Below are positions 1 through 64,000 of a DNA stretch of 64,000 nucleotides, in pieces. The notes under the pieces were generated by a model, which made no database searches, was not told the DNA's origin, and was given only the letters and a program-made list of their open reading frames with translations. The stretch is from an uncultured Pseudomonadota bacterium (GTDB taxonomy: Bacteria; Oederibacteriota; Muellerivitia; Muellerivitales; Muellerivitaceae), in NCBI GenBank assembly GCA_963770835.1, contig CAVYRH010000004.1:166515-230514 (forward strand). The letters are read 5' to 3'. How positions within the stretch are numbered: the first letter of the stretch is position 1; each line of letters opens with the position of its first letter. The translations under genes were made by a program, and so were the position numbers.

Positions 1-1474
1 GGTACATCCGGGCCGCCTCCAGGAGGTCGGATGGGATCGCCATGGCCCCCGCGATGACGTTGAACAAAATGTACCATTGGGCTCCCAAGACCATCAAGGC
101 GATGCTGCCCCATCCAAGAGAGATGCTGAAAAAATTCATGATGAAAATTACATAGGAAAATAGCATGGGCGAGGGAAAGGAAGCGGCGATTTGAACGAAG
201 GGCTGGGCGATGCGGGAAAGACGCGGCGAAAGGCCGATCCAAAGCCCCACCGGAATGGTCCAAACCGCCGAAACCCCCACGGCCACCAGAACCCGAGCCA
301 GGGTAACCAAGGCCTCCTGGACGATGAGTTTCCATTGATCCAGATGCACCCTGCTGAAAAGCTCAATGATTTTCCAGGCCCCAAACAGCATCAAGCCCAC
401 CAGCGTGATAAATGCCAAAATCGAGAAGATCCTTACCCAGGCCTTGTCGGAGGGCTTGGAGGAGGCCGCCGGCCTGGCGCCGGCCTTGTCCGCGGGCGGC
501 ATGGCCGCGGAGGAAACGGTCTGTTTCGCCTTGAACAGGCCCTGAAAAATTTTGAAAATTTGGGAGCGGTTCAGGAGATCTAAAAACCAAGAATGCAGGC
601 CTTCCTCATTTCCGCCCTCCTCCACGCGGAACTTCTGGCCCCAGACCACCAGGGGCCGCCAGAGGAACTGGTCCAGGAAAACAATCATGAGGATCATGGC
701 GACGATTCCAAAAAATTTAGCCCAACCGTTATGGTGTTCGTCCGCGTAGCTCATATAGGAACCGAGGCCCGGAAGACGAAAGTCCTTATCCTTAAATTGG
801 AAAGATTCACAAACGGTGAGGAAAAACCAACCTCCCGCCATACTCATCATGCTGTTCCAAATAAGCCCAATGCCCGAAAAAGGAATTTCCAATTTGGTGG
901 CCTTTTGCCACCAGTTAAAGCGGTAGACCGCCGCCGCTTCCAGGAGATATTGGGGGATGGACCTCAGGGACTGGTAAAAACTGAAGGTCATATTCCAAAC
1001 CTGACCCGTGAAAATACTGATGACGCACGCCAGCTCCAGGCCGATATTGCTGTTGGGGAAAAGCGCCACCATGGCTAAAAGAAGACCGGGTAAGATGGCC
1101 AAGACCGGAATGCTCTGTAGAATATCCAGCAGGGGAATGAGGACTTTTTCAGCGATGTGGTCCTTCGCGGCCCAATAACCGTAAGCGAAGGTAAATAAAA
1201 GGGAAAGAATGTAGGCCAGCAAGCCGCGGCAAAGGGAGAAAAAGGTGTATTTGGGTAGGGCCCAGGGCGAAAGATCGATCTCCACGGCGGCGCGGTGGAC
1301 TCCCGTCCACTCGCTTGCCACCTTCAAGATGCCGAAGATGAGGCCGATCAAACCCAATAACAGCGAGACATCAATCCACCAGACTTTTTGATAGCGGGTG
1401 ATGAAGGCAGTCGCATTTCCCCATACTTTCTTAATGGGGATCGGGGGAACGTTGAGGAGTTTTTTGATTTCCAT
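1..1474 (-). CDS. ABC transporter permease, NitT/TauT (nitrate/sulfonate/bicarbonate) type with two tandem permease domains. Partial: the C-terminus runs off the window edge.
   Basis: Manual translation of the minus strand from ATG (plus cat 1472-1474) gives an open frame to position 1 with multiple TM helices. Two EAA-like permease motifs (LLEAAAVYRFNWWQ.., LLEAARMY). No stop in the window, which is why it is absent from the ORF track. Confidence 0.6.
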   Translation of the reverse strand, partial: MEIKKLLNVPPIPIKKVWGNATAFITRYQKVWWIDVSLLLGLIGLIFGILKVASEWTGVHRAAVEIDLSPWALPKYTFFSLCRGLLAYILSLLFTFAYGYWAAKDHIAEKVLIPLLDILQSIPVLAILPGLLLAMVALFPNSNIGLELACVISIFTGQVWNMTFSFYQSLRSIPQYLLEAAAVYRFNWWQKATKLEIPFSGIGLIWNSMMSMAGGWFFLTVCESFQFKDKDFRLPGLGSYMSYADEHHNGWAKFFGIVAMILMIVFLDQFLWRPLVVWGQKFRVEEGGNEEGLHSWFLDLLNRSQIFKIFQGLFKAKQTVSSAAMPPADKAGARPAASSKPSDKAWVRIFSILAFITLVGLMLFGAWKIIELFSRVHLDQWKLIVQEALVTLARVLVAVGVSAVWTIPVGLWIGLSPRLSRIAQPFVQIAASFPSPMLFSYVIFIMNFFSISLGWGSIALMVLGAQWYILFNVIAGAMAIPSDLLEAARMY

Positions 1475-1499
1475 GGGCGAATTCTTTAGAGGTTTAATT

Positions 1500-1650
1500 T
1501 GTCATTGCGAGGAATACCCGACGAATAGGCGGGTGGTAATGACGAAGCAACCTCAGTTTAAATATGCTGTTGTGAAGGATCGACAACCAAGGCTAAAACC
1601 ACCCTTGAACTGGGGTTGCTTCGCCTCAAAATTCGAGGCTCGCAATGACA
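1500..1650. repeat. Nested inverted-repeat (MITE/REP-like) element. Outer 12-bp IR TGTCATTGCGAG/CTCGCAATGACA, inner 14-bp IR CGAAGCAACCTCAG/CTGGGGTTGCTTCG.
   Basis: Read directly: 1500-1511 pairs with 1639-1650, and 1543-1556 pairs with 1610-1623 (13/14). Lies in a divergent intergenic region. Confidence 0.45.
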
Positions 1651-1801
1651 GCTATCAATGATTTATTCGAACCGCCGGGAAATCATAAGCCGGGGGCGGG
1701 GGGGAGGAAAGAAAAAAGTGGCGGAAGGTGAAGGAAAAGGAATAGTGTAGCCAACGGACGGTTGACTGCGAGTTTACCGAAGGTTAACAAAAGGGGATTT
1801 C

Positions 1802-2731
1802 ATGAAGCGGCTTCTATTCCTGTTTTTACTCTTATGCGGTACGCGGCTTTGGGCGGATTCGACCCCTTCGGCAAACTCAGAGCGGACAGGCTCGTCCCCC
1901 AGGGATTCAGGATGGAGCTCCGTTGAAAAAATCCTGGGGCGGCCGGGGAAGGATCAGGGGCAGGGGCTTCAGGTTCTTTTCCCCCGTACGGATTTAAACG
2001 TGGTGGTCCAGGGTTTTCCCCTGGATTCGGCCAATGTGCTGGTGAGCCGGCTCCTCTTCCAATCCGCGCCCCCAGGCAAGCCCCAGAAGGCCCGAATGGA
2101 GGGGCGGGTTTACCTGTTGGACTCGGAGGTCCCCCAAACCATGGCCCAGGCCGCCCGGGGCGGCCTGGAAATCACGGCCCTTTATGGGCCTTTCTTGGAG
2201 GAATCCCCGGCCTTGAAATGCCTGCGCCTGAGGGGGGTAGGGTCCCGGTCCAGCCTGGCCTGGGCGGCTCAAATGGTTCTTTCCACCACCGGAACGCCGA
2301 TGGACCCACCAGCCAAGAATGTAACACCAGTGGGGTCTCCAACGGCCTCGGCGACTGCTTCCGCGAATCAAGATACCTGGGAAGATGTCCAAGACGTCTT
2401 AGGACAGGGTGAGCAGAAAGGGTTGACCCTTATGTATAAGTGGGAAGGGAAAGACCGGGACGCCTCCCTTGCCTTCCAAAACCATGGAAAAGACACCACG
2501 GTCTTCGGGGAATTTTCCGTTCCTGAAGAAGAATCTAAGGCGCTGGTGGAGGTCTTCCTCCAGCGGCATATCGTGGTGACATCCCGGTTTACGGAAGATT
2601 CCACCGAACCCCCGCGAAGCTTCGTCGACTTTTGGGCGGTGGGGGATGGAAAGAAACTGGCGGAGGATTTGAAGGAAATTTTACCCCAAGAAGAAGTGGT
2701 TAACCCTGATTCATTATTGGCGAATCCCTAG
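1802..2731 (+). CDS. Secreted hypothetical protein (signal peptide MKRLLFLFLLLCGTRLWA)
   Basis: 309-aa ORF with an N-terminal signal peptide. No confident family assignment. Confidence 0.6.
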   Translation: MKRLLFLFLLLCGTRLWADSTPSANSERTGSSPRDSGWSSVEKILGRPGKDQGQGLQVLFPRTDLNVVVQGFPLDSANVLVSRLLFQSAPPGKPQKARMEGRVYLLDSEVPQTMAQAARGGLEITALYGPFLEESPALKCLRLRGVGSRSSLAWAAQMVLSTTGTPMDPPAKNVTPVGSPTASATASANQDTWEDVQDVLGQGEQKGLTLMYKWEGKDRDASLAFQNHGKDTTVFGEFSVPEEESKALVEVFLQRHIVVTSRFTEDSTEPPRSFVDFWAVGDGKKLAEDLKEILPQEEVVNPDSLLANP

Positions 2732-2744
2732 TGCTTTTAGGCTG

Positions 2745-3569
2745 TCAGTGAAGGGGATTCAACACTGCCTGTAGAAATTCCGAAACGGCTTGGATCGTGC
2801 CCCGGGTCATTTTATGCCCGATGGGAAATCCTTTTGAAATGGGGCGATAACCCGCCCGCCTTAAAGCCTCGAGGGTCGCCTGGACCATCTCTTCCTGGAC
2901 GATTGGGTCCAGTATCCCGTGCACCACGAGGATGGGCGTTCTGCGGGAAGCCGCCGGATGGGCCAGGGTTTTCTCCGGTTCCCCTATATAACCGTTCATC
3001 GAAACGACCGCCGCGATGTTTCCTTTGTAGTTCACCCCCGCCTCCAAGGACATCACGGCGCCTTGGGAAAACCCCATGATGACCACGGGCCTTCCAGTTC
3101 CCCCAGGGTTCGTTTGAACGGGAGCTTGGAGGGGAACATCTGAATCCGAAGAGATTGAATATTGCTTGGAAAAGTAATCCATGACCGCGAAAAGATAGTC
3201 CCGGCTTCTTTCGATATCCTTACGGCTGTGGGTCACGCGGTTGTACCAGGCATGGGTGAAGGAAGAGTATGGAGTCGTAGGAAAAGGGCCATCCGGCAGG
3301 ACGATCAAGCAGGGGGGAAGCTGGAATTCCCCGCTAATGCCCAACATCTCGTCGCCGTTGGTCCCGTAGCCGTGCAGGATCAGGACGACCGGAGCATCCG
3401 GTGGAAGGTCCTTGGGAGCCACCACCAGGCAACGGTGACCCTGAACGTACTCCGTGGAATAGGGAGCTTGGGCCCCGGCGGTTCCGGTCCCCAAAAGGAT
3501 TCCCAAAGCCACAAAGGCAATTCGAACAAAGTTTAATGTGTTGAAGACATTTTTCCTAAACCGAATCAA
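2745..3569 (-). CDS. Alpha/beta-hydrolase esterase (phospholipase/carboxylesterase family), secreted
   Basis: HGYG oxyanion-hole region, GFSQG nucleophile-elbow motif, C-terminal His region. Signal peptide. 4-nt overlap with the downstream yfhO-like gene. Confidence 0.7.
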   Translation of the reverse strand: MIRFRKNVFNTLNFVRIAFVALGILLGTGTAGAQAPYSTEYVQGHRCLVVAPKDLPPDAPVVLILHGYGTNGDEMLGISGEFQLPPCLIVLPDGPFPTTPYSSFTHAWYNRVTHSRKDIERSRDYLFAVMDYFSKQYSISSDSDVPLQAPVQTNPGGTGRPVVIMGFSQGAVMSLEAGVNYKGNIAAVVSMNGYIGEPEKTLAHPAASRRTPILVVHGILDPIVQEEMVQATLEALRRAGYRPISKGFPIGHKMTRGTIQAVSEFLQAVLNPLH

Positions 3570-5677
3570 CGTTTTTTCCCTCGATTCCCAAAGTTATAAA
3601 CGAACCCCGGAATAATCCTCAAAAACCCCGCTGAAAAACCCGCGAGGGCGAGAAGAGTGATGAAAAGCCCCAGGCGGAAGGTGGCGGGTTCATAGCGGAA
3701 ATCCGCCTGCTGACCGCCTGATTCCACAGCCACGGCCATGAAAAGGCCGTAAGCCCTCAAAATGGGCGTGGGTTTTCCATCCACCCAGGCGTGCCATCCT
3801 GGTGCGTAGCTTTCATTAAATACCACATAACCCGGTGCCGGTGAATCGGTGAAAGCGAAGATCCAGTTTCCGGAGGGACGGTAAATATCCTTTGTCGGCC
3901 GAAGGGCCAGCAGCCGTGAAACCGGGGAAAGCTGAACGAGAGTTCTATCGGAATTCCTCTCCAAATAAATTTTCTCCCGCCATTGGCTGTTGGGCTGCGC
4001 CAGGACGTTGAGAAGGGAAGGGCGGTCGGGAAATTCCGCAGTTCCAGGAACCCGGCGCATATCCACGGAAGCTTGAGAATCCAGGGAGAGGAAATTTTTC
4101 CCTATTTTCCCAGCCAATCGGTATTTGGGGGCAGGAAGGGGCTGTGGCAGGAGAAAGGCGCGCACCCCGGCGATCTCCAAGAGGTCACCCGAATAGGGGA
4201 ATCCCAAGTTTAAGTAACGCATGGTGTCCTTCAAGTTCTCCGTCTGGAGGGAAAAATAACCGGTCACCGTTCTTAAGCCCCAAACCATGTTGGTGTTGGG
4301 CAGGAGATTATCCGGGAAAACCCGGGACAGCCTTTCCTTCATTTCATCGTCCGTTTTTTCACCCGCCACGGACATGAAGAGGGAAGTTTGCAGGGCCAAT
4401 AGTCTTTCTCCGTCGGCTTCCTTCTGGATTTCCCCCACTTGCCGCTGGAGGATCGGGTCCCGGTAAGGGTTCGGAATCCGGTCGGTCAGGCGGAAGGGTA
4501 ACACCAATAGGTCCACAAGCCACAGGGCGGCGAGGACCCAAACCCAGGAGGTCTTTTTTATTCCTTCCGCGGATGGGTCCGCCGGGTTCCCCAGGAAACG
4601 GCAAAGGGAGGTACAAGCGGCGAAAAGAAAAAGCCCCACCGCTTTGGAAGGTTCCAGGAGGTTAAAGGCCGTGGCCGGTATGAGCTTCCACAAGAAAAGG
4701 GAGGGCCCGGCCATCCACACGAGCAGCAGAAGCGACAAGGGCCCCCAAAACCCGGCGCGGGTTCTTTTAAACACAAGGGATGCCATCCAAACCAGGCATG
4801 GGATGAGGCCGAAGTAAAGGTCGCCGAAGAGGGAGTTGGTGGAATCACTCCGGTAGTCGGAAGCGCCTGGAACCCCCAAGAACGTGGGATGAAAGAGGGT
4901 CAGGTATTCCCAAGGATGGGTGTAATAGGGGAACAGGTTCCAATGGTCGTGGGTGGTGTAGGTTAAAAATTCAAAAAAAGGAAACCACTGAAGGGATGTC
5001 AAAAGAAGCGAAGCTCCCAAGAGAATCACCACCCGGCCGATGACAGACGCTAAAGGGTGCTCCAAAGCCATCCAAAACAAAAGAACAACCCAGGTGTAAA
5101 AGACAAAGGTGGGATATCCAGCCAAGAGTTGGAGGCTCAAGACGGCCACCGCCAGCAAGGATTCCTTCAGCCTTCGATGTTGGAGGGCCTGGTGGACGGA
5201 CAGGAAAACCCAGGGGATCCAGCTTGCGGTGGCGATGAAAGGGAGGTTGATCCAACAACGGATGAAATGGGCCGAACCCGCGAAGGAAAGGGCGCCCAAG
5301 GCCGCGACCCACCCCCCGCTTTTCTGGGACCGGGCCCAAAAAAAGAATCCCACGTAGGCCCAGGCCTCGTGCAAGAGCGCGAGCCAAACCAGCCCATGGG
5401 GAAGGCCCAGGGTGTTTAAAAGCCAATAAGGCGGGTAAAAAAAGGCCGACTGCCAATTGGCCAGGTGGGGTATGCCGCAGCTGAGATAAGGGTTCCAGAG
5501 GGGGATTAGCCCTGCCCGGAGACTTTCCAGGTTAAAGGCCCTCTCCGGATAGACGTAAGCCAGGATGTCATTGTGAAAGGGAAGCCGGTTCCCCAGCCAA
5601 AGGGCGGAGGCGGCCAGGGTTAACAAATAAAGTCCGGGCATCCATTTAGAGGAGAGGGGAAAAGGATACTTAACCAA
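3566..5677 (-). CDS. YfhO-family polytopic membrane protein (putative glycosyl or lipid transferase)
   Basis: 703 aa with more than 12 predicted TM helices. YfhO-like N-terminal and loop composition, plus a C-terminal soluble domain. Confidence 0.55.
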   Translation of the reverse strand: MVKYPFPLSSKWMPGLYLLTLAASALWLGNRLPFHNDILAYVYPERAFNLESLRAGLIPLWNPYLSCGIPHLANWQSAFFYPPYWLLNTLGLPHGLVWLALLHEAWAYVGFFFWARSQKSGGWVAALGALSFAGSAHFIRCWINLPFIATASWIPWVFLSVHQALQHRRLKESLLAVAVLSLQLLAGYPTFVFYTWVVLLFWMALEHPLASVIGRVVILLGASLLLTSLQWFPFFEFLTYTTHDHWNLFPYYTHPWEYLTLFHPTFLGVPGASDYRSDSTNSLFGDLYFGLIPCLVWMASLVFKRTRAGFWGPLSLLLLVWMAGPSLFLWKLIPATAFNLLEPSKAVGLFLFAACTSLCRFLGNPADPSAEGIKKTSWVWVLAALWLVDLLVLPFRLTDRIPNPYRDPILQRQVGEIQKEADGERLLALQTSLFMSVAGEKTDDEMKERLSRVFPDNLLPNTNMVWGLRTVTGYFSLQTENLKDTMRYLNLGFPYSGDLLEIAGVRAFLLPQPLPAPKYRLAGKIGKNFLSLDSQASVDMRRVPGTAEFPDRPSLLNVLAQPNSQWREKIYLERNSDRTLVQLSPVSRLLALRPTKDIYRPSGNWIFAFTDSPAPGYVVFNESYAPGWHAWVDGKPTPILRAYGLFMAVAVESGGQQADFRYEPATFRLGLFITLLALAGFSAGFLRIIPGFVYNFGNRGKKR

Positions 5678-5852
5678 TTGTATTTATCCCCTGGGAGCAT
5701 GAAAAATAGCCGGGGAAACAACGTTCCGGGCTTGAAAGCCGGGATGGAGCCCCGATCGATCAGAAACCATTATAACGGGTGGGCATCTTTTTGACCGGGG
5801 GTCCATGCTAGAATACGCCCCCTGTCGGGCAAACTTTACGAGGAGGCGGGTC

Positions 5853-7295
5853 ATGGCGGCTACAGCGGAACAAGTGAAGCAAGCGGATTTCGGGGTGCTG
5901 GGGATCGCGGTAATGGGTGAGAACCTGGCCATGAATATCGAGGACCACGGCTTTTCGGTGGCCGTCTGCAACCTCCGGAGCGACCGGGTGACGCCCTTCA
6001 TGAAGCGTAACGCGGGAAAGAAATTCGTCGGCGCCCATACCCTGGAGGACTTCGTGAAGGCCCTGAAGCCGCCCCGCCGCGTCATGCTGATGGTCAAGGC
6101 CGGGGACCCGGTGGATGACGCCATCAAACTGTTGAAGCCCCTCCTGTCCAAGGGCGACATCATCATCGACGGCGGCAATTCCTGGTTCAAGGACACCCAG
6201 CGCCGGGAAGCCGAACTGACCAAGGAAGGTTTTTACTTTTTCGGCGCCGGAGTCTCGGGCGGCGAGGAAGGGGCCCGCTTCGGACCCTCCATCATGCCGG
6301 GCGGAAGCCCCCAGGCCTACGAGTTCGTGCGGCCGGTTTTCGAGGCCATCTCCGCCAAGACCGAGTCGGGCCCCTGCGTCACCCATTGCGGCCCGGACGG
6401 GGCCGGCCATTTCGTGAAGATGGTGCACAACGGCATCGAGTACGGCGATATGCAATTGATCGCCGAGGCCTACGATATCCTGCGCAAAGTGCTCGGACTT
6501 TCCGCCGCCGAGTTGGCGGATATCTTCAATGGGTGGAATAAAGGGATCCTGGATTCCTTCCTCATTGAACTCACCGCCAAGGTTTTCACCGTCAAGGACG
6601 ACGAGACGGGCAAGCCCCTAGTGGACATGATCCTGGACAAGGCGGGCCAAAAAGGAACGGGCAAGTGGACCGCCCAAATCGCGCTGGACTTGGGAATCCA
6701 AATCCCCACCATTGTCGCGGCTTTGGATGGGCGCGGCATGTCGAGCATTAAGGAAGAAAGGGTGGAGGTCAGCAAGCAAATCAAGGGTCCCACCATCTCC
6801 TATAAAGAAGATAAGAAGCAACTCATCGACGCCGTACGGGACGCACTTTACGATTCCAAGGTTTGCTCCTACACCCAGGGGATGAGGCTTATCAAGGCCG
6901 CCTCGGATGAGTACAAATGGGGCGTAAATTTGAAGGAAATGGCCCGCATTTGGAAGGGCGGGTGCATCATCCGGGCTAAACTCCTGGATGAGATCATGCA
7001 GGCTTACGGCCGTAACCCCAATCTGCAGTCCCTTTTGTTGGATGAGTCCTTTAAAAAGCGCATCGAATCCACACAAAGCAATTGGCGCAAGGCGGTTTCG
7101 GTGGCGGTGGCCAACGGCATCCCGGTGCCAGCCATGGGGGCCAGTCTGTCGTACTTTGATTCCTACCGTACGGCGGACCTGCCGCAAAACCTGACCCAGG
7201 CCCAGCGGGATTTCTTCGGGGCCCATACCTACCAAAGGGTCGACCATCCGGAGCGAGGATTCCTCCATACCGATTGGCTGTCAAAAACGAAGTAA
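5853..7295 (+). CDS. gnd: 6-phosphogluconate dehydrogenase (decarboxylating)
   Basis: Full-length match to the Gnd signature (GxAxxG NADP site, IIDGGNS, HNGIEYGDMQLI). ATG at 5853 preceded by AGGAGG. A possible -10 element TAGAAT lies at 5809-5814. Confidence 0.93.
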   Translation: MAATAEQVKQADFGVLGIAVMGENLAMNIEDHGFSVAVCNLRSDRVTPFMKRNAGKKFVGAHTLEDFVKALKPPRRVMLMVKAGDPVDDAIKLLKPLLSKGDIIIDGGNSWFKDTQRREAELTKEGFYFFGAGVSGGEEGARFGPSIMPGGSPQAYEFVRPVFEAISAKTESGPCVTHCGPDGAGHFVKMVHNGIEYGDMQLIAEAYDILRKVLGLSAAELADIFNGWNKGILDSFLIELTAKVFTVKDDETGKPLVDMILDKAGQKGTGKWTAQIALDLGIQIPTIVAALDGRGMSSIKEERVEVSKQIKGPTISYKEDKKQLIDAVRDALYDSKVCSYTQGMRLIKAASDEYKWGVNLKEMARIWKGGCIIRAKLLDEIMQAYGRNPNLQSLLLDESFKKRIESTQSNWRKAVSVAVANGIPVPAMGASLSYFDSYRTADLPQNLTQAQRDFFGAHTYQRVDHPERGFLHTDWLSKTK

Positions 7296-7365
7296 TTTCA
7301 GCGAAACCTTGTCCTCCACCCCCTCGTCTAAAGAGGGTGGGACAAACACCACTAAGGAGGAGAGA

Positions 7366-7932
7366 ATGAACTTTAAAGCTTTGATGTTGGGTTTAGTCTT
7401 GGCGGCCTTGGCTTTTGGCCAAGCTTCGGCCCAGAGCTTCGATTTGGGAGTAGAAGCGGGAGCGAACTTCTCAAATTTCATCGGAAGCGCAGCCCCCAGC
7501 GGGAACTTCAACAGCGACAAGCTGGGATTCGTGGGTGGCGGGTTTTTGTGCCTGAATTTCGGGAGTTCCTTTGGAATCCGTCCCGAGGTTCTTTACGAGC
7601 AAAAGGGCAACCAGATTTCAGGGACTAGCACCACCACTGAACTGGATTACATCGAAATACCGGTGCTTTTGAAGCTTTCCCTGGGAACGCCGGTTTTCAA
7701 CCCGTCGATTCTTTTGGGCCCTTCCTTTTCGTGGAATTTGCTGGCCCAAGGCGGCGGGGTTAATATCAACGGCGTCAACAGCTCCGATACGGGGTTGGTC
7801 GGCGGAGTGGAATTTGATTTCAGCAAGTTCCTCATATCCGGCCGGTACGAATTGGGATTGGATAATGTGAAGAGCGATTCCAACGTCCAAAACGGAACCC
7901 TTACATTCCTGATCGGTTATAATTTCATGTAA
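7366..7932 (+). CDS. Outer-membrane beta-barrel protein (OmpW/OmpA-like porin family)
   Basis: Signal peptide (ALAFGQASA), alternating beta-strand pattern, and a C-terminal aromatic residue (NF). Confidence 0.65.
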   Translation: MNFKALMLGLVLAALAFGQASAQSFDLGVEAGANFSNFIGSAAPSGNFNSDKLGFVGGGFLCLNFGSSFGIRPEVLYEQKGNQISGTSTTTELDYIEIPVLLKLSLGTPVFNPSILLGPSFSWNLLAQGGGVNINGVNSSDTGLVGGVEFDFSKFLISGRYELGLDNVKSDSNVQNGTLTFLIGYNFM

Positions 7933-7962
7933 CTGGTGGTTTAGATGAGCAGGACCATGACA

Positions 7963-7996
7963 AAAGGCCCGGGAGGTTCCCGGGCCTTTTGTATTT
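7963..7996 (+). terminator. Rho-independent terminator after the OMP gene
   Basis: 12-bp perfect stem AAAGGCCCGGGA/TCCCGGGCCTTT, 3-nt loop, then TTTTGTATTT. Confidence 0.8.
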
Positions 7997-8039
7997 GTGG
8001 CTATTGCTGGTATTCCAGCTTTCAAGGGCTCCCAGGGCT

Positions 8040-8055
8040 TGTGAAATCTTTCACA
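8040..8055. promoter_or_regulatory. CRP/FNR-family binding-site candidate TGTGAAATCTTTCACA (7-2-7 perfect palindrome)
   Basis: Exact TGTGA-N6-TCACA consensus, about 205 bp upstream of the nuoA start. Confidence 0.55.
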
Positions 8056-8122
8056 CCCTCATTTGTCAAACGCTCCGTTAAGGGCAAAAAACGGCAAATT
8101 TAGGAACTCGAAAAGCCTAGTT

Positions 8123-8138
8123 TGTGAAATGTTTCACA
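8123..8138. promoter_or_regulatory. Second CRP/FNR-family site TGTGAAATGTTTCACA
   Basis: Same perfect palindrome 83 bp (about 8 helical turns) downstream of the first. About 122 bp upstream of nuoA. Confidence 0.55.
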
Positions 8139-8252
8139 TTGATTCTTCCATCTAAAAGTCCTTATAATCCAGCCAATTCCACCCTTTCTCCTCCTGCAAT
8201 CCTCTCCAAAATCCTGAAAAGGTGGCATTAAACCTCCCACCGGGGCCAGCAC

Positions 8253-8630
8253 ATGAATTTTGAAATGATTCAAAATCTTTTGCCTTTAGCCCTGGCCTTC
8301 GTACTGGCTCTCGCGGTACCGGCGGCCATGTTTATCCTGTCGGCTTTCCTGGGACCCCGCCGCGACAACGAGGCGAAACTTTCCTCGTATGAGTGCGGCA
8401 TCCAGGCCGAGGCGGTTTCGGGCGACGCCCGCCACCATTTCAACGTGAAGTTCTACCTGATCGCCATGTGCTTCCTGGTCTTCGACGTGGAGGTTGTTTT
8501 CCTTTTACCATGGGCCGTATTGTTCCAGAAGATGGCCTGGGGAGGGTTCTTTTCCATGCTGGCCTTCCTGGGTGTCCTGGCTTTCGGCTGGTTTTACCTC
8601 TTGAAAAGGGGGGCACTGGAATGGGAATGA
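8253..8630 (+). CDS. nuoA: NADH-quinone oxidoreductase subunit A
   Basis: 125 aa with 3 TM helices and a NuoA-like sequence ([17 protein letters not shown]). Confidence 0.9.
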
Positions 8631-9130
8631 CAGGCGAAGGTTTTCCGGCCATCACCACCCGCAGGGACGCGGTCGTCGCCTGGGGACAGAAAAATTCCCT
8701 GTGGCCCATGCCCTTCGGCACGGCCTGCTGCGCCATCGAGTTCATGGGCGTGGCCGCCTCCGTTTTTGACATCTCCCGCTTCGGCGCCGAACTGGTCCGC
8801 TTTTCCCCGCGCCAAGCCGACCTTCTTTTGGTGGCGGGCACCGTCACCTTCAAGCAGGCTCCCATCCTGAAACAAATTTATGAGCAGATGTGTGAGCCCA
8901 AGTGGGTCATCTCCATGGGCGTCTGCGCTTCCGCCGGCGGGTTCTACAATAACTACTGCACGGTGCAGGGCATCGACCAGGTGATCCCCGTGGATGTTTA
9001 TATCTCCGGCTGCCCCCCCCGTCCCGAGGCCATCCTGCAAGGGGTCCTGAAACTCCAGCATAAGATCGCGAACCCCAAGGCGGTTCCTCCGGCGCAGTTC
9101 AAGGTGAAAGAGCCTCATTTCGACTACTAA
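8621..9130 (+). CDS. nuoB: NADH-quinone oxidoreductase subunit B
   Basis: [10 protein letters not shown] and CPPRPE N2-cluster cysteine motifs. Start overlaps the nuoA stop by 10 nt. Confidence 0.9.
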
Positions 9131-9177
9131 AGCCAGCTCACAGTCGACGGTTCACAGTTCACAGGTAAGGCGAAAAG

Positions 9178-9717
9178 ATGAACAACGAAAACCTATTAGC
9201 GAAATTAACCCAAAAGCATCCCGAAGCCTTGTTGGGTTCGGTGGACCGTTTTGGCGCGCTTGAAATTCAAGTCGCGGGCGAATCCATCGCCGAAGTTGTC
9301 GTGACCCTGCGGGACGATCCGGACTTCTCCTTTAACATGCTCGTCGACCTGGTTTCCATCGATTATTCCGCCTACCAAGGTTGGACGGGCGAGAGGTTCG
9401 GCCTGGCCTACCTCTTCAAGTCCCTGACCCTGGGCCACCGCCTGCAGTTGAAAGTGTCTGTGCCCGAGGATGAACCGATCGCACCGACGATTTCCACGCT
9501 TTACGCCAATGCCAATTGGCTGGAAAGGGAGGCTTACGACCAAATGGGAATCCGCTTCGCCCACCATCCCAACCTGAAACGGATCCTGAACCACCACGAG
9601 TTCGTGGGGCATCCCTTGCGGAAGGATTATCCCATCACCAAACGCCAATGGCTTTCGGCCAACGAGTCCCTGATGGATGAGATGGAAGTACGGTTGAAGG
9701 CGAAGGGCTACGAATGA
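9178..9717 (+). CDS. nuoC: NADH-quinone oxidoreductase subunit C
   Basis: 179 aa of the NuoC/30-kDa subunit family (ANWLEREAYDQMGIRF). Confidence 0.88.
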   Translation: MNNENLLAKLTQKHPEALLGSVDRFGALEIQVAGESIAEVVVTLRDDPDFSFNMLVDLVSIDYSAYQGWTGERFGLAYLFKSLTLGHRLQLKVSVPEDEPIAPTISTLYANANWLEREAYDQMGIRFAHHPNLKRILNHHEFVGHPLRKDYPITKRQWLSANESLMDEMEVRLKAKGYE

Positions 9718-10968
9718 ACAACATTGATCCCCAAACCCTGCTTCCCAAAACCAACGACGAAAACTCCGCGTCCGGCTTAGATTCGGCAAGACACAAAGAC
9801 AGGAAAGACCTGGTTTTCGTCAACCTGGGCCCCAGCCACCCCGCCACCCACGGCTGCCTGCGGGCCCTTTGCGCCCTGGACGGGGAAACCATCGTGGCCG
9901 CCGTGACCGAAATGGGTTACCTGCACCGGGGTTTCGAGAAAGACTGCGAAGTCCACACCTTCCAACAAGTCATTCCCTACACCGACCGGCTCAATTATGT
10001 TTCTGCCATCATGAATAACGTGGGTTACTGCAAGGCCGTGGAACGGATGCTGGGCATCCAAATCCCCGACCGGGCGGCCTATATCCGCGTCATTACTTGC
10101 GAGTTCAACCGCATCATCGACCACTTGGTCTGCGTGGGCGCCAACCTGGTGGACATCGGGGCCCTGACCAATTTCTGGTACTCCTTCAACGCCCGCGAGA
10201 AGGTCTACGACATCCTGGAAAAGCTCTGCGGGGCCCGGCTGACCTCCAGCTACACCCGTATTGGGGGTCTTTCCCGGGACGTTTATCCCGCTTTCGGCGA
10301 CGAAGTGAGGGCGGTGCTGAAGGATATTAAAAAGAGCGTCTCCGAAATCACCAAACTAATTTCCAAAAACCGCATTTTCCTGGACCGTACCCAGGGCGTC
10401 TGCGTCGTCTCCAAGGAAAAGGCCATTTCCTACGGCTGGACCGGGCCGACGCTCAGGGCCTGTGGGGTGGAATACGACCTGCGCAAGGCGGACCCCTATT
10501 ACCACTACGAGGATTTCAAGTTCGAAGTGCCGGTGGGCACCAAGGGCGATATCTACGACCGCATCTTCGTGCGGCTCTACGAGATCGAGGAATCCATCGA
10601 GCATCATCGAACAAGCCCTGAGGAAACTCCCCAAGGGACCCATCCTGACCGACGACAAGCGGGTGGCCCTTCCTCCCAAACAGCAGACCTACGGCAATAT
10701 CGAGGGGCTGATGAACCACTTCAAGATCATCATGCACGGCATCTGCCCGGAACCGGGCGAGGTTTATGACTTCACCGAGGCTGCCAACGGCGAACTGGGG
10801 TTTTATATCGTTGCCGACGGGGGCAAGAATCCCTACCGCATCAAGTGCCGCCCACCCTGCTTCATGAACTTCGCGGCCTTCCACGAGATGATCGAGGGCG
10901 GCATGATCGCGGACGCCATCGCGAATTTGGGATCGATCAACATCATTGCCGGAGAGCTGGACCGGTAA
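9714..10968 (+). CDS. nuoD: NADH-quinone oxidoreductase subunit D. Apparent +1 frameshift at about 10599-10602.
   Basis: The N-terminal 296 aa are in frame 0 up to ..YEIEESI. The conserved C-terminal part (IIEQALRKLPKGPI...GELDR) continues in frame +1. One extra base lies in the quartet gagc at 10599-10602. Confidence 0.85.
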
Positions 10969-10993
10969 ACGGAATAAAAAACCCGAGGGTGTA

Positions 10994-11473
10994 ATGGCCG
11001 TTCAGTTTAAAAAAGAAACGAAGAACGAGTTCGAGACGATTGCCGCCCGATACCCGGTGCGGCGCGCGGCGCTGTTGCCCGCCCTGTGGCTAGCCCAGCG
11101 GGAATTCGGCTTCATCTCCGTGGACGCCATGAAGGCGGTAGCCGAGATGGTGGGTTGTTCCCCGGCCCAAGTGCTGGAGACCGCCAGCTTTTACACCATG
11201 TACCACAAGGAAAAGCCGGGCAAGTACCACCTGCAAGTCTGCCAGACCATCTCTTGCCTCTTAAACGGGTCGGAAGAGATCAAGAAGACCATTGAAGCGA
11301 AGCTCAACCTGAAGCCGGGACAAGTAACACCCGACGGGCAGTTCAGCTACCAGCCTGTGGAATGCCTGGCGGCGTGCCATAACGGGCCCTGCATGCGGGT
11401 GAATGATGACTACCACGAAAACCTGACGCCCGAAGGCGTTGGGAAACTGATTGATGAACTGAAGAGAAAATGA
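10994..11473 (+). CDS. nuoE: NADH-quinone oxidoreductase subunit E (24 kDa, 2Fe-2S)
   Basis: Thioredoxin-like fold with Cys motifs CQTISC...CLAAC. ATG at 10994 after a GAGGG ribosome-binding site. Confidence 0.88.
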   Translation: MAVQFKKETKNEFETIAARYPVRRAALLPALWLAQREFGFISVDAMKAVAEMVGCSPAQVLETASFYTMYHKEKPGKYHLQVCQTISCLLNGSEEIKKTIEAKLNLKPGQVTPDGQFSYQPVECLAACHNGPCMRVNDDYHENLTPEGVGKLIDELKRK

Positions 11474-11937
11474 ACATTATGAAAGGCCTTCTTGGAAGAA
11501 AGGGACTTGTTTTTGCGGCGATCCTTTTTGCTGTGCATTGCACGCCAGCTCGGGCGGAGGAATTATCAAGTGGGAACGAGGTCGTTAATTACGGGGTTGG
11601 AGTGACGTTCACCGGAAAGATCGCAACCCGGTTGGAATATGGAGCACCGGGTTTTGGGGAGGACCCAAAGACAGACGCAAAGGAAAACATCTTCTTGTTG
11701 GTGTTGGATAAACCCATTGATGTTCATGTGGATCAGAGCCGTCCGGGCGATGTTACCGATACGAATGATTTCGATGGAGTGAAAGAAATGCAGGTGGTTT
11801 TTACCGGCAAAAGAATGTTTTCGAAAAAAATAATAGGGAAGAAGGTCAAAGTGACCGGAACATTATTCCAAGCTCATACCGGCCATCATCATACGGACGT
11901 TTTAATCGAAGTAGATACTGTAGAAAGATTGAAGTGA
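11470..11937 (+). CDS. Low-GC secreted His-cluster protein inserted between nuoE and nuoF (hypothetical)
   Basis: ATGA overlap with the nuoE stop. Signal peptide with an AXA cleavage site (ARA|EE). HTGHHH motif. GC about 45% versus about 60% in the flanking nuo genes. Confidence 0.6.
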   Translation: MNIMKGLLGRKGLVFAAILFAVHCTPARAEELSSGNEVVNYGVGVTFTGKIATRLEYGAPGFGEDPKTDAKENIFLLVLDKPIDVHVDQSRPGDVTDTNDFDGVKEMQVVFTGKRMFSKKIIGKKVKVTGTLFQAHTGHHHTDVLIEVDTVERLK

Positions 11938-11952
11938 ACCCGGAGCGAATCA

Positions 11953-13233
11953 TTGCCTGACTTTCAACCTCAATTAACCAAACGTTTCGGACTCAAGGAC
12001 AGCCATATGCTCAAGGTATTCCTTGAGACGGGTGGCTATGCGTCCTTGAAGAACCTTTTCGCCAAGAAGCCAGCCGAAGTCATCGAGGAAGTGAAGGCCT
12101 CCGGCCTCAAGGGCCGCGGTGGGGCCGGGTTCCCGTGTGGTATGAAATGGTCCTTTGTGCCCCAGAACACGGGCAAACCAATCTACCTGGCGGTCAATGC
12201 CGACGAGGGCGAACCGGGGACCTTCACCGACAATTACATGCTCTTAAACGACCCTCATCTTTTATTAGAAGGCATCCTATGCGCTTGTTATGCCATCAAC
12301 AGCCATACGGCTTATATTTATGTCCGGGGTGAGTTTTATGCGCATATCCAGCGGCTGAACGCTGCCATTGATGAAGCCCGGAAAGCTGGATATTTAGGGA
12401 AAAACATCCAGGGTTCGGGTTTCGATCTGGAAGTTTACGTGCACCGGGGTGCGGGGGCCTATATCTGCGGCGAGGAAACCGGGCTTTTAGAATCGCTTGA
12501 GGGAAAACCCGGAAAACCGCGCATTAAGCCGCCTTTTCCGGCGGTGGTCGGACTCTTCGGTTGCCCCACCATCGTCAACAACGTGAAAACCCTGGCTTCC
12601 GTCCCTTGGATCATCGCCAACGGTGCGCCGGCCTATGCCGTCATCGGTACCAAGGAATCCACCGGCACCCACGTCTTCGGACTCTCGGGCCACGTGAACC
12701 AGACCGGCTATTGGGAAATGCCCTTCGGCCTTCCCATGATGGAATTCATCAACAACTACGGCAAGGGAGTGAAGGGCGGGGCGCTCAAGGCTGTCATTCC
12801 CGGCGGTTCTTCCTGCCCTGTACTAACTGCCAAGGAATGCGAAGACTTGACCCTTACATATGAAAGTATGCGGGACCACAAAACCATGTTCGGAACAGGT
12901 TGCGCCATCGTGATGAACGAGCACACCGATATGGTGAAGGTTTTGAAAAATCTGACCCATTTTTATTCCCACGAGTCCTGCGGCCAGTGCACGCCCTGCC
13001 GGGAAGGGACAGCCTGGGAAGACCGGCTGATGAAGAAGTTTTTGAACGGGGAAGCCACGACCCAGGAATTGGGAATGATGCTGGAGATCGCCGACAACAT
13101 GGAGGGCAAGACCATCTGCGTTCTTTCGGCGGCCCTGGCCATGCCGGTCCGAAGTTTCATCCAGAAATTCCGGCCGGATTTTGAGAAATATTGCAAGCCG
13201 ACCTCAGTGGCCGTGCCGGAGGCGGTTTCCTAA
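11953..13233 (+). CDS. nuoF: NADH-quinone oxidoreductase subunit F (FMN/NADH-binding, 4Fe-4S)
   Basis: GLKGRGGAGFPCGMKW FMN site and ESCGQCTPCREG cluster motif. TTG start. Confidence 0.92.
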   Translation: MPDFQPQLTKRFGLKDSHMLKVFLETGGYASLKNLFAKKPAEVIEEVKASGLKGRGGAGFPCGMKWSFVPQNTGKPIYLAVNADEGEPGTFTDNYMLLNDPHLLLEGILCACYAINSHTAYIYVRGEFYAHIQRLNAAIDEARKAGYLGKNIQGSGFDLEVYVHRGAGAYICGEETGLLESLEGKPGKPRIKPPFPAVVGLFGCPTIVNNVKTLASVPWIIANGAPAYAVIGTKESTGTHVFGLSGHVNQTGYWEMPFGLPMMEFINNYGKGVKGGALKAVIPGGSSCPVLTAKECEDLTLTYESMRDHKTMFGTGCAIVMNEHTDMVKVLKNLTHFYSHESCGQCTPCREGTAWEDRLMKKFLNGEATTQELGMMLEIADNMEGKTICVLSAALAMPVRSFIQKFRPDFEKYCKPTSVAVPEAVS

Positions 13234-14858
13234 TGGCGAAAATCACCATCGACGGAAAACCCATGGAAGTGCCCGACGGCACCAACGTGCTGGAGGCGGC
13301 AGTTTCCAACGGCGTGCCACTGGAGCACTTTTGCTACCACCGCTATCTGCCCGTTGCCGGCAACTGCCGCACTTGCATGGTGGAGATCGAGGGGCCCAAG
13401 GGGCGCATGCTTACTATCGGCTGCAACACCAAGGTGGCCGAGGGCATGGTGATCCACACCGACACCCCCAAGGCCAAACAAGCCCAAAAGAGCGCTCTGG
13501 AGATGCTCCTCCTGGACCACCCACTGGACTGCCCCGTCTGCGACAAGGCGGGGGAATGCAAACTGCAGAACCAATATATGGAATACGGACTTTACGATTT
13601 CCGCCGGGGGGTGCCCCGCTACTTCAAGGGCGGAAAGGACGAGGATATCGGCGAGCACGTCATCCTGGACCAGGAACGCTGCGTGCTATGCACCCGGTGC
13701 ATCCGCTTCGTCGACGAGATCCCCAAGACGTCCGAGCTGGGAATCATGAACCGCGGCCATGAATCCGTCCTCAGCATTTTCCCGGGAGTACGGTTGGATA
13801 ACCCCTATTCCGGAAACGTCACGGACGTCTGCCCGGTTGGTGCGCTCACCTTGAAGGAATTCCGCTTCAAGCAAAGGGTGTGGTTCCTCAAGAAAGCCGA
13901 ATCCGTCTGCCCGGGCTGCGCTAGGGGCTGCAACATCACGGTGGAACATAACCATGGGCGGATTTACCGCTTCATGCCCCGTGAAAACGCAGAACTGAAC
14001 AAGACCTGGATCTGCGACGAAGGGCGTTTTTCCTTTAATCACTGGCAGGACAACCGGGTGGAAGAAGTGCGGTTGGGGCACGGAAGTTCAAACCTGGATG
14101 ACGGCATCGCCCAATTGGCCAACCTCTTGGAAGGCCTCTCACCGGAGGAAGTCGCGGGCATCGCCTCCCCCGCCGCCGCCCTGGAAGACCTTTATGTTAT
14201 GAAGAAACTGTTCGAGAAGCGTTTCCGGCTGAAGAACCTCGCCGCGCCCTTTTGGGGCAAGAAAGGCGACGAGGATAAAATCCTCAAGCTCGCGGACAAG
14301 ATCCCCAACACCCAGGGTCTAAATCTTTTGGGCATCGACACCGAGGGAAAGGACCTTTTAGCCCGCATTGAAAAAGGAAACTTTAAGGCCGTCCTCATCA
14401 TGCACAACAACCCCTTCGGACAGGACGAGGAAAAGGCCCAAAAGGTCTATGGAAACGTGAAAGTATTGGTTGTGCTTTCGGTCCATAAAACCAAAATGGC
14501 CGAGCGGGGCTCTATGGTTTTCCCCGTGAGGCCTTTCACCGAGAAGAATGGAACCTTCGTGAACGCCACCAGCCGTCTCCAGCGGTTCCGGCAGGCTATT
14601 GAACCCGGAAACCCCGACGTGGTGGAGGCTTCGTTATGGATGTGCCGATTGGCCAAGGCCCTGAAGGTGGAAGGCCTAGATTTTGAGGACACTCCCTCGA
14701 TCTTCAACGCCATGGCCAAGGAAGTGGAGGCTCTCAAAGGGCTGACGTTTAATTCCATTCCCGCCACCGGCAAGGTTTTGGATTTGAAACCCCTGGCCCC
14801 GGAACCTTTCCAGGGCGTGAAGGCCCAGCCCAACGTGTGTGGAAAGGCCAAGGCATGA
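13233..14858 (+). CDS. nuoG: NADH-quinone oxidoreductase subunit G (short form, 541 aa)
   Basis: N-terminal 2Fe-2S ferredoxin fold (CYHRYLPVAGNCRTC), then CPVCDKAGEC and CVLCTRCIRF cluster motifs. 1-nt overlap with nuoF (taATG). Confidence 0.88.
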   Translation: MAKITIDGKPMEVPDGTNVLEAAVSNGVPLEHFCYHRYLPVAGNCRTCMVEIEGPKGRMLTIGCNTKVAEGMVIHTDTPKAKQAQKSALEMLLLDHPLDCPVCDKAGECKLQNQYMEYGLYDFRRGVPRYFKGGKDEDIGEHVILDQERCVLCTRCIRFVDEIPKTSELGIMNRGHESVLSIFPGVRLDNPYSGNVTDVCPVGALTLKEFRFKQRVWFLKKAESVCPGCARGCNITVEHNHGRIYRFMPRENAELNKTWICDEGRFSFNHWQDNRVEEVRLGHGSSNLDDGIAQLANLLEGLSPEEVAGIASPAAALEDLYVMKKLFEKRFRLKNLAAPFWGKKGDEDKILKLADKIPNTQGLNLLGIDTEGKDLLARIEKGNFKAVLIMHNNPFGQDEEKAQKVYGNVKVLVVLSVHKTKMAERGSMVFPVRPFTEKNGTFVNATSRLQRFRQAIEPGNPDVVEASLWMCRLAKALKVEGLDFEDTPSIFNAMAKEVEALKGLTFNSIPATGKVLDLKPLAPEPFQGVKAQPNVCGKAKA

Positions 14859-16168
14859 TGGACTCGAACCAAGTTTTCACCCTTATCAACATCGCGGTGA
14901 TGACGGTGGTGATGTGGCTTATTCCCCTCCAATTCATCCCGGTTTTCATCTGGCTGGAGCGCAAGGGAAGCGCTATCATCCAGGACCGCATCGGTCCCAA
15001 CCGCACGGGAATCCTGGGGTTCCGACTTTTCGGCATGGTCCAGAATTTCGCGGACGTCGTGAAACTTTTGATGAAAGAAAACATCGTACCCACCAAGGCC
15101 AACCGCTTTTATTTCATGCTGGCGCCCTTTTGGGCCATGACCATCAGCCTCCTGCCCCTTTTGGTGGTTCCCCTCGCCGCCCCCCTCAACTTGATGGGAC
15201 ATACCATCCGTTTCCAGGCCGCCGACCTTGGCGTGGGGCTTCTCTTCATCCTTTCCATCACCAGCATGGGAGTCTTCGCCATCATCCTGGCCGGGTGGTC
15301 CTCCAACAACAAATTTTCCCTTATGGGGGGGCTGCGTTCCTCGGGCCAAATGATTTCCTACGAGCTTTCCATGGGCCTGGCAATGGTGGGGCTCTTGATG
15401 GTCTACCAGGATGTCCGGATGAGCTCCATCGTGGAAGCTCAAGGAAGGCTTTTGACCGCATGGGGCCACACTCTGCCGCTGCCCAATTGGGGTATATTCC
15501 TCCAGCCTGTCGGGTTTCTCCTTTTTTTGGTGGCTTCTTTCGCTGAAACCAACCGAAATCCCTTCGATTTGGCGGAAGGGGAGTCGGAACTGGTGGCGGG
15601 CTTCCACGTGGAATACTCCAGCGTCAAGTTCTCACTCTTCTTCATGGCCGAGTATTCCAACATGGTGGTGGCGGCCTTCGTGATCTCGACCCTATTCCTG
15701 GGTGGCTACCAGGTGCCCTTCGCCTCCACTGATACCCTGTTGCAAAACCCGAAACTAACCCTGGCCCTTTTATGCGGATTAGTGATCCTACTCATGGGGC
15801 TTACCGGCCTATTCCTCTATAAGAGGGGGAACCAGCAAAAACACCTTTTCGCCAACGGGGTGAAAAGGGCTGAGCCCTTTCTTTTCGCGGGGCTTTGCTT
15901 TGCGGTTGCGACGGCGGCCCTGGCATTCCTGGCTGTGGGTTTGACAACGGAACTTGCCCCATGGATCTACGGGATCGCCACCACCCTGTTGCAATTGTTT
16001 TGCCTGGTCCTGAAGGTGCTGTTTTTCTGCTGGCTCTTCGTATGGGTACGCTGGACCCTGCCGCGGTTCCGTTACGACCAGCTGATGAAGATGGGATGGA
16101 AGCTCATGCTGCCGCTGGCCTTGTTGAACTTGCTGGTGACCGGCGTGATTATTTTGACACAAAAGTGA
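14855..16168 (+). CDS. nuoH: NADH-quinone oxidoreductase subunit H (with an insertion of about 90 aa)
   Basis: NuoH signature regions (IQDRIGPNR, AETNRNPFDLAEGESELVAGFHVEYS). ATGA overlap with nuoG. Confidence 0.88.
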   Translation: MMDSNQVFTLINIAVMTVVMWLIPLQFIPVFIWLERKGSAIIQDRIGPNRTGILGFRLFGMVQNFADVVKLLMKENIVPTKANRFYFMLAPFWAMTISLLPLLVVPLAAPLNLMGHTIRFQAADLGVGLLFILSITSMGVFAIILAGWSSNNKFSLMGGLRSSGQMISYELSMGLAMVGLLMVYQDVRMSSIVEAQGRLLTAWGHTLPLPNWGIFLQPVGFLLFLVASFAETNRNPFDLAEGESELVAGFHVEYSSVKFSLFFMAEYSNMVVAAFVISTLFLGGYQVPFASTDTLLQNPKLTLALLCGLVILLMGLTGLFLYKRGNQQKHLFANGVKRAEPFLFAGLCFAVATAALAFLAVGLTTELAPWIYGIATTLLQLFCLVLKVLFFCWLFVWVRWTLPRFRYDQLMKMGWKLMLPLALLNLLVTGVIILTQK

Positions 16169-16204
16169 TGAATAGCCGAGGGAACAGAGGAGTTTGAGGT
16201 TTTT

Positions 16205-16750
16205 ATGAGAATTGTGCAACGGCCCGAAATGAAGGGCTCTGAAAAAATATACGTGGTGGAAGTGGTCAAGGGCCTTTGGCTGACGATCGGCCACGTCGTT
16301 ACCAACCTATTCCATCCGGAAAACTTGCCCACGGTCTTCTTCCCCGAGGAAAAGAAGGCGCTTCCACCCGCCACCCGCGGGAGACACCGCCTCATGAAAC
16401 GGGAAGATGATTCGCCGCGTTGCACGGCCTGCATGCTGTGCGCCACGGCCTGCCCGGCCGAGTGCATCCACATCCTAGCCGCCGAGTCGCCCGATCCGAA
16501 CATCGAGAAGCTCCCTGAGAAATTTGATATCGATATGCTGCGCTGTGTGTATTGCGGCTTTTGCGTGGACGCCTGTCCCCTGGACGCCATCCGGATGGAC
16601 ATTCCGGAGGTTACTGTCGCCGGTTACACGCGCGACAGCCTGGTGTACCACAAGAAATTCTTGATGGATCACGACAACAAAGACGTAGTGCCGGATTATA
16701 ATCCGCCCCGGCCAGTCCTTTGGACACATGGGCCCCATGCAAAGCCTTAA
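16205..16750 (+). CDS. nuoI: NADH-quinone oxidoreductase subunit I (2x[4Fe-4S])
   Basis: CTACMLCATACP and CVYCGFCVDACP motifs. Confidence 0.9.
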   Translation: MRIVQRPEMKGSEKIYVVEVVKGLWLTIGHVVTNLFHPENLPTVFFPEEKKALPPATRGRHRLMKREDDSPRCTACMLCATACPAECIHILAAESPDPNIEKLPEKFDIDMLRCVYCGFCVDACPLDAIRMDIPEVTVAGYTRDSLVYHKKFLMDHDNKDVVPDYNPPRPVLWTHGPHAKP

Positions 16751-16848
16751 GAAGCAGTCAACAGTTGGCGGTCGGCAGCCGGAAATAAGTAAAAGACGCT
16801 GGTTTTTAGTTGTCGACCGTCGACTGTCAGCTTGGAGAAAGGGAAGTC

Positions 16849-17352
16849 ATGATTGAAGCGGTTTTGTTCTATATTCTGGCCGCGGTTCTCTTGGGCATGG
16901 GTTTGCTGGTGATCACCAGGACTAATCCCATCGCCTCGGCCTTGGGGCTGGTGGCTGCCTTCGCGGCTTTGGCGGCCCTTTACGCCCTTTTGTCCGCTTC
17001 GCTGGTGGCCATCATCCAAATCCTGGTTTACGCGGGCGGCATCATGGTGCTCATGATCTTCGTGATCATGCTTTTGAACCTTCATCCGGACGACCTCAAG
17101 CCCATGCGGGCCAAGGGAATCGTCGTGGCATTGGCCCTGGTTATGGTTTTGGGGTTGGTCTTAGGCCCGGTTTTCCTGGTGGTTTTCCCCGCCGGGACTT
17201 GGACCCTAGCGCCCGTGGCGGCGGGCTTTGGGGACATTTTCTCAGTCGGTGAAAAAATATTCTCGGATTATTTGTTTCCCTTTGAGATGCTCTCGCTGGT
17301 GCTTTTGACGGCCATCGTGGGAGCTTTGGTCCTCACGAAAAGGAAACTTTAA
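16849..17352 (+). CDS. nuoJ: NADH-quinone oxidoreductase subunit J
   Basis: 168-aa membrane subunit. ATG 16849 after GGAGAAAGGGA. Confidence 0.85.
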   Translation: MIEAVLFYILAAVLLGMGLLVITRTNPIASALGLVAAFAALAALYALLSASLVAIIQILVYAGGIMVLMIFVIMLLNLHPDDLKPMRAKGIVVALALVMVLGLVLGPVFLVVFPAGTWTLAPVAAGFGDIFSVGEKIFSDYLFPFEMLSLVLLTAIVGALVLTKRKL

Positions 17353-17670
17353 ATGGAGCTTTTATATCCCATCACGCCCACGCATTACCTGGTCCTGTCG
17401 GGCTTGTTATTCGGCATTGGAACGGCGGGGGTGCTGTCGCGCAGGAACCTGTTCGTCGTCTTGATGTCCCTGGAATTGATGCTGAACGGGGTGAACCTTT
17501 CCTTCATCACCTTTTCCAGGGTGAACGGCGATTTGACGGGCCATGTGATCGTCTTGTTCGTGGTGGCCATTGCGGCGGCGGAAGCCTGCGTGGGATTGGC
17601 CATCGTGATCGCCCTTTACCGCCTGAAGGAAACGGTGGATTTGGATTTATTTAAGAGCTTGAAAGGCTGA
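17353..17670 (+). CDS. nuoK: NADH-quinone oxidoreductase subunit K
   Basis: 105 aa with 3 TM helices and the conserved glutamates (LELMLNGVNL). Confidence 0.88.
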   Translation: MELLYPITPTHYLVLSGLLFGIGTAGVLSRRNLFVVLMSLELMLNGVNLSFITFSRVNGDLTGHVIVLFVVAIAAAEACVGLAIVIALYRLKETVDLDLFKSLKG

Positions 17671-17671
17671 A

Positions 17672-19651
17672 ATGGGAATCGAAGCGTTCCAATATAAGTC
17701 CCTGATCCAGTTCGACTGGATTTGGCTCATCCTTGCCGCTCCCCTCCTGGGGGCGGTTGTGAACGGTGCTTTGACCCTTTTCGCAGCGGGCCGCAAAACC
17801 AACATCGCCCATGGGTTTTACGCCACGGTTGGCTGTGGGGGGGCCTTCCTTTCTTTTATCGCCTCCTGGCTAACCTTCCTTCATTTTAAGGAGCTACCCG
17901 CCGGCAGCGTTTTGACCCAGGAATTGTTCGATTGGATCGAGGCGGGGGCCTTCCACACGAAGATGAGTTTCGAACTGGACGCCCTCTCCATAAGTATGGT
18001 GGTGTTCATTACCTTCGTTTCAAGCCTTATCCATCTTTATTCTGTGGGGTACATGAAGGACGATCCAGGTTTCGGCCGGTATTTCACTTACCTGAATATT
18101 TTCCTCTTTTCCATGCTGGTCTTGGTGATGGCCCAAAATCTTCTCGTGCTCTTTTTGGGATGGGAAGGCGTGGGGTTTTGTTCCTATCTTTTGATCGGTT
18201 TTTGGTTCGACGATGCCGCGAAGGCCAACGCGGGCAAGAAAGCCATCATCGTCAACCGCATCGGGGACGCGGGCTTCCTGGCCGGCCTACTGATCCTCTT
18301 CGCGCTGGCGGGGACCTTCAATTTCAACGAACTGCAAATGGGGAAGCACGCTTTCACTGAGCTTTCCGCCACGGTGATCTGCCTTTGTTTCTTCTTCGGC
18401 GCGGCGGGCAAGTCGGCCCAGATCCCCCTTTACGTCTGGCTGCCGGACGCCATGGCGGGCCCCACGCCGGTATCGGCCCTCATCCACGCCGCCACCATGG
18501 TGACGGCGGGTATTTACCTGGTGGCGCGCCTCAATTTCCTCTTCGTCCTGGCGCCCTGGGCCTCCATGGTGGTGGCGGTTATCGGCGTTTTAACTGCCCT
18601 CTTCGCGGCCACCCTAGCCCTGGCCCAAAACGACATCAAAAAGGTTTTGGCTTACTCCACCATTTCCCAACTGGGGTTCATGTTCTTGGGGGCGGGGGTC
18701 AGCGCCTACGGCGCCGGACTCTTTCATCTCATCACCCACGGGTTTTTCAAGGCTTGCCTCTTCCTGGCGGCAGGCTCGGTCATTCACGTTTTGAAGGGAG
18801 AGCAGGACATCCGCAAGATGGGCGGGCTGCTGAAACATATCCCGTTGACGAGCATCTCCTTCTTCCTTGGTTGGGCCGCCATTACGGGCGTCCTGCCTTT
18901 TTGCGGGGGATTTTTCAGCAAGGACGAAATCCTCTGGCGGGCCCTGGCAACCCCCAACCCGGTCATTCCCTTTTTGCCGGAAGCGCTTTATTTCACCGCC
19001 CTTTTCACCGCCTTCCTGACGGCTTTTTACATGACCCGCCTTTTCGTGACGGTTTTCTTCGGGGAATACCGGGGGGACCGCGAAATCTTCGAACACCTGC
19101 ACGATTCACCGAAGGTCATGACGGTGCCGATGCTGCTTTTGGGAGTGGGTTCCATCGTCGTCGGCTGGATCGGAGTGCCCGAGGCCATCGGCGGGGGAAA
19201 TTCCCTGGGTAAGTTCGTGGAACCGATTTTCCATCTTTCCACCCTGGAGGCCAACAACATCTCCCCGAAATTGGAGCCGCTTTTGATGCTGCTTTCCTTC
19301 TTAGTGGCGGGCTTGGGGGTCCTGGCCGCCTGGTATGTCTATGGGTGGAAGCACAACATCAGCCCGGTTCTTTTAAAGTTGATTCCTGGCGGTAAGAAGG
19401 CCGTCGAGAAAAAATATTATGTGGATGAGATTTACGAAGTGTTGGTGGTGCGTGCGGTTAAGGGGTTTGCCCATTGGGTCTCCGACAGGCTGGTGGAACA
19501 AATCCTCATCAACCGGGTACTGGATGTAATCACCCAAGGGGTTTACGCGGTCGCGAAGTTATTGAGGAAAACCCAAGTGGGCCTGGTGCGGGTTTACTTG
19601 GCCTACGTCGTGGCGGGCGCCGCACTGTTGATTTATCTCTTACTTCATTAA
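17672..19651 (+). CDS. nuoL: NADH-quinone oxidoreductase subunit L
   Basis: 659-aa antiporter-like subunit (WLPDAMAGPTPVSALIHAATMVTAG). Confidence 0.9.
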   Translation: MGIEAFQYKSLIQFDWIWLILAAPLLGAVVNGALTLFAAGRKTNIAHGFYATVGCGGAFLSFIASWLTFLHFKELPAGSVLTQELFDWIEAGAFHTKMSFELDALSISMVVFITFVSSLIHLYSVGYMKDDPGFGRYFTYLNIFLFSMLVLVMAQNLLVLFLGWEGVGFCSYLLIGFWFDDAAKANAGKKAIIVNRIGDAGFLAGLLILFALAGTFNFNELQMGKHAFTELSATVICLCFFFGAAGKSAQIPLYVWLPDAMAGPTPVSALIHAATMVTAGIYLVARLNFLFVLAPWASMVVAVIGVLTALFAATLALAQNDIKKVLAYSTISQLGFMFLGAGVSAYGAGLFHLITHGFFKACLFLAAGSVIHVLKGEQDIRKMGGLLKHIPLTSISFFLGWAAITGVLPFCGGFFSKDEILWRALATPNPVIPFLPEALYFTALFTAFLTAFYMTRLFVTVFFGEYRGDREIFEHLHDSPKVMTVPMLLLGVGSIVVGWIGVPEAIGGGNSLGKFVEPIFHLSTLEANNISPKLEPLLMLLSFLVAGLGVLAAWYVYGWKHNISPVLLKLIPGGKKAVEKKYYVDEIYEVLVVRAVKGFAHWVSDRLVEQILINRVLDVITQGVYAVAKLLRKTQVGLVRVYLAYVVAGAALLIYLLLH

Positions 19652-19670
19652 GGCAGCTCTTAGAAGTTTT

Positions 19671-19695
19671 AGCTGTTAGCCAAAAACTAACAGCT
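19671..19695 (+). other. Perfect 9-bp stem hairpin (AGCTGTTAG-N7-CTAACAGCT) in the nuoL-nuoM intergenic spacer
   Basis: Read directly. No trailing T-tract, so this is not a canonical terminator. Confidence 0.6.
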
Positions 19696-19729
19696 AAAAG
19701 CCAAAAGCTGATTTAAAAAGAGGTTTATT

Positions 19730-21313
19730 TTGATCCTATCCATTCTCATAGGTCTTCCCGTGCTGGGAGCGGTGTTGGCGGCGCTTTTTCCCCAAGAAAA
19801 GGCCACCAAGACCATTTCCCTCCTGGCTTCCCTCACCACCTTCGTATTTTCCCTCCTGCTTTACGTTCGCTTCGACGCGGCGGATGGGGGGTTTCAGTTC
19901 CAGGAACTCATCCCGCTGGTCCCCCGGCTTTCCATCAATTACAGCCTGGGCCTGGACGGTTTATCCCTTTGGCTCATTCTCCTCGCCACTTTCCTCACGC
20001 CACTTGTGGTTCTGGGAAGCTTTGGAATGATTAGGAAAAATGTCAGGGGATATTACGCCTGCCTGCTTTTGCTGGAGGCTTCCGTCATCGGAACCCTGGA
20101 GGCCACGGACCTGTTCCTTTTTTATATTTTCTGGGAGCTCATGTTGATTCCAGCTTTCTTCCTGATCGGCGTCTGGGGCGGGCCCAACCGCGTGAAGGGA
20201 ACGGTGAAATTCATCCTTTTCACCATGGCGGGGTCGCTTCTGATGCTGGTGGCGCTCATTTATGTGACCCACGAAGTGAAAAGCTTTGATTACGCCAAGG
20301 TCTTCGAGCACGCCTTCCCGGAAGACGTTCAATTCTGGTGCTTCCTGGCCTTTGCGATGGCTTTTCTCATTAAAATCCCCCTCTTTCCTTTCCACGGCTG
20401 GCTCCCGGACGCCTACACGGAGGCGCCTGCGGGCGGTACAGTGATGCTTTCCGCAGTGCTGGTCAAGCTGGGGGCCTACGGCCTCTTGCGTTTCTGTATC
20501 CCGCTTTTTCCCGACGCAGCCAAGGCCTTCGCCCCCTGGATCATGGTGCTGGCCGCGGCCGGAGTGGTGCATGGGGCCTTCATGGCCATCCTTCAAACCG
20601 ATTTCAAACGGTTGATGGCTTATTCCTCCCTCTCCCATATGGGGTTGATCACGCTGGGGATTTTCACTTTTTCGCTCACGGGTCTCGAGGGCGGCATGAT
20701 CCAGATGGTCGGCCACGGGGTTTACATGGGGGGGCTTTTCCTTTTAATTGGGATGCTTTATCAACGCCGGGAATCGCACGAGATGGATGCCTACGGCGGG
20801 GTCGCGAAGGGGGCGCCGCTCCTGGCGGCGGCATTCCTTTGGATGATTCTTTCATCAGCCGGCCTGCCCGGCTTTGCGGGTTTCGTGGGTGAAATCCTGA
20901 TTTTGACTTCCGCCTACAAGGTTTGGGCCCTGCCGGCCCTCGTCGCCATCACGGGTTTTGTCCTCTCGGCTTGGTACCTCTTCAATTTGTACGGGAAAGT
21001 GTTTTTTGGACCGGATAAAGCCCACCGCCAAGACGCCAAGGCGCCAAGTAAGACAGATCCTGAAAACAAAGAACAAACCCAGAAGTTTAAGGATCTGTCA
21101 CTGTCAGAAGGTTTGGCGCTATTGCCGCTGGTTTTGGCCGCCCTTTGGATCGGTCTGAACGCCAATTTTTTCCTGGCACCCATAGAAAAGACCCTTCAAA
21201 TGAAAGTTATTGAAAAGTTGAAACCACCGCCACCCATGATGGATTTCGCCGCCGAGCAGCGACGCCTCCAAGAAGAAATGGACAACGGCAACAAGAAGCA
21301 TCCGAAGCGTTAA
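19730..21313 (+). CDS. nuoM: NADH-quinone oxidoreductase subunit M
   Basis: Antiporter-like subunit (FPFHGWLPDAYTEAP). TTG start after an AAAGAGG ribosome-binding site. Confidence 0.9.
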   Translation: MILSILIGLPVLGAVLAALFPQEKATKTISLLASLTTFVFSLLLYVRFDAADGGFQFQELIPLVPRLSINYSLGLDGLSLWLILLATFLTPLVVLGSFGMIRKNVRGYYACLLLLEASVIGTLEATDLFLFYIFWELMLIPAFFLIGVWGGPNRVKGTVKFILFTMAGSLLMLVALIYVTHEVKSFDYAKVFEHAFPEDVQFWCFLAFAMAFLIKIPLFPFHGWLPDAYTEAPAGGTVMLSAVLVKLGAYGLLRFCIPLFPDAAKAFAPWIMVLAAAGVVHGAFMAILQTDFKRLMAYSSLSHMGLITLGIFTFSLTGLEGGMIQMVGHGVYMGGLFLLIGMLYQRRESHEMDAYGGVAKGAPLLAAAFLWMILSSAGLPGFAGFVGEILILTSAYKVWALPALVAITGFVLSAWYLFNLYGKVFFGPDKAHRQDAKAPSKTDPENKEQTQKFKDLSLSEGLALLPLVLAALWIGLNANFFLAPIEKTLQMKVIEKLKPPPPMMDFAAEQRRLQEEMDNGNKKHPKR

Positions 21314-21337
21314 ACACGGAGCCGGTAAAGTTATTCC

Positions 21338-22795
21338 GTGACTCAAGATTTTCCGAGGTTTAAGTTGGGCCCATTACCGAACGAATTAACCCCGCTCCTG
21401 CCCCTGTGGATCGTCGTGGCGGGGGCGCTTGCGATCCTTCTGCTGGAAGCCCTCTTGCACGAGGAAGGGCGCAAGGCGGCGCCCGTTTTGGCCGGAACCG
21501 CCCTGGTGCTTTCACTGGGGAGTGTCTTTCACCTGCTTTCCTTGCGGGGAATGCCCGGGCCTCTTTTTCACGGCGCGGTGGTCGTGGATTTGTATTCCCT
21601 AACCCTCCAGGGAATTTGCCTGTTGTCGGCCCTTTTGACCTGCGTTTTTTCCGCTTCTTATTTGAAGCGGGAAAAGGCCGTGACCGGCGAATATTACGCC
21701 CTTCTTCTTTTGGCCGTGGCGGGCATGTTCACCTTGGTCCTCGCCGCCGATTTCCTGACCTTTTTCGTGGGTCTGGAACTCATGTCCCTGGCCGCTTACG
21801 TTTTGGCGGGATACCTGCGGGTCCAGGAACGCTCGACCGAGGCGGCCTTGAAATATTTCATGCTAGGAGTTTTCGCCTCCGGATTTCTTCTTTACGGTGT
21901 CGCCCTAATTTACGGGGCCTCTGGGACCATTCATTTTTCGGACTTGAGGCATTTCTTGGAACAAGGGCATACTTCCTCCCTTTTCGTGGATTTAGGTGTG
22001 GGGTTTCTTTTGGTGGGTTTGGGATTCAAGGTCGCCTTGGTCCCTTTTCACGGTTGGGCGCCGGATGTTTACGACGGGGCCCCAGCCCCCGTATCGGCTT
22101 TTCTTTCGACGGGTGTTAAAACCGCAGCCTTCGGCGCGTTTGCCCGCCTTTTCGCGGAGGCATTCGGCTTGCCGGGAACCTGGGTTCCGGTTTTCGCGGT
22201 CCTGGCCATTCTCACCATGACCCTGGGCAACCTGGGGGCCCTGGCCCAGGAAAGCGTCAAGCGTATGCTCGCCTATTCCAGCGTCGCCCATGCCGGGTAC
22301 CTTATGGTGGGGCTTGCCACCGTATCCCTCGCCCCGGCGGATGACCTGGAACGGGCGGTGGCTTTTTACCTTTTGGCTTACACCCTCATGACCGCGGGGG
22401 CTTTTGGCTGGATCGCCTGGGCATCCGGAAAGGGCGAGGCGGGAACGGGGCTCGAAGATTACCGGGGTTTGGGCCTGAAATGCCCTTGGATGGGGTTGAT
22501 GATGGCGCTTTTCATGTTTTCCCTGGCCGGCATGACACCCACCGCCGGCTTCTTCGGAAAATACTACCTTTTCAAATTGGCGGTGGACCACGGTTTGATC
22601 GGATTGGCCCTCATCGCGGTTTTGAACAGCTTTCTCTCGGCTTATTACTACCTGCGAGTGGTCGTGTTCCTCTACATGAAACCCTCAAAGGAAGGGGTTG
22701 GCTCCGTCCCATTCGTCCCCTGGGATCTTCGCCTCGCCTTTTTTCTTTGCGGTTTGGGTGTGCTGGCCGCGGGGTTTTTCAAATTTCCTTTTTAA
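21338..22795 (+). CDS. nuoN: NADH-quinone oxidoreductase subunit N
   Basis: Antiporter-like subunit (VPFHGWAPDVYDGAPAPVSAF). GTG start. Confidence 0.88.
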   Translation: MTQDFPRFKLGPLPNELTPLLPLWIVVAGALAILLLEALLHEEGRKAAPVLAGTALVLSLGSVFHLLSLRGMPGPLFHGAVVVDLYSLTLQGICLLSALLTCVFSASYLKREKAVTGEYYALLLLAVAGMFTLVLAADFLTFFVGLELMSLAAYVLAGYLRVQERSTEAALKYFMLGVFASGFLLYGVALIYGASGTIHFSDLRHFLEQGHTSSLFVDLGVGFLLVGLGFKVALVPFHGWAPDVYDGAPAPVSAFLSTGVKTAAFGAFARLFAEAFGLPGTWVPVFAVLAILTMTLGNLGALAQESVKRMLAYSSVAHAGYLMVGLATVSLAPADDLERAVAFYLLAYTLMTAGAFGWIAWASGKGEAGTGLEDYRGLGLKCPWMGLMMALFMFSLAGMTPTAGFFGKYYLFKLAVDHGLIGLALIAVLNSFLSAYYYLRVVVFLYMKPSKEGVGSVPFVPWDLRLAFFLCGLGVLAAGFFKFPF

Positions 22796-22817
22796 ACGGG
22801 AAAGGGATGGCCACTCC

Positions 22818-23120
22818 ATGAAAGTTATCGCCGATTTGTGCGTCGTGCCCTTAGGGGTCGGCGTCTCGGTATCGGAATACGTAGCGGCTTGCGAGAAGGT
22901 TTTAAAAGAAGCGGGACTGAAAACCCAACTGCACGCTTACGGAACCAATATCGAAGGGGAGTGGGATCAAGTGTTCGCGGCCATCAAACGTTGCCATGAG
23001 GTTGTTCACCGAATGGGCGCGCCCCGCATCTCCACGGTCCTGAAATTCGGCACTCGCACTGACCGCAAACAGACCATGGATGAAAAAGTAAAAAGCGTCA
23101 AAAACCGCCTGAAAAAATAA
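22818..23120 (+). CDS. YkoF/MTH1187-family (DUF77) thiamine-binding-like protein
   Basis: 100-aa ORF MKVIADLCVVPLGVGVSVSEYVAACEKVL... typical of the MTH1187/YkoF fold. Immediately follows nuoN. Confidence 0.6.
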   Translation: MKVIADLCVVPLGVGVSVSEYVAACEKVLKEAGLKTQLHAYGTNIEGEWDQVFAAIKRCHEVVHRMGAPRISTVLKFGTRTDRKQTMDEKVKSVKNRLKK

Positions 23121-23226
23121 GTTCCGTCCCTTCCGTCTTAAAGATGACTACCACGTGGAAATTTTAGGTACAATTGGATTGGGTCGGGCCTCCCCTGCGG
23201 GAAGGCCTTTAGGAAGGGGTGGGTTG

Positions 23227-23688
23227 ATGCGTAAAATCTCGGGAAATGATCGCGGATTTACACTGATTGAACTCATGATCGTGGTGGCCATCATCGGTAT
23301 TTTGGCGGCTATCGCCATTCCCCGTTTCGCCCAGATGCTGGAAAAGGGCCGGGAAGGCGACACCAAAGGCAACTTGAACAGCATCCATTCGGCGGCTTCC
23401 ATTTATTACGGGGATCAAAGGGGCATATGGCCCACAACCCTGAGCACCCTTTCAATTTACGACTTCAGCCAATACCTGGACAATGTGGCCCCGGTCAAGG
23501 TCACGGGCAGTTTCGTGATGGGCGCCCTGAGCCCCAGCGGAGGGTTGATTACTATGACCACCCAGTCTTCTGTTCCTACGGGCAGCGGTACCGGTTGGCT
23601 TTACGACAGTACAAACGGCGAAATCTACGTCAATAGCACGGTAACTGATTCCAAAGGGCTTCCCTATTCTTATTACGGTTTCGAATAA
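23227..23688 (+). CDS. Type IV pilin / T2SS pseudopilin-like protein (N-methylation motif)
   Basis: Prepilin leader MRKISGNDRG|FTLIELMIVVAIIGILAAIAIP with the conserved Glu5. Confidence 0.85.
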   Translation: MRKISGNDRGFTLIELMIVVAIIGILAAIAIPRFAQMLEKGREGDTKGNLNSIHSAASIYYGDQRGIWPTTLSTLSIYDFSQYLDNVAPVKVTGSFVMGALSPSGGLITMTTQSSVPTGSGTGWLYDSTNGEIYVNSTVTDSKGLPYSYYGFE

Positions 23689-24033
23689 AAGTCCGGACAA
23701 CCTTTTGATTCTTCCGTCGTTTTCTCCACGGCACGTGAGGCCTCAGCTTCCAGGCAAATATGCGAATCCCAAAGATGTTTGAAAAATACCCGAGAGTGTA
23801 AGTTTTTCATTCCATTTTCTTAAAAACGATTTCCTCCCTCCCGAATTCTTTCGACAAAATTCAAGTTTCACGTTTCTGTTCCCCATGATTTTCGGAATAA
23901 AAATTGCATTTTAAAACCGTGATTCAACGCGCCTTGCGGAAAATCTCTGTGACATTCGTCATTATGAAAAATGCTGATTTATTCGAAACTCTTAACCACT
24001 TGAGCGATTATCCCCGTAGCCAGGAACGATTCA

Positions 24034-25566
24034 ATGTCTGGGAATCCAAATTTAACTTCGCCACCGGTTATTTCCATCCACAGGGAATATCCATTCCCCT
24101 TTGGAAAGGCAATATTGGCTGCGGCGTTCCTTATTGGACTCGTCGTGGTTTGGACTTATGGCATGGCCCATGGCCGCAATTCAACTCTCCGGCCCGCCTT
24201 CAGTATGAGGGATGGAACTGTTCTCATCCCCGAATCCGAGCGGCCCTTGGATTTCTGTGTCATCGGGGTTGATCCAAGCCGGAGCCTATTTTGTTTTTTG
24301 CCTTTCCTTCAGCAAGAGGCGCTGATGCCTCCTTCCCGGTTCCAGGAAATCCACCGTCAATTGTACTGGCTTAATTTTGAGATATCCCACGGGCGGCTCC
24401 TGAACGCCCTTCCCCGCAGTACGCAAATCTACGTGGCCCTGCCGGACCCGAAAAGCGTGAAAGAAGCGGACGGAACCGAAGAAGGGCTTTTCCGGGGTTA
24501 CTTGAAGGCCCACTGTGGATGGACGGAAGCAGACATCCAGGGGCGCATCCATTTCTTTAAGACGCCCGTTCCCATCGTTTGGGCCCAGGATATCGGCAAA
24601 ATCCTCGGCCACGACGCCCAAGGCCGGTGGATCATTTCCCGCGGTTCTAATGACCAACGCGGTTATGGGGAATCCGTGGGTGCCCTTTGCCAGGCTTATC
24701 CTAACCTTTTCACTTTTCGCGACTTGCCTGCGGGAGTCAGCGCCGAAGGGGGGGACGAGGACCTGGTCCGTACCCCCGACGGAAACCTGGCGATGTTGGT
24801 GGGGCGCCACCGGGCGCGCAATTACCTAGAATGGGCCGGCGGGCGGTCCTTGAACGCCCAGGTTTTAAGCCAGGACGATCTCCTCAAGGCGGAAGACCTT
24901 TTTTCAGGAGCCTTCGAAGGCGTGCCGGCAATTTTTATTCCCAGCCGGGCCCTGGAAAACCCAGCGCTTGGCAACAATGAGCTGTTCCACCTGGATATGT
25001 CGGTCGTTGTTCTCTCCGTGGGAGGAAAGACCCATGCCTTCGTGCCCTCTTATATCGATCATCCGATCGACCGTGTGACCGGCCAGCCCTTGGACCCCGC
25101 CTTCGTGAAAAGCCTGCAGGACGAATACGACCTGATGGCCTCCGAGCTGACTTCCTTAGGTTATCCAGTCGACCGTCTGGCAATTACGGACCATCCCGTT
25201 CGCAGTCCGGCCAATTTGGTGAGATATTACGATCCCACAACCGGGCACTGCACGGTTCTTTTGGCGAGATATCCCTACAATTTTTCCGGTTCCGGGGGGT
25301 TCGTGCCCCAGGAAAGGGTTATGGACAGCTTTAAGGATTTAAGGGAAAAGGGTGAGGCTTGGGAGAAAGCCTCCAACGAATACAACTTCCTGCAATTGCG
25401 CCGGTCCATTGAAGTTGCCTGGCAAACTATGGATGGGGCGGGCTCCCAAAGCGATCCCTTTTTCGAAAAGAACCGAGAACTTTTCCAAAAAGCGGGGGTC
25501 GATGTGGTGGCCGTACCGGATTTCGCCTGGGGCTCGGGCGGGCTTCATTGCCAAATACTGCATTAA
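24034..25566 (+). CDS. Membrane-anchored guanidino-group-modifying enzyme superfamily protein (agmatine deiminase / peptidyl-arginine deiminase-like)
   Basis: N-terminal TM helix. Motifs RGSNDQ, LFHLDMS (H-x-D) and C-terminal GSGGLHCQIL resemble the amidinotransferase-fold catalytic Cys motif GGGIHCITQQ. Confidence 0.5.
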   Translation: MSGNPNLTSPPVISIHREYPFPFGKAILAAAFLIGLVVVWTYGMAHGRNSTLRPAFSMRDGTVLIPESERPLDFCVIGVDPSRSLFCFLPFLQQEALMPPSRFQEIHRQLYWLNFEISHGRLLNALPRSTQIYVALPDPKSVKEADGTEEGLFRGYLKAHCGWTEADIQGRIHFFKTPVPIVWAQDIGKILGHDAQGRWIISRGSNDQRGYGESVGALCQAYPNLFTFRDLPAGVSAEGGDEDLVRTPDGNLAMLVGRHRARNYLEWAGGRSLNAQVLSQDDLLKAEDLFSGAFEGVPAIFIPSRALENPALGNNELFHLDMSVVVLSVGGKTHAFVPSYIDHPIDRVTGQPLDPAFVKSLQDEYDLMASELTSLGYPVDRLAITDHPVRSPANLVRYYDPTTGHCTVLLARYPYNFSGSGGFVPQERVMDSFKDLREKGEAWEKASNEYNFLQLRRSIEVAWQTMDGAGSQSDPFFEKNRELFQKAGVDVVAVPDFAWGSGGLHCQILH

Positions 25567-25789
25567 CCGGCCGCTGAAAAAACAGTCGTACCGCAAAGTC
25601 GCCTTTATCCCCTTCCAACCTCCTTATAAAACTAGAAAATTGATTTCAGGAAGGTCTTTCATCCTCGGCGAAAGGCCTTTTTCTGGTCGGTGTTCAAAGT
25701 GACATTTGGAAGACCGGGGGATATAATTTGCCAACTATTTACGGATGAATGCCTTCCACCCTTTTTCTCGGTTTAACAAGGAGACTTTT

Positions 25790-26641
25790 ATGAAAAGTAT
25801 TTTGATCTTTGCACTTTTCCTGGCTTGGGCCCCACTTTTGTGGGCCGATCAACCCAATCCCCCACTGGTTCCCGTCCCAAGTGGCGAAGACACACTGCCT
25901 CCGCCTCTTGACCAGATGACCCCCGTAACCGTTCCCTCCCTCCCTGGAAATGAAAACACAAAGTCCGAGCCTCCGGAAAAAGTGGCTCCGCCGCCGATGG
26001 TTCCACCCAAATCGGCGGTTTCGGCATCGACTCCCGGGCCAACCATTCAAAGTCCAGTTCCCGAAAAGGTTTCCTCGAATACGGTGATTTCAGCAGGGGC
26101 CCTCACGGATTATTTTCCAGTCCATGAAGGCGCCAAGTGGAACTACGAATACTTGAAACCGGCTTCCGGCGAAACCGCCAAGGGAACCTATTCAGTTCAA
26201 TGCACCGAGGCCAAGCAAATGCCGAATGGAACGGTACGCGCCGTTTTTGAGACCACAGAGAACGGTCAAAAGGCGCAGGATCACTATTCGTTTTATGACA
26301 ATAAGATTGAGCACATGGGCGAAGATGGCCAAACTTCGACGGGTGACTTTGTGTTTAAGATCCCCTCCGCCGGTGGTAGCTCCGCTTGGTTGGTAACGGA
26401 AAAAGACGGGACGGTCCACAAATCCAAGGCCGCCTTCGGCCAAGCCCAGGTTTATCAGAAAACTTATCCTGATTGTGTGGTGGTTACGGAAAAAGTCGTT
26501 AAGGGCGGCAAAACGGCCAATACTGTCATTTATTATTACGCCAAGGGAACCGGCCTGGTGGCCGTGGAGGTTTATTCGCCGAAGATGAAGCTGGTCCAGG
26601 ACAAATCCGTCGCCCTCGTGAGCGGTTCCGGCTCTCATTGA
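25790..26641 (+). CDS. Secreted protein with a Pro-rich N-terminal linker (hypothetical)
   Basis: ATG 25790 after AAGGAG. Signal peptide ending LLWA. Low-complexity PPLVPVP..PP region, then a globular domain. Confidence 0.6.
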   Translation: MKSILIFALFLAWAPLLWADQPNPPLVPVPSGEDTLPPPLDQMTPVTVPSLPGNENTKSEPPEKVAPPPMVPPKSAVSASTPGPTIQSPVPEKVSSNTVISAGALTDYFPVHEGAKWNYEYLKPASGETAKGTYSVQCTEAKQMPNGTVRAVFETTENGQKAQDHYSFYDNKIEHMGEDGQTSTGDFVFKIPSAGGSSAWLVTEKDGTVHKSKAAFGQAQVYQKTYPDCVVVTEKVVKGGKTANTVIYYYAKGTGLVAVEVYSPKMKLVQDKSVALVSGSGSH

Positions 26642-27049
26642 AAAAATCGGGAGATCGACCCAGTTTTTGAATTCCCAAGGGTTTTGGTATTAAAATTGTG
26701 GTGAGTTTTGTTTTGGCCCTCAATGGGTTGTAATTCCCCCGAAAAACTGGAAACAAAATCCTTCCTCGGAGTTCCTTGCCGGTAAAATCCCTTAAAATAG
26801 TTGCAGTTACTCGGTTTCTACGGGTATCATGCTTCCCCTGGCCTCCATCCAACTCATGTTTTTCCCCCGATTGGTAAGTTTACCGAGGCTCTTTGAACCA
26901 AAGAAATAGGGTATGAAGCCCGTTACCCTGCGTGCGTTGCCGTCTTTTTATTCCGCCCTGGGGGTGGAATTCATGGGGGATCCAACGGCCCACGTTTTTT
27001 GTATCGGGAAATTTAAGGCAATCCCAAATTTTGAGGAGGAAGTACTTCA

Positions 27050-28874
27050 ATGGAAAATGAAATTATCGTCGGTATCGGTGGGGCAGCCGGAGACGGTGGC
27101 GCATCCACCGGGGACAACCTGGCTTTGGCCAGCGCCCGGCAAGGTCTTTTCGTGTACGTCTATACGAGCTATCAATCCCTGATCCGCGGCGGCCACTCCT
27201 GGATACGCCTCCGGATTTCCAGCAAGAATGTCACCAACGTCGGCGACCAAGTGGGCGCCATGATCGCCTTGAACCAGGATTCGATGGACCGCCACCTGCA
27301 GGAATTGACAACCGGCGGCATCTGCGTTTACAACGGCGATAAGGTCAAGCCCGGCAAGGCCCCCGAGGGCGTGCAGCTGTGTCCCTTGCCCGTGTTTGAG
27401 CTGGCGGGCAAGGATGCCCTTCCGATCATGCAGAACACTGTGGCCTTGGGCGCCCTCACCGGTCTCCTGGGATTGGAATTTTCGTCCCTTTCCTCAGTCT
27501 TCGAACACACCTTTAAGAAAAAACCCCAGGTCGTCAAGGCCAACATCGATGCCGCCAAGGCTGGCTACGATTTCGCGGTGAAGACCTACAAGAAAATCGC
27601 CAATCCCCTCGGCAAAACCCCGGCCAAGCTTGCTATGGTGCACGGCAACAACATGTTCGGCCTCGGCGCGGCCAACGCCGGCTGCAAGGTTTATTGCGCC
27701 TATCCGATGAGCCCGGCCACCGGCATCCTTCATTGGATGGCGGGACACGGCAAGGACTTGGGGATCTGCGTTCGCCAAGTGGAGGATGAAATCGGCGTCG
27801 CCAACATGACCATCGGCGCGGGCCAAATGGGCGTGCGCGCCATGTGCGCCACATCGGGCGGCGGATTCGCCCTCATGACCGAAGCCATCGGCATGGCCTC
27901 CATCATGGAAATTCCGGTCGTCATGATCAACGTCATGCGCGGCGGACCTTCCACGGGGCTTCCCACCAAGCAGGAACAAGGTGACCTGAACCAGGCCATC
28001 GGGGCCTCCCAGGGTGATTTCCAGCGCGTGATCATCGCCCCCACCTCCATCGCGGACTGCTACTCCACTATGGAAGAAGCCTTCAACTTACGCCGAGAAA
28101 TTCCAGATGCCGGTCCTCATCCTTTCCGACCTCCTGATGAGCGAGGGCCACATGACGCTGGAAACCTCCTTCCTGGACCGTGAGTTCAAGATCGACCGCG
28201 GCGAGATGATCTTCGAGGACGACGGCAAGCCGAAGAGCTACCTTCGTTATAAGGACACCCCTTCGGGCGTTTCGCCCCGGGCCATCCCCGGACTGTCAAA
28301 CCACCTTTACGTCTCCGCTACCGACGAGCACGACGAGGACGGGGTCACCATCTCCGACGTCTATACCGATCCCGTCACCCGCAAGAAGGTCGTGGACAAG
28401 CGCGAGCGCAAAATGCAGGGAGTCCTGGCCGCTTTGCCTAAGCCTAAATTGGAAGGATCGGCCGACGCCGACACCGTCATCGTGACTTACGGCTCCACCT
28501 ACGGGGCCGCCAGCGAGGCCGTCGAGCGCATGAACAAAGAGGGCGTGAAGTGCAGCCACCTTTCGGTCAAGTACCTGGTTCCTTTCCAGGAAAAGGAAGT
28601 TACCGCACTTTTGAAGGGTAAGAAAAACATCATCGTGGTAGAAATGAACAAATCGGGCCAATTCGCCCGCCATTTGCGCGCCGAAACGGGTATCACGTCC
28701 ACCGGCAACGTCCGCAAGTACGACGGCGAGCCGTTCGAACCCAAGCATGTCGTCGCGGGCATCAAGGAAGTCTTGAAGGGCAAGGCGGTCGTCGAGTCCG
28801 AGTCGTTGGAACCGGGCTGGCGCACGCCGCATCCTCCGGGACCGGGAGTCATGGCTACTTCGTCGACGCATTAA
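27050..28874 (+). CDS. korA: 2-oxoglutarate/2-oxoacid:ferredoxin oxidoreductase alpha subunit. Apparent +1 frameshift at about 28088-28091.
   Basis: The N-terminal part in frame (GGAAGDGGASTGDNLA...) ends at ..MEEAFNL. The conserved continuation AEKFQMPVLILSDLLMSEGH... is in the next frame. One extra base lies in aacttacgcc. Confidence 0.85.
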
Positions 28875-28979
28875 CAAAAGGTAGGGGCGGGCCTTCGTGC
28901 CTACCCTGGGCAGGCGTGGGAGCCTGCCGTACGAAAATCATCCGTCCCCTTCCAGGGGGACCACTTTTAGGAGGAAATT

Positions 28980-29876
28980 ATGGCGACAGCAGTAGCAGCA
29001 GCACCCAGGGACGCGAAACTTTATAAGCCGGAAATCCCGCCCGATTGGTGTCCGGGCTGCGGGGACTACGGGGTCTTGACCGTCCTCCAGCGCGCCTGCG
29101 GCGAGCTAGGGATCCCCAACGAGCAATTGATGGTGGTGTCGGGCATCGGATGCTCGTCCAACCTGCCGGGTTTCTTCCGGTCCTATGGCATGCATTCCCT
29201 GCACGGCCGTTCCCTGCCGGTGGCTACCGGCGCCAAGATGGGCAACCACGACATGACCGTCATCGCCTGCGGCGGCGACGGGGACGGCTATGGCATCGGC
29301 CAAGGCCATTTCATCCATTCCATGCGCCGTAACGTCAACATGACCTATATCGTCATGGACAACGAAATCTACGGATTGACCACCGGTCAGACTTCGCCGA
29401 CTTCCGAGCCCGGCATGAAGACCAAGTCCACTCCTAACGGAAATCCCGAGGGGCAGTTGAACCCGATCGCCTTGGCGCTGGCCGCCGGCTGCGGGTTCGT
29501 GGCGCGTGGATTCTCCGGCGACATCAACCACCTGAAGAGCCTCTATACCCAGGCCATCCAATATCCTGGCTTCGCTCTGATCGACGTCTTCAGCCCCTGC
29601 GTCACCTTCAACAAACAGAATACCTTCGGTTGGTTCAAGGAACGCGTGTACAAGCTGGAAGACAAGGGCCACAATCCCACCGATTGGGCTTCGGGCATGG
29701 AGCGCTCCAAAGAATGGGGAGCGCAGATTCCCATCGGGGTCTTCTACAAGAATCCGAATCCCCAACCTTCGCTCGACGCGGCAGATCCGGCCCTGCAGGA
29801 CGCGGGCTTGTCCAAAACGAAGAAGCTGGGTTTAACGGCGGAACAGCGTAAAAAGCTGATTGAGGAGTACGTATAA
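28980..29876 (+). CDS. korB: 2-oxoacid:ferredoxin oxidoreductase beta subunit (TPP-binding)
   Basis: WCPGCGDYG start and GGDGDGYGIGQGHF TPP motif. Confidence 0.9.
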   Translation: MATAVAAAPRDAKLYKPEIPPDWCPGCGDYGVLTVLQRACGELGIPNEQLMVVSGIGCSSNLPGFFRSYGMHSLHGRSLPVATGAKMGNHDMTVIACGGDGDGYGIGQGHFIHSMRRNVNMTYIVMDNEIYGLTTGQTSPTSEPGMKTKSTPNGNPEGQLNPIALALAAGCGFVARGFSGDINHLKSLYTQAIQYPGFALIDVFSPCVTFNKQNTFGWFKERVYKLEDKGHNPTDWASGMERSKEWGAQIPIGVFYKNPNPQPSLDAADPALQDAGLSKTKKLGLTAEQRKKLIEEYV

Positions 29877-29920
29877 ATCCGGTACTCGGCCGTCAGTAAA
29901 AACTAAACATGACAGCGAAA

Positions 29921-29959
29921 GGCTCTTCTTTCCAACAAAGAAGGGCCTTTTCTTTTTTT
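29921..29959 (+). terminator. Rho-independent terminator after korB
   Basis: Stem GGCTCTTCTTT / AAAGAAGGGCC (one G-U) followed by TTTTCTTTTTTT. Confidence 0.75.
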
Positions 29960-30085
29960 GAGGGGTTTGGTTAAATACTTCTGTTAAATCCACCCCCCGG
30001 AGTACCTGTTGCCCGTCAGACCAAAACGGGTGTCCTTCATGGGATTCAGGACACTAGGTCTGAGGGCGACAAAAACATTTGAGCT

Positions 30086-30568
30086 TTGGAAGCCCCATCT
30101 CAAATGTATAATAAAGGATTTGCCGTGCCTCATGTGATTCTCGACAACTGTATCGGCTGCACCCTTTGCGCGGTGAAATGCCCCACTGAGGCCATTGCCG
30201 GCGAAAAGAAATCCATTTTTCATATTGATCCAGCCCTCTGTATCGACTGTAGCGTGTGTGGTATCTATTGCCCGGTTGAGGCCATCGTGGACGCGCGGGG
30301 GGAGACGGTTAAGAAGATCAAGCCTCTGGAGATCCCCAAGGCCAAGGTGGACCCCGATACCTGTACGGCCTGCGAGTTTTGCGTGGACGTCTGCCCCTTC
30401 GACTGCATTTCCATGCAGCCCCGTAACGACCATCCCGAATTCTTCAAAATCGCGGTGGTGGACGAGAAAAAATGCGTCAGCTGCAAGCTTTGCGAGACTG
30501 TCTGCATCAAGGGCAGCATCACGGTAGCCCGGCCGGCGGAACTGATGAGTTATCAGCCCCACCGCTGA
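30086..30568 (+). CDS. Polyferredoxin, 4x[4Fe-4S] (four CxxCxxCxxxCP motifs). True start may be GTG 30125.
   Basis: CIGCTLCAVKCP, CIDCSVCGIYCP, CTACEFCVDVCP, CVSCKLCETVC. A TATAAT at 30107-30112 would put the transcription start site downstream of the 30086 ATG. Confidence 0.8.
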   Translation: MEAPSQMYNKGFAVPHVILDNCIGCTLCAVKCPTEAIAGEKKSIFHIDPALCIDCSVCGIYCPVEAIVDARGETVKKIKPLEIPKAKVDPDTCTACEFCVDVCPFDCISMQPRNDHPEFFKIAVVDEKKCVSCKLCETVCIKGSITVARPAELMSYQPHR

Positions 30569-30618
30569 GGCAATGAAGCCGCGGATTCAAGGTTGAATTT
30601 CGTAATGTTAAGTCGAGG

Positions 30619-30649
30619 AAACGAACCTCCGGTTCGTTTTCTTTTTTTT
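30619..30649 (+). terminator. Rho-independent terminator after the ferredoxin gene
   Basis: AAACGAACC-TCC-GGTTCGTTT stem-loop, then TCTTTTTTTT. Confidence 0.75.
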
Positions 30650-30757
30650 GCGCCTATTAATCCGCTTTTATGATGCCTGTCATAAAGGGGGAGTATTTAC
30701 ATCCGATAGAGTCGGGACCGGTTCAACCGGCCCGGTGGGATTGAAAGGGGAAGTACC

Positions 30758-31747
30758 ATGGCGGAAGAAGTATTTGACCTCATCATTATCGGTGCCGGAC
30801 CCACGGGGATGTTCGGGGGCTTTTACGCGGGTCTAAGGGGCATGAAATTCAAGATCATCGATTCCATGGAAGCTTTGGGGGGTCAGGTTTCGGCCATGTA
30901 TCCGGAAAAGGACATCTTCGACGTGGCAGGTTTTCCCCGGGTCTCCGGCAAGCGCCTCGTGGCCGACTTGGAGGAGCAATTGATACGCTTCAAACCCCAG
31001 GTGATCTTAGGCGAGAAGGTGCTCAAGCTCAACCGGCGGATGGACAACGTTTTCGAGCTCACCACCGACAAGGGCGGCAAGCATTATTGCAAAGCGGTCG
31101 TCTTGACGCTGGGCATGGGATCCTTCACTCCCAAAAAGCATCCGAACGCCGAGCTTGTTCCCTTCGAGGGCAAGGGCGTGCAATATGGCGTCCTGTCGCT
31201 GGACCCCTTCAAGGGCAAACGCGCCCTGATCGTCGGCGGCGGCGACTCGGCCCTGGACTGGGCGCTCATGCTGGAGCCCATCTGCGACAAGGTCACCCTT
31301 ATCCACCGGCGCGACGAGTTCCGCGCCCACGAGGATTCGGTCAAGAAGCTCAAAGCCTCCAAGGTCGAGATCAAGCTTTGGTACGAGTTGAAGACCGTGC
31401 GGGGCAAGGACAAGGTGCAGGAGGCGGTCATTTATGAAAACCACACCATGGCCGAGGAAGTCCTGCCGATGGACTTCGTGGTGTTGAACTTTGGTTTCCA
31501 GGCCTCCCTTTCCTTCCTCAAGGACTGGGGATTGACCTTGGAAAAGAACAAAATTCCCGTGAACCAGAAAATGGAAACCAACGTGCCTGGCATCTACGCG
31601 GCGGGGGACATCGTGACCCATCCGGGAAAATTGGACCTGATCGCCACGGGCTTTGCCGAGGGCGCTACGGCCGTCAATTTCGCTAAGACCTATATCAACC
31701 CCAACGAAAGGGCCGAACCGGGGCACAGTAGCAGCTTGAAATGGTGA
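30758..31747 (+). CDS. Ferredoxin-NADP+ reductase, thioredoxin-reductase-like type (YumC/Chlorobium FNR family)
   Basis: Two Rossmann motifs (IIGAGPTG, IVGGGDSALD), about 330 aa. Lacks the TrxR CxxC redox pair. Confidence 0.8.
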   Translation: MAEEVFDLIIIGAGPTGMFGGFYAGLRGMKFKIIDSMEALGGQVSAMYPEKDIFDVAGFPRVSGKRLVADLEEQLIRFKPQVILGEKVLKLNRRMDNVFELTTDKGGKHYCKAVVLTLGMGSFTPKKHPNAELVPFEGKGVQYGVLSLDPFKGKRALIVGGGDSALDWALMLEPICDKVTLIHRRDEFRAHEDSVKKLKASKVEIKLWYELKTVRGKDKVQEAVIYENHTMAEEVLPMDFVVLNFGFQASLSFLKDWGLTLEKNKIPVNQKMETNVPGIYAAGDIVTHPGKLDLIATGFAEGATAVNFAKTYINPNERAEPGHSSSLKW

Positions 31748-31812
31748 GACGAAGAGCGAGAAACTAAAACTAATTATCCTCACTTCTATCTCCTAACAAC
31801 AGGGAGGCTCAG

Positions 31813-32577
31813 TTGGCAAACACGGACATTCGAACCCAAAAAGGGCTGGGAGTCACTTTGCGAACCGACAATTGGTTTGGCGAGCCTTTGGCCATCGCGG
31901 CGGGCCTGATCGCCTTCGTTATTTATATGACCTACGCGGCCTTCACCCCCTACGGCCCCGCCGGCCAGGTTTGGTACAAGTGGGGTTCCTATATTTCCCC
32001 GGCTTTCTCCCCTTATATCAATCCCTCCTGGTATAAATGGTCTCCCGCCATCCTCATCCTTTGGGCGCCTGCGGGTTTTCGGGCCACTTGTTATTACTTC
32101 CGTAGGGCCTACTACCGGGCCTTTTTCCAGGACCCACCCGGTTGCGCGGTGGGCGAGGAATCCCGCGAGTACAAGGGTGAGACGGCCTTTCCCTTTATCC
32201 TGCAAAACCTACACCGTTATTTCCTTTATTTCGCCATTCTGCTAGTCATCAATCACTGGTTTGATTTGGCTGTGTCCTTCACCAAGGAGGGACCAAAGGA
32301 TTATTACGTCGGGATGGGCACGGTTGTTTTGGCGATTGATACGGTGCTTTTGACCCTTTATGTGGGAAGCTGCCACGCTTGGCGCCACTTGATAGGCGGT
32401 AAAGAGGACTGCTTTTCCGCCTGCCCTTCCTACCGCTACAAAATCTGGTGCCAGGTTTCCAAGTTCAATGAGAAACACGGCCTTTGGGCCTGGTTGTCCC
32501 TTTTCACCGTGGGCTTCGCGGACCTCTATGTGCGCATGGTGGCCATGGGCATTTGGACGGACATCAAGATATTTTAA
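31813..32577 (+). CDS. sdhC: Succinate dehydrogenase/fumarate reductase cytochrome b membrane anchor (single-subunit, type-B-like)
   Basis: 254 aa with 5 predicted TM helices and conserved His residues. Immediately upstream of sdhA. TTG start after AGGGAGG. Confidence 0.65.
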   Translation: MANTDIRTQKGLGVTLRTDNWFGEPLAIAAGLIAFVIYMTYAAFTPYGPAGQVWYKWGSYISPAFSPYINPSWYKWSPAILILWAPAGFRATCYYFRRAYYRAFFQDPPGCAVGEESREYKGETAFPFILQNLHRYFLYFAILLVINHWFDLAVSFTKEGPKDYYVGMGTVVLAIDTVLLTLYVGSCHAWRHLIGGKEDCFSACPSYRYKIWCQVSKFNEKHGLWAWLSLFTVGFADLYVRMVAMGIWTDIKIF

Positions 32578-32661
32578 AAATACTCGCCGCAAAGACGCAG
32601 GGGCACAGAGTAAAGGAAAAGATTTTTTTAATCGGTTTCTTTCGCCGCTCCCTGTGTTCCT

Positions 32662-34578
32662 GTGCCTCTGTGGCGAGAATCTTTCGAGGTGACGAGTTTG
32701 AGCGATAACTACCAAAGTTTCGAATACGACGTTCTCGTGATCGGCGCCGGTGGGGCGGGCTTGCGCGCCGCCATCGAGGCCTCAGCGGCGGGATGCAAGA
32801 CCGGCCTGGTCTGCAAATCCCTCCTGGGAAAGGCCCACACGGTCATGGCCGAGGGCGGCATCGCGGCGGCCCTGGCCACGGTGGATTCGCGGGATTCCTG
32901 GAAACAGCACTTCTGCGACACTTTGATCGGCGGCAACTTCGCCAACCACTGGAAGATGGCGGAGATCCACGCCAAGCAGTCGCCGGACCGCGTGCGGGAG
33001 CTGGAAAAATGGGGCGCGGTGTTCGACCGCACCACCGACGGCAAGGGAAACATCAACGTCCGCCATTTCGGCGGGCACACCTACAAGCGCCTGGCCCACG
33101 TTGGCGACCGCACGGGGTTGGAGCTAATCCGCACCCTGCAGGACAAGGGCGTGCATTCCGGCATCGACGTGCACATGGAATGCACCATTTATTCCCTCCT
33201 TAAGGACGGCGACCGCATCGCCGGAGCCTACGGTTATTTCCGTGAAACAGGCCGCCCCGTCCTTTTCAAAGCCAAGTCCATCATTCTTTCCACGGGGGGC
33301 ATCGGAAAACTTTACTCGGTCAATTCCAACTCCTGGGAATGCACAGGCGACGGTTTCGCGCTGGCCTACCTGGCCGAGGCCGAGCTGGCCGACATGGAGT
33401 ACGTTCAGTTCCACCCCACGGGCATGGTCTGGCCCGCTTCGGTCAAGGGCCTCCTTATTACCGAGGGCGTTCGGGGCGAGGGCGGGGTTTTGAAGAACAA
33501 TAAGGGCGAGCGGTTCATGTTCAAGTACATCCCCCCCAAGTACCAGGGCAAGTACGCCGACACCGAGGCCGAAGCCAACGCCTGGTTCCAAAAGGTAGTG
33601 GTGGAGGGCCAGAAGGAAGAAAACGTCAAGGAACGCAAGCCTCCCGAACTCATGAGCCGCGACGTTACGGCGAGAGCCCTTTGGACTGAGATCAAGGAAG
33701 GGCGGGGAACGGAACACGGCGGCGTGTACCTGGATATCGCCTCCCGCCGGACCCCCGAGGACATCAAGAAAAAACTCCCTTCCATGTACCACCAGTTCAA
33801 GCAGCTGGCGGACGTGGACATCACCAAGGTACCCATGGAAATCGCCCCCACCTGCCATTACATGATGGGCGGCATCAAGGTCGATCCCGAAACCCAGATG
33901 TCCAACGTGCCGGGCCTTTTCGCCGCGGGCGAATGCTCGGCGGGCATGCATGGCAGCAACCGCCTGGGCGGAAATTCCCTTTCCGACCTCGTGGTTTTCG
34001 GCAAACTGGCTGGGGAAAACGCGGCGGCTTTTGCCAAGAAAAACGGCGCCCCGAAGATCAACGATGCCGTCTTCACCGACTTGAACAAGGAAATGAACCG
34101 TCCCTTTGAGAACGTGGGAGGGGAAGTATCCTACGCCATCCTGGCCGACCTCCAGAAGGCTATGGAAAAAGGCGCGGGCATGTACCGGGAAGAAGCTCTG
34201 CTGGAAGGCTGCATCAAGGATTTGGCTTCCCTTCGGGAACGCCTCAAGAAGGTTTCCGCCGAGGGCAACCGCATATTCAACCCCGGCTGGCACGTGGCGC
34301 TGGACTTAAGGAACATGCTCGTCGTGGGCGAAGCCATCGCCCGGGCAGCCAAGGAACGCAAGGAATCCCGCGGGGGCCATACCCGCACCGATTACAGTAC
34401 CTATTCGAAGGATTTCGCCAGGAAGCGCGTGGTTGTGCGCCAGAAGGGCGAGTCCATGGAAGTGGCACAGGAAGACCTACCCCAGGTTCCGGCGGACCTG
34501 GAAGCGGAGCTGGTGAAGGAAGGGTTTTTGAAGGCTGAAATTTTGAAACAAATCCGAGGAGAAGCCCCAGCGCATTAA
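32662..34578 (+). CDS. sdhA: Succinate dehydrogenase/fumarate reductase flavoprotein subunit
   Basis: FAD Rossmann VLVIGAGGAGLRAA, covalent-FAD His region (HTVMAEGG) and active-site Arg/His motifs. The real start may be TTG 32698. Confidence 0.92.
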   Translation: MPLWRESFEVTSLSDNYQSFEYDVLVIGAGGAGLRAAIEASAAGCKTGLVCKSLLGKAHTVMAEGGIAAALATVDSRDSWKQHFCDTLIGGNFANHWKMAEIHAKQSPDRVRELEKWGAVFDRTTDGKGNINVRHFGGHTYKRLAHVGDRTGLELIRTLQDKGVHSGIDVHMECTIYSLLKDGDRIAGAYGYFRETGRPVLFKAKSIILSTGGIGKLYSVNSNSWECTGDGFALAYLAEAELADMEYVQFHPTGMVWPASVKGLLITEGVRGEGGVLKNNKGERFMFKYIPPKYQGKYADTEAEANAWFQKVVVEGQKEENVKERKPPELMSRDVTARALWTEIKEGRGTEHGGVYLDIASRRTPEDIKKKLPSMYHQFKQLADVDITKVPMEIAPTCHYMMGGIKVDPETQMSNVPGLFAAGECSAGMHGSNRLGGNSLSDLVVFGKLAGENAAAFAKKNGAPKINDAVFTDLNKEMNRPFENVGGEVSYAILADLQKAMEKGAGMYREEALLEGCIKDLASLRERLKKVSAEGNRIFNPGWHVALDLRNMLVVGEAIARAAKERKESRGGHTRTDYSTYSKDFARKRVVVRQKGESMEVAQEDLPQVPADLEAELVKEGFLKAEILKQIRGEAPAH

Positions 34579-34609
34579 TTTTTTGGTGTTTTGGCCAGGA
34601 GGTGTTGTT

Positions 34610-35101
34610 ATGGCTTCAAGTTCGCCCCAACCGCCTCCGCTTCGCGTTTGTGAGGTTTGTGGCCAGACAAGCGCACAAAAGATTTGTCCAAATTGCGGGA
34701 CTTCGGCCGCTTTTGTGGGCTGGTTTACCCGCAAGGTAAAAGACAAGATAACAATCATCCTTTTATGGTTAGCATTAATTTTTGCTTGGATCGAATTGTT
34801 CGTCTTGATGAAGGTTGTGCCTACGTTTGCTGACGTATTTGCAAGTTTTGGCGCAAAGTTGCCAGGGCCAACTGTTATTTGGATTCAAATGAGCAATGGA
34901 GTGAAGTTGTTTAATTCTCCTTTTCTTATGTGGATTCCATTTGGGGCGCTTTACCTTTTGATTGTATTTCCATTTGAACGCTTAAGGATTTTTGGTCTCA
35001 AAACGGCAGTTGGGTTGTTTGTTTTTTCAATTTTATTTATTTTTTTTACCATTATTTCGTTGTTCATGCCGATGTTTGAAATAGGGAATGTCGTCAACTA
35101 A
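34610..35101 (+). CDS. Zinc-ribbon plus GspF/PilC-like membrane segment protein inserted between sdhA and sdhB (hypothetical)
   Basis: CEVCGQ...CPNCG zinc ribbon. The TM region VVPTFADVFASFGAKLPGPT resembles the conserved T2SS-F/PilC segment. The 3' two-thirds is AT-rich (about 38% GC). ATG 34610 after AGGAGG. Confidence 0.55.
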   Translation: MASSSPQPPPLRVCEVCGQTSAQKICPNCGTSAAFVGWFTRKVKDKITIILLWLALIFAWIELFVLMKVVPTFADVFASFGAKLPGPTVIWIQMSNGVKLFNSPFLMWIPFGALYLLIVFPFERLRIFGLKTAVGLFVFSILFIFFTIISLFMPMFEIGNVVN

Positions 35102-35114
35102 AGGGTGGTATGAA

Positions 35115-35846
35115 ATGTCCAACATTCACATGAGGGTCTACCGGGGCAACTCGGAGGGCGGACAACTCAAAGACTACAACGTCGAAGTGGACGAAGGCAT
35201 GGTGGTCTTGGACGCCATCCACCGACTCCAGGCCACCCAATCCTCCGACCTCGCCTGCCGCTGGAACTGCAAGGCCGGCAAGTGCGGAAGCTGCTCGGCG
35301 GAAATCAACGGTAAACCCCGTCTCATGTGCATGACCCGCCTGAACGAGTTTGAGGAGGGGGAAACTATCACGGTCGCGCCCATGAAAACTTTCCCCCTGA
35401 TGAAGGACTTAGCCACCAATGTTTCCTGGAACTACGAGGTCAACAAGCGCATCCCGCCCTTCACGCCCAAGGACGGGGCCGACTGGCATTGGGAACAAAG
35501 GGACGTGGACCGCATCCAGGAATTCCGCAAATGCATCGAGTGCTTCCTTTGCCAGAACACCTGCCACGTCCTGCGGGAGCACGACAAGAAGACCGCCTTC
35601 GCGGGTCCGCGCTTCTTTGCCCGCATCGCCTCCCTAGAAATGCATCCCATTGACGCCCTGGATCGCACGGGGCTCTTGAAGGACCAGCAGGGCCTGGGGC
35701 TCTGCAACATTACCCGTTGCTGCACCGAGGTCTGTCCCGAGGACATCCACATCACGGATAACGCCATCATTCCCCTGAAAGAACGGGTGGTCGACAAGTA
35801 TTACGACCCCCTAAGGCTCCTTTGGAACAAGGTGTTCGGAAAATAA
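35115..35846 (+). CDS. sdhB: Succinate dehydrogenase/fumarate reductase iron-sulfur subunit
   Basis: 2Fe-2S CRWNCKAGKCGSC, plus CIECFLCQNTC and CTEVCPEDIHI cluster motifs. Confidence 0.9.
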   Translation: MSNIHMRVYRGNSEGGQLKDYNVEVDEGMVVLDAIHRLQATQSSDLACRWNCKAGKCGSCSAEINGKPRLMCMTRLNEFEEGETITVAPMKTFPLMKDLATNVSWNYEVNKRIPPFTPKDGADWHWEQRDVDRIQEFRKCIECFLCQNTCHVLREHDKKTAFAGPRFFARIASLEMHPIDALDRTGLLKDQQGLGLCNITRCCTEVCPEDIHITDNAIIPLKERVVDKYYDPLRLLWNKVFGK

Positions 35847-36133
35847 AAAATTTCAGAAGCCCTGATCTTGAATCGGCCATCCACTGGCGTCCCTGGTCGG
35901 TGGCCATCGTCCTGGCAATCTTCCTCGCTGTTTTTTCCCTCACCGAGTTCAACCTGCTTCAATGGTCTTTTTCAATTGAATTGGGCTGTGCCGTATTGTT
36001 CGTCTCAGCGGGATGGAATATCTACGTCCTGCTGCGGGCTCGATCGGGCGGGAAGCCGGGCTTGAATCCCGAAATCGCCGACGGCCTTCTTCTCGTAGGA
36101 CTGATTTTGGTTTTCCTCGGAGCGTTTTTTTAA
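35822..36133 (+). CDS. Small membrane protein (hypothetical)
   Basis: 103-aa ORF with 3 predicted TM helices. Overlaps the sdhB end. Weak evidence. Confidence 0.3.
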   Translation: MEQGVRKIKNFRSPDLESAIHWRPWSVAIVLAIFLAVFSLTEFNLLQWSFSIELGCAVLFVSAGWNIYVLLRARSGGKPGLNPEIADGLLLVGLILVFLGAFF

Positions 36134-36190
36134 AACGAAGTTTGGGCTTCGTGGCCCTATGGGCGGGACCGGGGAGCCGCCACAGGCGGA

Positions 36191-37501
36191 CTAAACCTTC
36201 GCCGCGTTCAAGTCGGCGCAAAGAATGTAAAAGTCTCCCGTCGGATCCCCTACCACCATGGCCACAGTGACGCAGAGATGGCCGGAATTCATCGATAAGT
36301 AAGGATCGGTGAGGTAGCGATGTTGGGTGGGGGTTGAAAGAAGGGCGTAGTAAATCTCCCTCAATGAGTGATCGCTGCCCTTGGGCGAGGGGTGAAAAAG
36401 GATGCCCTTGCGCTCGGGAATGTGGTATTGACTGCAAAGGGTCTCGGTGACTTGGATTCCCTCAGCGTTCAAAAGATAAAGGCACTCCAGTGATTGGAAA
36501 TGAGGGAAAAGGGAAGGAAGTTCCGCCTCCCAATCCTCAACTGGCTTATTCGGAAGGCAGGCGGCGAGGGCCTCGGCGACCAACGCACAACGGTTTTTCA
36601 GGCCCCGATCCTTATTGGCTTTTCCGGTCATTCGGCGCTTAAACCGGGAGGCCAGGAACTGCATGCGGGATTTTCGGTTGAGCATGAAGATTGTGTTTTT
36701 TTTGTAATTCTTGGAAAAATACCGGCCCTGGACCAAGTCGGTCCCAAACTCCAGGGCCACCAAGGCATCTTCCTCACTCTCGATCCCGCTCGCAACCACC
36801 AAAATGCCCAGCGAATGGGCTCTTTTCAAAATGTTCATGAAAATCGCCTGTTTCTCCTTGCTGTTCGCCAGACCCCGGACCAGGCTTTCCTTCACCTTCA
36901 CCATGTCGGGGTTGAGCCGCAGGAGAATGTCCAGGTGCTGGGGGCTGCTGGTGACATCCTTGAGGGAGACCAGGAAACCGTAACCACGCTGGCTTTCCGC
37001 GAATTTCCATATTGATTGAAAGTCCGCTTGACCTGTAAGGGCGATTTGCACCACGATCCGGCGGGGATCGAGGGACCACTCGGCGGCTTGCCGGAACCAA
37101 TGGCCGGGTTCTTCCAGGGACTCCTCTAAGACGGAAGGTTCGGCATCCATGAACATCAGCAAATGCGGCGCCTGGGACTGGAGGGGGAAAAAAGTTTCAA
37201 GGGAATTTTGTAAGAAAAGGCGTTCCAGGGGCAGCCGAAGGTGGGAATCTGCCACGGTCATGGAACGGAATAGGTCCTCGGGTTCGAATAAACGGCTGGG
37301 GTCATCCGGATCCACGGCCCGGCGAACAGCCTCCAGGCCGATCACGCTCATTTTTTGAACCGATAGGAGGGGTTCGAAAAGGCAAGTGACGCTGCGCTGG
37401 TCTAAAATGTAAAAAGGATGGATGGGATAGGCGGCAACCAAGGCCTCTTCCAAAACTTCGTCCTTGCTTAAATCCTCCAGCTTCGGCAGTTCCAAAATCA
37501 T
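36191..37501 (-). CDS. EAL-domain protein (degenerate, likely non-catalytic) with a C-terminal uncharacterised domain
   Basis: EAL-family features: GLEAVRR (EAL-to-EAV), VKVKESLV, VASGIESEEDALVALEFGTDLVQGRYF. The DDFGTG loop is replaced by KDVTSS. A novel C-terminal domain of about 190 aa follows. Confidence 0.6.
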   Translation of the reverse strand: MILELPKLEDLSKDEVLEEALVAAYPIHPFYILDQRSVTCLFEPLLSVQKMSVIGLEAVRRAVDPDDPSRLFEPEDLFRSMTVADSHLRLPLERLFLQNSLETFFPLQSQAPHLLMFMDAEPSVLEESLEEPGHWFRQAAEWSLDPRRIVVQIALTGQADFQSIWKFAESQRGYGFLVSLKDVTSSPQHLDILLRLNPDMVKVKESLVRGLANSKEKQAIFMNILKRAHSLGILVVASGIESEEDALVALEFGTDLVQGRYFSKNYKKNTIFMLNRKSRMQFLASRFKRRMTGKANKDRGLKNRCALVAEALAACLPNKPVEDWEAELPSLFPHFQSLECLYLLNAEGIQVTETLCSQYHIPERKGILFHPSPKGSDHSLREIYYALLSTPTQHRYLTDPYLSMNSGHLCVTVAMVVGDPTGDFYILCADLNAAKV

Positions 37502-37949
37502 GTCTCAACCTCCCCGATCCTTCGTTAAGCTGACCCAGGGCTTGAATGTGCAATGGATATGCCAAGAAAAACATTATGAAGAAATCGTTTGTCGGATCTT
37601 CAACGAGGACAATTCCGTGGATCCCAAAGGACCGTGAAGTTTGCGGAGTTTAAAATTTTGAAAGTAAAATCGTTTGGCTTGTCGGAAAGGAAACAATGAA
37701 GGGATTTTTCATAAAACTGAAACGTTATCAGAGGAAATTATTCAAGATTTGAAAAGATTTTAGGCGGGCCGCCGAATATTTATACATCCGTCAGATTAAT
37801 TCGCCTAGGAAGCGGCTGAATTATAGGTCTATTTGTTCCACCCCGTGACGGGAAATCGGGAACAGGCTGAAATTTTTTAATATTAAAATTTGGACCGAAA
37901 AAATTTTGAAGAAAACCCTAGTGAGTCTTCCGGGGGATTTTAAATCCGG

Positions 37950-39230
37950 CTAAGGGCGGAGGTTGGCTCCGGACCGGTAAACCGAAATACTCCTCAATGG
38001 TTTGCCATCCTTGTAAAAAATAACAAAATACTTCCCGATGGGCATGTCCCGTCCCTGGTTGTCCTTACCGTCCCAAGTCACCCAACTTTCCCCTTCACCA
38101 ACGATCTTCTTATCAAAAATCAGCCGCAAGGGATCGCCCCTTTCGTTCACTACCTCAAGTTGGTATCGCCCGGCGCCGTCCTCAAAGGTCACGTAAATCT
38201 CGACCGGGGGGGTTTGAAAAACAATGGCTTGCGCCTTCACCAAGGGGAGAAGCCAGGTGGGGATGGGCGTGGGTTTTGGTGGGACGGGCGGCGGAACGGG
38301 CGTCCAAAGGGCGTGGTGTAGGGGAGTCCAAGTGGGGGTGGGACGCACCCAAACGTAAGTAGATGTGGGTCGGACCCTCACCCGCCGCACTGTGGGGACC
38401 GCCCGCACCGGCCTGGGGGTCGGAAGGGGTGTCGGGGTAGCGCGGCGCCGGGGCCGGAGGGTAGGCGTAGGAGAAGGTGGCAAAGGCGTTGGAGTCCATG
38501 TTGGAATCGCTGTTGGAATGAAGGTGGGCGTGAAAGTCTTGGTAGGGGTGAAAACTACGATGGGCGTCGCGGTGGGAACCCAAGCGGGCAGTTGGGCGAT
38601 CTGGCGCCAATAAAGGATGCCGCAGGCGCTGGTGGGCCCCGACCCAACGGCGGCACCGTCATAGGAAACATAGTGAATGACGAAGCCGGTTAAGGCGTCG
38701 GTGATCTGGGCGCAAGTCCATGTAGTGGTGGTGACAGGCTCTCCGGTCAGGGTGAAGGGATTGGAAGCCGGGTTGTAATTCAAATCCGTCCAGCTATTTC
38801 CCCGGGGGTCCACAGGCGGTGGAGCGCCTAGGCCACATTTGGAACCCCCCGTGGGGTCCCAATAAAGGGAAACCCCCGACTTGGCGGGGTTTTCATTGTT
38901 AACCACGAAAGGTTTGCCGCCCGCGCAGTCCACCTCCAACTCCCAGGAGCTGAAAACCAGCACGGGATTGACGTTGGTGGTCTTAAGGGCCAGGCAAACC
39001 TGGGGGCCCCTGAGCATGGGAAGGGGGACATCCACGCACAAACTTTCCGGTTTGCAGCCGGTGCTCAGGTTGCAATAATCCTTGGAGCCCAGGAAGGATC
39101 CGTTCAACCAAACCAAGGTGGTGTCGTCACCCGACACGCAAACCCGAGCGCTGACCGGCGCGCATTGGCCCAAAACGTAAAGAGGCCGCATCAGGCCTGT
39201 AAGAAGGACAATCCATAGGAATTTTTTCAC
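37950..39230 (-). CDS. Secreted surface protein with Cys-rich N-domain, PT linker and FlgD-Ig/T9SS-CTD-like C-terminus. Paralog of the giant proteins.
   Basis: GTG 39230 after an AAGGGGA ribosome-binding site. Signal peptide KKFLWIVLLTGLMRPLYVLG. PT array, then C-terminal VNERGDPLRLIF...WDGKDNQGRDMPIGKYFV FlgD-Ig motif. Confidence 0.65.
   Translation of the reverse strand: MKKFLWIVLLTGLMRPLYVLGQCAPVSARVCVSGDDTTLVWLNGSFLGSKDYCNLSTGCKPESLCVDVPLPMLRGPQVCLALKTTNVNPVLVFSSWELEVDCAGGKPFVVNNENPAKSGVSLYWDPTGGSKCGLGAPPPVDPRGNSWTDLNYNPASNPFTLTGEPVTTTTWTCAQITDALTGFVIHYVSYDGAAVGSGPTSACGILYWRQIAQLPAWVPTATPIVVFTPTKTFTPTFIPTAIPTWTPTPLPPSPTPTLRPRRRATPTPLPTPRPVRAVPTVRRVRVRPTSTYVWVRPTPTWTPLHHALWTPVPPPVPPKPTPIPTWLLPLVKAQAIVFQTPPVEIYVTFEDGAGRYQLEVVNERGDPLRLIFDKKIVGEGESWVTWDGKDNQGRDMPIGKYFVIFYKDGKPLRSISVYRSGANLRP
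38261..38594 (-). repeat. Pro/Thr codon tandem-repeat array (PT linker) in the third paralog
   Basis: PTATPIVVFTPTKTFTPTF...PTPTLRPRRRATPTPLPTPRP low-complexity region. Confidence 0.7.
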
Positions 39231-39695
39231 GGGTCCCCTTGGGTGAAGTTCTATTCTATCTGACTGATTCGCGCTGGGAGCTGAAGAAACAAAGAAACGC
39301 TGAAAGTTGTGGCAACTTTGAAAACGCTTCTGCGTTGGGTGTGGATGTTTTGTTTCGTGCGGCTTTGGAAGTAAAAGGGGAAATGAAATGCGGAAACATT
39401 CGAAGGCATCCCTCAAAGTTATCCCCGAAGTTGACGAAGACCCTGGCTTTCAATAATGGAAACGTCGTGTTGTGGTATGTACCAATGGGATGACTGAAAG
39501 CGCCAGGAAAGGAGTCCAAAACCGCTCTAAAAAGTCCACCGGGGCGGTTTAATATTAAGATTGGGTTATTTTCGGCCAAAATCGGGGGCTTTTAACCGGG
39601 GTTATCCATCCGTGTAACTCCACAGAAATCTCCTACCTACATAGTCCTCCCGCCGCATCCGTTAAGCCGCACCATAACCACTCGGGAGGCCATTT

Positions 39696-41189
39696 GTGGA
39701 AATATTCGGGCAACATTTAGGTTTGGGGCATGTTATTTTCCTACTTTTCGCGTTGGGGTTGGCGCTCAGCTTCGAGTTCGTCAACGGCTTCCACGATACA
39801 GCCAACGCCGTGGCCACTGTCATTTACACCCATACGTTGAAACCTTGGATCGCGGTGGTCTGGTCCGGCTTGTGGAACCTCACGGGCGTTTTGACTTCCA
39901 GCGGCATGGTGGCCTTCGGGGTCATCGCCCTTTTACCCGTGGAATTGGTTATCCACGTAGGTTCGGCCCCGGGCTTCGCCATGGTCTTCTCCCTGCTCAT
40001 TTCCGCCATTATCTGGAACGTGGGCACCTGGTATTTCGGCCTTCCGGCCTCCAGCTCCCACACTCTCATCGGTTCCATTATGGGTGTGGGTCTGGCCAAC
40101 GCCATGATGTCCCCCGGCCATGTTTTCGGTGAGGGGGTCAACTGGGCCAAAGCCAAGGATGTCGGGATGGCACTTCTCGTCTCCCCGATTGTCGGTTTTG
40201 TCTGCGCGGGCCTGCTTCTTTTGATCTTCAAGGCGCTTATCAAGCGAAAAGACCTTTACGAATCCCCCAAAAAAGACGCTCCACCCCCCCTCTGGATTCG
40301 AATCCTTCTCATTCTTACTTGTACGGGAGTCAGCTTCTCCCACGGTTCCAACGACGGTCAAAAGGGTATGGGACTCATCATGCTGATCCTTATCGGCGTA
40401 GTCCCGGCCACCTTCGCGGTTAACCTAGACACCAGCCAGCAGGCCCTCCTGGATCTCGCAGCCACCACCCAAACCATCTCCTTCCAAATGGACAAGCACT
40501 CCCCCGGCGCGGCCATGGCGGGCGGCCCGGTGGCGGACCAGATGATTTCCGACTACATTAAAGCCTCGGGCAAAATTTCAAATGACACCTTCGCTGCCAT
40601 CGGAACCAAATGCAGGGAAATTTCCGCCGAATTGGAAGGTAAGAAAAGCCTGAATGAACTCTCGGAAGACGGCCGCAGGGGCCTGCGAAATGACCTTTAC
40701 CTGACATCGGAAGCCTTAGGCAAAGCTTTGAAACAGAACTTGTTGACCGATCCAGCAGAACAAAAGTCGGTTAAGGATCTGAAAGGACACATGGACAAAC
40801 TCACTAAGTTCATCCCGGTCTGGGTGAAATTCGCCGTGGCCTTGGCTCTGGGATTGGGGACCATGATCGGCTGGAAGCGCATCGTGGTGACGGTGGGCGA
40901 AAAAATCGGGAAAGCCCATTTGACCTATGCACAAGGGGCCTCGGCAGAACTGGTGGCCTTTGCCACCATTCAAGCGGCGGACATTTGGGGCCTACCTGTC
41001 AGTACAACCCATATCCTCTCTTCCGGCATCGCCGGCACCATGGCGGCCAACCGGTCGGGGTTGCAGTCGAAGACCCTGATGAATATTCTCATGGCCTGGG
41101 TCCTCACCCTGCCGGTTTGTATGCTCCTGGGTGGCGCTATCTTCGCCTTCACCTTGAACGTGGTTTTCCACGCGTTTGGGATTAAATAA
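39696..41189 (+). CDS. pit: Inorganic phosphate transporter, PiT (PHO4) family
   Basis: Duplicated GFHDTANAVATV / GSNDGQKGMG motifs. 497 aa with a large central loop. Confidence 0.88.
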   Translation: MEIFGQHLGLGHVIFLLFALGLALSFEFVNGFHDTANAVATVIYTHTLKPWIAVVWSGLWNLTGVLTSSGMVAFGVIALLPVELVIHVGSAPGFAMVFSLLISAIIWNVGTWYFGLPASSSHTLIGSIMGVGLANAMMSPGHVFGEGVNWAKAKDVGMALLVSPIVGFVCAGLLLLIFKALIKRKDLYESPKKDAPPPLWIRILLILTCTGVSFSHGSNDGQKGMGLIMLILIGVVPATFAVNLDTSQQALLDLAATTQTISFQMDKHSPGAAMAGGPVADQMISDYIKASGKISNDTFAAIGTKCREISAELEGKKSLNELSEDGRRGLRNDLYLTSEALGKALKQNLLTDPAEQKSVKDLKGHMDKLTKFIPVWVKFAVALALGLGTMIGWKRIVVTVGEKIGKAHLTYAQGASAELVAFATIQAADIWGLPVSTTHILSSGIAGTMAANRSGLQSKTLMNILMAWVLTLPVCMLLGGAIFAFTLNVVFHAFGIK

Positions 41190-41204
41190 GGCTCGAAAAT
41201 TCTC

Positions 41205-41558
41205 TTGAAATCCGGGTCGAGGGGGAAAAAAGGGCGCGGGAAGGACCCGAAAGCCTCTCCACGCCTCAGCCTGGCGGGGCAGGCGATTAACTTCATTTCC
41301 TTGGTGGAGCATCTCCCTTACGGCGCCAGCATGCTACAGGAAAAAAAGGTAGCACGGGGCGCCATGGGTTTTGGAATCCTGGTCATGGCCGTTGGGGCCG
41401 CCATCTTTACCATCGGCTGGTGGCAAAAATGGACCTGGCTCGTCGAGACCGCTTTTTTTATCACGTTGGTAGGCTGGATGATGGTCATCCTGGGGTTCGC
41501 CTTCGGTGTAGTGGGATGGGCCGCCCGGACCCTCCCATTTAAAATCCGTGGGAAATAA
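41205..41558 (+). CDS. Small 2-TM membrane protein (hypothetical)
   Basis: ORF downstream of pit. The likely start is MLQEKK (41331). Weak evidence. Confidence 0.3.
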   Translation: MKSGSRGKKGRGKDPKASPRLSLAGQAINFISLVEHLPYGASMLQEKKVARGAMGFGILVMAVGAAIFTIGWWQKWTWLVETAFFITLVGWMMVILGFAFGVVGWAARTLPFKIRGK

Positions 41559-41671
41559 AAGAAAATTGACCTCAGCCTTGAACCCGTTGATTGAGAGGCC
41601 CCAACATCCTTAGCCGGCAAGGGATGGTGTTATAATGGACCTTCTATTGATCTTGTGAGAGGCCCATCTGC

Positions 41672-41899
41672 TTGAAAAAGAGACTCCACATAACCCTGTT
41701 TTTTAGCGCAACTGCCCTTTTGATGGGTTTGCAATCCTGCAACACCAACAACAATAACCCAACGGTCCCCGCGCCTTTGCCGACGAATACCTCGACTTTT
41801 ACCGTTACTCCCACCCACACGATCACGAATACCCCTACCCCTAGGCCCACCCATACCCCAACCCAAACTCCGACCTCCACTCCCACCGCGACCCCTTAA
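41672..41899 (+). CDS. Small PT-repeat lipoprotein (hypothetical)
   Basis: TTG start. Signal peptide with lipobox-like GLQSC, then a pure N/T/P repeat tail. Convergent with giant gene 1. Confidence 0.45.
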
Positions 41900-41981
41900 A
41901 TTTAAATAAGGCGCGCATCGCCAACCTTTTCTCCCTAAACCCCATCTGACGGAACTTTTTAAAGGCCACCCCATCCCCGGC

Positions 41982-43316
41982 TTAGTGACGGACTAGCAGC
42001 TTGGCGGTTTTATAGCCCACATGCCCATTGGGCCCCTCCACGTCCACGACCGCGATATACAGCCCGCTGGCCATTCCTCCCGCGTTCCAAACCGCCTGAT
42101 CCGCTCCAGTGCTCCCTTGGGTAGTCCCCACCAGTTCACCGGCCACGTTGTAAACCCGCACTTTGAGGGTGAATCCCTGGGTTGAATTCACCGTGAAGAC
42201 CGCCGTAGTTTGCCCTCCCGCCAGCACATTGGGCTCCACCAGCAGTTGCCCGGGGACCATTCCCCTTGAGCCGTCCATCACTGATACCTGGCGAGTGACA
42301 ACCTGGTCATTGGGCCCGCTCAGCCAGGAAGCTTCCACGTAGTATTGGCCGTTCGTCACCATGCCGCCCTGGTCATTGGTGCCGTCCCAAACCAATGTCA
42401 CGCTTCCGCCGGAAACAGACACATTGATGGTGATTTGCGACGATGAGGTGGAAGAGGCCGAGACGACACCGGGCGCGACCGTATTGGAGGATAAGTCCAA
42501 GGACTGGATGGTGCTGTTGGAGTTCGACACGATTCCCTGGTAGAGGTGTTTCACGATCTCACCGGCCTCGTTATAAACGGCGACTGAAAGGGTGGAGAGG
42601 GAGCGGTTGACGCTGACGTTCTGGGTGACGGAGGTGACAACACCCAAAGAATCGGTGCTTTGGACCTTGATGAAATACTGGCCGCTGGTGACCTCCGTGC
42701 CATTCTGGGCCGTGCCATCCCAGGAAGCCACCGTCGCATCGAGGATGGAGACGGAAGTGGAAGAAACCTGGTTGGTCAAGGACATGGAGGAGAGTTGGAA
42801 GGAGGAGATGGTTTGGGCGAAGTTCTGGACCAGGAGGGTTTTCACCAGTTCACCCGCCGAATTGTAGACGGCGACCTGGACGGTGATGGGGAAAATTACC
42901 GTCACCGGCGCGGTGACGGACTGGGGCTGTCCTCCCGTCTCTTGCACCTGGGCGTTGTTGAGGAGGACGGTTTGTTCCACCAGGCTGGAAGAAATGGTCA
43001 CGGTGTAGGGAAGCTGGTAGACGCCGGGGGCCAGGGAAGGGAAGGCCCAGGTGAGGACGGGGCCGGTTTGACCCATGGTTTCGCCCGCCACGGCAGGCGA
43101 GGGTTGGCCCATCCCCGCGAAAACCACCTGCGCGGGCAGGGTATCCGTAACTTGGACGTTGGAGGCTGTGGAACCCGAGACGGTCAGCAGGATCCGGTAA
43201 ACCACGGTATCACCGGGATGGGCTGTGGTTTCGGAAGCGATCTTTTGGATTTGGATTCCCGGAGTGGGGGTCGCCGTGTTGGTGGGCGTGGAGGTATAGG
43301 TGGAAGTGGGAGTGAA
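41982..43316 (-). repeat. Paralogous duplication unit A (C-terminal DUF11 plus 3x FlgD-Ig), about 85% identical to 47119-48453
   Basis: The protein C-termini of about 445 aa align nearly colinearly. Nucleotide similarity is visible at the 3' ends of both genes. Confidence 0.8.
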
Positions 43317-46300
43317 AGTGAAGGTGAGGGTCGGTGTAAAGGTGTCAGTGGAAGTGGGCGTAAGCGTAGTGGTGGAGGTCGGTGTAAAGGTCGATGTCCG
43401 GGTGGGCGAGTCCGTCGGCGTCGAGGTGGCGGTCATGGTTGGCGTAAGGGTGGGTGTGGAGGTGTCCGTAACCGTCGCGGTTGGGGTCGCGGTGAAGGTT
43501 GAGGTTAAGGTGGATGTGACGGTGGCCGTTGGCGTGGCAGTCGAGGTCAAGGTAGCGGTGGAGCTGGGGGTGAAAGTTGGGGTGGCCGTAGGAGTGGCCG
43601 TTTCCGTAGACGTGAAAGTGAGGGTGGGCGTGGAAGTCGCCGTAAAGGTGGGCGTGGCGGTGGGCGTAGAAGAAGGCGTGGTGGTGGGGGAATTCGTCGG
43701 CGTATCCGTGGGAGTGGAGGTGGGCAGGGGGGTTGTGGTATTCGTGGGCGTGTTGGTGGCCGTGGCGGTGGAAGTGTTGGTGGGAGTTAAGGTGGGTGTG
43801 GAGGTCGGCGTCGCGGTCGCAGTGGATGTGGGAGTGGCTGTGGGGGTGTAAGAGGGGGTTGGGGTCATCGTGCTAGTGGGGGTGGCCGTCGGGGATGGGG
43901 TCGGGGTATGGGTGACGGTATTCGTGGCAGTGGCTGTCGCAGTGTTGGTCGGAGTTAAAGTCGGCGTCGTGGTCGCCGTGAAAGAAGGTGTCGAAGAAGG
44001 CGTAGGCGTGGGGGTATTCGTCGGCGTATTCGTGGGGGTGGAGGTGGGCAGAGGGGTTGTGGTGTTCGTGGGCGTGTTGGTGGCCGTGGCGGTGGAAGTG
44101 TTGGTGGGAGTTAAGGTGGGTGTAGAAGTCGGAGTCGCTGTGGCGGTGGAAGTGGGGGAATCCGTGGGGGTACGGGTAGCTGTCAGTGTCGTGGTGTTCG
44201 TCGGAGTGGCCGTCGGGGACGGGGTAGGGGTGTTGGTGGCGGTATTTGAAGGGGTATTGGTCGCGGTAAAGGTGGAAGTCATCGTTGCCGTGGAAGTGGC
44301 CGTGGAAGTGGGCGTGGAGGAAGGCGTGGCGGTGGGGGAATTGGTCGGCGTATTCGTAGGGGTGGAGGTGGGGATGGGCGTTGTGGTGTTTGTGGCCGTC
44401 GGGGTAGCTGTGGCAGTGGCGGAACTGGTCGGGGTCAGGGTGGCCGTGGCGGTTGAAGTATTCGTCGGCGTGTTGCTCGGCGTGTTGGTTGGTGTGTTCG
44501 TCGGGGTGGCCGTAGGGCTGTTGGAAGGGGTTGGGGTGGGCGTGTTGGTCGGAGTGTTGGTGGGCGTATTGGTCGTGGTGGCTGTGGGGGTGTTGGTGGG
44601 TGTATTGGTGGGAGTGTTGGGCAGGGTGTTGGTCGGAGTGTTGGTGGGGGTATTGGTTGGAGTGGCCGTGGGGGTGTTGGTTGGCGTTAAAGTCGGCGTA
44701 TTGGTGGGGGTTGGGGTATCGGTGACTGTCGGCGTGTCCGTGGGCGTGGCCGAGGGGGTGTTGGTGGGCGTGCAGGTGTATCCCACGTTATTGGTCACGG
44801 CGTTGGATAAGAGAGTGGAAGGCTGGGTCTCAAAATTTTCCTCCTCGGCGATATTGGTCACAACCCCGGAACAGGTTCCCGCCGGCAGGGCTCCGACGGT
44901 GACACTGAAGGAAAGGGTTCCCGAAACGCCCGCTGCCAGGTAGTTGATCTGCCAGAGCAAATCCTGCCCCACCAGGGCGGTGACAGGCTGGTAGGGATTG
45001 CTGGTGACCGAATTGGAAAGAAGGTTTGTCCCGGTCGGGATCGTGTCGTTGATTACAACGCCGTCGATGGCGGAGGTGCCGGTATTCTTATAGGCCAGGG
45101 TGTAAGTGATGGTCTGTCCCTGGTTCACCTGGCCGGCCGGGTTGTTGGACTTGGCCAGGGTAATGCTGGGGTTGGGGCAGGAAATCCACTGGGGACAGTC
45201 GAAGTAGCCCCATCCATAATGGCCGCCTTCGCCGCAGTCATATTCGCTCACGACGATGGTGCATTGCTGGCCCGCGTATTGGCACAGGTTGAAGGTATAG
45301 GGGGTCCAGGGAAAAACCCCCCAGTTCGTCCCGTTGGAGGGGTTCACCTGGCAGCCGCCCGCCGCGCCGACCGTTCCGGCGTTGTTCCCCACCAAGCCGT
45401 CCAGGGTCACCAGGCCCGACCCGACCAGGTACTGCCAATTGAGCAGCAGGTCGTAAACCTGCAGGCCGCCCGCGCCGCATTGGCCCCCGCCGATATAAAC
45501 CTGGACCTCCAGGTAGGCGTCGTCGTTGGGGTTGCCCGGATTGTTGAGGTAGTGGTAATTCTCGAAAACACCCGCCAGCTCAAACGACAGGCAGCAAGAA
45601 CCGTTGGTTGGAACCGTTGAACTGGTGCAGACCCGGGCGTAATCGCCATGGTTCGTGTCCCCCCGGCCCGAGAAAAGCTGGTAGGCGCTGGGCTGGCCGG
45701 CCGGGACCGTGTTTAGGAGCCCGTTCGAGTTGGGGGCTATCCCGGGACCCACGGGGACGGCCACCGGGTTGCATGCTACGTTGGCGCCCGTATTAATAAG
45801 GGAGGTCCAATTCGTAAATTCGCTTGAACAGGCATTGGGCCAGGGGATGGGAGTGAAAGTCGGCGTAAAAGTGGAGGTGGAAGTAAAGGTTGGCGTGGGA
45901 GTGTGGGTGAAGGTTGGAGTGAAAGATGCCGTCGGGGTAGAGGTGGGCGTGGCCGTATCGGTCAGGGTGAAAGAGGAAGTGGGCGTGGAAGTGGAGCTAA
46001 GGGTGGCCGTACTGGTAGGAGTGAAGCTGGCCGTCGGCGTGAAGGTTGAAGTCGGAGTGGAGGTGCCTGTGTTTGTCGGTGTCACCGTCGGGGAATTGGA
46101 GGCTGTGGGAGTGGGTGTGGCGGTATTCGTGGGAGTGACCGTCGCGGTGTTGGTTGAAGTCGGAGTCTGCGTTGAAGTTGATGTGGAAGTGGGACTGGGG
46201 GTAGCCGTGCCGGTCGGGGTGTCAGTGAAGATGGCCGTATTGGTCAGCGTGAATGTGAAGGTCGGAGTGGGGCTGGGCGTGTCCGTTGGGGACGCCATGG

Positions 46301-46429
46301 GCGTCGAGGTTGAAGTATCGGTGGGGGAATCGGACGGGGTTAAGGTCTGGGACCTCACCGGCGCGACCGCGAGGAAAGCCAGGGTCGTCAAGATCCATAA
46401 GACCGATCTTACTGGGGACAGTTGTATCA
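41982..46429 (-). CDS. Giant secreted surface protein: signal peptide, PT array, beta-sandwich N-domain, DUF11, 480-aa PT linker, DUF11, 3x FlgD-Ig/T9SS-CTD-like modules
   Basis: ORF open to 46544. The probable start is ATG 46429 (MSEMIQL..) after AGAAGGA. DUF11 motif [23 protein letters not shown].. and C-terminal VRVYNVAGELV...GLYIAVV. Confidence 0.85.
43320..44780 (-). repeat. Long PT-linker codon tandem repeat (ACN-CCN)n, about 1.45 kb
   Basis: Encodes TPTNTPTATPTNTPTNT... The plus strand reads as GVGV artefact ORFs. Confidence 0.85.
45842..46337 (-). repeat. N-terminal PT/ST low-complexity array of giant protein 1
   Basis: SPTDTSTSTPMASPTDTPSPTPTFTFT... directly after the signal peptide. 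Confidence 0.75.
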
Positions 46430-47118
46430 TCTCCGACATTTCAGTCCTTCTTTCGGATTCTAAAAGCCTCTCTGAAACGGGCCTGTTGATTGAACGGAAT
46501 CGGGGGTGTCCAGCGGCAACCAGACGGGCGATTAGGAGGAACAAATGGAAAGATATTTTCTTTTGTTTTTTGCATTAGATAGTTCGAAAAACCACCAAAG
46601 TAATGTGGAAATTCTTCCAACATTCCCTTTTAAATGGGAACGCCCGGAATGGACGCGAATAGGGAATGACGCGATTTCATTCTGAAATCTTCCCGTCTTT
46701 CTGGTTTCCAAAAACGCCTCCTCCATTCGGTTCGCCGGAAATTTTCCGGTGGACACGGAAAAGGGTGACATTTCGACTCTCTCCCCTAAATGAGCACGTT
46801 CAATGCCAGTTCAAAGCGAGTCATGTTTCAAAAAAGAAAATTTGTCCTGGGAAGCGGGTGGAGTAAAACGAGTAAAAATGTCTTAAACACGTCCGAGTTG
46901 TATTTTTTTTGAAAAAGATAACGGCAAATTAATTTGGACGGGAAATTCCTCCTTTTGAAACCGATTGAAATTTTTACATCCGCCGGTTTTTTTAACATCC
47001 CACAGGTGGTATCTAAGAGAACTAGTAGAAAAACCCCTTAAATCGGTTATTTCCCCCCGAATCCGCCTTTATCGTGTTCATCGGTGTTTCACTGACCCCA
47101 TTTTTGCCTGGGTTTGGT

Positions 47119-48453
47119 TTAATGCCGCACCACCAGCTTGGTGGTTTTGTAGACGACATGCCCATTTGGCCCCTCCAAGTCCACCACGGCGATATATAAC
47201 CCGCTTGCCATTCCCCCCGCGTTCCAAACCGCCTGGTCCGCCCCGGAAGGCCCCTGAACCGCCCCCACCAGTTCGCCAGCCACGTCATAAACCCGCACCC
47301 TCAGGGTGAAACCTTGGGCCGAATCCACCGTGAAGACAGCGGCTGTTTGTCCGCCGGCCAGTACATTGGGCTCCACCAACAGCTGACCCGGAACCATCCC
47401 CCGGGATCCGTCCACCACCGATACCTGCTGGGTGACGACTTGGTCGTCCCCGCCGTTCAACCAGGAGGCTTCCACGTAATATTGGCCGTTGGTCACCATG
47501 CCGCCCTGGTCATTGGTGCCGTCCCAGGCCAGCGTCACGCCGGCCCCGGCCATGGCGACCAAAACCGTAATGGACGAGGAGGAAGGAGAAACGGTAGGGG
47601 AACCAGGAGTAACCACGGTGGAGGACAAAACCACGGACTGGATGGTATTGCTGTTGCTTGGCACGATCCCCTGGTAAAGATGTTTCACCACTTCGCCCGT
47701 CTCGTTGTAAACGGCCACGGAGAGGGTGGAAAGGGATCGGTTGACGCCGACGGTCCGGGTGACGGTGGTGACTACGCCGAGGGAGTCGGTGCTTTGGACC
47801 TTGATGAAATACTGGCCGTTGGTGACCTCCGTGCCGTTCTGGGCCGTGCCGTCCCAAGTTGCCACCACGCCAAGGATGGAGACGGCGACGGAGGAAACCT
47901 GGTTGGTCAAGGACGTAGAGGAGAGTTGGAAGGAAGAGATGGTTTGGGCGAAGTTCTGAACCAAGAGAGTTTTCACCAATTCACCAACCGAATTGTAAAC
48001 CGCGACCTGGACGGTGATGGGAAAAACCACAGTGACCGGCGCGGTGACGGACTGCGGCCGGCCACCGGAGAAGACTACTTGGGCATTGTTTAAGAGCACG
48101 GTTTGCTCCACGAGGGTGGAGGAGACGGCGACCGTATAGGGCAGCTGGTAGACACCGGGGTTCAAGGAAGGGAAAGACCAAGCGAGGACAGAGCCGTTTT
48201 CGCCCATAGCCTCACCCACCACGGAAGGCGAGGGCTGGCCCAGGCCCAAGAAAGCAACCTGAGCGGGCAGGGTGTCGGTAACTTGGACGTTGGAGGCGGT
48301 GGAGCCGGAAACGGACAGGAGGATTTTGTAGGTGAGGGTGTCCCCCGGGTGGGCGGAGGTTTCGGAGGCGGATTTTTGGATTTGGATGCCGGGCGTGGGG
48401 GTGGAAGTGTTGGTGGGAGTGGGCGTAAAGGTGAAGGTGAGGGTGGGGGTGAA
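47119..48453 (-). repeat. Paralogous duplication unit B (matches 41982-43316)
   Basis: Same as above. Confidence 0.8.
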
Positions 48454-49950
48454 GGTATCCGTGGGAGTGGGCGTGAGCGTGGGTGTGAAGGTGGGTGTGA
48501 AGGTCGGGGTTTTCGTGGGAGTGGCGCTTGGAGTGGGCGTATCGGTATTCGTGAAGGTATAGGTGGGTGTAGGGGTTGGGGTGTTTGTGGGTGTAAGGGT
48601 TGGGGTGTTGGAAGAGGTGTTGGTGGGGCTGTTGGTCGGGGTGTTGGTGGAGGTAGAGGTGTCCGTCATGGTGGGCGTGGATGTGGAAGTGGCCGTGGCG
48701 GTTGACGTTGGGGATAAAGTGGGAGTCCAGGTTAAGGTCACGGTGGGTGTTAAAGTGACTGTGAAAGTATTGGTGGCAGTGCCGGTATTGGTGCTCGTGG
48801 CCGTGGCGGTGAAGGTCGGCGGACAGCCAACGACCGTATTCGTAACGGCGTTGGAGATGAGCCCGGCGGTTTCCAGGTCGGACTCAACGGCGGTGTTGGG
48901 GATGTCCCCACAAGTGGAGCCAGCCACCACCTGGAAGGAGACGGTCCCGGTGTTGCCCGGATAAAGGTATCCGACGTCCCAAATCAGGTCATTGCCGATC
49001 ATGGCGGTGGCGGGGATGCTGGGACTGCTCCCCATGGACCCGGGGACGAAGGCCGTGCCCGTAGGGACGGTATCGTTGATCACCACTCCGTCGATGGGCG
49101 AGGTGCCCGTATTGGCGTAAGACAAGGTATAGGTGATGGTTTGGCCCTGGTTTACCTGGCCCGTAGGGCTATTGGCCTTAGTGAGGGTAATGCTGGGGGA
49201 GGGACAGACCCCCCAACTGACGTCGTCCAAATAGCCCAGGCCGAAATGCCCTCCCGCCACGCAGTCGTAATCGGTGACGCGCAATGTGGCCTGCTGGCCC
49301 GCGTATTTGCAGAGGTTGATGGTGTATTGGGTCCAGGGAAGGTAGCCGAAATCGTTGCCGCCATCATTGCCACCCCCCCCACCGCCTGCGTCCTGGCAGA
49401 AGCCGGTGTTTCCGACTCCCGTCAAGCCATTCACCACCACCTGGCCCAAGGTATTGGACCAGGTGTAGCGCAAGCTGGCCACCGTCGTGCCCCCGACGAG
49501 GACTTCCACTAAAAGATAAGTGTCCCCAGCCAGGTCGCCTTGCAAGTAATGGTGGTCCTCAAAAACAGCGGCGAACCAGAAAGAAAGGCAGCAGGTACCG
49601 TCAGTCGGCACCGTATCGGTTTGATAGATCTGGGCCCAGTCGGCGTGGTTATTGTCGCCACGGGCCGAAAAGAGCTGGGCGGCGTAGTTGCCGGTGTGGA
49701 CCTGGTTCAAACCGGCGGGGGCCAGGGGGCCGGCGGAATCGGGCGCGACGCCCACGGGAACCACGGTGACACTGGGCGGGGCGCAAACTACGTTGGGGCC
49801 CGAGGCGATCGCGGTGGTCCAGCCGGTCAGGTTGCCCGTTTCAAAACCGGGGTTCACCCAGGCTTGCGCGCTGGAGAAACCCGAGGCCGTGAAGAGCAAT
49901 GGCAATAGGAAGGTTCGCGAGGAAGAGAAAAGACTCATTAGTTTTGACAT
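47119..49950 (-). CDS. Giant secreted surface protein, paralog 2: signal peptide, beta-sandwich N-domain, DUF11, PT linker, DUF11, 3x FlgD-Ig/T9SS-CTD-like modules
   Basis: 943 aa. Signal peptide ..GFSSAQA. N-domain [10 protein letters not shown] (CBM-like). Same architecture as gene 1 but with a short PT linker. Confidence 0.88.
48438..48828 (-). repeat. PT-linker tandem repeat in paralog 2
   Basis: [49 protein letters not shown]... Confidence 0.8.
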
Positions 49951-50494
49951 ATCCCTGCGCCTCGGCGTTTAACAAATGGTTTTTTCAAAAAAGTTAAGTT
50001 TGTGATTATGAGAATTTTTTTTGGACCAACATCACTGGCTATTGCGACCCTACCACCGGAAAATGAAAGAGTACAAGCGGCCATTCCAAAATTTTACCGG
50101 GAAGTAAAAATATTTTTGCATCCAGGGAGTTAAACGAAATGGAGTGCCGTAGATTTGTCCGAAATTTTTTTTGACCCTGATCACGCAGTAAAACGAAAGT
50201 AAATGGCGTGCTTAACGATTTTAGAAAAAACGATACCGGTTAATTTTCGAAAAAAACGTTTTCGGATTTTTTCTCCGCGAACAGCCGGCAAAAAATCGAA
50301 AGTTAATCGCCTTTAAATCGGAGTGCTGCGAAAATTATTTCACTGGTTTTTTAATGACATGATGGGAAGGATTCCTTTGGGTGGCGGCATAATTCACCGA
50401 TTTTTAATGGGTAATTTCCCGTTGACGGAAACTAAGGGTTGACACGAAGATAAAAGCCGAAAGATCGGCCCTTCGGCCCATTAGGAGAAAGTCC

Positions 50495-50905
50495 TTGGCG
50501 GGTTATTCCCAAACACCCCTTCTGAAGAAACTTGGGATCAAAGGCGAGTTCCGCATGGCTGTCCTTAACGCCCCCCAGGACTATTTCAAATGGTTGGGCC
50601 AACTGCCGCCGGGCGTCCAAGTTGTTTCTTTTCCCAAGGGAGAAATGGATTTCATCCATTTTTTTACCAAGAACCGCAAGGAATATGAAAAGAGATTGGT
50701 GGACTTTAAAAAAGCCGTAGCGCAGGACGGTATGATCTGGGTTTCCTGGCCCAAAGCGGCCTCCAAAGTGCCAACGGACGTGACGGAAAAGGTGGTACGT
50801 GAATACGCCTTAAAGATCAGCCTGGTGGACATCAAGGTCTGCGCGGTGGATGAAACCTGGTCGGGTTTGAAACTGGTGATTCCGGTGAAAGACCGTAAAA
50901 AATGA
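50495..50905 (+). CDS. DUF3052-family protein
   Basis: MAGYSQTPLLKKLGIK...WVSWPKAASKVPTDVTEKVVREYALKISLVDIKVCAVDETWSGLK matches DUF3052 conservation. Confidence 0.7.
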   Translation: MAGYSQTPLLKKLGIKGEFRMAVLNAPQDYFKWLGQLPPGVQVVSFPKGEMDFIHFFTKNRKEYEKRLVDFKKAVAQDGMIWVSWPKAASKVPTDVTEKVVREYALKISLVDIKVCAVDETWSGLKLVIPVKDRKK

Positions 50906-51276
50906 ACGAGGCCCTATCGCCAATTGGACTTAGGCTTGGCAATATCAATTGTTGGTCGGCAATCGGGGATTGTTCTTTGTTAGCCTTGATTTATTGATTT
51001 TCTCAAACTTACACTCAAATGCCGTTAGATATTTGGGTGTAAGTTTTTTTGGTTATGGAGTGTATTTATGTTTTTTCAAAAAAACAAAAAGGCCGCACCC
51101 ACCCGTTTATCCTTTGGGAGAACAAACCGCTTCAGCTTTAGACTAAAGACTTCGAAGCCACGGAGAGAGTTGTGACTTTTCCTTTCGGAAGGTGCGGTTA
51201 AATTTAATTTAAAAACGAAGGGATAGATTTCAAGGGGGAGGGGGGAGAACCGCAAAATTTTCAAAGGGAATAAAAA

Positions 51277-51313
51277 CCCTCAACTGCCGCCAGGCAGTTG
51301 AGGGTTTTTATTT
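51277..51313. terminator. Bidirectional rho-independent terminator (12-bp perfect stem CCCTCAACTGCC / GGCAGTTGAGGG)
   Basis: A-tract upstream and TTTTTATTT downstream. Lies 370 bp from the nearest annotated gene end. Confidence 0.8.
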
Positions 51314-51651
51314 GGAAATGGAGTTTATTTACAATAAAAAAGGCCGCACGCTCCGGAATTCCGGAGATCAGGGGCTCACCCAGTTTTTAGTGGTAGTGGC
51401 CCGTACTCTGATGGACTGTGCGACCTTTTTTCATTTTCTCCCATCCTTCGATGGGTACAAGTGGAATCTTGAAATCCCGGATTATTTTTAGCGCATAAAG
51501 CAGGCCAGTAAAAAAGAACCGGCCGAAAAATAAAAAACGCTTTTTTAACAGGCTGGGAAAAAATAGAACAATCTATTTTCAAAACAACGCTTTTGTAAAA
51601 ACGTTTGAAATTAAAGATAAAAGTGTCCTCCGAAAACCTCCCGAAGTTTGC

Positions 51652-53874
51652 GTGGGAGAACGATCTTTTTTGGGCTATAACTATTTGAGTTTTGTTGAGC
51701 ATCCAAAGCGGCTAAGGAATTTTTTGGAATTTTTCAAAAACACCCAGGTGAAAAAAGCGGCTTTTCCGGCAGTGTTTGTTTTAGCCGCATTGGGCCAATG
51801 GTTCATGGCCCAAAACCAGGCAACGGCAACCGTTTTTCCGGCGCTGTTTTTTTACGCTTTCGCGCTTTATCTTTGGTTTCTCACTTTAAAAAAAGAGAAA
51901 ACCGGACTCCTGGATGAAAAGCCCCTGACGGCCCGGCTGGAATGGGTGTTGTTTGGCTTTATCCTTTTAATAGCTTTTTTTTTAAGGGTTTATGAGCTTG
52001 ATCAAATCCCTTCGGGCATCTACCTGGATGCCTCAGGGCCCGCCCTTTACGCCCTTAAAATGCTTCACGAGCATTTTAAGCCCCCCTTTATGCTTCCCGC
52101 CTTCGCGGCCAATCCTTCGTATTTGGTGTATCTTTTGGCAGTTTGGTTCCGTTGGTTTTCCCCGACCCAGGTGAACCTGTTCCTGTTTTACGTTGTTTTC
52201 GCCATGGCCGCTTTGCCTTTCATTTATTGGACTTTTCGCCAATTGGCAGGCCCCCAGTCCGCTCTTTTAACCGTTTATTTCATCGCCGTCATGCGGTGGC
52301 ACATGGTTTTCAGCCGAATCGGCTTTCGGGGAATCCAGGTTCCCTTTTACATGTTTGGAACCCTGGCGTTTTTTCTCTACGGTTTAAAACTCAAGAAAGG
52401 TTGGCCTTTTTTCCTTTCCGCGCTGTTTTTAACAGGCGGGTTATACACTTATCAATCCTTTAAAGCATTCCCTTTAATGATGTTGATCCTGTTGGTTTAC
52501 GAGCATTTCAAAAACCCCAAAACGCTGAAAGCCCTGGCGGTTCCCCTCCTGGCATCGGCCGCTTTGTGCGGTTTCTTCACGGTTCCCTTACTCCATTACT
52601 GGAACCAGCAGGGCAGCCTGGGAACCCGGGAATCGCAGATTTTTATCGGGAAAGAGGTGGTCCAGGAGAAAAGCCTGCGGCCCTTGGCGGAGAAAGCCCT
52701 GCAAACCGCCTTGATGTTTAACCGAAAGGGCGAAGAACAACCGCGGCATAATTTCAAAGATCACCCAATCCTCGACGATGTCACGGGGCTCTTTTTTATT
52801 TTGGGTTTTTTCCTCGCGCTTTGGAAATTCCGGCAAAAGCCTTATTTTTACGCGGTTTGCGGCTTTTTCGTCATGAGCCTGCCCGGCCTGCTTTCCAGCG
52901 AGGAAACCCAATCTCATCGGATGCTGGGCGCCCTCCCTTTCGCGGCTTTTTTCGCGGCCGGCGCGGTTTTAACCTGGCGCAAGGGCATGGCCGAGCGTTT
53001 TCCTTCCTTTCGTCCCTGGGTTAACGGCCTCGTGATGGGGCTTCTGATTTTCGCGGCCATCGAAAATATCAAAACTTATTTCGTGGACCAGGCAGGGGAT
53101 TATGACTGTTGGAGGGATTTCAACATCGAGGCTACGACCGTTGGGAAAACCGTCGTCCAGCACCCGAACACGGTCTTTTACCTGGCGCCGGCCTTTTACG
53201 ACCATTTCACGGTTCAATACCTGGATTATTTCGAGTCCAACCGCGTCCATTTACTGGATTTGGGGGAAATGAACCATCTACCTCTGGATACCCGCCTTTC
53301 CAAGATTTGCTTCGTCCTGGACGAGGGAAAAAGTCCGACTTTGGCCTTTTTGAAAGGCCTCTATCCTCAGGGACAGGAAGAGCCTTTTAAGGACCGGTAC
53401 GGGAAAACACTCGCGTTTTTTTATTACGTTTCGGGCCAGGTAAAACCGATTTCGTTTCAAAAGGGCCTCCAAAGATGGGAAAACCCTAATGAAAACTCTC
53501 CCGACTTGGTCTCCACCGGACTTGTACAAGACCCCCTCATTAATTTCACTAATATCGGCGATTTGGGGGTCAGCCATCCGCCGGTTTTGGCGGTTTGGAA
53601 GGGGAAAATTCGTATACCGGCAACGGGTTCTTACGGTTTTCTCATTCTCACCCAAGATAAAGGAGAATTGGATTTGGATGGCCGGAAAGTGGTGGAGAAC
53701 CTTCAAGGTGGGGAAGAAGTGATCCGCTTGACGGCAGGGTGGCATTCCGTCGAGCTAACCTGCCAGAGGGACAATAACCCGGATGTGGCCCTGGATTTCC
53801 ACCTTCTCTGGAAAAAGCCCGGTAACCTCAACTATGAAGTCGTTCCGAATTCGGCTTTCGGGAAAATCCGATAA
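51652..53874 (+). CDS. GT39/PMT_2 (ArnT-like) membrane glycosyltransferase fused to a C-terminal PA14 domain
   Basis: Polytopic N-terminal 450 aa with PMT/ArnT-like loop motifs. C-terminus GSYGFLILTQDKGELDLDGRKVV.. is PA14-like. Confidence 0.6.
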   Translation: MGERSFLGYNYLSFVEHPKRLRNFLEFFKNTQVKKAAFPAVFVLAALGQWFMAQNQATATVFPALFFYAFALYLWFLTLKKEKTGLLDEKPLTARLEWVLFGFILLIAFFLRVYELDQIPSGIYLDASGPALYALKMLHEHFKPPFMLPAFAANPSYLVYLLAVWFRWFSPTQVNLFLFYVVFAMAALPFIYWTFRQLAGPQSALLTVYFIAVMRWHMVFSRIGFRGIQVPFYMFGTLAFFLYGLKLKKGWPFFLSALFLTGGLYTYQSFKAFPLMMLILLVYEHFKNPKTLKALAVPLLASAALCGFFTVPLLHYWNQQGSLGTRESQIFIGKEVVQEKSLRPLAEKALQTALMFNRKGEEQPRHNFKDHPILDDVTGLFFILGFFLALWKFRQKPYFYAVCGFFVMSLPGLLSSEETQSHRMLGALPFAAFFAAGAVLTWRKGMAERFPSFRPWVNGLVMGLLIFAAIENIKTYFVDQAGDYDCWRDFNIEATTVGKTVVQHPNTVFYLAPAFYDHFTVQYLDYFESNRVHLLDLGEMNHLPLDTRLSKICFVLDEGKSPTLAFLKGLYPQGQEEPFKDRYGKTLAFFYYVSGQVKPISFQKGLQRWENPNENSPDLVSTGLVQDPLINFTNIGDLGVSHPPVLAVWKGKIRIPATGSYGFLILTQDKGELDLDGRKVVENLQGGEEVIRLTAGWHSVELTCQRDNNPDVALDFHLLWKKPGNLNYEVVPNSAFGKIR

Positions 53875-53879
53875 GGGCG

Positions 53880-54851
53880 TTACTTCGAGTCGGCGGGCGG
53901 GGCGGGGTTTTCCTCCACCGGCTTTTGGGTTTCTTGAAAAAGAAAAAGGGTCCCCCAGACCTTGCCCGAAAGGGTGGTACCGGAGGCGCTGTCCAGACGG
54001 AACCGCTTAGGTTTATTGTTCCAAACGATGTCCACATATTCCCGCTTGAGTTCCTTCCGGTCCTTTAGGGATTGGGCCATCCTCGCGCCGATTTCCCCCA
54101 GGGCGTTCTCCTTAAAAAGGTACAAATTAGTCAGGGATTTGGGGTTCATCTCCAGGATTTTCCCGACGGGCGCGTTGACGAAAAAAATGTTTCCATCCGT
54201 GGAAACGGCCAGCGCCCCAATGGGAAGTGAATCCAAAACGTTCTTCAGAGTGGCCGCGTATTCCAAGGCCATTTGGTCGCCTTCCTTCACCCTTTCGGAC
54301 AAAAGGCGCGCCTTCCGGACTAGGTCAGTGATTTCCTTTTCCTCTTGGACGGTCCGGAAGGCCAGGTAGGCCGAATGGATGGAAACCACGAAAAGCAGGG
54401 CGCAGGACAAAAGCAGGAAGGGGTCCATGTAATTGAAGTTGTCGCTTTTGACGTAAACCAAGTAAATGTAGAGGGCCACCACCGCGATGGCCACGAAGAG
54501 GCTTCGCCCCACGGACTGGCTCAAGGCCGAAATGAAAAAGGTGAGGAAGGTCAGGATGAGAAGGTTGGTCTCGAAGCGGTCGAAGAGATAAAGCCCGGCC
54601 AGGAGAAAGACGAAGTCCATGGAAAAGACAATGTATTGGAAGCGCACCTTCCCAAAGACATCCTCCTTCAGGAAATAAAAGGGGAGAAAAGTAGCCGCCA
54701 GGGCCAGGGCATAGGCCAGCACGGTGATTTTTTGATCCGGGTGGGCCTGAAGGAAAAGGAAGGCAAAACAATAAAGCGTGAGCGCCAGCAACAAGCGGAT
54801 CAAGAAGATGTTCTTCTTGACGCGGGGTGTGGCTTGTTGGATTTCACTCAT
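53880..54851 (-). CDS. Membrane-anchored stand-alone PAS-domain protein
   Basis: 5 TM helices, then a PAS-like fold (LDSLPIGALAVSTDGNIFFVNAPVGKILEMNPKSL). No kinase, GGDEF or other output domain. ATG 54851. Confidence 0.55.
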   Translation of the reverse strand: MSEIQQATPRVKKNIFLIRLLLALTLYCFAFLFLQAHPDQKITVLAYALALAATFLPFYFLKEDVFGKVRFQYIVFSMDFVFLLAGLYLFDRFETNLLILTFLTFFISALSQSVGRSLFVAIAVVALYIYLVYVKSDNFNYMDPFLLLSCALLFVVSIHSAYLAFRTVQEEKEITDLVRKARLLSERVKEGDQMALEYAATLKNVLDSLPIGALAVSTDGNIFFVNAPVGKILEMNPKSLTNLYLFKENALGEIGARMAQSLKDRKELKREYVDIVWNNKPKRFRLDSASGTTLSGKVWGTLFLFQETQKPVEENPAPPADSK

Positions 54852-54948
54852 GGGGGGTTGAAAACCTTTTTTTATTGCCACAAAATCCACGGAAACATTT
54901 TTAAATGTCAAAGTGCCGTGGATTCCATCATAAGGCGGGCCAATTTCC

Positions 54949-55885
54949 ATGCAAAGCCAAAAGACAACCTATCCCCCCAGTGTGTGGCTGGCCCTGGCCT
55001 TGGTCTATCTCGTTTGGGGTTCCACCTATTTGGGCATTCACTTCGCTATCCAGTCCATCCCTCCCTTTCTCATGGCGGGAGCCCGCTTTTTAACCTCCGG
55101 CCTGATCCTTTTCGGCTTCGCCGTTTTATACGGCCTGGCTTCCTCCAAGGGATTTCCCCGGATCACCTGGGGCCATTGGAAGTCTTCCGCCGTCATCGGT
55201 TTTTTCCTGTTGCTCATCGGCAACGGCGGCGTGTGCTGGGCCGAACAAAAGGTGCCCTCCGGCATGGCGGCCCTCCTCGTGGGGACGGTGCCCCTTTGGA
55301 TGGCACTCTTGGAATGGACCTGGAAAAAGGGGTCAAGGCCGGGGCCCCAGGTTTGGATCGCCTTACTGCTGGGGTTCACGGGGATCGCCGTCTTGGTTCT
55401 GCTCCGGCCCGGGGATGGGCCCTTGCGGGTGGACCCCCTTTGGGCCCTCTTGCTGGTGGGAACCTCGCTGGCCTGGTCCTGGGGCTCCCTTTACGTCCGG
55501 TCCGCGTCGCTCCCTTCCTCCGCCCTCCTCGCCACGGCCCTGGAAATGATCGCTGGGGGCTTTCAGCTATTGGTGGCTGGGTTCCTGCTGGGGGAACCCA
55601 GCCGGTTCCACTTCTACCAATTGACCACCTCCTCGGTAGAGGCCTGGGTTTACCTGACGCTGGTGGGTTCGCTGATCGGTTTTACCTCTTAATATTTGGG
55701 TCCTGCAAAAGGCCACGCCGGGCTTGGCCTCTACTTATGCCTTCGTGAACCCCGTCATCGCGGTCTTCCTGGGCTGGCTTTTGGCCGGGGAGGCCCGCTC
55801 GCCTTCCCTTTCCCTGGCGGCGGCCCTGATCGTGACGGCTGTCATCCTGATCACCCGCGCCTCCCCCCGAAACCGGGGGAATTGA
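54949..55885 (+). CDS. EamA/DMT-family transporter. Apparent +1 frameshift at about 55687-55691.
   Basis: The first 247 aa end at ..IGFTS then TAA. The conserved C-terminal half (NIWVLQKATPGLASTYAFVNPVIAVFLGWLLAGEA..) continues in the +1 frame to TGA 55885. Confidence 0.8.
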
Positions 55886-55937
55886 GCGGTTTTTAATTCC
55901 CACGGTTTCCCCGGCATTTCATTAAAATCCCTCCAGG

Positions 55938-57239
55938 TTGATAACTCGAAAGACTGGCGGCTTTCCCATGGGCGAAACCATCTCGAACATCGCGGTCATC
56001 GGCGGCGGCGCGGCGGGGTTGACGGCCGCCTATCTGCTCCAACAACATTACGTGGTCACCCTCTATGAAAAGAACAACTACGCGGGAGGGTACGCCAATA
56101 CCGTTGTGATCCCCAACGGGCCGGATAAGGGAAAGCCAGTGGATACGGGTTTCACCCTGCTGAACGACCAGACCTATCCCACTTTTCGCCGGCTATTGAA
56201 CCGTCTGGGGGTTGCCATCCGTCCCAGCGAATTTTCTTTCGGCTATTGGGACGAGAAGAGCGGGCTGCAATACGCGGCTACCGGCCCCAACGGCTTTTTC
56301 GCCCAGAGGTCCAACCTATGGAATTCCGCCTTCTGGAAAATTCTCCGCGAGTGGGTGTGGTTCAAGCGCCGGGCTTGGCGGGACATGACCACGGGGAAAC
56401 TTGATTCCCTTACCCTGGGGGAATACATCGAGCAGGGGAAATTTTCCGAAGGGTTCTCAAGGGACTGCCTTCTTCCCCTGGGATCGGCCATCTGGTGCAC
56501 CTCCGTGAGGGAAATGAAACAGTTTCCCGCGGCCATGTTCGCAAGAGTTTTGGAGGGTTTTGGTTTTTTGGGCCAATCCCGCCGACTTCAGTGGCAGACC
56601 GTGGAGGGGGGGAGCCACAACTACGTCAAGGCCATCGTGAGAACATTCAAGACGCGGGTCCGGCTGGGCGACCCCGTGGAGGAAGTGAAACGGAAGAAGG
56701 AACAGGTTTTGGTGCGCACCCGGGCCGGCCAGGAACAGGCTTATGACAAGGTAGTATTGGCATGCCACGCGGACGAGGCCTTAGGGCTTTTGGCCGACCC
56801 CAGCGAAGAGGAACAAAAACTTCTTTCGGTATGGAACTACCAGAAAAACAACGCCGTCCTCCACACCGACCGGGACGTCATACCGCCCCTTAAAAACGCC
56901 TGGGCCTGCTGGAACTATGTGCGGGAAAGGGACGCCACGCTGCCCCAGCCTGTTTCCATGACCTACCACATCAACCGCTTGCAGGGGCTGGAGTCCCAGG
57001 AACCCTATTTCGTGACCTTGAACCGGGTACGGCCCATTCCCGAAAGATATATCCTCAGGGAAATGTATTACACCAACCCCACTTTTACGATGACAGCGGT
57101 CGAATCCCAAAAGGAGCTGCCCCGCCTGAATGGGGCCAACAATACCTATTATTGTGGCAGTTACTTTGGAGACGGCTTTCATGAGGATGCGGTGAAATCG
57201 GCCGTGGCGGTGGCTCAATGCTTTGGCATCGATTTATGA
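55938..57239 (+). CDS. NAD/FAD-binding amine-oxidase-like oxidoreductase (COG2907, CFA-synthase-associated family)
   Basis: VIGGGAAGLTAAYLL Rossmann motif. Family usually linked to lipid-modification loci. Alternative start ATG 55968. Confidence 0.7.
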   Translation: MITRKTGGFPMGETISNIAVIGGGAAGLTAAYLLQQHYVVTLYEKNNYAGGYANTVVIPNGPDKGKPVDTGFTLLNDQTYPTFRRLLNRLGVAIRPSEFSFGYWDEKSGLQYAATGPNGFFAQRSNLWNSAFWKILREWVWFKRRAWRDMTTGKLDSLTLGEYIEQGKFSEGFSRDCLLPLGSAIWCTSVREMKQFPAAMFARVLEGFGFLGQSRRLQWQTVEGGSHNYVKAIVRTFKTRVRLGDPVEEVKRKKEQVLVRTRAGQEQAYDKVVLACHADEALGLLADPSEEEQKLLSVWNYQKNNAVLHTDRDVIPPLKNAWACWNYVRERDATLPQPVSMTYHINRLQGLESQEPYFVTLNRVRPIPERYILREMYYTNPTFTMTAVESQKELPRLNGANNTYYCGSYFGDGFHEDAVKSAVAVAQCFGIDL

Positions 57240-57300
57240 GGGAACTCCAACGAAAAACTGTCGGGGACTGGTAAAGGCCTGTCGAAATCTTATGATTAAC

Positions 57301-57322
57301 TGTGGGAATAATTAATCCCACA
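57301..57322. promoter_or_regulatory. Palindrome TGTGGGA-N8-TCCCACA upstream of the desaturase gene
   Basis: Perfect 7-bp inverted repeat with an AT-rich 8-nt spacer, 290 bp upstream of the desaturase start. Confidence 0.4.
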
Positions 57323-57612
57323 ATACCCTGAAGACCATCTCCCATTGGGAGGGGTTGGCGGTGTTGCCACAATGTATGGATTTTTGCCGCTTCAACGGGG
57401 CAAGGAACCCACCCAGAGGCTGTTTTAAGGTGATAACGCTCCACCCCCGGGGTATAATTTCGTTGGGAATGAACGTCTTCCAAAGGCGCGCTTTTCCTGC
57501 GGCGGCGGCCCGGTTTTTCGTATGGCAGGCGGTTCTGACAAACTCCCTTCCCTCTGCGCTTCAATCGGCGCTGGCCCGTCCAAAATCAAATTTTTGAGAG
57601 GTGTTTTTCCTT

Positions 57613-58608
57613 ATGCTACCAGCTGATGCCGAACCAATAACAATCCAATCCCTAACCCAACCCATCCTCATCCAAACCCCAACCCAACCCGCCGCCGACG
57701 CGGATACCCGCCGGAATTTCCTCCGAACTTTCACCAAGGACGAGCAAATCGATTGGGGCGGCAGTATTCCCTTTTTCGGCGTGCACGTCATCGGCCTCCT
57801 GGCTTTCCTCACCGGAGTCAGCTGGGCCGCTATCCTCATGTGCCTCTTCATGTACTATTCCCGCATGTTCGCCATCACGGGGATCTACCATCGGTACTTC
57901 TCCCACCGCACCTACAAAACCAGCCGGTTCTTCCAGGCCGTCATGGCCTTCTGGGGCACTTCCTGCGGCCAGCAGGGGCCCCTTTGGTGGGCCGCCCATC
58001 ACCGCCATCACCATAAATACTCGGACATGCCGGAGGATATCCATTCACCCGGTTTGCGGGGCTTCTGGTGGTCCCATTGGGGATGGATCCTCTGCAAGCG
58101 CTACGCGGACACCAATGAGCTTGCGGTCAAGGACTTGACCAAGTATCCCGAGCTCAAATTCATCAACAAGTACCATGGATTGGCCCCCTTCATCCTGGCC
58201 ACGCTCATCTTCTTCTTCGGCTCTTTCCTCCAACACGCGGCCCCGCAATTGCACACCAACGGCTTACAGATGATGTGCTGGGGCTTCTTCACTTCCACCA
58301 CCCTGCTTTACCACGGCACCTTCACCATCAATTCCCTTTCCCACGTTTTCGGGAAAAAGCGGTTTGAAACCGGAGACGACAGCAAGAACAATTTCATCCT
58401 GTCGTTGATCACCATGGGGGAAGGGTGGCACAACAACCACCATAAGTTCCCTTACGCCGAGCCGCAGGGCATTTACTGGTGGGAAATCGACATGTCACAT
58501 TATGTCCTGAAGGTGTTTTCCTGGTTCGGCCTGGTGTGGGATATTCAAACCCACCCCAAGGAACTCTTTGCCGCTGCTAAGAGCCTGAAGAGCGAAGCGG
58601 CCGCGTAA
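57613..58608 (+). CDS. Acyl-CoA (stearoyl-CoA-type) delta-9 fatty-acid desaturase
   Basis: Three His boxes HRYFSH, HHRHHH, HNNHH in a 4-TM topology. Confidence 0.88.
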   Translation: MLPADAEPITIQSLTQPILIQTPTQPAADADTRRNFLRTFTKDEQIDWGGSIPFFGVHVIGLLAFLTGVSWAAILMCLFMYYSRMFAITGIYHRYFSHRTYKTSRFFQAVMAFWGTSCGQQGPLWWAAHHRHHHKYSDMPEDIHSPGLRGFWWSHWGWILCKRYADTNELAVKDLTKYPELKFINKYHGLAPFILATLIFFFGSFLQHAAPQLHTNGLQMMCWGFFTSTTLLYHGTFTINSLSHVFGKKRFETGDDSKNNFILSLITMGEGWHNNHHKFPYAEPQGIYWWEIDMSHYVLKVFSWFGLVWDIQTHPKELFAAAKSLKSEAAA

Positions 58609-58636
58609 CAAGCGCCGTCCAAGTTGATCTCGAAAG

Positions 58637-58670
58637 GGGGGCGGGAAATCCCGCCCCCCTTTTTTGTTTT
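58637..58670 (+). terminator. Rho-independent terminator after the desaturase gene
   Basis: GGGGGCGGG-AAAT-CCCGCCCCC then TTTTTTGTTTT. Confidence 0.85.
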
Positions 58671-58713
58671 GGAGTTTAGGGATTAATATGATTTAAAGAG
58701 CGGGAGTGTAAGC

Positions 58714-59169
58714 GTGAACCTTTATTTGATCCTGAAGTTTCTGCACGTGGTTTTCGCGGTGGTGGCGGTGGGGTTCAACCTCAGCTACGGTTTTTGGCTG
58801 GCCCGCGCCCGCAAGAACCCTGAAAATCTGCCGTTCGTGCTGAAAAACATCAAGGTCATGGATAGCGCCGTTGCTAACCCCGCCTATATGGGTTTGGGAA
58901 TTACCGGACCCCTCATGGCCTGGTTAGGCGGCTATTCCTGGCATTCTTTTTGGATATGGATGTCGGTTCTGCTTTTAGTCTTGGCCGCGATCCTGGGCAT
59001 CGTGGTTTATTCCCCCCTCCTCAAAAACCAGATCCGGGCCTTGGAAACCCAAGGCGCGGATTCGGCCGAATACAAGGCGCTGGAACTTAAAGCCACCCAG
59101 CTCGGCTTTGGGCTTATCGCAATCGTAGCGATCATCATCTTCCTGATGGTGACCAAGATCCAATTTTAA
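58714..59169 (+). CDS. DUF2269-family membrane protein
   Basis: 151 aa with 4 TM helices. GTG start. Confidence 0.6.
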   Translation: MNLYLILKFLHVVFAVVAVGFNLSYGFWLARARKNPENLPFVLKNIKVMDSAVANPAYMGLGITGPLMAWLGGYSWHSFWIWMSVLLLVLAAILGIVVYSPLLKNQIRALETQGADSAEYKALELKATQLGFGLIAIVAIIIFLMVTKIQF

Positions 59170-59206
59170 TCCCCACTTTAAAAAATCCACCTCAAAGATA
59201 AATTTT

Positions 59207-61048
59207 TCAGCAGCACCCATACTCCGGCATTTCGTGGCCCTTGTGCGAGGAGTCGTGCACGGCCTTGGGGTGCTTCTTCTTCACTAAAATCTGGTACCAG
59301 CGGTGGAAGGATTCCCACAAGATCACGACCGCGCAAAAGAGGATGACGCTCGTCACCGCGATATTGATCCAGGCGTTAAAGGACTTTTGGGGGTCGGCGG
59401 CCAAGAGATAGTTGTTGTGGATGATCAAAACGCAGGCGGTCAAGGTGGTGACGCAAACAAACAGCATGGGAACAAGGGTAAACCAGGCGTATTTAACCCT
59501 GCCGGAATTGATGATGGCGCTGGTGGCCACCGCCAGGGCCACCCCCGCGAGAAGCTGGTTGGCGGCCCCGAACATGGGCCAGATGGTGCTGACGTTGCCG
59601 GTCCAAAGAAGGTAACTCCACAGGAAGACCACCAGGGCGGTGCATAAGACCGTGCCGGGCACCCAATCGGTTTTCTCCACGGGTTTCCAGAACCGGCCCA
59701 GGAATTCCTGCATCAGGAATCGGGCCACGCGCGTTCCCGCGTCGATGGTGGTGAGGATGAAAAGAGCCTCAAACATGATCATGAAATGGTAGAAGTAATC
59801 CATCAGGCCCTGGAGGCCCGGGATGCCCGAGAAAATCTGCGCGAAGCCCACGGCCAGGGAGACCCCGCCCCCGGTGCGCCCCACTAGATTCTCGCCCACC
59901 GCTTGGCTGAGCTCCTGCAAATGGACCGGATTCAGGCCGAGCGCGGCGAACTTCTCCGCGGGAAGGTTGATGGCGAAATAGTCAGCGGGGAATAGGGAAC
60001 AGGAAGCCAAAAGCGCCACGATGCCCACCAGGCCCTCCATCAACATGGCCCCGTAGCCCACGAACCTCGCCTCCGATTCCCTGTCCAGCATCTTGGGGGT
60101 CGTGCCCGAGGCCACCAAGGCATGGAAACCCGAAATGGCCCCGCAGGCGATGGTGATGAAAAGGAAGGGGAATAACTTCCCGGGAATAATGGGCCCCCCG
60201 CCGTTGTCATAGGCTGTAAAAGCCGGCATTTGAAGGTAAGGATGGACCAGGATGATGCCCAGGACCAGGCCGCCAATGGTGCCGATCTTCATGTAGGAGC
60301 TCAAGTAGTCCCGGGGAGCCAGCAGCATCCAGATCGGAAGGACCGAGGCGACGAAGGCGTAGAGGCTCAAGAGAACAATGATCTGGTTCCGGGGGAAGGT
60401 GAAACAAGCCGCCAGGGCCGGCGGAAGGAACTTGCCGAAAACAACCGCCAGGAACACCAGGGTGACCCCAATGAGGCTGGCCTCGCCAATTTTCCCGGGC
60501 CGGATGCGGTGCATCCAAAAGCCCACCAAAAGGGCGATAGGGATGGTCATTCCAATTGAGAAGGTTCCCCAAGAGCTCTCCTTCAGCGCGCCCACCACCA
60601 CGATCCCCAAACCCGCCAGGGCCACGACCACGATGAAAAAGATGGCGATGGAACCGACGGCCCCCGCCAGGGGGCTGATCTCATGCCGCGCGATTTCCGC
60701 CAGGGATTTCCCCTTGCGGCGGATGGAGGCCACCAGGATCATGAAATCCTGCACCGCCCCCGCCAGGCAAACGCCGATCAAGAGCCACAGGAAGCTCGGC
60801 ACGTAGCCGAACTGAGCGGCCAGGACGGGGCCGATCAAGGGGCCCGAACCCGCAATGGCCGCGAAGTGGTGGCCGAAGACCACCCATTTGTTGGTGGGAT
60901 GGTAGTTCTGGCCGTCTTTCAGGCGATGGGCGGGGGTGGTCCGCTTGTCATTGAGGGCCACCACCTTCAAGGCCAGGAAGCGGCTGTAAAAGCCATAGGC
61001 CGCGGCCATGACCAGGAGGGCGGGAAGGATCAGCCAAAGGACGTTCAT
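59207..61048 (-). CDS. cstA: Carbon starvation protein A (peptide/pyruvate transporter)
   Basis: CstA family conservation throughout (NKWVVFGHHFAAIAGSGPLIGPVLAAQFG). ATG 61048 after AAGGAG. Confidence 0.88.
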   Translation of the reverse strand: MNVLWLILPALLVMAAAYGFYSRFLALKVVALNDKRTTPAHRLKDGQNYHPTNKWVVFGHHFAAIAGSGPLIGPVLAAQFGYVPSFLWLLIGVCLAGAVQDFMILVASIRRKGKSLAEIARHEISPLAGAVGSIAIFFIVVVALAGLGIVVVGALKESSWGTFSIGMTIPIALLVGFWMHRIRPGKIGEASLIGVTLVFLAVVFGKFLPPALAACFTFPRNQIIVLLSLYAFVASVLPIWMLLAPRDYLSSYMKIGTIGGLVLGIILVHPYLQMPAFTAYDNGGGPIIPGKLFPFLFITIACGAISGFHALVASGTTPKMLDRESEARFVGYGAMLMEGLVGIVALLASCSLFPADYFAINLPAEKFAALGLNPVHLQELSQAVGENLVGRTGGGVSLAVGFAQIFSGIPGLQGLMDYFYHFMIMFEALFILTTIDAGTRVARFLMQEFLGRFWKPVEKTDWVPGTVLCTALVVFLWSYLLWTGNVSTIWPMFGAANQLLAGVALAVATSAIINSGRVKYAWFTLVPMLFVCVTTLTACVLIIHNNYLLAADPQKSFNAWINIAVTSVILFCAVVILWESFHRWYQILVKKKHPKAVHDSSHKGHEMPEYGCC

Positions 61049-61117
61049 GAGGGCTCCTTGAAGGGAATGAACTCTTACCATAAACGATGGTAAAACCCCC
61101 CGTCAACCTGAGTGCGG

Positions 61118-62440
61118 TCAGGTTTTTGTTTTCGGCATAAACCGCTTACGGGCCCACTCGTAAAAGGATTCTTTGTCCAGGGGCCGGGCCACCAGCTCGG
61201 CGGCCAGGGCGGAAAGCATGATGGGGAAGATGGCCACGTGGTGGTCGGTCATTTCCACCACCAGCACGAAGGCCGTGAAGGGCGTACGGGTGACGCCGGT
61301 CAAAAAGCCCGCCATACCCAGCAGAATCAGCAGGTTGGCCGAGCCGGTGTGAAACAGGGAATCCAAAACCGATCCGGTGCAGGCCCCGGCGGCCAGGGCC
61401 GGCGCGAAGATGCCCCCCGCAGAGCCGGAAACGTAAAAAACTAGGGACCCGATGGCCCTCAGGAAGGGAAGATCCCAGGTGGATTTTTCCCCCTTGAACA
61501 GCAGGGTGTTCATGACTTCCAAACCCGATCCGCCGGCTTGGGGGTTCAAAAAAACCAGCCCCGCCATGAAAAGACCGCAGGCTATTACTAAGATTGCCCA
61601 TTGGACCTTGGTTTTCAGCCGCTCCCGCCAGGTGAGGAGCCACTTGATACCCATTCCATAAAAGGCCCCAAAGGCTCCGCTCACCAGGCCCACCGCCAGG
61701 GCGATCCATAATATGGAAATCGGCACGTTCCCGATCTGGGGATAGCCCAGGTAAAGGTAGCTTCCGAAAATCCACTGGGACACCAGCCCGGCAATGATGA
61801 TGGAACTGATGAGCACGGTGCGGAACCGGCGGAAGTGGATGGACATCTCCTCGATGGCGAAAACGATGCCGCCCAGGGGGGTATTGAAGGCGGAAGCCAG
61901 CCCGGCGGCGGCACCGGCCACAATCCAGGCCGAGGAATCGGATTCGGAGCGGAAGCGGCGGAAAAAGCGGCCCACGCCGTGGAAAATCCCCGTGGAAACC
62001 TGGATAGTGGGGCCTTCCCGGCCAGTAACGGCGCCCCCCAGGGCGGCCAAAAGGGAGCTGGCGATCTTTACGGCCACCGCCTTGAGGGAAAGGAGCCGGT
62101 CCACCCATTTCTTGTCCCGCTTGTAATTTAGGTCGTTAGCAGCCAGGACCTGGGGAATGCCGCTGCCGGTAGCCTCGGGCGCGAGGAAAACCACCAAGGC
62201 CCAGGAAACCAAAAGACAAAGGGGCGTCCAAATCCAGACGGCTTGGGGATGGGAAGCGATGACCGCTCGGTAGGCAGTTTCAGTCATTTTGAAAAGCCAA
62301 GCGTAAGTGACACAGGTGAAGGCGGCCAGGAAGGCCGAAATCCAGAAGGCCAGGGTTTGGAGATGGTCGCCGTAAGCCAGGAAGGTTTGGACCATCCGCT
62401 TCAGTGGCACCAGCGAAGGCCGGGGGGACTTTCTTTTCAC
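61118..62440 (-). CDS. ClC-family voltage-gated chloride channel / H+-Cl- antiporter
   Basis: GSGIPQ, GREGP and GxFxP selectivity-filter motifs. Confidence 0.85.
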   Translation of the reverse strand: MKRKSPRPSLVPLKRMVQTFLAYGDHLQTLAFWISAFLAAFTCVTYAWLFKMTETAYRAVIASHPQAVWIWTPLCLLVSWALVVFLAPEATGSGIPQVLAANDLNYKRDKKWVDRLLSLKAVAVKIASSLLAALGGAVTGREGPTIQVSTGIFHGVGRFFRRFRSESDSSAWIVAGAAAGLASAFNTPLGGIVFAIEEMSIHFRRFRTVLISSIIIAGLVSQWIFGSYLYLGYPQIGNVPISILWIALAVGLVSGAFGAFYGMGIKWLLTWRERLKTKVQWAILVIACGLFMAGLVFLNPQAGGSGLEVMNTLLFKGEKSTWDLPFLRAIGSLVFYVSGSAGGIFAPALAAGACTGSVLDSLFHTGSANLLILLGMAGFLTGVTRTPFTAFVLVVEMTDHHVAIFPIMLSALAAELVARPLDKESFYEWARKRFMPKTKT

Positions 62441-62570
62441 TTCGAAACCTTTCCTCCGAAATGGCGATCCAAGCGGAGAGGGATTCTACAGAATAAAAGG
62501 GGCAAAAAGATAGCTGTACGCAGGGGAAGCCCCCTTTTCTTTTGAGCAAGGATTCGGCTAGAGTAAACCT

Positions 62571-63353
62571 ATGGCCGACGAAAACCTAACCAGCCCAATC
62601 CTTTCAACCCAACCCAAAGGTTGGGTGCGATGCCTTTCCCTTGCGGGTTTCCTGTTTGCCCTTGCGGCGGTCCTTCTCGCGGTTTTTTCAGGGTTCGGAA
62701 CCAAATGGGGCTGGTGGGATTTCCGGCTTGGGTTGAAGCTTTTCTTGTATTCCGCTGGGGCGGGAGCCGTGGGGCTGGTTCTTTCCATCGTGGGCTTAAG
62801 TCTTTTCAAATACAGGGGTGCGGGACTTTTGAAATATGTCTTGGGAGCCCTCTTGAGCCTTCTCATCACGGGTAATTTTTTGGTGCGGTTTCACTTCGCC
62901 AAACAGGTCCCCCCCATCCATGACATTACTACCGACACCCAGAATCCGCCCCTGTTCGACGACACCCTCCTGGCGCTGCGCAAAGGTGCCCTGAACCCAC
63001 CCGAGTACGGAGGCCCCTCCGTCGCCGAACAGCAGCAAAAGGCCTATCCCGATCTTAAGCCGGTCGTTTTGGAGAATTCCCCGGCCAAGGTTTGGGAAGC
63101 CTGCCTGGCCGCGGCAAAAAAAATGGGATGGGACATCGACGCCATGGATGAAGCCCGCGGGCGCATTGAAGCCACGGATACCACTTTCTGGTTCGGCTTC
63201 AAGGACGACGTCGTGGTGCGGGTGACACCGCAGGGGAGCGGAAGCCGCGTGGATGTCCGGTCCGTCTCCCGGGTGGGAAAAGGGGACGTCGGCACCAACG
63301 CCAAGCGCATCCGCCGTTTCCTGTCCCAAGTGCGGTCGGCCTTCGGAGCCTAA
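62571..63353 (+). CDS. DUF1499-family membrane-anchored protein
   Basis: N-terminal TM helices, then the conserved IHDITTDTQNPP.. DUF1499 core. Confidence 0.65.
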   Translation: MADENLTSPILSTQPKGWVRCLSLAGFLFALAAVLLAVFSGFGTKWGWWDFRLGLKLFLYSAGAGAVGLVLSIVGLSLFKYRGAGLLKYVLGALLSLLITGNFLVRFHFAKQVPPIHDITTDTQNPPLFDDTLLALRKGALNPPEYGGPSVAEQQQKAYPDLKPVVLENSPAKVWEACLAAAKKMGWDIDAMDEARGRIEATDTTFWFGFKDDVVVRVTPQGSGSRVDVRSVSRVGKGDVGTNAKRIRRFLSQVRSAFGA

Positions 63354-63356
63354 AAC

Positions 63357-63710
63357 TTGGTCCGGGTGAAGCGAATGTACCTTCCCGTGGGAAAAAAGGA
63401 CGGCCAGCGATTCCTTGCGGACCGCTTTTGGCCCCGGGGCGTGAAAAAAGAAAAAACCCGGCTTTCGACTTGGATGCGGCAGATCGCGCCCAGCGAAATC
63501 CTACGCAAATGGTTCGGCCACGATCCCGAAAAATGGGGAGATTTCCAGAAACGCTACCGTTAGGAATTGGTGGGCCATGGGGAATTCCTCAAGGCCCTTC
63601 TTCAAACCGCCCGCAAAGGTAAGGTGACCCTTCTTTTCGCCGCTAAGGATGAGAAGCACAACAACGCCGTCGTGCTAAAGGGTTATTTGGAGCACCGGTT
63701 GAAATCGTAG
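63357..63710 (+). CDS. DUF488 (YeaO-like) protein interrupted by an in-frame TAG at 63561-63563
   Basis: MVRVKRMYLPVGKKDGQRFLADRFWPRGVKKE...FQKRYR-TAG-ELVGHGEFLKALLQTARKGKVTLLFAAKDEKHNNAVVLK matches DUF488 across the stop, in the same frame. Confidence 0.75.
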
Positions 63711-63715
63711 GTTTT

Positions 63716-64000
63716 TCAATTTGGGGAAGGATTACCAAGGGATATCCCTTCCCGGTTCAGGCGGCCGTTTTTCAAGATGAAAAAATAGAATCCGTCATGG
63801 GCTTCGGGCCCGTCCCAAGGTTTGTAATTTTTTTCCATCCAGGGGCGCAAAGGTGTTTCCATCCAAAACCGAAGGTCTTCCCGCGAGGAAGGCTTGCCGA
63901 CCACGAAAACCTCGGGTGGTGAGGCTTGTAGTTGTCCCAGAGTTTTAAGAGTGTAGTTCTGCCGGTGAGGGCCCTCGTAAAGGGGAGCGGAATAAAAGAT
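63716..64000 (-). CDS. Hypothetical protein, C-terminal fragment (open to the window edge)
   Basis: The minus-strand frame is open from 64000 to the stop at 63716. No family recognised. Confidence 0.3.
   Translation of the reverse strand: MFYSAPLYEGPHRQNYTLKTLGQLQASPPEVFVVGKPSSREDLRFWMETPLRPWMEKNYKPWDGPEAHDGFYFFILKNGRLNREGISLGNPSPN

Follow-up and report, generated by a model that had tools for sequence, protein, structure and literature searches.

Paired palindromes at the complex I promoter of the candidate phylum FCPU426 as predicted operators of a redox-responsive repressor, most likely Rex

The window, that is the whole 64-kb stretch of DNA analysed here, encodes all 14 subunits of complex I in a complete nuoA-N operon (Table 1). 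The operon begins at 8253 with nuoA (Oxidored_q4 in Pfam) and includes the NADH-oxidising subunits NuoE, NuoF and NuoG, also recognised by Pfam, so its product consumes NADH. Upstream of the nuo promoter lie a 6-phosphogluconate dehydrogenase gene and an outer-membrane beta-barrel gene (7309-7932, Pfam OMP_b-brl_2). A predicted terminator-like hairpin that ends the beta-barrel gene would separate the nuo promoter from upstream transcription.

The window has several other notable features. A 155-amino-acid open reading frame (11470-11937) is located between nuoE and nuoF, it has a DUF4431 domain at its C-terminus and a signal-peptide-like N-terminus. Near position 10600 the nuoD gene carries a one-base insertion relative to two relatives (L010 and L008), which splits it into two frames; the resulting reading frames (9714-10769 and 10462-10968) match positions 1-164 and 149-271 of Pfam Complex1_49kDa respectively. 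This frameshift is either an assembly indel or genuine. The alpha subunit of a 2-oxoacid:ferredoxin oxidoreductase (27050-28874) is apparently split as well: in the first reading frame POR_N is cut off at position 141 of the 231 in its profile, and PFOR_II is found in the overlapping second one. The two cases together suggest that the source assembly carries indel errors. On the minus strand, two very large proteins of 1520 and 943 amino acids (41982-46544 and 47119-49950) carry the DUF11, FlgD_ig and Por_Secre_tail domains, the last of these associated with type IX secretion sorting. The GC skew over this gene region is +0.25 to +0.35, and an island of 43% GC follows at 50-52 kb.

The intergenic region in front of nuoA contains a sole sigma-70-like promoter, TTGATT and TATAAT separated by 18 nt (10 of 12 positions matching). 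This promoter is predicted and strongly conserved, the arrangement TTG-N20/21-TATAAT being present in all 18 FCPU426 loci examined. The position of the -10 hexamer places the transcription start at about 8175. A second promoter at the more distal of the two sites described below was considered and rejected, as no conserved -10-like element lies 3' of that site.

Two palindromes precede this promoter. The pattern TGTGANNNNNNTCACA matches the window at two places only, a distal one at 8040-8055 (TGTGAAATCTTTCACA) and a proximal one at 8123-8138 (TGTGAAATGTTTCACA). A sequence-only reading of this DNA had pointed to the same two palindromes, and their positions and sequences are exact as it gave them, each matching TGTGA-N6-TCACA perfectly. 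By chance 0.03 matches to TGTGANNNNNNTCACA would be expected in the window, and none of 100 shuffled windows contained two or more. The start-to-start spacing is 83 bp and the centres lie 205.5 bp (distal) and 122.5 bp (proximal) 5' of the nuoA ATG, in agreement with the 83 bp and the approximate positions of -205 and -122 given earlier. The proximal palindrome ends at 8138 and directly abuts the -35 hexamer; in its extended form (8122..8139) it overlaps that hexamer by one base, the initial T. A 281-bp segment containing the promoter is found exactly in two independent short-read assemblies (L001 and L002), the palindromes are therefore not assembly artefacts.

Table 1. Features of the nuo promoter region and operon, with the loci at which complex I genes appear split
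Feature	Position	Strand	Basis and remarks
Terminator-like hairpin	7970..7991	+	Terminator scan; ends beta-barrel gene 7309-7932
Distal operator (predicted), TTGTGAAATCTTTCACAC	8039..8056	none	Centre about -127.5 from predicted start; core invariant in 15 aligned species
Proximal operator (predicted), TTGTGAAATGTTTCACAT	8122..8139	none	Centre about -44.5 from predicted start
-35 hexamer TTGATT	8139..8144	+	Promoter scan, 10/12 matches; TTG invariant across relatives
-10 hexamer TATAAT	8163..8168	+	Promoter scan; invariant in alignment A1
Predicted 78-nt leader	8175..8252	+	Start placed from -10 position
nuoA-N operon, 14 subunits, complete	8253..22795	+	Pfam
Split complex I loci			L027, L042, L060, L083, L091, L116, L139
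Split complex I loci			L028, L037, L046, L061, L094
Split complex I loci			L057, L078, L084, L144

The predicted leader can form a 5'-terminal stem around a pyrimidine-rich loop, with 8175-8188 paired to 8216-8229; the predicted nuo transcript thus folds its initial ~12 nt onto a stretch that lies 40-55 nt further downstream. The stem shows complementary changes in 13 of 16 relatives (including L004, L005, L007-L012, L014, L015 and L017), and across species its arms read, for example, CCACC/GGUGG, CGCCC/GGGCG, CACCC/GGGUG and CCGCUC/GAGCGG. This covariation supports the predicted start site. The stem may act as an mRNA-stabilising 5' element. The leader and promoter region matched no Rfam family, and the stability of the leader fold was not unusual. 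RNAalifold returned no consensus for the leaders of the relatives, which is attributable to their poor alignment by MAFFT.

The window comes from FCPU426, a candidate phylum that has yet to yield a cultured member and whose physiology and biology are almost undescribed. We scanned species-representative genomes with NuoA and obtained 22 loci, the close relatives among them are FCPU426 metagenome-assembled genomes, for which the sources are peat, bog and soil. Both palindromes are present 5' of nuoA in the window and in 15 other species-level FCPU426 genomes, the NuoA proteins of which are 71-89% identical. Of these 16 genomes, 13 have the palindromes 83 bp apart, and the remaining three have them at 82 bp (two genomes) or 84 bp (one). 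Between the proximal site and the ATG, in contrast, the same species differ widely, with 99.5 to 379.5 bp. The sites had been placed on one helical face from the window alone, and the comparison bears this out with a spacing constrained to about eight helical turns. In an alignment of 15 intergenic regions of nuoA (alignment A1) the mean column identity is 47%, and the invariant columns cluster in the first site, in the second site running into the TTG of the -35 hexamer, and in CCnTATAAT. The proximal operator falls within the invariant block G136-G157 of this alignment.

Across 415 kb of retrieved loci, almost all of them from FCPU426, the motif was found only upstream of nuoA, with up to two mismatches allowed. 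A scan for the motif had been proposed as a way to define a regulon; run on the window and on these loci it gave no scattered matches and no second promoter. That no second target promoter was seen in those 415 kb weighs against the Rex reading. Since the sites are invariant, their surroundings have diverged and the motif is absent elsewhere in the 415 kb, the palindromes are, judged by their conservation, functional cis elements of a conserved promoter and not products of chance or members of a repeat family. The opposing view is that they have no regulatory role and arose by chance or neutrally, as a relic repeat or as part of an RNA or a small open reading frame. The region does share sequence with two short reading frames, a plus-strand one at 7945-8103 and a minus-strand one at 8100-8273. 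Against this stand the chance expectation given above and the invariance of the sites in 16 species amid diverged surroundings, and the lack of an Rfam match speaks against an RNA. The palindromes lie upstream of the predicted start and so would not be transcribed with nuo, and a motif found nowhere else in the fetched loci is not a dispersed repeat. The pattern of conservation effectively refutes this explanation, which we regard as extremely improbable.

Two FCPU426 lineages have lost both operators and kept the core promoter (L013 9890-9940 and L021 9915-9965). Their promoters consist of TTGACC or TTGATT, 18 nt and TATAAT, and L021 retains only a right half-site, TTTCACA, fused to the -35 hexamer. 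These lineages are a natural operator-deletion experiment: since their promoter persists without the sites, the factor bound there does not act as an essential activator. A core promoter so close to consensus favours a repressor, and the retention of the same core promoter after loss of the sites fits the logic of repression. Another relative, L019, has about 335 nt between nuoA and the operator pair with its promoter (9530-9812). The long leader of this locus contains a terminator-like hairpin, AAAAGTCCAACGGATGGACTTTTT (9789-9812), possibly an insertion or an additional element for attenuation.

The sequence-only reading had ascribed these palindromes to a regulator of the CRP/FNR family. Once the flanking bases are included, however, each site is TTGTGAA-N4-TTCACA(C/T). 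Rex is a sensor of NADH and NAD+ that combines a winged helix with a Rossmann fold, and its family is unrelated to CRP/FNR. The Rex operator consensus is TTGTGAA-W4-TTCACAA in Staphylococcus aureus, and the same sequence is the cross-phylum consensus as quoted from Ravcheev et al. 2012. Compared with the Rex operator TTGTGAANNNNTTCACAA, each site has one mismatch, at the last base. The operators of the relatives read TTGTGAAATATTTCACAT, and the distal site of L019 is a perfect TTGTGAAATATTTCACAA. The centres of the two sites in the window, ATCT and ATGT, are each W at three of four positions, and ATAT is the commonest centre of the proximal site in the relatives. The core TGTGA-N6-TCACA cannot by itself separate CRP from Rex, it is the flanking T/A and the AT-rich centre that do so. 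The palindromes fit a Rex operator better than a CRP/FNR site. Two points count against Rex: where the consensus has an outer A, the right half-site carries T, C or G, and the core suits the CRP consensus just as well. A third, weaker palindrome, TTTTGAAATGATTCAAAA, lies at 8258-8275, overlaps codons 2-8 of nuoA and has two mismatches to the Rex consensus. It was rejected as an operator, being found only in near-identical strains, degraded in L008 and not conserved as a palindrome in the relatives; as it is not kept there, it is probably due to chance.

The target also has a precedent. Rex directly represses nuoA-N in Streptomyces. In Streptomyces avermitilis Rex binds the nuoA1 promoter, as found by EMSA and ChIP, and protects -42 to -16 including the -35 region; the operator there is TTGTGACCTGCTTCACAT, in which the last base is a T. 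Deletion of rex raises nuoA1 expression and NADH lowers the binding of Rex to DNA in this species. The complete nuoA-N operon with NuoE, NuoF and NuoG is a target that re-oxidises NADH and fits the class of genes found in Rex regulons. In FCPU426, therefore, motif, AT-rich centre and target class are all those of a Rex operator. The palindromes are probably operators for a dimeric repressor, most likely Rex, that would control the single conserved nuo promoter.

A CRP/FNR-family dimer is the first competing explanation. It would most plausibly repress, as Crp1 does, under the control of cAMP or some other signal of carbon or redox state. Both sites are perfect TGTGA-N6-TCACA sequences, and the T at the outer right base suits CRP-type flanks at least equally well. 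CRP/FNR proteins are known from almost every phylum. Crp1 of Mycobacterium smegmatis recognises TGTGA-N6-TCACA and represses nuo; direct binding of Crp1 at the mycobacterial nuo promoter is not reported in the part of the published account available, which weakens the parallel. The extra conserved positions in FCPU426, the T before TGTGA and the AAAT/TTT within N6, are those of Rex operators. The predicted centres of the sites, -44.5 and -127.5, are off the positions used for class I and class II activation, though this leaves a repressor unaffected. In Escherichia coli activation by CRP/FNR occurs from -41.5 (class II) or from -61.5, -71.5 and similar positions (class I). A LacI-type operator was also considered. 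Operators of that type need a central CG, and the central dinucleotide here is variable (TC, TG, TA or TT), which speaks against one.

We scanned a metagenome collection for TTGTGAAATNTTTCACA, a pattern that is itself Rex-like, and obtained at least 120 loci with 124 sites. None of the 120 loci listed is from FCPU426, all belong to other phyla. At the free base of the pattern the symmetric outer A is present in 73% of the 124 sites listed, giving fully symmetric 18-mers, so most of the listed sites are genuine palindromes of one class. The site lies directly upstream of complex I genes in 21 of the 120 loci listed, in operons that begin with nuoA, nuoB, nuoF or nuoG; about 0.2 such loci were estimated to be expected by chance. 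The exact motif is thus a widespread marker of complex I promoters. A Pfam census of the 142 genes that flank the motif in these loci is led, among the matches listed, by multihaem cytochromes c (9), NuoB (7), NuoF (4), NuoG-type proteins (4) and ATP synthase a (4), followed by NuoA, NDH-2-type flavoproteins and Rex (3 each). The cNMP-binding and Crp families are not among the top 25 flanking families of the matches listed. By tblastn a rex gene adjoins the motif in three of the 120 loci listed and a CRP/FNR gene in none of them, a further point against a CRP/FNR regulator. A tie of the motif to carbon-catabolic genes, transporters or crp was not borne out among the matches listed, which come from other phyla and from a Rex-like pattern. 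At their free flanks the listed sites favour A(-4) G(-3) Y(-2) T(-1), a preference also seen in the left half-sites of FCPU426 (AGGGC-T-TGTGAAA and tAG-T-T-TGTGAAA).

Individual loci of the survey are informative about Rex outside FCPU426. L104 carries rex and the operator on one contig and has, among the matches listed, the tetranucleotide signature closest to FCPU426. It was rejected as a member of the phylum when the contig proved to be from Verrucomicrobiota. With one rex clade belonging to Verrucomicrobiota, Rex and this operator do occur together in Gram-negative phyla of soil. In two other loci (L036 534-550 and L047 1331-1347) the operator TTGTGAAATATTTCACAG directly follows a TTGACA-17-CATACT/TACACT promoter upstream of rex, which on this arrangement is a clear case of predicted rex autoregulation. 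The Rex proteins of this clade are ~30-37% identical to reference Rex and 70% identical to each other, and they have an insertion within the DNA-binding domain. The composition of both loci is unlike that of FCPU426 and they were rejected as members of it. In many uncultured bacteria the complex I genes are apparently split, with nuoB-first, nuoF-first and nuoG-first units each behind TTGTGAAA-NN-TTTCACAA (Table 1). This suggests that one regulator may coordinate the split complex I modules.

The search for the gene of the regulator was made in the window and around nuoA in the relatives. Pfam identified no transcription factor among 56 translations from the window (55 predicted reading frames and nuoA). 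A tblastn search of the 64-kb window with probe sequences of Rex, CRP and FNR likewise revealed no gene of either family. A weak CRP-like match near 33.7 kb was discarded because it is antisense to the gene of the succinate dehydrogenase flavoprotein. In 20 relatives the 10 kb around nuoA (~350 kb in all) also contained no Rex or CRP/FNR gene, and a 6.8-kb Logan contig that shares a window-terminal protein contains no regulator of interest. The best 120 matches of a Rex profile search in a large protein collection are all from Bacillus or Streptomyces. The search for a CRP/FNR gene that the sequence-only reading had recommended was thus empty for the window and the nuoA loci of the relatives, and this counts against a CRP/FNR regulator. 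Of its proposal that such a factor regulates complex I, the genuine cis-regulation of nuo stands, with redox control the most plausible form. The assignment to CRP/FNR is not supported as it was given, in view of extended sites that match the Rex operator with one mismatch and listed metagenome loci that are respiratory and include rex; a CRP/FNR-family regulator, which we consider rather unlikely, is the main rival to Rex.

The same searches leave room for a different, possibly uncharacterised FCPU426 regulator that has converged on GTGAAA/TTTCAC and perhaps bridges the two sites. About 15 reading frames of the window have no Pfam family, no regulator gene was identified in the window or the nuoA loci of the relatives, and the strict spacing of 82-84 bp has not been described for Rex or CRP sites. 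The close fit to a cross-phylum operator consensus in front of a precedented target operon argues the other way, as does the link of the extended motif to rex and to Rex-type targets among the metagenome matches listed. We judge such a regulator to be quite improbable. That Rex is the regulator in FCPU426 is predicted from the operators, with the gene absent from the window and the nuoA loci of the relatives, and it is somewhat better than an even prospect. The best overall reading, to which we assign a probability of roughly 0.6, is NADH-responsive repression of complex I by Rex through the two predicted operators.

On the Rex reading, the repressor would sit on the proximal operator when the ratio of NADH to NAD+ is low. 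This operator fills the space just 5' of the -35 hexamer and touches it, so that a footprint of 23-29 nt, the size of Rex footprints in S. avermitilis, centred at 8130.5 would extend over both the -35 hexamer and the UP-element region and thereby block RNA polymerase. Relative to the predicted start, the proximal site is upstream of the -35 and outside the interval from -35 to +1, which is less typical of simple occlusion. The distal operator, on the same DNA face at a distance of 83 bp (~8 turns), would probably strengthen repression by cooperativity or a short DNA loop. A constant spacing of ~8 turns, maintained while the spacer drifts, argues for such a same-face interaction. We found no precedent in the Rex literature consulted for cooperation between Rex dimers 83 bp apart. 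As NADH builds up the repressor would leave the DNA, more complex I would be made and NADH would be re-oxidised. In this scheme we infer the transcription start, repression as opposed to activation, the identity of the repressor as Rex, its response to NADH and the cooperation of the two sites. A more unusual arrangement, in which the operator pair at 82-84 bp is held by bridged dimers in a loop of ~8 turns (undescribed for Rex) or is read by an undescribed FCPU426 regulator with a convergent motif, is unlikely.

On this reading the promoter carries a known type of redox switch in a new phylum, and it provides the first concrete and testable regulatory prediction for FCPU426. Since Rex is already known to control nuo, the advance is a modest one in conceptual terms. 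If the prediction is true, complex I synthesis is tuned to the ratio of NADH to NAD+, which would suit life in peat and soil with fluctuating oxygen. The case also illustrates that reading raw sequence can reveal real operators.

Among known systems, the paired arrangement recalls looping repressors. The lac operators O1 and O3 are 92 bp apart and the gal operators OE and OI form a similar pair. In lac and gal, as in FCPU426, an operator at the promoter is joined by an identical second operator ~8-9 turns away on the same face. The lac and gal repressors are tetramers or HU-dependent, whereas Rex is described as a dimer.

The Rex regulons of Firmicutes such as S. aureus and Bacillus subtilis have the same operator consensus and targets that regenerate NAD+. 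Promoters with multiple sites occur there, for example at S. aureus ldh1; in the Firmicutes literature we came across no description of distant Rex sites having to be in helical phase. The targets in Firmicutes are mostly fermentation genes, whereas the FCPU426 target is complex I.

Crp1 of M. smegmatis (MSMEG_6189) is a TGTGA-N6-TCACA-binding repressor of the complex I operon, as is proposed here for the FCPU426 factor, and its deletion derepresses nuoA, nuoF and nuoN 7- to 14-fold. Crp1 belongs to a different protein family from Rex and senses cAMP. The extended half-site TTGTGAAAT is conserved in FCPU426 and lies outside the CRP consensus quoted for Crp1.

The nuoA-N operators of Streptomyces coelicolor and S. 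avermitilis share with those of FCPU426 an 18-bp inverted repeat of the TTGTGAA-N4-TTCACAA type, including the terminal T in the case of S. avermitilis. The target operon is the same, the operator touches the -35 region in both (a predicted one in FCPU426), and repression is lifted by NADH in Streptomyces as is proposed here. Streptomyces has one operator, located between -35 and -10, whereas FCPU426 has two at a fixed 83 bp with the proximal one just upstream of -35. The centre of the FCPU426 sites is AT-rich (AAAT-N-TTT), like low-GC Rex sites and unlike those of Streptomyces. Streptomyces Rex is a proven regulator of nuo, whereas the FCPU426 operators are predicted ones from an uncultured phylum. 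In function and sequence together, the closest counterpart of the FCPU426 promoter is the Rex operator of nuoA-N in Streptomyces.

Follow-up and report, generated by a model that had tools for sequence, protein, structure and literature searches.

Which described systems resemble the gene for a 155-residue protein of the Pfam family DUF4431 that lies between nuoE and nuoF in the DNA analysed here? One group is formed by the periplasmic immunity proteins of the Tsi, Tai and Tgi type (PMC10539506, PMC9796082). Rhs toxins are followed by an immunity gene, and orphan immunity genes guard against non-self effectors (PMC10539506). Like these proteins, DUF4431 members are small and apparently secreted, and adjoin, usually just downstream, a C-terminal peptidoglycan-hydrolase toxin domain, among others in Rhs proteins and orphan CT arrays; as in this group, orphans included, they are patchily distributed, fast-evolving and AT-rich, and the copy studied here has no cognate toxin nearby. 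Unlike the described immunity families, DUF4431 showed no sequence relationship to any of them in Pfam or NCBIfam, where PF14485 was the sole match, and unlike known orphan immunity genes our copy sits outside any toxin locus or immunity island, in apparent translational coupling within a core respiratory operon.

A second group is that of the lysozyme inhibitors, among which Ivy inserts a conserved histidine of a protruding loop into the lysozyme active site. Like Ivy, MliC/PliC, PliG and LprI, DUF4431 proteins are small periplasmic or surface proteins with family-invariant loop motifs, and in one fusion protein, P0060, an LprI lysozyme-inhibitor domain is joined to DUF4431. Their predicted target, the Enc34-type peptidoglycan glycosidase, has a lysozyme-like fold (PMC8943055). 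Unlike these inhibitors, they are predicted OB-folds without sequence similarity to them (Pfam scan, E <= 1), and their predicted target belongs to the Enc34/PHA02564 glycosidase family rather than to the C-, G- or I-type enzymes. The potempins, OB-fold lipoprotein inhibitors of the Tannerella KLIKK proteases (PDB 8ehb, 8b2n), are 14-17% identical in sequence to our protein and score in the generic OB-fold range of SSB, RPA and tRNA-synthetase anticodon domains; their targets are metalloproteases, whereas those predicted for DUF4431 are glycosidases.

Finally, there are cases of additional reading frames among complex I genes. In Paracoccus denitrificans, URF1 presumably lies between nqo2 and nqo1. 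In Rhodobacter capsulatus, ORFs are intermixed with the nuo genes (PMC4758237), and the present locus is likened to it by position alone, both having extra ORFs among the canonical complex I genes, including around nuoE, nuoF and nuoG; the ORFs of neither organism give any indication of DUF4431 membership or of secretion.

Anatomy of the nuoE-nuoF junction

In the window, by which we mean the whole stretch of 64,000 nucleotides that was analysed, the features around the gene are arranged as follows.

8253..22795, + strand: nuoA-N operon enclosing the DUF4431 gene (ORF lists; nuoD, nuoE, nuoF and nuoG by Pfam and phmmer)
Approximate positions, + strand: nuoA 8253, nuoB ~8621, nuoC 9178, nuoG 13233, nuoH 14837, with further genes after these
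9714-10968 (approximate), + strand: nuoD, with an apparent frameshift around ~10596-10600 that may be an assembly error
10994..11473, + strand: nuoE, NADH dehydrogenase 24-kDa subunit (PF01257, E 3e-51)
11470..11937, + strand: DUF4431-family gene, 155 aa, ATG start, TGA stop (ORF list; PF14485)
11470..11473, + strand: ATGA start/stop overlap of nuoE and the DUF4431 gene (sequence reading)
11938..11952, + strand: 15-nt spacer between the DUF4431 gene and nuoF (ACCCGGAGCGAATCA), with a Shine-Dalgarno-like GGAG (sequence reading)
11953..13233, + strand: nuoF, 51-kDa FMN subunit, TTG start at 11953 (PF01512 and PF10589)

The probable start of nuoE is the ATG at 10994 (MAVQFKK...), and its TGA stop overlaps the ATG of the DUF4431 gene; NuoE is 77-96% identical to its counterparts at the orthologous loci. 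The ATGA overlap, read as a signature of translational coupling from nuoE to the DUF4431 gene, is kept at four of the five nuo-embedded loci (the window, L001, L006 and L008), whereas in L002 the gene begins with TTG and is set apart from nuoE by an 18-nt spacer. Translation might also begin at another in-frame ATG, at 11479, from which the database copy P0001 is called. The TTG of nuoF aligns with the ATG or GTG starts of orthologous NuoF, and NuoF of the window is 93% identical to that of MAGs of candidate division FCPU426, the division to which the host belongs; a similar GGAG precedes nuoF in L001 and L008. A promoter-like site lies upstream of nuoA (8139-8168). On the + strand between nuoE and nuoF, scans for sigma-70-like promoters and terminator-like sites yielded none, with counts at the level of shuffled sequence, and as no such site separates the two genes, co-transcription of the DUF4431 gene with the nuo operon is plausible. 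A sequence-only reading of this DNA had described a 155-aa ORF that overlaps nuoE in an ATGA arrangement, ends 15 nt before nuoF and is thereby embedded among, and coupled to, the N-module genes, and each of these points was confirmed.

The encoded protein and its family

Three features of the protein recur in the argument below.

11470..11556, + strand: predicted Sec signal peptide, aa 1-29, cleaved after A-R-A (hydropathy, -3/-1 rule)
11638..11685, + strand: conserved loop motif 1, YGAPGFGEDPKTDAKE, aa 57-72 (alignments; between strands 2 and 3 in the AF2 secondary structure)
11857..11904, + strand: conserved motif 2, GTLFQAHTGHHHTDVL, aa 130-145 (alignments; loop between strands 5 and 6 in AF2)

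The N-terminus, MNIMKGLLGRKG-LVFAAILFAVH-CTPARA with EE following the cleavage point, combines three basic residues, an 11-residue hydrophobic core and an A-x-A site. In 11-residue averages of Kyte-Doolittle hydropathy the core reaches 2.83 and no other part exceeds 1.35, and AF2 places a helix at residues 10-23. The protein is thus very probably secreted, as had been supposed, and an N-terminal hydrophobic segment is likewise found in 113 of the 126 single-domain DUF4431 representatives.

The match to PF14485 (DUF4431) scores 57.6 bits, where the gathering threshold is 24 (E 1.1e-15; aa 106-152, model positions 1-48 of 48), by which the protein is a full member of the family. The model spans only the C-terminal 48 residues, motif 2 included. 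Invariant in the alignments, one of which covers 127 sequences of the family, are G58, P60 and E64 in motif 1; in motif 2 they are G130, G138, H139, H140 and T142. The family motifs G-P-P-x-[FY]-G-E and G-T-L-F-x-A-x-T-G-H-H-x-T-x-V-L are both matched by the window protein, which has G58, P60, G63, E64, D69, G130, T137, G138, H139, H140, T142, V144 and L145. AF2 returns a confident fold, an OB barrel, because of which a 2H-phosphoesterase-like HxT reading of the histidine cluster was dropped.

DUF4431, whose profile is matched by 3,821 clusters (50% identity) at E <= 0.001, is a large family without an assigned function, and most of its proteins, predicted OB-folds, appear to be secreted. Scans of the 155-aa protein against NCBIfam, PADLOC and PHROGs gave no match, and PF14485 alone was found in Pfam at E <= 1; a profile search of PDB sequences remained empty even at E <= 10. 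A literature search for 'DUF4431' retrieved no publication, and neither function nor structure is attached to PF14485. A family of known and unrelated function would have spoken against the sequence-only reading: a family there is, in the form of a Pfam DUF, but one with no published function.

History and composition of the insert

Four other contigs have an orthologue of the DUF4431 gene, 46-69% identical, at the nuoE-nuoF junction, and all copies embedded in nuo fall into a single clade. In 14 FCPU426-type species representatives, with NuoF 78-93% identical, the junction is present and empty (gaps of -1 to 119 nt); no DUF4431 ORF was found in any of 80 NuoF loci examined, and on the NuoF tree the presence of the gene is scattered. 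Its divergence differs from that of its flanks: between the window and L002, dN is 0.38 for the DUF4431 gene against 0.014 for nuoE and 0.038 for nuoF, and between the window and L008 it is 0.18 against 0.12 and 0.10. Nucleotide identity collapses at about the boundaries of the gene, and the tree topologies of the gene and of nuoE/F differ. At a dN/dS of 0.14-0.22, with dS > 1.2, the gene is by this measure under purifying selection. The empty junctions, together with a gene tree at odds with that of nuoE/F, argue for an accessory, recombining passenger that is probably not a respiratory subunit, in agreement with the hitchhiker which the sequence-only reading had considered. An 'ancient, strictly vertical' inheritance is rejected because close relatives have empty junctions and the divergence is incongruent; rather than insertions of native GC in all relatives, there are orthologues of low GC3 and relatives with none.

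The usual marks of mobile-element cargo are missing: the gene has neither repeats beyond chance at its borders nor a recombinase gene, and plasmids and phages yielded no copies. Around the gene, target-site duplications and inverted repeats were sought and only short, chance-level matches obtained; tblastn of the protein against 72,556 plasmids and 50,697 phages gave no match, and 2.9 million viral contigs held only seven distant relatives. The same junction contains other material elsewhere, namely an unrelated secreted ORF of ~175 aa in another lineage and hairpin repeats in close relatives. An insert at this point, which had been called unusual, is therefore not unique.

With 45.5% GC and a GC3 of 0.474, against 0.68-0.79 in nuoA-H, the gene is indeed atypical of its neighbours; its GC lies at the 4.9th percentile among all 468-nt windows (z = -2.0). 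Other low-GC stretches of the 64 kb are mostly outside called ORFs, the exceptions being an insert between sdhA and sdhB and parts of 51652..53874. The 'foreign' composition inferred earlier thus stands as far as atypicality goes, but not as a simple signature of fresh transfer, because all five nuo-embedded orthologues keep a low GC3 (0.35-0.51) although their synonymous sites are saturated; for the same reason, recent horizontal acquisition from a donor of low GC was discarded as the sole cause. We propose that the low GC3 reflects the AT-richness commonly seen in accessory genes subject to exchange, which would be maintained by turnover and by a codon selection weaker than that on the nuo genes.

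Genomic neighbourhoods of DUF4431 and a proposed role

What, then, can be discerned about function from DUF4431 loci in other organisms? In 14 of 80 metagenome loci the same-strand gene directly upstream ends in a WRNNNPGN...EGW domain of ~130 aa, a homologue of the Enc34-type (PHA02564) peptidoglycan glycosidase; counted among these loci are L093 and, out of the 46 closed DUF4431 ORFs that have 400 nt or more of upstream sequence, 11. At L093 the upstream gene encodes a 1,618-aa RHS-repeat protein (E 2e-14), with the canonical core end RYSYVNNDPVNHVDLTGL (...NNDPVNHVDLTGL) ahead of the Enc34-type domain. A reciprocal look-up from homologues of the domain found an adjacent DUF4431-family gene at four of five loci, the DUF4431 partners carrying signal peptides; one of these loci, L173, is an orphan CT module within an Rhs / TEN_YD-shell array. 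At L093 and L173 the partner has the build of a bona fide toxin module, at L093 as the C-terminal domain on an Rhs scaffold. The domain occurs on differing N-termini, matches PHROG tail families and Gp29 (PDB 9vvp), and has further copies in phage tape-measure, ejection and 'tail injection transglycosylase' proteins. Among the DUF4431 loci for which upstream sequence exists, about 75% lack an Enc34-type neighbour. A 730-aa HbpS-like protein also recurs beside DUF4431 genes, though in one clade only, and was all that a first census by greedy longest-ORF calling and Pfam detected (10 of 95); the Enc34-type domain, which has no Pfam model, was missed there, and its association emerged only from a jackhmmer/HMM search seeded with the neighbour at L092.

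As DUF4431 genes adjoin Enc34-type domains, some of them C-terminal toxin domains of Rhs proteins, we propose that the family comprises periplasmic immunity proteins or inhibitors, a call that rests on genomic context in other organisms. The location would suit this role, a peptidoglycan glycosidase homologue being paired with a partner that carries a signal peptide. For the window gene itself, whose neighbours are nuoE and nuoF, we lean, with slightly better than even confidence, towards a secreted, predicted OB-fold DUF4431 protein that is an accessory, orphan immunity gene against Enc34-type toxins, expressed with nuo. It is called an orphan because of these neighbours and because no Enc34-type domain was found in the window, nor in the short (<= ~9 kb) nuo-flanking stretches of the FCPU426-type genomes, to which this status extends; adjacency to a cognate toxin is thus a property of other family members. 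With only 35-46% identity between the window protein and toxin-linked members, its specificity may differ, and since the toxin-linked member L185 has no GHH motif, this motif cannot be strictly required for pairing.

In a plausible scenario, the gene would have entered the junction a single time, in an ancestral member of candidate division FCPU426, and would since have been lost from, or exchanged among, lineages through recombination in the highly conserved flanking genes. Having no recognisable promoter of its own, the gene would be transcribed from the nuo operon and translated by termination-reinitiation at the ATGA overlap, and nuoF would re-initiate from its own GGAG in the spacer; in this way the passenger could be made constitutively while expression of the N-module remains unbroken. 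After Sec export, the mature protein would act in the periplasm as a stoichiometric inhibitor of Enc34-type domains, delivered by other bacteria as C-terminal toxin domains of Rhs or related polymorphic toxins, and the nuo-embedded copy would protect the cell wall from competitors. It is tempting to speculate that the invariant loops GPPxFGE and TGHHxT, located where OB-folds generally have their ligand face, provide the surface by which the hydrolase groove is occluded. An extension that we hold improbable is that DUF4431 may inhibit Enc34-type domains anywhere, including those of phage tail proteins, so that the periplasmic copy would serve in anti-phage as well as interbacterial defence; this would amount to a novel type of phage defence, built into a housekeeping operon, in which penetration of the cell wall is blocked at genome injection.

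Could the operon position instead reflect function, the protein serving complex I of certain lineages as an accessory or assembly factor at the periplasmic face of its membrane arm? Retention of position and coupling in five lineages and purifying selection are consistent with this, and the unrelated secreted protein of ~175 aa at the same junction could signify a convergent need. We nevertheless consider it very unlikely: the gene is missing from this junction in 14 FCPU426-type species genomes, with NuoF identities reaching 93%, none of the 80 DUF4431 loci outside FCPU426 adjoins nuo genes, the huge family is mostly unlinked to respiration, the history of the gene is incongruent with that of nuoE/F, and it sits among N-module genes, whose products are cytoplasmic. 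More improbable still is a neutral or decaying passenger, either a recent functionless ORF of foreign origin or an artefact of gene calling, as its low GC and GC3 and patchy presence might suggest, given that the dN/dS ratio over saturated synonymous divergence largely refutes it, that every family-invariant residue is retained, that the ORF is intact and its coupling signals conserved in five lineages, and that the AF2 fold is confident.

Two further readings, to each of which we assign a low but appreciable probability, concern the biochemical role. In one, a periplasmic metal or haem binder with the His-His pair and Glu64 as ligands would act in metal homeostasis or redox sensing, which would lend meaning to its co-expression with the iron-rich complex I. 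The sequence-only reading had taken the HTGHHH cluster (aa 136-141) to suggest metal binding, a suggestion we cannot uphold: only H139 and H140 are family-invariant, in other members E/F/Q and R/W/Y stand in place of H136 and H141, there are no Cys or Met ligands, and neither sequence nor profile matches any metal-binding family in Pfam, NCBIfam or PDB; genomic context points to inhibition of a cell-wall hydrolase instead. The HbpS-linked loci count as roughly one observation, because all fall into a single clade of close sequences, and the patchy distribution and toxin linkage would be left unexplained. In the other, which we judge about as unlikely, the protein would regulate endogenous peptidoglycan hydrolases in a housekeeping capacity or would be a general OB-fold protein of envelope stress (YgiW/BOF type); this predicts uniform presence in relatives, where the observed pattern is patchy, and such conserved partners as occur are modules of toxin type, namely an Rhs C-terminal domain or an orphan CT array.

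If the immunity role holds, it would provide the first testable function for DUF4431, ~3,800 clusters at 50% identity without a paper or structure, and a new effector-immunity pair, composed of an Enc34/PHA02564-type peptidoglycan glycosidase toxin domain and an OB-fold periplasmic inhibitor. It would also mean that an orphan immunity gene can lodge, translationally coupled, in one of the most conserved operons of bacteria and persist there as a presence/absence polymorphism, a natural case of a passenger borrowing housekeeping expression. Annotators tempted to call the insert a novel complex I subunit would be well advised to be cautious; the understanding of complex I itself is unaffected. 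The insert between sdhA and sdhB is a second low-GC passenger in the same genome, and one relative has two more passengers between nuoF and nuoG; for this reason, the respiratory operons of this uncultured phylum may be recurrent landing sites for accessory genes.

The DUF4431 gene between nuoE and nuoF

The gene at the nuoE-nuoF junction encodes a full member of the Pfam family DUF4431 (PF14485; 57.6 bits, cut-off 24):

11470..11937, + strand, DUF4431 gene, ATG start, 155 aa, ORF confirmed

The gene and nuoE share an ATGA, start codon overlapping stop codon, and the TGA of the gene is separated from the TTG start of nuoF by a 15-nt spacer, ACCCGGAGCGAATCA, which contains GGAG; Pfam assigns the flanking products to NuoE (PF01257) and NuoF (PF01512 and PF10589). 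This anatomy suggests co-transcription with nuo and translational coupling, and a promoter/terminator scan returned no promoter-like or terminator-like sites between the gene and nuoE or nuoF. A Sec signal peptide is likely at the N-terminus of the protein, where three basic residues accompany a hydrophobic core of 11 residues and an A-R-A↓EE site; residues 136-141 read HTGHHH. The GC content of the gene is 0.455 and its GC3 0.474, compared with a GC3 of 0.68-0.79 in the nuo genes and a median of ~0.68 for the called ORFs of the window. An equally high AT content occurs in only 4.9% of 468-nt windows, and such low-GC stretches lie mostly outside called ORFs, the exceptions being an insert between sdhA and sdhB and parts of 51652..53874. 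The sequence-only reading had thus described the ORF, its junctions, its low GC (~45% vs ~60%), the signal peptide and the His cluster correctly.

A profile of 19 homologues places 3,821 clusters at 50% identity in the family (E <= 0.001). Members mostly have 140-180 aa, with an N-terminal hydrophobic segment in 113 of 126 sampled; some are tandemly duplicated, and fusions with other surface domains occur in a few, in one case with an LprI lysozyme-inhibitor domain. Two motifs are invariant, YGPPx[FY]GE.P..D.KE and GTLFxAxTGHHxTxVL, which in a confident AlphaFold2 monomer model of the window protein, a six-strand barrel (pLDDT 82), map to the loops that connect strand 2 to 3 and strand 5 to 6. 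A profile search of PDB sequences matched no solved structure for DUF4431, and a literature search returned no publication naming it.

Patchy distribution and purifying selection

The NuoF of the window is 93% identical to that of MAGs labelled candidate division FCPU426. A comparison of nuoE-nuoF junctions in relatives, as the sequence-only reading had proposed, places a DUF4431 orthologue (46-69% identity) at precisely this junction in four other contigs, three of which keep the ATGA overlap (four of five loci counting the window). The junction is empty in the 14 FCPU426-type species-representative genomes that cover it, with nuoE and nuoF abutting or separated by 7-119 nt, and none of 80 retrieved NuoF loci holds a DUF4431 ORF (0/80). 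Carriers are interleaved with non-carriers in the NuoF tree, and at the junction of the three nearest non-carriers (NuoF 91-93%) lies a ~100-nt spacer containing inverted repeats. In these closest insert-less genomes (L009 3888..4000, L010 3901..3994, L011 3882..4000), the GC-rich inverted repeats, for instance CCGCGAAG...CTTCGCGG, span ~95-120 nt and have the appearance of a REP/MITE-like hairpin element.

The nuo-embedded DUF4431 proteins form a single clade in the family tree, and the divergence of their genes is incongruent with that of the flanking genes: dN between the window and L002, a close relative, is 0.38 vs 0.014/0.038 for nuoE/nuoF, and between the window and L008, another embedded locus, 0.18 vs 0.12/0.10. 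Nucleotide identity falls off roughly at the gene boundaries. Given the single clade, the empty junctions, the interleaved carriers and the dN incongruence, we infer that the gene was inserted once, in an ancestor, and was later lost and/or exchanged by homologous recombination via the conserved flanks.

The dN/dS of 0.14-0.22 demonstrates purifying selection, which argues for a functional accessory gene, neither junk nor a complex I subunit, and makes a neutral passenger scarcely credible. A true complex I accessory factor, an option offered by the sequence-only reading, is very unlikely, being contradicted by close relatives whose junction is empty and by evolution out of step with nuoE and nuoF. 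Probably, the gene is an accessory passenger that encodes a periplasmic protein and has no part in the function of complex I.

GC3 is low in all five nuo-embedded copies (0.35-0.51; adjoining nuo genes 0.73-0.86), and synonymous sites among them are saturated (dS > 1.2); low GC3 is therefore a maintained property, not merely the relic of one recent transfer. A native-GC insertion in all relatives, which the sequence-only reading had set against its own view, is not what is seen. Plausible causes are ongoing exchange inside an AT-rich accessory gene pool, codon selection weaker than on the highly expressed nuo genes, and selection favouring low translation.

Linkage of the family to a peptidoglycan-hydrolase domain

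What could a secreted DUF4431 protein do? No nuo genes lie near DUF4431 in the metagenome loci (0/80), and a first Pfam census of neighbours yielded HbpS-like proteins only (10/95), at loci that form one clade of the family tree. The association with a toxin domain was found by a profile search seeded from one DUF4431 neighbour. At 14 of 80 loci, DUF4431 is immediately preceded by a co-directional gene, either overlapping it or lying within 24 nt, that carries a C-terminal ~130-aa domain of the Enc34 type, with invariant WRNNNPGN and EGW motifs; if only closed DUF4431 ORFs preceded by 400 nt of sequence or more are counted, the linkage is 11/46. At the 14th locus, L093, where the DUF4431 ORF is cut by the contig end, the domain forms the C-terminal end of an RHS-repeat protein of 1,618 aa, right after the canonical core end ...RYSYVNNDPVNHVDLTGL; other N-termini precede it elsewhere. 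The Enc34 domain is muralytic by experiment, with the catalytic Glu in its last helix (PMC8943055). Reciprocally, when five sequence homologues of this domain served as starting points, an adjacent DUF4431-family gene was found at four of five loci (three downstream, one upstream), one downstream case being an orphan C-terminal toxin module of an Rhs array. The fifth locus is phage-like. At L177, an Enc34-type domain protein (around 3001..3636) has the phage-like neighbours SU10_adaptor and SLT; the hydrolase domain thus circulates in both phage virion/lysis proteins and Rhs toxins. Most DUF4431 members have no toxin neighbour, and identity between the window protein and toxin-linked members is just 35-46%.

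Judged by its genomic context, a secreted partner of a peptidoglycan-degrading toxin looks like a periplasmic immunity protein. Immunity genes come after Rhs toxins, and orphan immunity genes can guard against non-self effectors (PMC10539506). Neither the window nor the short FCPU426-type nuo flanks examined contain an Enc34-type domain; the window gene would be an 'orphan', and we lean slightly towards an orphan immunity gene. It would be transcribed from the nuo promoter and translated by reinitiation at the ATGA overlap with nuoE, and its product, exported via Sec, may be a stoichiometric inhibitor of Enc34-type glycosidase domains that acts by way of the two conserved loops. Cell-wall-degrading effectors are already known to be countered by periplasmic immunity proteins, orphans included, but DUF4431 has not previously been described as such, and its predicted target domain is known solely as a phage endolysin.

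Binding of metal or haem, for which two invariant His, one Glu and the HbpS-like neighbour in one clade would speak, is unlikely, as it lacks a supporting family match; the metal binding that the sequence-only reading had suggested for HTGHHH is not supported, only H139 and H140 being invariant across the family and no metal family matching. Just as doubtful is a housekeeping autolysin regulator or envelope-stress OB-fold protein, which agrees with the fold but is at odds with the patchiness and the Rhs context. That DUF4431 also blocks the Enc34-type hydrolase domain of phage tail/ejection proteins, forming a periplasmic anti-phage barrier, seems more improbable still.

Several loci add to the picture of the family. 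One clade of soil bacteria (L091 2718..6232, L132, L089 and related loci) conserves a three-gene set, in which DUF4431 comes after the gene for a secreted protein of ~730 aa containing two HbpS-like domains and before that for a translationally coupled, Cys-containing protein of ~265 aa that has a hydrophobic N-terminal segment. The DUF4431-family protein at L185 2975..3412, encoded after an Enc34-type domain, is recognised by the profile in its N-terminal half (E 2e-14) and lacks the otherwise invariant TGHH motif, though toxin-linked. Seven viral/prophage-labelled IMG/VR contigs (L178-L184) encode distant relatives (27-29% identical), with no Enc34-type domain within 4 kb.

Other inserts and features

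A second low-GC ORF lies between sdhA/frdA (32662..34578) and sdhB/frdB (35088..35846), overlapping the sdhB start:

34583..35101, + strand, low-GC ORF, probable ATG 34610, GC 0.41, GC3 0.42

Its product combines an N-terminal CxxC...CxxC zinc-ribbon with a membrane domain bearing a T2SS-F-like motif (VPTFADVFASFGAKLPGPT); Pfam and PADLOC gave no match, and the few distant homologues (34-36% identity) lie outside sdh operons. In L002 (NuoF 93%), two very AT-rich genes (3226..3886, GC3 0.32) separate nuoF and nuoG, a junction without insert in the window; they encode a DUF6864 protein of 121 aa and a product of 100 aa whose C-terminal half is hydrophobic and rich in Gly/Ala. Respiratory operons of this lineage thus repeatedly house AT-rich passengers.

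In a different lineage (NuoF ~52% identical), the nuoE-nuoF junction is occupied by a secreted protein of 169-178 aa (~175 aa), unrelated to DUF4431, of normal GC and without Pfam match (L034 3472..4002, L040 3451..3987, L079 3480..3989). Extra ORFs inside a complex I operon are also familiar as the Paracoccus URFs. R. capsulatus provides a further precedent in its nuo operon (PMC4758237). Considering these precedents and unrelated inserts, the DUF4431 arrangement is a curiosity, not a new principle. In Verrucomicrobia (L038-L086, ~5190..6420), a nuoE-nuoF fusion gene is followed by a 350-1,230-nt variable insert and nuoG; by eye, the inserts include ORF6N-like proteins, a PIN/antitoxin-like pair and a repeated element translating to ...ILSEAKNLSRSGR(A/T)GKRQRPFATLRVT.

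Within the window, nuoD (9714..10968) reads in two frames, 9714..10769 and 10462..10968, switching at ~10596..10600, right after ...YEIEES in an alignment with an intact 417-aa orthologue; either an indel arose in assembly or sequencing, or this essential complex I gene is truly frameshifted. Two large genes lying close together encode repeat proteins, probably located at the surface, and another gene encodes a third FlgD-Ig protein:

37950..39416, third FlgD-Ig protein gene
41982..46544, - strand, DUF11 / DUF7507 / FlgD-Ig repeat protein gene, 1,520 aa
47119..49950, - strand, DUF11 / DUF7507 / FlgD-Ig repeat protein gene, 943 aa

Follow-up and report, generated by a model that had tools for sequence, protein, structure and literature searches.

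The locus described here lies in a 64-kb window, by which we mean the whole stretch of DNA that was analysed, and comprises a prepilin gene followed on the same strand by a gene for a 510-residue protein, here called X, with a spacer between them that carries a promoter-like motif. Both genes are genuine. The features are as follows, with the catalytic positions of X set against those of PPAD, the enzyme of Porphyromonas gingivalis.

23227..23688, + strand: prepilin gene, 153 aa (ATG at 23227, stop codon at 23686-23688; PF07963, E=2e-10)
23689..24033, + strand: intergenic spacer between pilin gene and X, 345 bp, partly conserved by alignment with the spacers of the closest relatives, loci L009 and L010
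23894..23908, + strand: sigma-54-type -24/-12 promoter-like motif GGAATAAAAATTGCA, 126 nt before the ATG of X
24034..25566, + strand: gene X, 510-aa open reading frame, C-terminus ...AWGSGGLHCQILH, i.e. ...GGLHCQILH
24100..24171, + strand: signal-anchor transmembrane helix, residues 23-46 (hydropathy, AlphaFold)
24229..24243, + strand: PESER motif (P66, E67, S68, E69, R70), first conserved motif of the catalytic domain, at least 90% conserved
24589..24591, + strand: D186 (in WAQD), predicted guanidinium-binding Asp, equivalent to PPAD Asp130, invariant
24988..24996, + strand: H319-L-D321 (in ELFHLDM), predicted catalytic His and second guanidinium-binding Asp, both invariant
25189..25215, + strand: DHPVRSPAN motif (D386, H387, P388, R390, N394), family signature by conservation
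25294..25449, + strand: helical hairpin insertion, approximately residues 421-472 (helices 425-445 and 449-471; AlphaFold)
25549..25551, + strand: C506 (in GGLHC), predicted nucleophile, equivalent to PPAD Cys351, invariant

The prepilin begins with a class III signal peptide (MRKISGNDRG|FTLIELMIVVAIIGILAAIAIPRF, cleavage after G10), and its cleavage site RG|FTLIELMIVVAIIGILAAIAIP unites G-1, a hydrophobic residue at +1 and E+5 with the hydrophobic helix that follows, giving FTLIELM as the mature N-terminus. The canonical prepilin motif G|FTLIELM, recognized in a sequence-only reading of this DNA that preceded our analysis, is borne out by the match to PF07963 (N_methyl), alongside one to TIGR02532 (1.5e-10). 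The first 60 residues resemble Myxococcus PilA (1.8e-15) and GspG (9.9e-11), with which the protein has in common the class III signal peptide, the G-1/F+1/E+5 pattern and the hydrophobic alpha1-N helix (residues 13-48 in an AlphaFold model built from 29 close homologues; pLDDT 46). Unlike these, it lacks the Cys pair, being free of cysteines altogether, and its highly conserved C-terminal domain is that of a lineage-specific, very conserved family of 151-153 aa; all full-length equivalog HMMs score it below cutoff. Homologues number more than 5600, and the best 120 listed are 70-100% identical. The protein is an ordinary, highly conserved pilin of its lineage. Its motif occurs once in all six frames of the window, and a Pfam scan of the plausible window ORFs of at least 150 aa, with those nested in or overlapping larger genes left out, returned no T2SSE, T2SSF, prepilin-peptidase, PilM/N/O/P or secretin domain; the observation that the pilin stands apart from assembly genes thus holds for the window so scanned, and pilus assembly genes were not near the pilin in two other genomes examined either.

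X is a member of a small unannotated family from uncultured bacteria, whose proteins are exported, tethered to the membrane and related to agmatine and peptidyl-arginine deiminases. The homologues come exclusively from metagenome-assembled genomes (FCPU426, Goldbacteria, Acidobacteriota); 55 sequences, 32-77% identical to X, were aligned, and the DHPVRSPAN motif, used as search pattern, retrieved 46 genomic loci. At E<=1, no Pfam family matches X, PF04371 included (gathering threshold not reached), and no NCBIfam model does so, those for agmatine deiminase included. The recognition by PF04371 that the sequence-only reading had suggested as a check is therefore not seen, and the cytoplasmic agmatine deiminases, which that reading had considered as an alternative home for the protein, are a class to which no HMM assigns it. 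Against the PDB at E<=10, a profile of the X family retrieves neither PPAD nor agmatine deiminase chains, its single match being a weak one to the amidinotransferase HsvA (E=1.2), in which the GGxHC motif is aligned.

Because the direct scans are empty, the assignment of X rests on its predicted structure and on a transitive chain through an intermediate family. The X-family profile, run against 1.84 billion representatives, found a second tier of proteins of 380-630 aa, two of which (P0201, 34.1 bits; P0221, 37.2 bits) exceed the gathering score of PF04371 (cutoff 25). By hhalign, the X-family alignment (A1) matches P0221 over nearly the whole length (98.6% probability, E=9e-16) and the second-tier alignment (A2) at 100% probability (E=5.7e-45). 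The A2 profile of 42 intermediates finds, in turn, agmatine deiminase-type chains of the PDB (6b10, 3.5e-7; 2cmu, 6.5e-6; 3hvm, 8.9e-6), with the QD/RD, EGG, HxD, N and GSLHC motifs in register; PPAD is not among the chains it reaches, and phmmer with P0221 against the PDB gave nothing relevant. Homology of X to PAD_porph is demonstrable by profile methods via A1, A2 and P0221. The predicted structure of X is a five-fold pseudosymmetric alpha/beta propeller, as in the guanidino-group-modifying enzyme (GME) superfamily; PPAD is the best match in both fold searches with the model, agmatine deiminases come next, and PAD_porph members are the nearest structural neighbours, ahead of other GME families.

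The residue set that defines GMEs, taken here from the catalytic roles described for AIH (PMC6447857) and PPAD (PMC4893104), is present in X: a nucleophilic Cys close to the C-terminal end, a His and a pair of acidic residues that bind the guanidinium. D186, G239, H319, D321, H387, R390, H505 and C506 are invariant in the 55 sequences, G500 and G502 of the GGLHC region are likewise so, and E238, D241, N394 and E316 are conserved to at least 90%. With G500, G502, H505 and C506 invariant in the context of a GME fold, the GGLHC motif is no chance match, and the earlier recognition of a C-terminal catalytic-Cys motif of guanidino-group-modifying enzymes is confirmed; a failure of the catalytic residues to align, which would have spoken against it, did not occur, the set of Asp, His, Asp, Asn and Cys being in alignment. 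D186 aligns via A2 with the W-x-R-D motif of 6b10 and 3hvm. H319 and D321 correspond to PPAD His236 and Asp238 and align with the H-x-D of agmatine deiminases, as N394 corresponds to PPAD Asn297 and aligns with their conserved Asn. C506 aligns with GSLHC of 6b10 and 3hvm, again via A2, and with GGSFHC of HsvA. PESER matches the N-terminal PEW(E/S) of agmatine deiminases, in alignment with PEdER of the second tier and IPEWSE of 6b10. Within DHPVRSPAN, H387, P388 and R390 are invariant, and D386 and N394 at least 90% conserved. The hairpin insertion, which precedes both the final helix-strand unit and the catalytic Cys and carries W463 (at least 90% conserved), is family-specific, its region being gapped against P0221 and the second tier in hhalign.

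X and all its relatives stop 2-4 residues past the catalytic Cys. Since X itself ends four residues past C506, it has no T9SS tail, and the analogy to PPAD as a T9SS cargo proposed by the sequence-only reading fails: no room is left for a sorting or Ig-like domain. We also rejected a T9SS link through the surroundings of X, for the Por_Secre_tail matches elsewhere in the window are sub-threshold (21 bits against 27) and at least ~16 kb away.

The N-terminal transmembrane anchor of the 510-aa protein is real and conserved, as judged from hydropathy, AlphaFold and orthologues. X has one N-terminal hydrophobic helix (Kyte-Doolittle maximum of 2.23 at residues 21-39; modelled helix 23-46), and 50 of the 55 family members show a hydrophobic segment ahead of the PExER motif, which is signal-peptide-like in 22, lipobox-like in 7 and a later anchor in 21. 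The other five are without such a segment and have PExER, where located, near the first residue, as would be expected if their genes had been called too short. For X, the positive-inside rule gives no guidance (2 K/R before the helix, 3 after), so its topology is drawn from the orthologues. Because the anchor is conserved, and in orthologues gives way to signals of the lipoprotein type or to cleavable ones, the catalytic domain almost certainly lies outside the cytoplasm, in keeping with the extracytoplasmic location suggested before. It is hardly credible that the anchor is an annotation artefact and X cytoplasmic, as some public gene calls that begin at Met98 (413 aa) might imply. Two cluster members of 413 aa, P0364 and P0366 from long ENA/NCBI contigs, equal residues 98-510 of X; however, the pilin is likewise shortened in the calls of the same assembly, to 137 aa with loss of G|FTLIE, which puts the gene caller at fault. 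With a start at Met98, the conserved PESER and the opening strands of a confidently modelled domain would be lost; such a start is also at odds with the hydrophobic segment prevalent among orthologues, and an AGGAA Shine-Dalgarno-like sequence is found 9-13 nt before the ATG at 24034.

The promoter-like element is given by the pattern GGAAYN5TTGCW, of which it is the single match in the window. Over 49 X loci (1.13 Mb) the pattern occurs 9 times, 8 of these just upstream of X and on the same strand; locus L010 has a GGTAT variant, and the orthologues of Acidobacteriota and Goldbacteria lack the motif in their upstream regions. Sigma-54 promoters have TGGCAC as their -24 consensus, from which the X motif (CGGAAT) deviates. 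From the motif match, we regard the element as a candidate promoter. The spacer shows no terminator-like site on the + strand, a simple sigma-70/terminator scan being empty, and an Rfam search of positions 22700-27100, guanidine riboswitch included, returned chance-level matches with no family at threshold.

The pilin had been put forward as a possible substrate of X, and this idea does not withstand comparison of the loci. A pilin is near X in 4 of ~50 loci; three of the four represent one syntenic block, which also has nuoLMN and a 2-oxoacid:ferredoxin oxidoreductase (POR), and another locus, L060, retains the nuo-ThiBP-pilin arrangement without X. The pilin family is far commoner than the X family, and in the window X is set apart by the 345-bp gap and a promoter-like motif of its own. 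Clustering of ~50 loci revealed no conserved partner gene of X beyond clade-level synteny. The adjacency therefore looks like inherited gene order, not a functional partnership and, suggestive as it is, provides no evidence of function. A link to thiamine, considered on account of thiamine-related genes near X (the window block, L007/L008 and L058), was dismissed: a cluster of this sort does not turn up repeatedly among the loci, and chance is the probable explanation. Nor do the surroundings of three second-tier homologues (an adjoining M23 peptidase; MurD and MurJ nearby; T2SSE/T2SSF nearby) have a consistent theme in common.

The explanation we favour, at a probability of roughly 0.7, is that X is a divergent PAD_porph-like deiminase, that is, a pentein-fold cysteine hydrolase, N-terminally anchored and exported. 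It would function as an extracytoplasmic, cysteine-dependent guanidino-group hydrolase, with helix 23-46 as uncleaved signal anchor and the five-bladed pentein domain (approximately residues 56-510) held at the inner membrane on its periplasmic side. By analogy to agmatine deiminase and PPAD, D186 and D321 would hold the substrate guanidinium; C506 may then attack the guanidino carbon, giving a thiouronium intermediate and ammonia, and H319 could serve as general acid/base in hydrolysis to the ureido product, while N394 would complete the polar shell. The two-helix hairpin (~421-472), at the position of the AIH gate-keeping loop, is a probable lid setting the substrate specificity. That X is a hydrolase and not a transferase is inferred, as are what the insertion does, what X acts on and how it serves the cell. 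In this lineage, a sigma-54-type promoter of its own would drive X separately from the pilin gene, and expression of X would thus need an enhancer-binding activator. Conditional processing of an extracellular or periplasmic guanidino compound (agmatine, arginine or peptide arginine), with ammonia released, appears the most likely role, and such processing could serve nitrogen scavenging or detoxification; neither an ammonium transporter nor a downstream catabolic gene was found linked to X.

Several more specific readings of X were weighed. An exported agmatine deiminase, functional counterpart of P. aeruginosa Agu2A' in removing or sensing extracellular agmatine, is possible, yet we consider it rather doubtful. 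Agmatine deiminases adjoin PPAD among the structural neighbours, the sequence bridge ends in agmatine deiminase-type PDB chains, and Agu2A' provides precedent for the export. Plant AIH has its channel Trp at D-3 (Trp91, Asp94; PMC6447857), where X has W183, and the near-invariant acidic E316, at -3 from the catalytic His, might hold the ammonium group of agmatine, the part played by Asp220 in MtAIH. However, the positions of MtAIH Asp89 and Asp220 are themselves non-acidic in X (I181, N315), the gate-keeping loop has given way to a helical hairpin of ~50 residues, and the agmatine deiminase models of NCBIfam and Pfam are without a match. The gene surroundings also argue against it: the four Pfam-annotated X loci contain no N-carbamoylputrescine amidohydrolase, putrescine carbamoyltransferase or agmatine/putrescine transporter, and no gene family recurs beside X across the ~50 clustered loci.

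A PPAD-like protein-arginine deiminase, citrullinating envelope or surface proteins, possibly the neighbouring pilin, at the outer face of the inner membrane, is unlikely in our estimation. PPAD does top both structural searches, and the catalytic domain of X is exported and tethered where prepilins are processed. Three genomes keep pilin and X adjacent, with X proteins that share 51-73% identity with that of the window; in L034 the arrangement differs, a pilin lying 1.2 kb downstream of X; and one second-tier homologue is 3.7 kb from T2SSE/T2SSF genes; bacterial PADs can, moreover, modify substrates encoded far away (bioRxiv 10.1101/2020.07.16.207027). The pattern of loci discussed above speaks against the pilin as the target. 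Were citrullination the function, a sigma-54-controlled tethered deiminase would neutralize arginines of the cell's own periplasmic or surface proteins (perhaps the pilin) or of incoming cationic peptides, with the family-specific helical lid selecting the protein substrate; that X should be the first known case of free-living bacteria citrullinating their own envelope is a shade less probable still. Even less can be said for an amidinotransferase, some other pentein that does not hydrolyse, or a binding protein lacking catalytic activity, all of which we judge improbable: HsvA is the sole PDB match of the X-family profile, though a weak one, and penteins include transferases as well as non-enzymes (eIF6, RESC5).

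To our knowledge, and from the literature found, PPAD and Agu2A' are the only characterized exported members of this enzyme branch. PPAD is a virulence factor implicated in rheumatoid arthritis. Agmatine deiminases are cytoplasmic enzymes of 330-390 residues, devoid of signals and usually linked to N-carbamoylputrescine-processing genes. Compared to the agmatine deiminase/AIH enzymes (AguA; PDB 3hvm, 2ewo, 1xkn, 6b10, 3h7k), X is anchored and exported at 510 aa, stands alone, has the gate-keeping loop exchanged for the helical hairpin and goes unrecognized by any agmatine deiminase HMM. PPAD (PF04371; PDB 5ak7, 4ytb, 6i0x) shares ~10% sequence identity with X and differs in architecture. It has an Ig-like domain (PMC4893104) and a T9SS C-terminal domain, whereas X has neither, its AlphaFold model showing no beta-sandwich past the catalytic domain and, as extras, the N-terminal helix and the hairpin only. 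PPAD is secreted and ends up on the outer membrane, X is tethered through the anchor at its N-terminus, and the ~50-residue hairpin insertion is a feature of X unlike PPAD. In PPAD, a pocket with Arg152 and Arg154 accommodates the carboxylate of a C-terminal arginine. Agu2A' of P. aeruginosa (PA14_48450) was identified experimentally as a Tat substrate (PMC6085387), and the substrate of this exported PAD_porph-type enzyme of the agu2ABCA' operon is a guanidino compound outside the cell (PMC6085387; PMC4211729). An RRxFL-type N-terminus like that of Agu2A' is also found in the second-tier relatives of X. However, Agu2A' is soluble and part of an agmatine catabolic operon, whereas X of the window is without a twin-arginine motif and without catabolic neighbours, and seemingly stays anchored. 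The X family is thus suggested as a third exported type, missed by sequence HMMs, membrane-anchored and with a distinct lid, bearing a sigma-54-type promoter motif in one clade and confined to the poorly known phyla FCPU426, Goldbacteria and Acidobacteriota. Its signature, DHPVRSPxN followed by GGLHC at the C-terminus, offers a basis for a possible Pfam/NCBIfam model, and X presents a testable case of periplasmic guanidino-group chemistry, be it for nitrogen scavenging, agmatine sensing or protein citrullination.

Based on the collective evidence, the deiminase-like protein X is understood as an exported, inner-membrane-tethered and Cys-dependent guanidino hydrolase (deiminase), conditionally expressed and directed at a guanidino substrate in the periplasm or outside the cell, a reading to which we assign a probability of about 0.7. 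Its fold, its predicted catalytic competence and its exported location are held with greater confidence than the statement as a whole. Under the proposed mechanism, the compound acted on could be agmatine, free arginine, arginine in a peptide or protein, or another one. The sequence-only reading had described a prepilin and a 510-aa anchored protein, and both are present, 345 bp apart on the same strand, in the following surroundings.

Genes and sites around X
8393-22795, complete nuo operon (Pfam scans)
22818-23120, MTH1187-type thiamine-binding protein, ThiBP (Pfam scans)
23227-23688, + strand, pilin, 153 aa
23894-23908, sigma-54-type motif GGAATAAAAATTGCA in the pilin-X spacer, 126 nt before the X ATG
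24034-25566, + strand, X, 510 aa
25745-26641, + strand, secreted protein, 298 aa
beyond the 298-aa protein gene, genes for 2-oxoacid:ferredoxin oxidoreductase (POR), a thioredoxin-reductase-like protein and succinate dehydrogenase (Pfam scans)
41982-46544 and 47119-49950, both - strand, two giant surface proteins farther from X, with sub-threshold T9SS-tail matches

Family assignment by the models of PF04371 (PAD_porph) or of agmatine deiminases, the check envisaged in the sequence-only reading, failed for X itself, which is unmatched in Pfam and NCBIfam at E<=1. Its 119 homologues in a set of 5.8 billion proteins all lack Pfam domains and informative names, almost every one being hypothetical or unnamed, and the family must be small because HMMER, run exhaustively against 1.84 billion representatives, gave only 132 matches at E<=1e-3 (52 at E<=1e-30). 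An alignment of 55 members (32-77% identity to X) has D186, G239, H319, D321, H387, R390, H505 and C506 invariant and E238, D241, E316, D386 and N394 conserved in at least 90%. The AlphaFold2 model built from it is confident (pLDDT 91.2, pTM 0.88), and Foldseek retrieves with it both the peptidylarginine deiminase of Porphyromonas gingivalis (PPAD; E=4.5e-10) and the Arabidopsis agmatine iminohydrolase (AIH; 2.5e-6), the predicted structure being essentially equal in its likeness to PPAD and to agmatine deiminases.

A bridge to PF04371 is provided by a second tier of 380-630-aa proteins in the tail of the exhaustive profile search, two of which pass the gathering score of 25 (P0201, 34.1 bits; P0221, 37.2 bits), with two more slightly under it. 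The X family aligns by hhalign nearly full length with P0221 (98.6% probability, E=9e-16) and with an alignment of 42 second-tier proteins (100%, E=5.7e-45), whose profile in turn finds the PDB chains 6b10, 2cmu and 3hvm at E=3.5e-7 to 8.9e-6. Motifs stay in register along the whole chain: PESER with PEW(S/E), WAQD186 with W-x-R-D, E238-G-G with EGG, H319-L-D321 with H-x-D, N394 with the conserved Asn and GGLHC506 with GSLHC. Crystallography and mutagenesis have assigned guanidinium binding and catalysis to D130, H236, D238, N297 and C351 of PPAD (PMC4893104), and to the equivalent residues of plant AIH (PMC6447857). Because its motifs correspond to these residues, X is, at the level of sequence, a very divergent PAD_porph relative with a complete predicted catalytic apparatus, while not a member by the HMM criterion of that family; the earlier placement in the guanidino-group-modifying superfamily is thus borne out by motifs and Foldseek alike.

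Regarding the side of the membrane, the single hydrophobic helix of X sits near its N-terminus with two K/R before it and three after, so that the positive-inside rule gives no answer for X alone. The family as a whole is more telling. A hydrophobic N-terminal segment precedes the first catalytic-domain motif in 50 of the 55 members, resembling a cleavable Sec signal peptide in 22 of these (e.g., MRKTLFVLLSILLFYSSPIRA/VD), bearing a lipobox-like Cys in 7 and forming a later signal anchor, as in X, in 21. The remaining five would fit N-terminally truncated gene calls, PExER lying within the first 28 residues in the four where it was located. That three interchangeable export devices serve one domain is strong sequence evidence for its working outside the cytoplasm, in agreement with the membrane-tethered, extracytoplasmic enzyme first proposed. 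Second-tier relatives have an RRxFL-type N-terminus, and export of such enzymes has precedent since Agu2A' of P. aeruginosa, a characterised enzyme of the same branch, has been identified by experiment as a Tat substrate (PMC6085387). The start of X at Met98 (413 aa) in some public gene calls was rejected as a caller artefact; the same assembly shortens the pilin too, with loss of the G/FTLIE motif. The distant relative P0201 (L055 4240-7281), PF04371-positive and with a Tat signal, is encoded 10 bp after a gene whose Peptidase_M23 product bears FG-GAP repeats, a single instance whose spacing points to an operon shared with a hydrolase of peptidoglycan or peptides.

Two further proposals concerned what X might work with. 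The analogy to PPAD as a T9SS cargo is excluded because X, ending in ...AWGSGGLHCQILH, is without the C-terminal domain. Both giant surface proteins, Thr/Pro-rich with DUF11 and FlgD_ig domains, score ~21 bits against the Por_Secre_tail cutoff of 27. Their genes cause a strong GC skew at 42-50 kb, and between them and the gene for a 740-aa PA14-domain membrane protein lies a stretch (50001-52000) of GC content 0.43, compared to ~0.55 elsewhere, mostly non-coding or with short ORFs only.

The other proposal, the pilin as substrate of X, drew on gene adjacency, and comparison of loci lends it no support. Scanning 185,579 species genomes recovered 46 X loci, all in metagenome-assembled genomes (candidate division FCPU426, Goldbacteria, 'Spirochaetia' bins and the Thermoanaerobaculia, Holophagales and Terriglobia of the Acidobacteriota), some genomes having two copies. 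Clustering of all adjoining ORFs at ~50 X loci revealed no gene family accompanying X beyond single clades, and a prepilin occurs within 6 kb at only four. In three of the four, the window has one syntenic block in common with L009 (73% X identity) and L010 (51% X identity), made up of nuoL/M/N, ThiBP, pilin, X, a secreted protein of 300 aa, POR alpha/beta and a reductase; the pilin-X adjacency is therefore inherited along with unrelated housekeeping genes. At the fourth, L034, the pilin lies 1.2 kb downstream of X, past opposite-strand genes, and in another genome (L060) nuo-ThiBP-pilin is kept (pilin 75% identical) with no X adjoining. The mature pilin has no invariant arginine in the homologue alignment. 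We consider it very unlikely that the pilin is the substrate.

The pilin (N-terminus MRKISGNDRG/FTLIELMIVVAIIGILAAIAIPRF, C-terminus ...YGFE) scores E=2e-10 with PF07963 N_methyl and 1.5e-10 with TIGR02532, resembles both Myxococcus PilA and GspG in its first 60 residues and attains the cutoff of no full-length equivalog model. It carries the only prepilin motif in six frames of the window, and the claim that assembly genes are missing nearby holds for the plausible window ORFs of at least 150 aa, where Pfam scans turned up neither pilus nor type II secretion assembly domains. The rarity of X contrasts with a very large, very conserved pilin family (>5600 matches, the best 120 listed being 70-100% identical). 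Its members measure 151-153 aa, with a C-terminal domain 70-84% identical in 28 aligned homologues from many assemblies; their genes, often in tandem copies, lie far from any assembly genes, as at L059 (two tandem copies, assembly genes absent within 10 kb), and public calls sometimes start at Met17, dropping the prepilin motif. Taken as a whole, this is an ordinary, lineage-typical pilin whose gene lies apart from its machinery, and no finding links it to X.

Other neighbours are noted for completeness. Thiamine-related genes neighbour X or its distant relatives in three arrangements that have nothing in common: ThiS-ThiG-ThiE directly upstream (L007/L008 6228-7961), ThiBP two genes upstream in the window, and TenA downstream (L058 4901-5584). 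Their proximity is probably coincidence because other loci show no recurrence. In the 298-aa protein, a signal peptide and a proline-rich linker are combined with a C-terminal domain that no Pfam family matches; its gene directly follows X in the window and L010, two extra genes intervening in L009, and is preceded by a strong sigma-70-like promoter match (GTGACA-17-TATAAT, 11/12; 25699-25727). The POR alpha gene (27050-28874) is split into two overlapping ORFs of 377 and 255 aa, its relatives in L001, L009 and L010 being single ORFs of 606-618 aa; the shift near 28090-28110 (...AFNL/RREIPDAGP..., expected ...AFNLAEKFQMPVLILSD...) looks like a single-base insertion, either assembly error or real frameshift.

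Conditional expression is suggested by GGAATAAAAATTGCA, which has the GG-N10-GC spacing and TTGCA -12 element of sigma-54 promoters. Taken alone, this match in the window is no more than chance would give. Across 49 X loci (1.13 Mb, both strands), GGAAY-N5-TTGCW occurs nine times, eight of them on the coding strand within the 550 nt before the X start (2.4% of the searched sequence), ending 13-123 nt ahead of the likely start codon at loci with X only 40-73% identical to that of the window. L010 has a GGTAT variant, and the orthologues of Acidobacteriota and Goldbacteria lack the motif upstream. A near-consensus site, TGGCATATCCATTGCA (37549-37564, - strand), ~48 nt upstream of an EAL-domain gene (36191-37501, - strand), suggests that the organism uses sigma-54. 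On this motif evidence X would, in this clade, be transcribed as a unit of its own that requires an enhancer-binding protein. An AT-rich conserved block (GAGTGTAAATTTTTCAT..., 23790-23830), ~70-110 nt upstream of the motif, recurs in the L009 and L010 spacers, in L010 as the perfect inverted repeat TGTAAAAA(T)TTTTTACA. An enhancer-binding protein or IHF might bind to this block. Sigma-54 regulons often cover nitrogen scavenging, as in the arginine succinyltransferase (AST) pathway of E. coli with the pentein AstB, or the periplasmic glutaminase/asparaginase of pseudomonads. An ammonia-releasing periplasmic deiminase would by analogy agree with such regulons, which is not proof.

X thus combines a known superfamily and known chemistry with a subfamily not annotated before, set apart by its anchor or signal, proposed helical lid, DHPVRSPxN signature and restricted, unusual taxonomic range and, in one clade, by a dedicated sigma-54-type promoter motif. 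Also family-specific is E316, three residues ahead of the catalytic His. Compared to agmatine deiminases, X is 120-180 residues longer, the extra length consisting of an N-terminal tail with helix and linker (~55 residues) and a helical hairpin (425-445 and 449-471) at which P0221 and the second tier show a gap in the alignment. The hairpin follows the Asn-bearing strand region and precedes the last helix-strand-Cys unit. Where X has this hairpin, plant AIH has a gate-keeping loop closing over the active site (PMC6447857), and by that analogy the hairpin may represent a specificity-determining lid.

Follow-up and report, generated by a model that had tools for sequence, protein, structure and literature searches.

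The platform proteins PilC and GspF of type IV pili as well as the type II secretion system have a membrane core for which several roles have been proposed, among them those of rotor, pilin loader and ion channel. Natural reductions of these proteins exist in the Tad pili, where TadB and TadC (CpaG and CpaH) are half-size platform proteins, each of which retains a T2SSF domain on the cytoplasmic side and has its gene beside that of its ATPase in the pilus operon. In plant and animal biology, small paralogues that keep only the interaction domain of a larger protein act as dominant-negative regulators and are termed microProteins; to our knowledge, it has no established counterpart among the membrane machines of bacteria. 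Small membrane proteins are also found with succinate dehydrogenase, as in the Sdh2 complex of Mycobacterium smegmatis, where SdhF is a small accessory transmembrane subunit of complex II.

In the platform protein PulF, protomers meet through the first and third transmembrane segments (TMS1 and TMS3), which also build a central bundle of six helices, and the ATPase hexamer docks on the cytoplasmic domains (PMC10790770). An ion channel made of TMS1 and TMS3 has been proposed for PulF trimers, with a constriction that is reportedly lined by an aromatic-Pro pair and a Glu-Pro pair (PMC10790770). PilC is also a known target of inhibition: PfsE, a small inner-membrane protein, blocks type IV pili by binding PilC (PMC8764522).

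The gene described here, which we call X, lies between sdhA and sdhB in a stretch of 64,000 nucleotides (the window, by which we mean the whole of the DNA analysed). Its product is homologous to PilC and GspF in TMS1 (VVPxF..FG..LPxPT), in TMS2 and in TMS3 with its C-terminal tail (MxLPxFxLG). It differs from them in lacking both cytoplasmic T2SSF domains and the N-domain, in having lost the Tyr-Pro and Glu-Pro pairs of the constriction, in its size (163 aa against ~400), in the putative zinc ribbon that it carries in place of the first cytoplasmic domain (Cyto1), and in its genetic setting, which offers sdhA and sdhB as neighbours and no adjoining gene for a PilB/GspE ATPase. In contrast to TadB and TadC, X has neither a T2SSF domain nor a pilus operon around it. 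The likeness to microProteins is one of design: of a multi-domain protein, only the oligomerisation module is left, and a small gene of its own encodes it. The PilC-binding block exerted by PfsE of the Pseudomonas Pf phages (compare the small type IV pilus inhibitors Tip and Aqs1) follows the same logic that we propose for X, but PfsE is the smallest protein of Pf4, has no sequence relation to X and is not derived from PilC; X, for its part, is not on a prophage, and its family is absent from viral collections. Like SdhF, X is a small membrane protein found with an actinobacterial-type sdh operon; unlike SdhF, it is derived from PilC, is unevenly distributed even in close relatives and belongs to a family with members that lie far from sdh.

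Gene X within the sdh operon

The genes and spacers of the operon are as follows.

31813..32577, + strand: sdhC-like membrane anchor gene, the start codon possibly lying further in
32662..34578, + strand: sdhA, flavoprotein subunit (Pfam FAD_binding_2, E = 5.6e-93, and Succ_DH_flav_C; NCBIfam PRK07803)
34579..34609, + strand: spacer of 31 nt between sdhA and X, with a Shine-Dalgarno AGGAGG at 34597-34602, read from the sequence
34610..35101, + strand: mini-PilC gene X, 163 aa and stop (ATG at 34610, TAA at 35099-35101)
35102..35114, + strand: spacer of 13 nt between X and sdhB, with the sdhB ribosome-binding site AGGGTGG
35115..35846, + strand: sdhB, iron-sulfur subunit (Pfam Fer2_3 and Fer4_8; NCBIfam PRK12386)

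Both conserved subunits score above the cutoffs of their NCBIfam models (903 bits for sdhA against PRK07803, 420 bits for sdhB against PRK12386), and the start of sdhB is most likely the ATG at 35115, which matches the Met where alignments of SdhB homologues begin. The membrane anchor gene has no match in Pfam or NCBIfam; a syntenic counterpart, 36-56% homologous, lies 5' of sdhA in most of 80 related loci, counted only where the related contig covers the region upstream of sdhA.

An earlier note on this DNA had reported an ORF of 163 aa between sdhA and sdhB, separated from them by gaps of 31 and 13 nt, and the sequence confirms it: the frame is intact, and its ATG is preceded by AGGAGG at a distance of 7 nt, a strong, consensus Shine-Dalgarno. 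Neither a sigma-70-like promoter nor an intrinsic terminator was detected on the + strand between sdhA and sdhB. The lack of signals of its own, together with the tight spacing inside the operon, argues that X is co-transcribed with sdhCAB. Searches around X for Rfam families, flanking or terminal repeats and att-like sites found none of these. A protein 99% identical to X is present in assemblies of other samples, and three homologues were recovered at ~34-40% identity (E 3e-9 to 7e-12), with nothing between 99% and ~40% identity among 5.8 billion proteins. X is a real gene inside the sdhCAB transcription unit and not a chance ORF.

The composition of X sets it apart from the rest of the operon; the earlier note had remarked on a drop in GC over the transmembrane part. 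In 150-nt windows covering 34675-35124, GC is 0.32-0.41, compared with 0.59-0.64 for sdhA and sdhB on either side, and GC3 is 0.43 in X against 0.69 in sdhC, 0.78 in sdhA and 0.81 in sdhB. Phe is encoded 18 times by TTT and twice by TTC, against 80 and 179 times, respectively, in the respiratory and membrane genes of the window (Fisher p = 2e-7). GC3 and the Phe codon bias mark the drop in GC as a synonymous-site effect, and the amino-acid composition of transmembrane segments does not explain it, since the hydrophobic sdhC of the same operon is free of such bias. Full-length PilCs with X-like motifs occur mostly in loci of 39-48% GC, in keeping with the composition of X. The best reading is that of a horizontally acquired accessory gene and not a core Sdh subunit. 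The wider suggestion of the earlier note, that small foreign genes colonise respiratory operons, is weakly supported: so far it amounts to two small genes of low GC3 in two such operons, the other being the nuo insert at 11470-11937, which encodes a DUF4431 secreted protein (GC3 0.48) unrelated to X.

Architecture of X and the mini-PilC family

Four elements can be recognised along the protein.

34649..34696, + strand: putative C4 zinc ribbon (C14, C17, C26, C29; CxxC-x8-CxxC pattern), predicted to be cytoplasmic
34748..34873, + strand: TMS1 (residues 47-68) and motif VVPTFADVFASFGAKLPGPT (residues 69-88), from the PilC HMM and hhalign
34919..34981, + strand: TMS2 (residues ~104-124), an AF2 helix at 104-124, followed by a short basic loop
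34997..35095, + strand: TMS3 and C-terminal motif LFMPMFEIGNVV (residues 130-162), from the PilC HMM

The putative N-terminal zinc ribbon, already pointed out in the earlier note, has its two CxxC pairs at residues 14-17 and 26-29. X itself matches Pfam DZR with E = 0.0045 and 17.6 bits, under the 27.3-bit cutoff, and relatives of X match DZR or Zn_Ribbon_1 with E-values down to 3e-8. The AF2 prediction, made for a monomer of X with the family alignment, is confident (pLDDT 88) and includes the Zn knuckle, with short strands at residues 12-25 (pLDDT 76-91); it places a long helix at 33-80, an amphipathic helix at 86-101 and transmembrane helices at 104-124 and 130-162. Foldseek searches with this model against the PDB and BFVD returned nothing meaningful.

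The resemblance of the transmembrane region to GspF and PilC, also first seen in the earlier note, holds up in several profile comparisons. A custom PilC HMM, built from 14 full-length PilCs, matches X with a full E of 2.7e-17 in two segments: HMM positions 174-232 align with residues 56-115 (i-E = 3.2e-16), covering TMS1 in its C-terminal part together with the motif and the amphipathic helix after it, and positions 375-399 align with residues 138-162 (i-E = 7e-4), covering TMS3 and the C-terminal tail. Comparison of the X profile with PilC by hhalign gives a probability of 99.7%, and M. xanthus PilC (3jc8), the only relative with a solved structure, is likewise matched in two pieces (E = 2.8e-19). 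The NCBIfam models of full-length PilC and GspF match residues 41-105, the best of them (PilC, E = 1.9e-6) far under its equivalog cutoff. The earlier note had proposed an HMM search for T2SSF as a check, and its outcome is formally negative, for PF00482 matches neither X (at E <= 1) nor any of 35 family members; PF00482 is ill suited to this purpose because it models the cytoplasmic domain that X does not have, and it is the full-length models that find the transmembrane parts.

The matched segments are TMS1 with VVPTF..FG..LP.PT and TMS3 with the tail MF.PMF.xGN, the core motif taking the general forms VVPxF..F..FG..LPxPT and MFxPxFxLG, and in 35 family members, P71, F73, F77, G81, L84 and P85 vary little or not at all. 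The C-terminal tail of X is near-identical to those of a full-length PilC in L088 and of P0005, a genuine PilC fragment, which contains both of the X peptides, VVPTFRDVFASFGAKLPAPT and AMFMPMFEIGNVVG, the latter being the tail. In PilC, the second cytoplasmic T2SSF domain separates these two peptides; in X, its place is occupied by the loop of ~10 residues between TMS2 and TMS3, and the distance from motif to motif is 83 residues against ~203. Both constriction pairs are lost in X, in which the aromatic-Pro and Glu-Pro positions read IILLWLAL and LKTAVGL. Taken together, the two-segment match and the AF2 model indicate that X is a PilC in which domain 1 has been replaced and domain 2 reduced; as we read it, the zinc ribbon stands in place of cytoplasmic domain 1, and domain 2 has been cut to the short loop.

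X shares this architecture with many other proteins. In a family profile search over 1.84 billion representatives, the top 150 (at 50% identity) included ~50 proteins of 106-176 aa matched in one end-to-end stretch; full-length PilCs are matched in two stretches. In 49 mini-PilCs, as we call these proteins, the motif prolines lie 76-88 residues apart with two exceptions (median 81; 203 in full-length PilC). The N-terminal zinc ribbon is present in 19 of the 49 and is dispensable: P0207 has one, and its syntenic orthologue P0250 does not. This last pair, situated downstream of tyrS, yields a dN/dS of 0.14, and the pair P0002/P0003 yields 0.42, so that values below 0.5 in two pairs point to purifying selection on mini-PilCs. 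The aromatic-Pro pair at the start of TMS1 is kept by 5 of the 49 mini-PilCs against 18 of 18 full-length PilCs, and the Glu-Pro pair at the start of TMS3 by one of the 49 against 12 of 18; what is conserved in mini-PilCs is the periplasm-proximal halves of TMS1 and TMS3. Motif variants of certain full-length PilC types reappear in mini-PilC subfamilies, as those of P0170 do in P0154 and P0156. Searches of the literature found no description of such proteins, and mini-PilCs appear to form an undescribed family of ~110-175 aa with a fixed architecture, one that is invisible to Pfam and whose members are currently annotated as "hypothetical" or, wrongly, as "PulF".

The genomic settings of mini-PilCs are diverse. 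One lies directly 3' of tyrS, an arrangement conserved in two genomes, and another ~800 nt downstream of a gene for a class-II (GlyRS-like) aminoacyl-tRNA synthetase; one comes right after an aconitase gene, and that of L118 has TCA-rich surroundings (aconitase, POR and a succinyl-CoA-ligase-like gene); one follows a XerC-like recombinase, P0042, on an integrative element, has an HTH regulator on one side and an integrase on the other, and some mini-PilC genes are orphans. In the contexts examined, none is in a pilus locus, has adjacent type IV pilus genes or is linked to a pilin gene. Within the 64-kb window, tblastn with PilC queries returns X only, and neither PilC nor PilB is encoded there; the window does have one pilin-like gene (N_methyl). 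There are no phage genes near X. Pattern scans of IMG/VR viral contigs gave no confirmed mini-PilC, and a tblastn search of GenBank phages left X unmatched, with a single weak and partial match for P0042. Matches in PHROGs were insignificant (E > 0.04), there were none in PADLOC, and BFVD gave nothing meaningful. The absence of the family from IMG/VR, PHROGs, PADLOC and BFVD argues that a role in phage exclusion would not be general to it.

History of the sdhA-sdhB junction

The junctions compared within the clade are given below, with identities to the proteins of the window.

Window: 31 nt, gene and 13 nt; X, with putative zinc ribbon
L122/L123 (SdhB ~93%): spacer of 20 nt, no mini-PilC
L124 (SdhB 89%): spacer of 23 nt, no mini-PilC
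L125-127 (SdhB 86%): spacer of 27 nt, no mini-PilC
L023 (SdhB 81%): spacer of ~107 nt, no mini-PilC
L087 (SdhB 86%): 25 nt, gene and 13 nt; P0019, 126 aa, without zinc ribbon
L135 (SdhA C-terminus 75%, SdhB not measurable): 210 nt, gene and 110 nt; P0004, 132 aa, without zinc ribbon

A mini-PilC thus occupies the junction in three of the seven clade lineages sampled (the window, L087 and L135) and is lacking in the nearest ones. The comparison of sdh operons in relatives that the earlier note had called for therefore shows that X is not universal. It also removes the idea of a one-off colonisation, since this junction is occupied by divergent mini-PilCs in L087 and L135. Core identity among the three junction proteins is 34-41%, and P0004 has an N-terminal PQPPP in common with X. 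Beyond the clade, no X homologue was found in any of 80 more distant sdh operons, taken from GTDB genomes with an SdhB 61-81% identical to that of the window, and a few of these loci have junction inserts of other kinds:

Two Acidobacteria: an ORF of 133-158 aa, unrelated to X
One Hydrogenedentota MAG: a VapBC-like pair, unrelated to X
One Flavobacteriales MAG: a secreted protein of 383 aa, unrelated to X

Short trees of SdhA and SdhB give the arrangement ((window+, L122-), L124-), ((L023-, L135+), L087+), L126-, in which the sign denotes the presence or absence of a mini-PilC. The ribosome-binding site of sdhB has the signature AAGGGTGGTATGAA-ATG, which can also be written AAGGGTGGT(A/T)TGAA, at the three occupied loci (window, L135 and L087) and not at the empty sites. 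These data are compatible with two histories: either the insertion is old in the clade, and the gene then diverged rapidly and was precisely lost three or four times, or a cassette has spread among relatives. For X itself, a recent arrival in this genome is favoured, considering its foreign codon usage, the absence of X from the two nearest relatives and the gap between 99% and ~40% identity. For genome evolution, the finding indicates that a small foreign membrane gene can persist for long inside a respiratory operon with an essential gene on either side.

MITE-like inverted repeats flank the homologue in L135 and were considered as a vehicle of mobilisation. This candidate was rejected: the element is also present at 1497-1655 of the window, a long way from X, and both X and the L087 gene are without it. 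The MITE-like element at L135 is more likely a later intergenic invader.

Possible roles of mini-PilCs

We tentatively suggest that X, expressed with sdhCAB, may bind or mimic the PilC core and thereby modulate type IV filament assembly, a prediction that we put forward with rather less than even confidence. X would insert into the inner membrane, where the periplasm-proximal surfaces of TMS1 and TMS3 that it retains, equivalent to the oligomer core of PulF and PilC, would let it co-assemble with full-length PilC/GspF or else replace the platform as a PilC-like homo-oligomer bundle. Having no cytoplasmic domains with which to engage the PilB/GspE ATPase, X could not transmit the work of that enzyme and would hence be a poison or decoy subunit, by which type IV filament assembly would be damped or gated. 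This role gains support from the recurrence of PilC motif variants in mini-PilC subfamilies, from the precedent of PfsE acting on PilC and from the placement of P0042 on an integrative element. If X is indeed a decoy, the possible gains to the cell are a lower sensitivity to pilus-dependent phages or a coupling of piliation to respiratory growth by way of co-transcription with sdh.

It is also conceivable, if unlikely, that X is an autonomous small ion channel, in which TMS1 and TMS3 would build a six-helix homotrimer that conducts H+ or Na+ and tunes or exploits the proton-motive force. X keeps both of the helices from which the channel of the PulF trimer has been proposed (PMC10790770), and mini-PilCs recur beside respiratory and TCA genes, at three sdh junctions, after aconitase and in L118. 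However, X has lost the constriction pairs, as have nearly all mini-PilCs, the closest relatives have the same Sdh and lack X, and the remaining settings (tyrS, the XerC-like recombinase, the HTH/integrase module and the orphans) are unrelated.

We find it quite improbable that X handles pilins or pseudopilins, the periplasmic face derived from PilC binding the N-terminal helices of prepilins and serving as an ATPase-independent holdase or reservoir. That X keeps the most conserved, periplasm-proximal parts of PilC, and that a single pilin-like protein (N_methyl) is encoded in the window, would agree with such a function; on the other hand, mini-PilCs show no linkage to pilin genes in the contexts examined, and pilin binding by this face of PilC is itself hypothetical.

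The position of X could suggest an accessory membrane subunit that stabilises or modulates the SdhCAB of this clade, given its tight spacing inside the operon and the presence of a mini-PilC at the same junction in three clade lineages. We regard this as very doubtful: the gene is absent from four of the seven clade lineages, the two nearest included, and from all 80 of the more distant operons, the junction proteins are 34-41% identical where SdhB is 86% or more, other members of the family are not near sdh, and in other phyla the same junction has received unrelated genes. There is at best a slight chance that the three-helix core derived from PilC has been co-opted as a trimer that conducts ions or serves as a scaffold, working with the menaquinone-type complex II of this clade or, in a wider sense, in the homeostasis of the proton-motive force; if respiration-coupled in this way, the recurrence of mini-PilCs at the sdhA-sdhB junction and beside TCA genes would be explained.

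Hardly credible is a decaying pilC remnant or a spurious ORF without function, for, atypical composition, missing cytoplasmic domains and patchy presence among relatives notwithstanding, X is an intact ORF with a consensus Shine-Dalgarno and a 99%-identical protein in other samples, and the same domain-deleted architecture recurs with fixed spacing in ~50 divergent proteins, with dN/dS below 0.5 and, as for X, outside pilus loci, so that the terms "fragment" and type IV pilus relic used in the earlier note do not apply.

Returning to the modulation of filament assembly, which we prefer, mini-PilCs may represent a novel type of intrinsic regulator acting on pili and type II secretion. As a natural and widespread family made up of the PilC core, free of ATPase-binding domains, they also provide a minimal object for structural and electrophysiological study.

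We note, as a separate observation, that under the decoy model the occurrence of three mini-PilCs at sdh junctions, of one after aconitase and of another in the TCA-rich setting of L118 would be a coincidence.

Mini-PilC genes next to tyrS and an integrase

Small proteins with the three-helix PilC/GspF membrane core (mini-PilCs) are also encoded away from sdh, at these loci of other genomes:

L118, 8706-10507: mini-PilC after tyrS
L120, 8690-10423: mini-PilC after tyrS
L119, 4462-6584: mini-PilC P0042, flanked on one side by an HTH regulator and on the other by a convergent tyrosine integrase (phrog_1)

At the first two, the gap from tyrS to the mini-PilC gene is 11-24 nt and the aconitase-AhpC-tyrS synteny is conserved, and one of the two orthologues carries a zinc ribbon that the other lacks. 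We note that in L118 a gene for a GAF-MshEN-T2SSE ATPase begins about 10 kb downstream. The surroundings of P0042 look like an integrative element or prophage module, because they combine the HTH regulator and the integrase with a ParB-like gene and many ORFs of no recognized function.

The sdhA-sdhB junction and the start of sdhB

Insertions are tolerated at the sdhA-sdhB junction. Four loci from phyla other than that of the window carry unrelated inserts there:

L006, 5603-6004, and L014, 5528-6004: ORF of 133-158 aa, two Acidobacteria
L083, 5334-5962: VapB/VapC-like pair, Hydrogenedentota MAG
L029, 274-1425: gene for a 383-aa secreted protein, Flavobacteriales MAG

On the window's own sdhB, an in-frame ATG at 35088 would yield a 252-aa SdhB (35088-35846), equal in length to the public SdhB protein P0262, in a reading whose 5' end falls within the last codons of the mini-PilC gene; homologues point to ATG 35115 as the real start. 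Directly 3' of sdhB lies a small hydrophobic ORF:

35822-36133, plus strand: 103 aa, no Pfam match

In the near relative L124, an unannotated 135-aa gene stands immediately 3' of sdhB.

Other inserts and compositional anomalies in the window

Elsewhere in the window, the following features were recorded:

10946-11473: nuoE
11470-11937, plus strand: ORF of 155 aa, signal peptide, DUF4431 domain at the C-terminus (E = 1e-15)
11953-13233: nuoF
23227-23688, plus strand: lone pilin-like gene, N-terminal methylation motif of prepilins (N_methyl, E = 2e-10)
41982-46544, minus strand: very long ORF, 1520 aa
47119-49950, minus strand: very long ORF, 943 aa

The DUF4431 ORF lies between nuoE and nuoF, and its start overlaps the nuoE stop (11470 versus 11473). 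The nuo genes have a GC3 of about 0.7, this ORF one of 0.48, and it bears no relation to the mini-PilC. The pilin-like gene is the only pilus gene found in the 64-kb window. Extreme GC skew (0.35-0.72; 43200-44800, 45600-46400 and 48400-48800) falls within the two long minus-strand ORFs, a sign that the coding sequence there may be repetitive or of low complexity. At 50000-52000, where the surrounding GC is about 57%, an AT-rich segment (GC 0.39-0.49) could represent a further island, either foreign or intergenic.

A palindromic MITE/REP-like element of about 160 bp (GTCATTGCGAGGAAT...CTCGCAATGAC) occurs both in the window and in L135, the sdh locus of a more distant relative:

Window, 1497-1655: window copy
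L135, 493-657: upstream-spacer copy, 5' of the mini-PilC gene
L135, 1109-1181: inverted half copy of 73 nt, 3' of that gene

The window and upstream-spacer copies are about 90% identical, and the element has a z-score of -5 for DNA fold.
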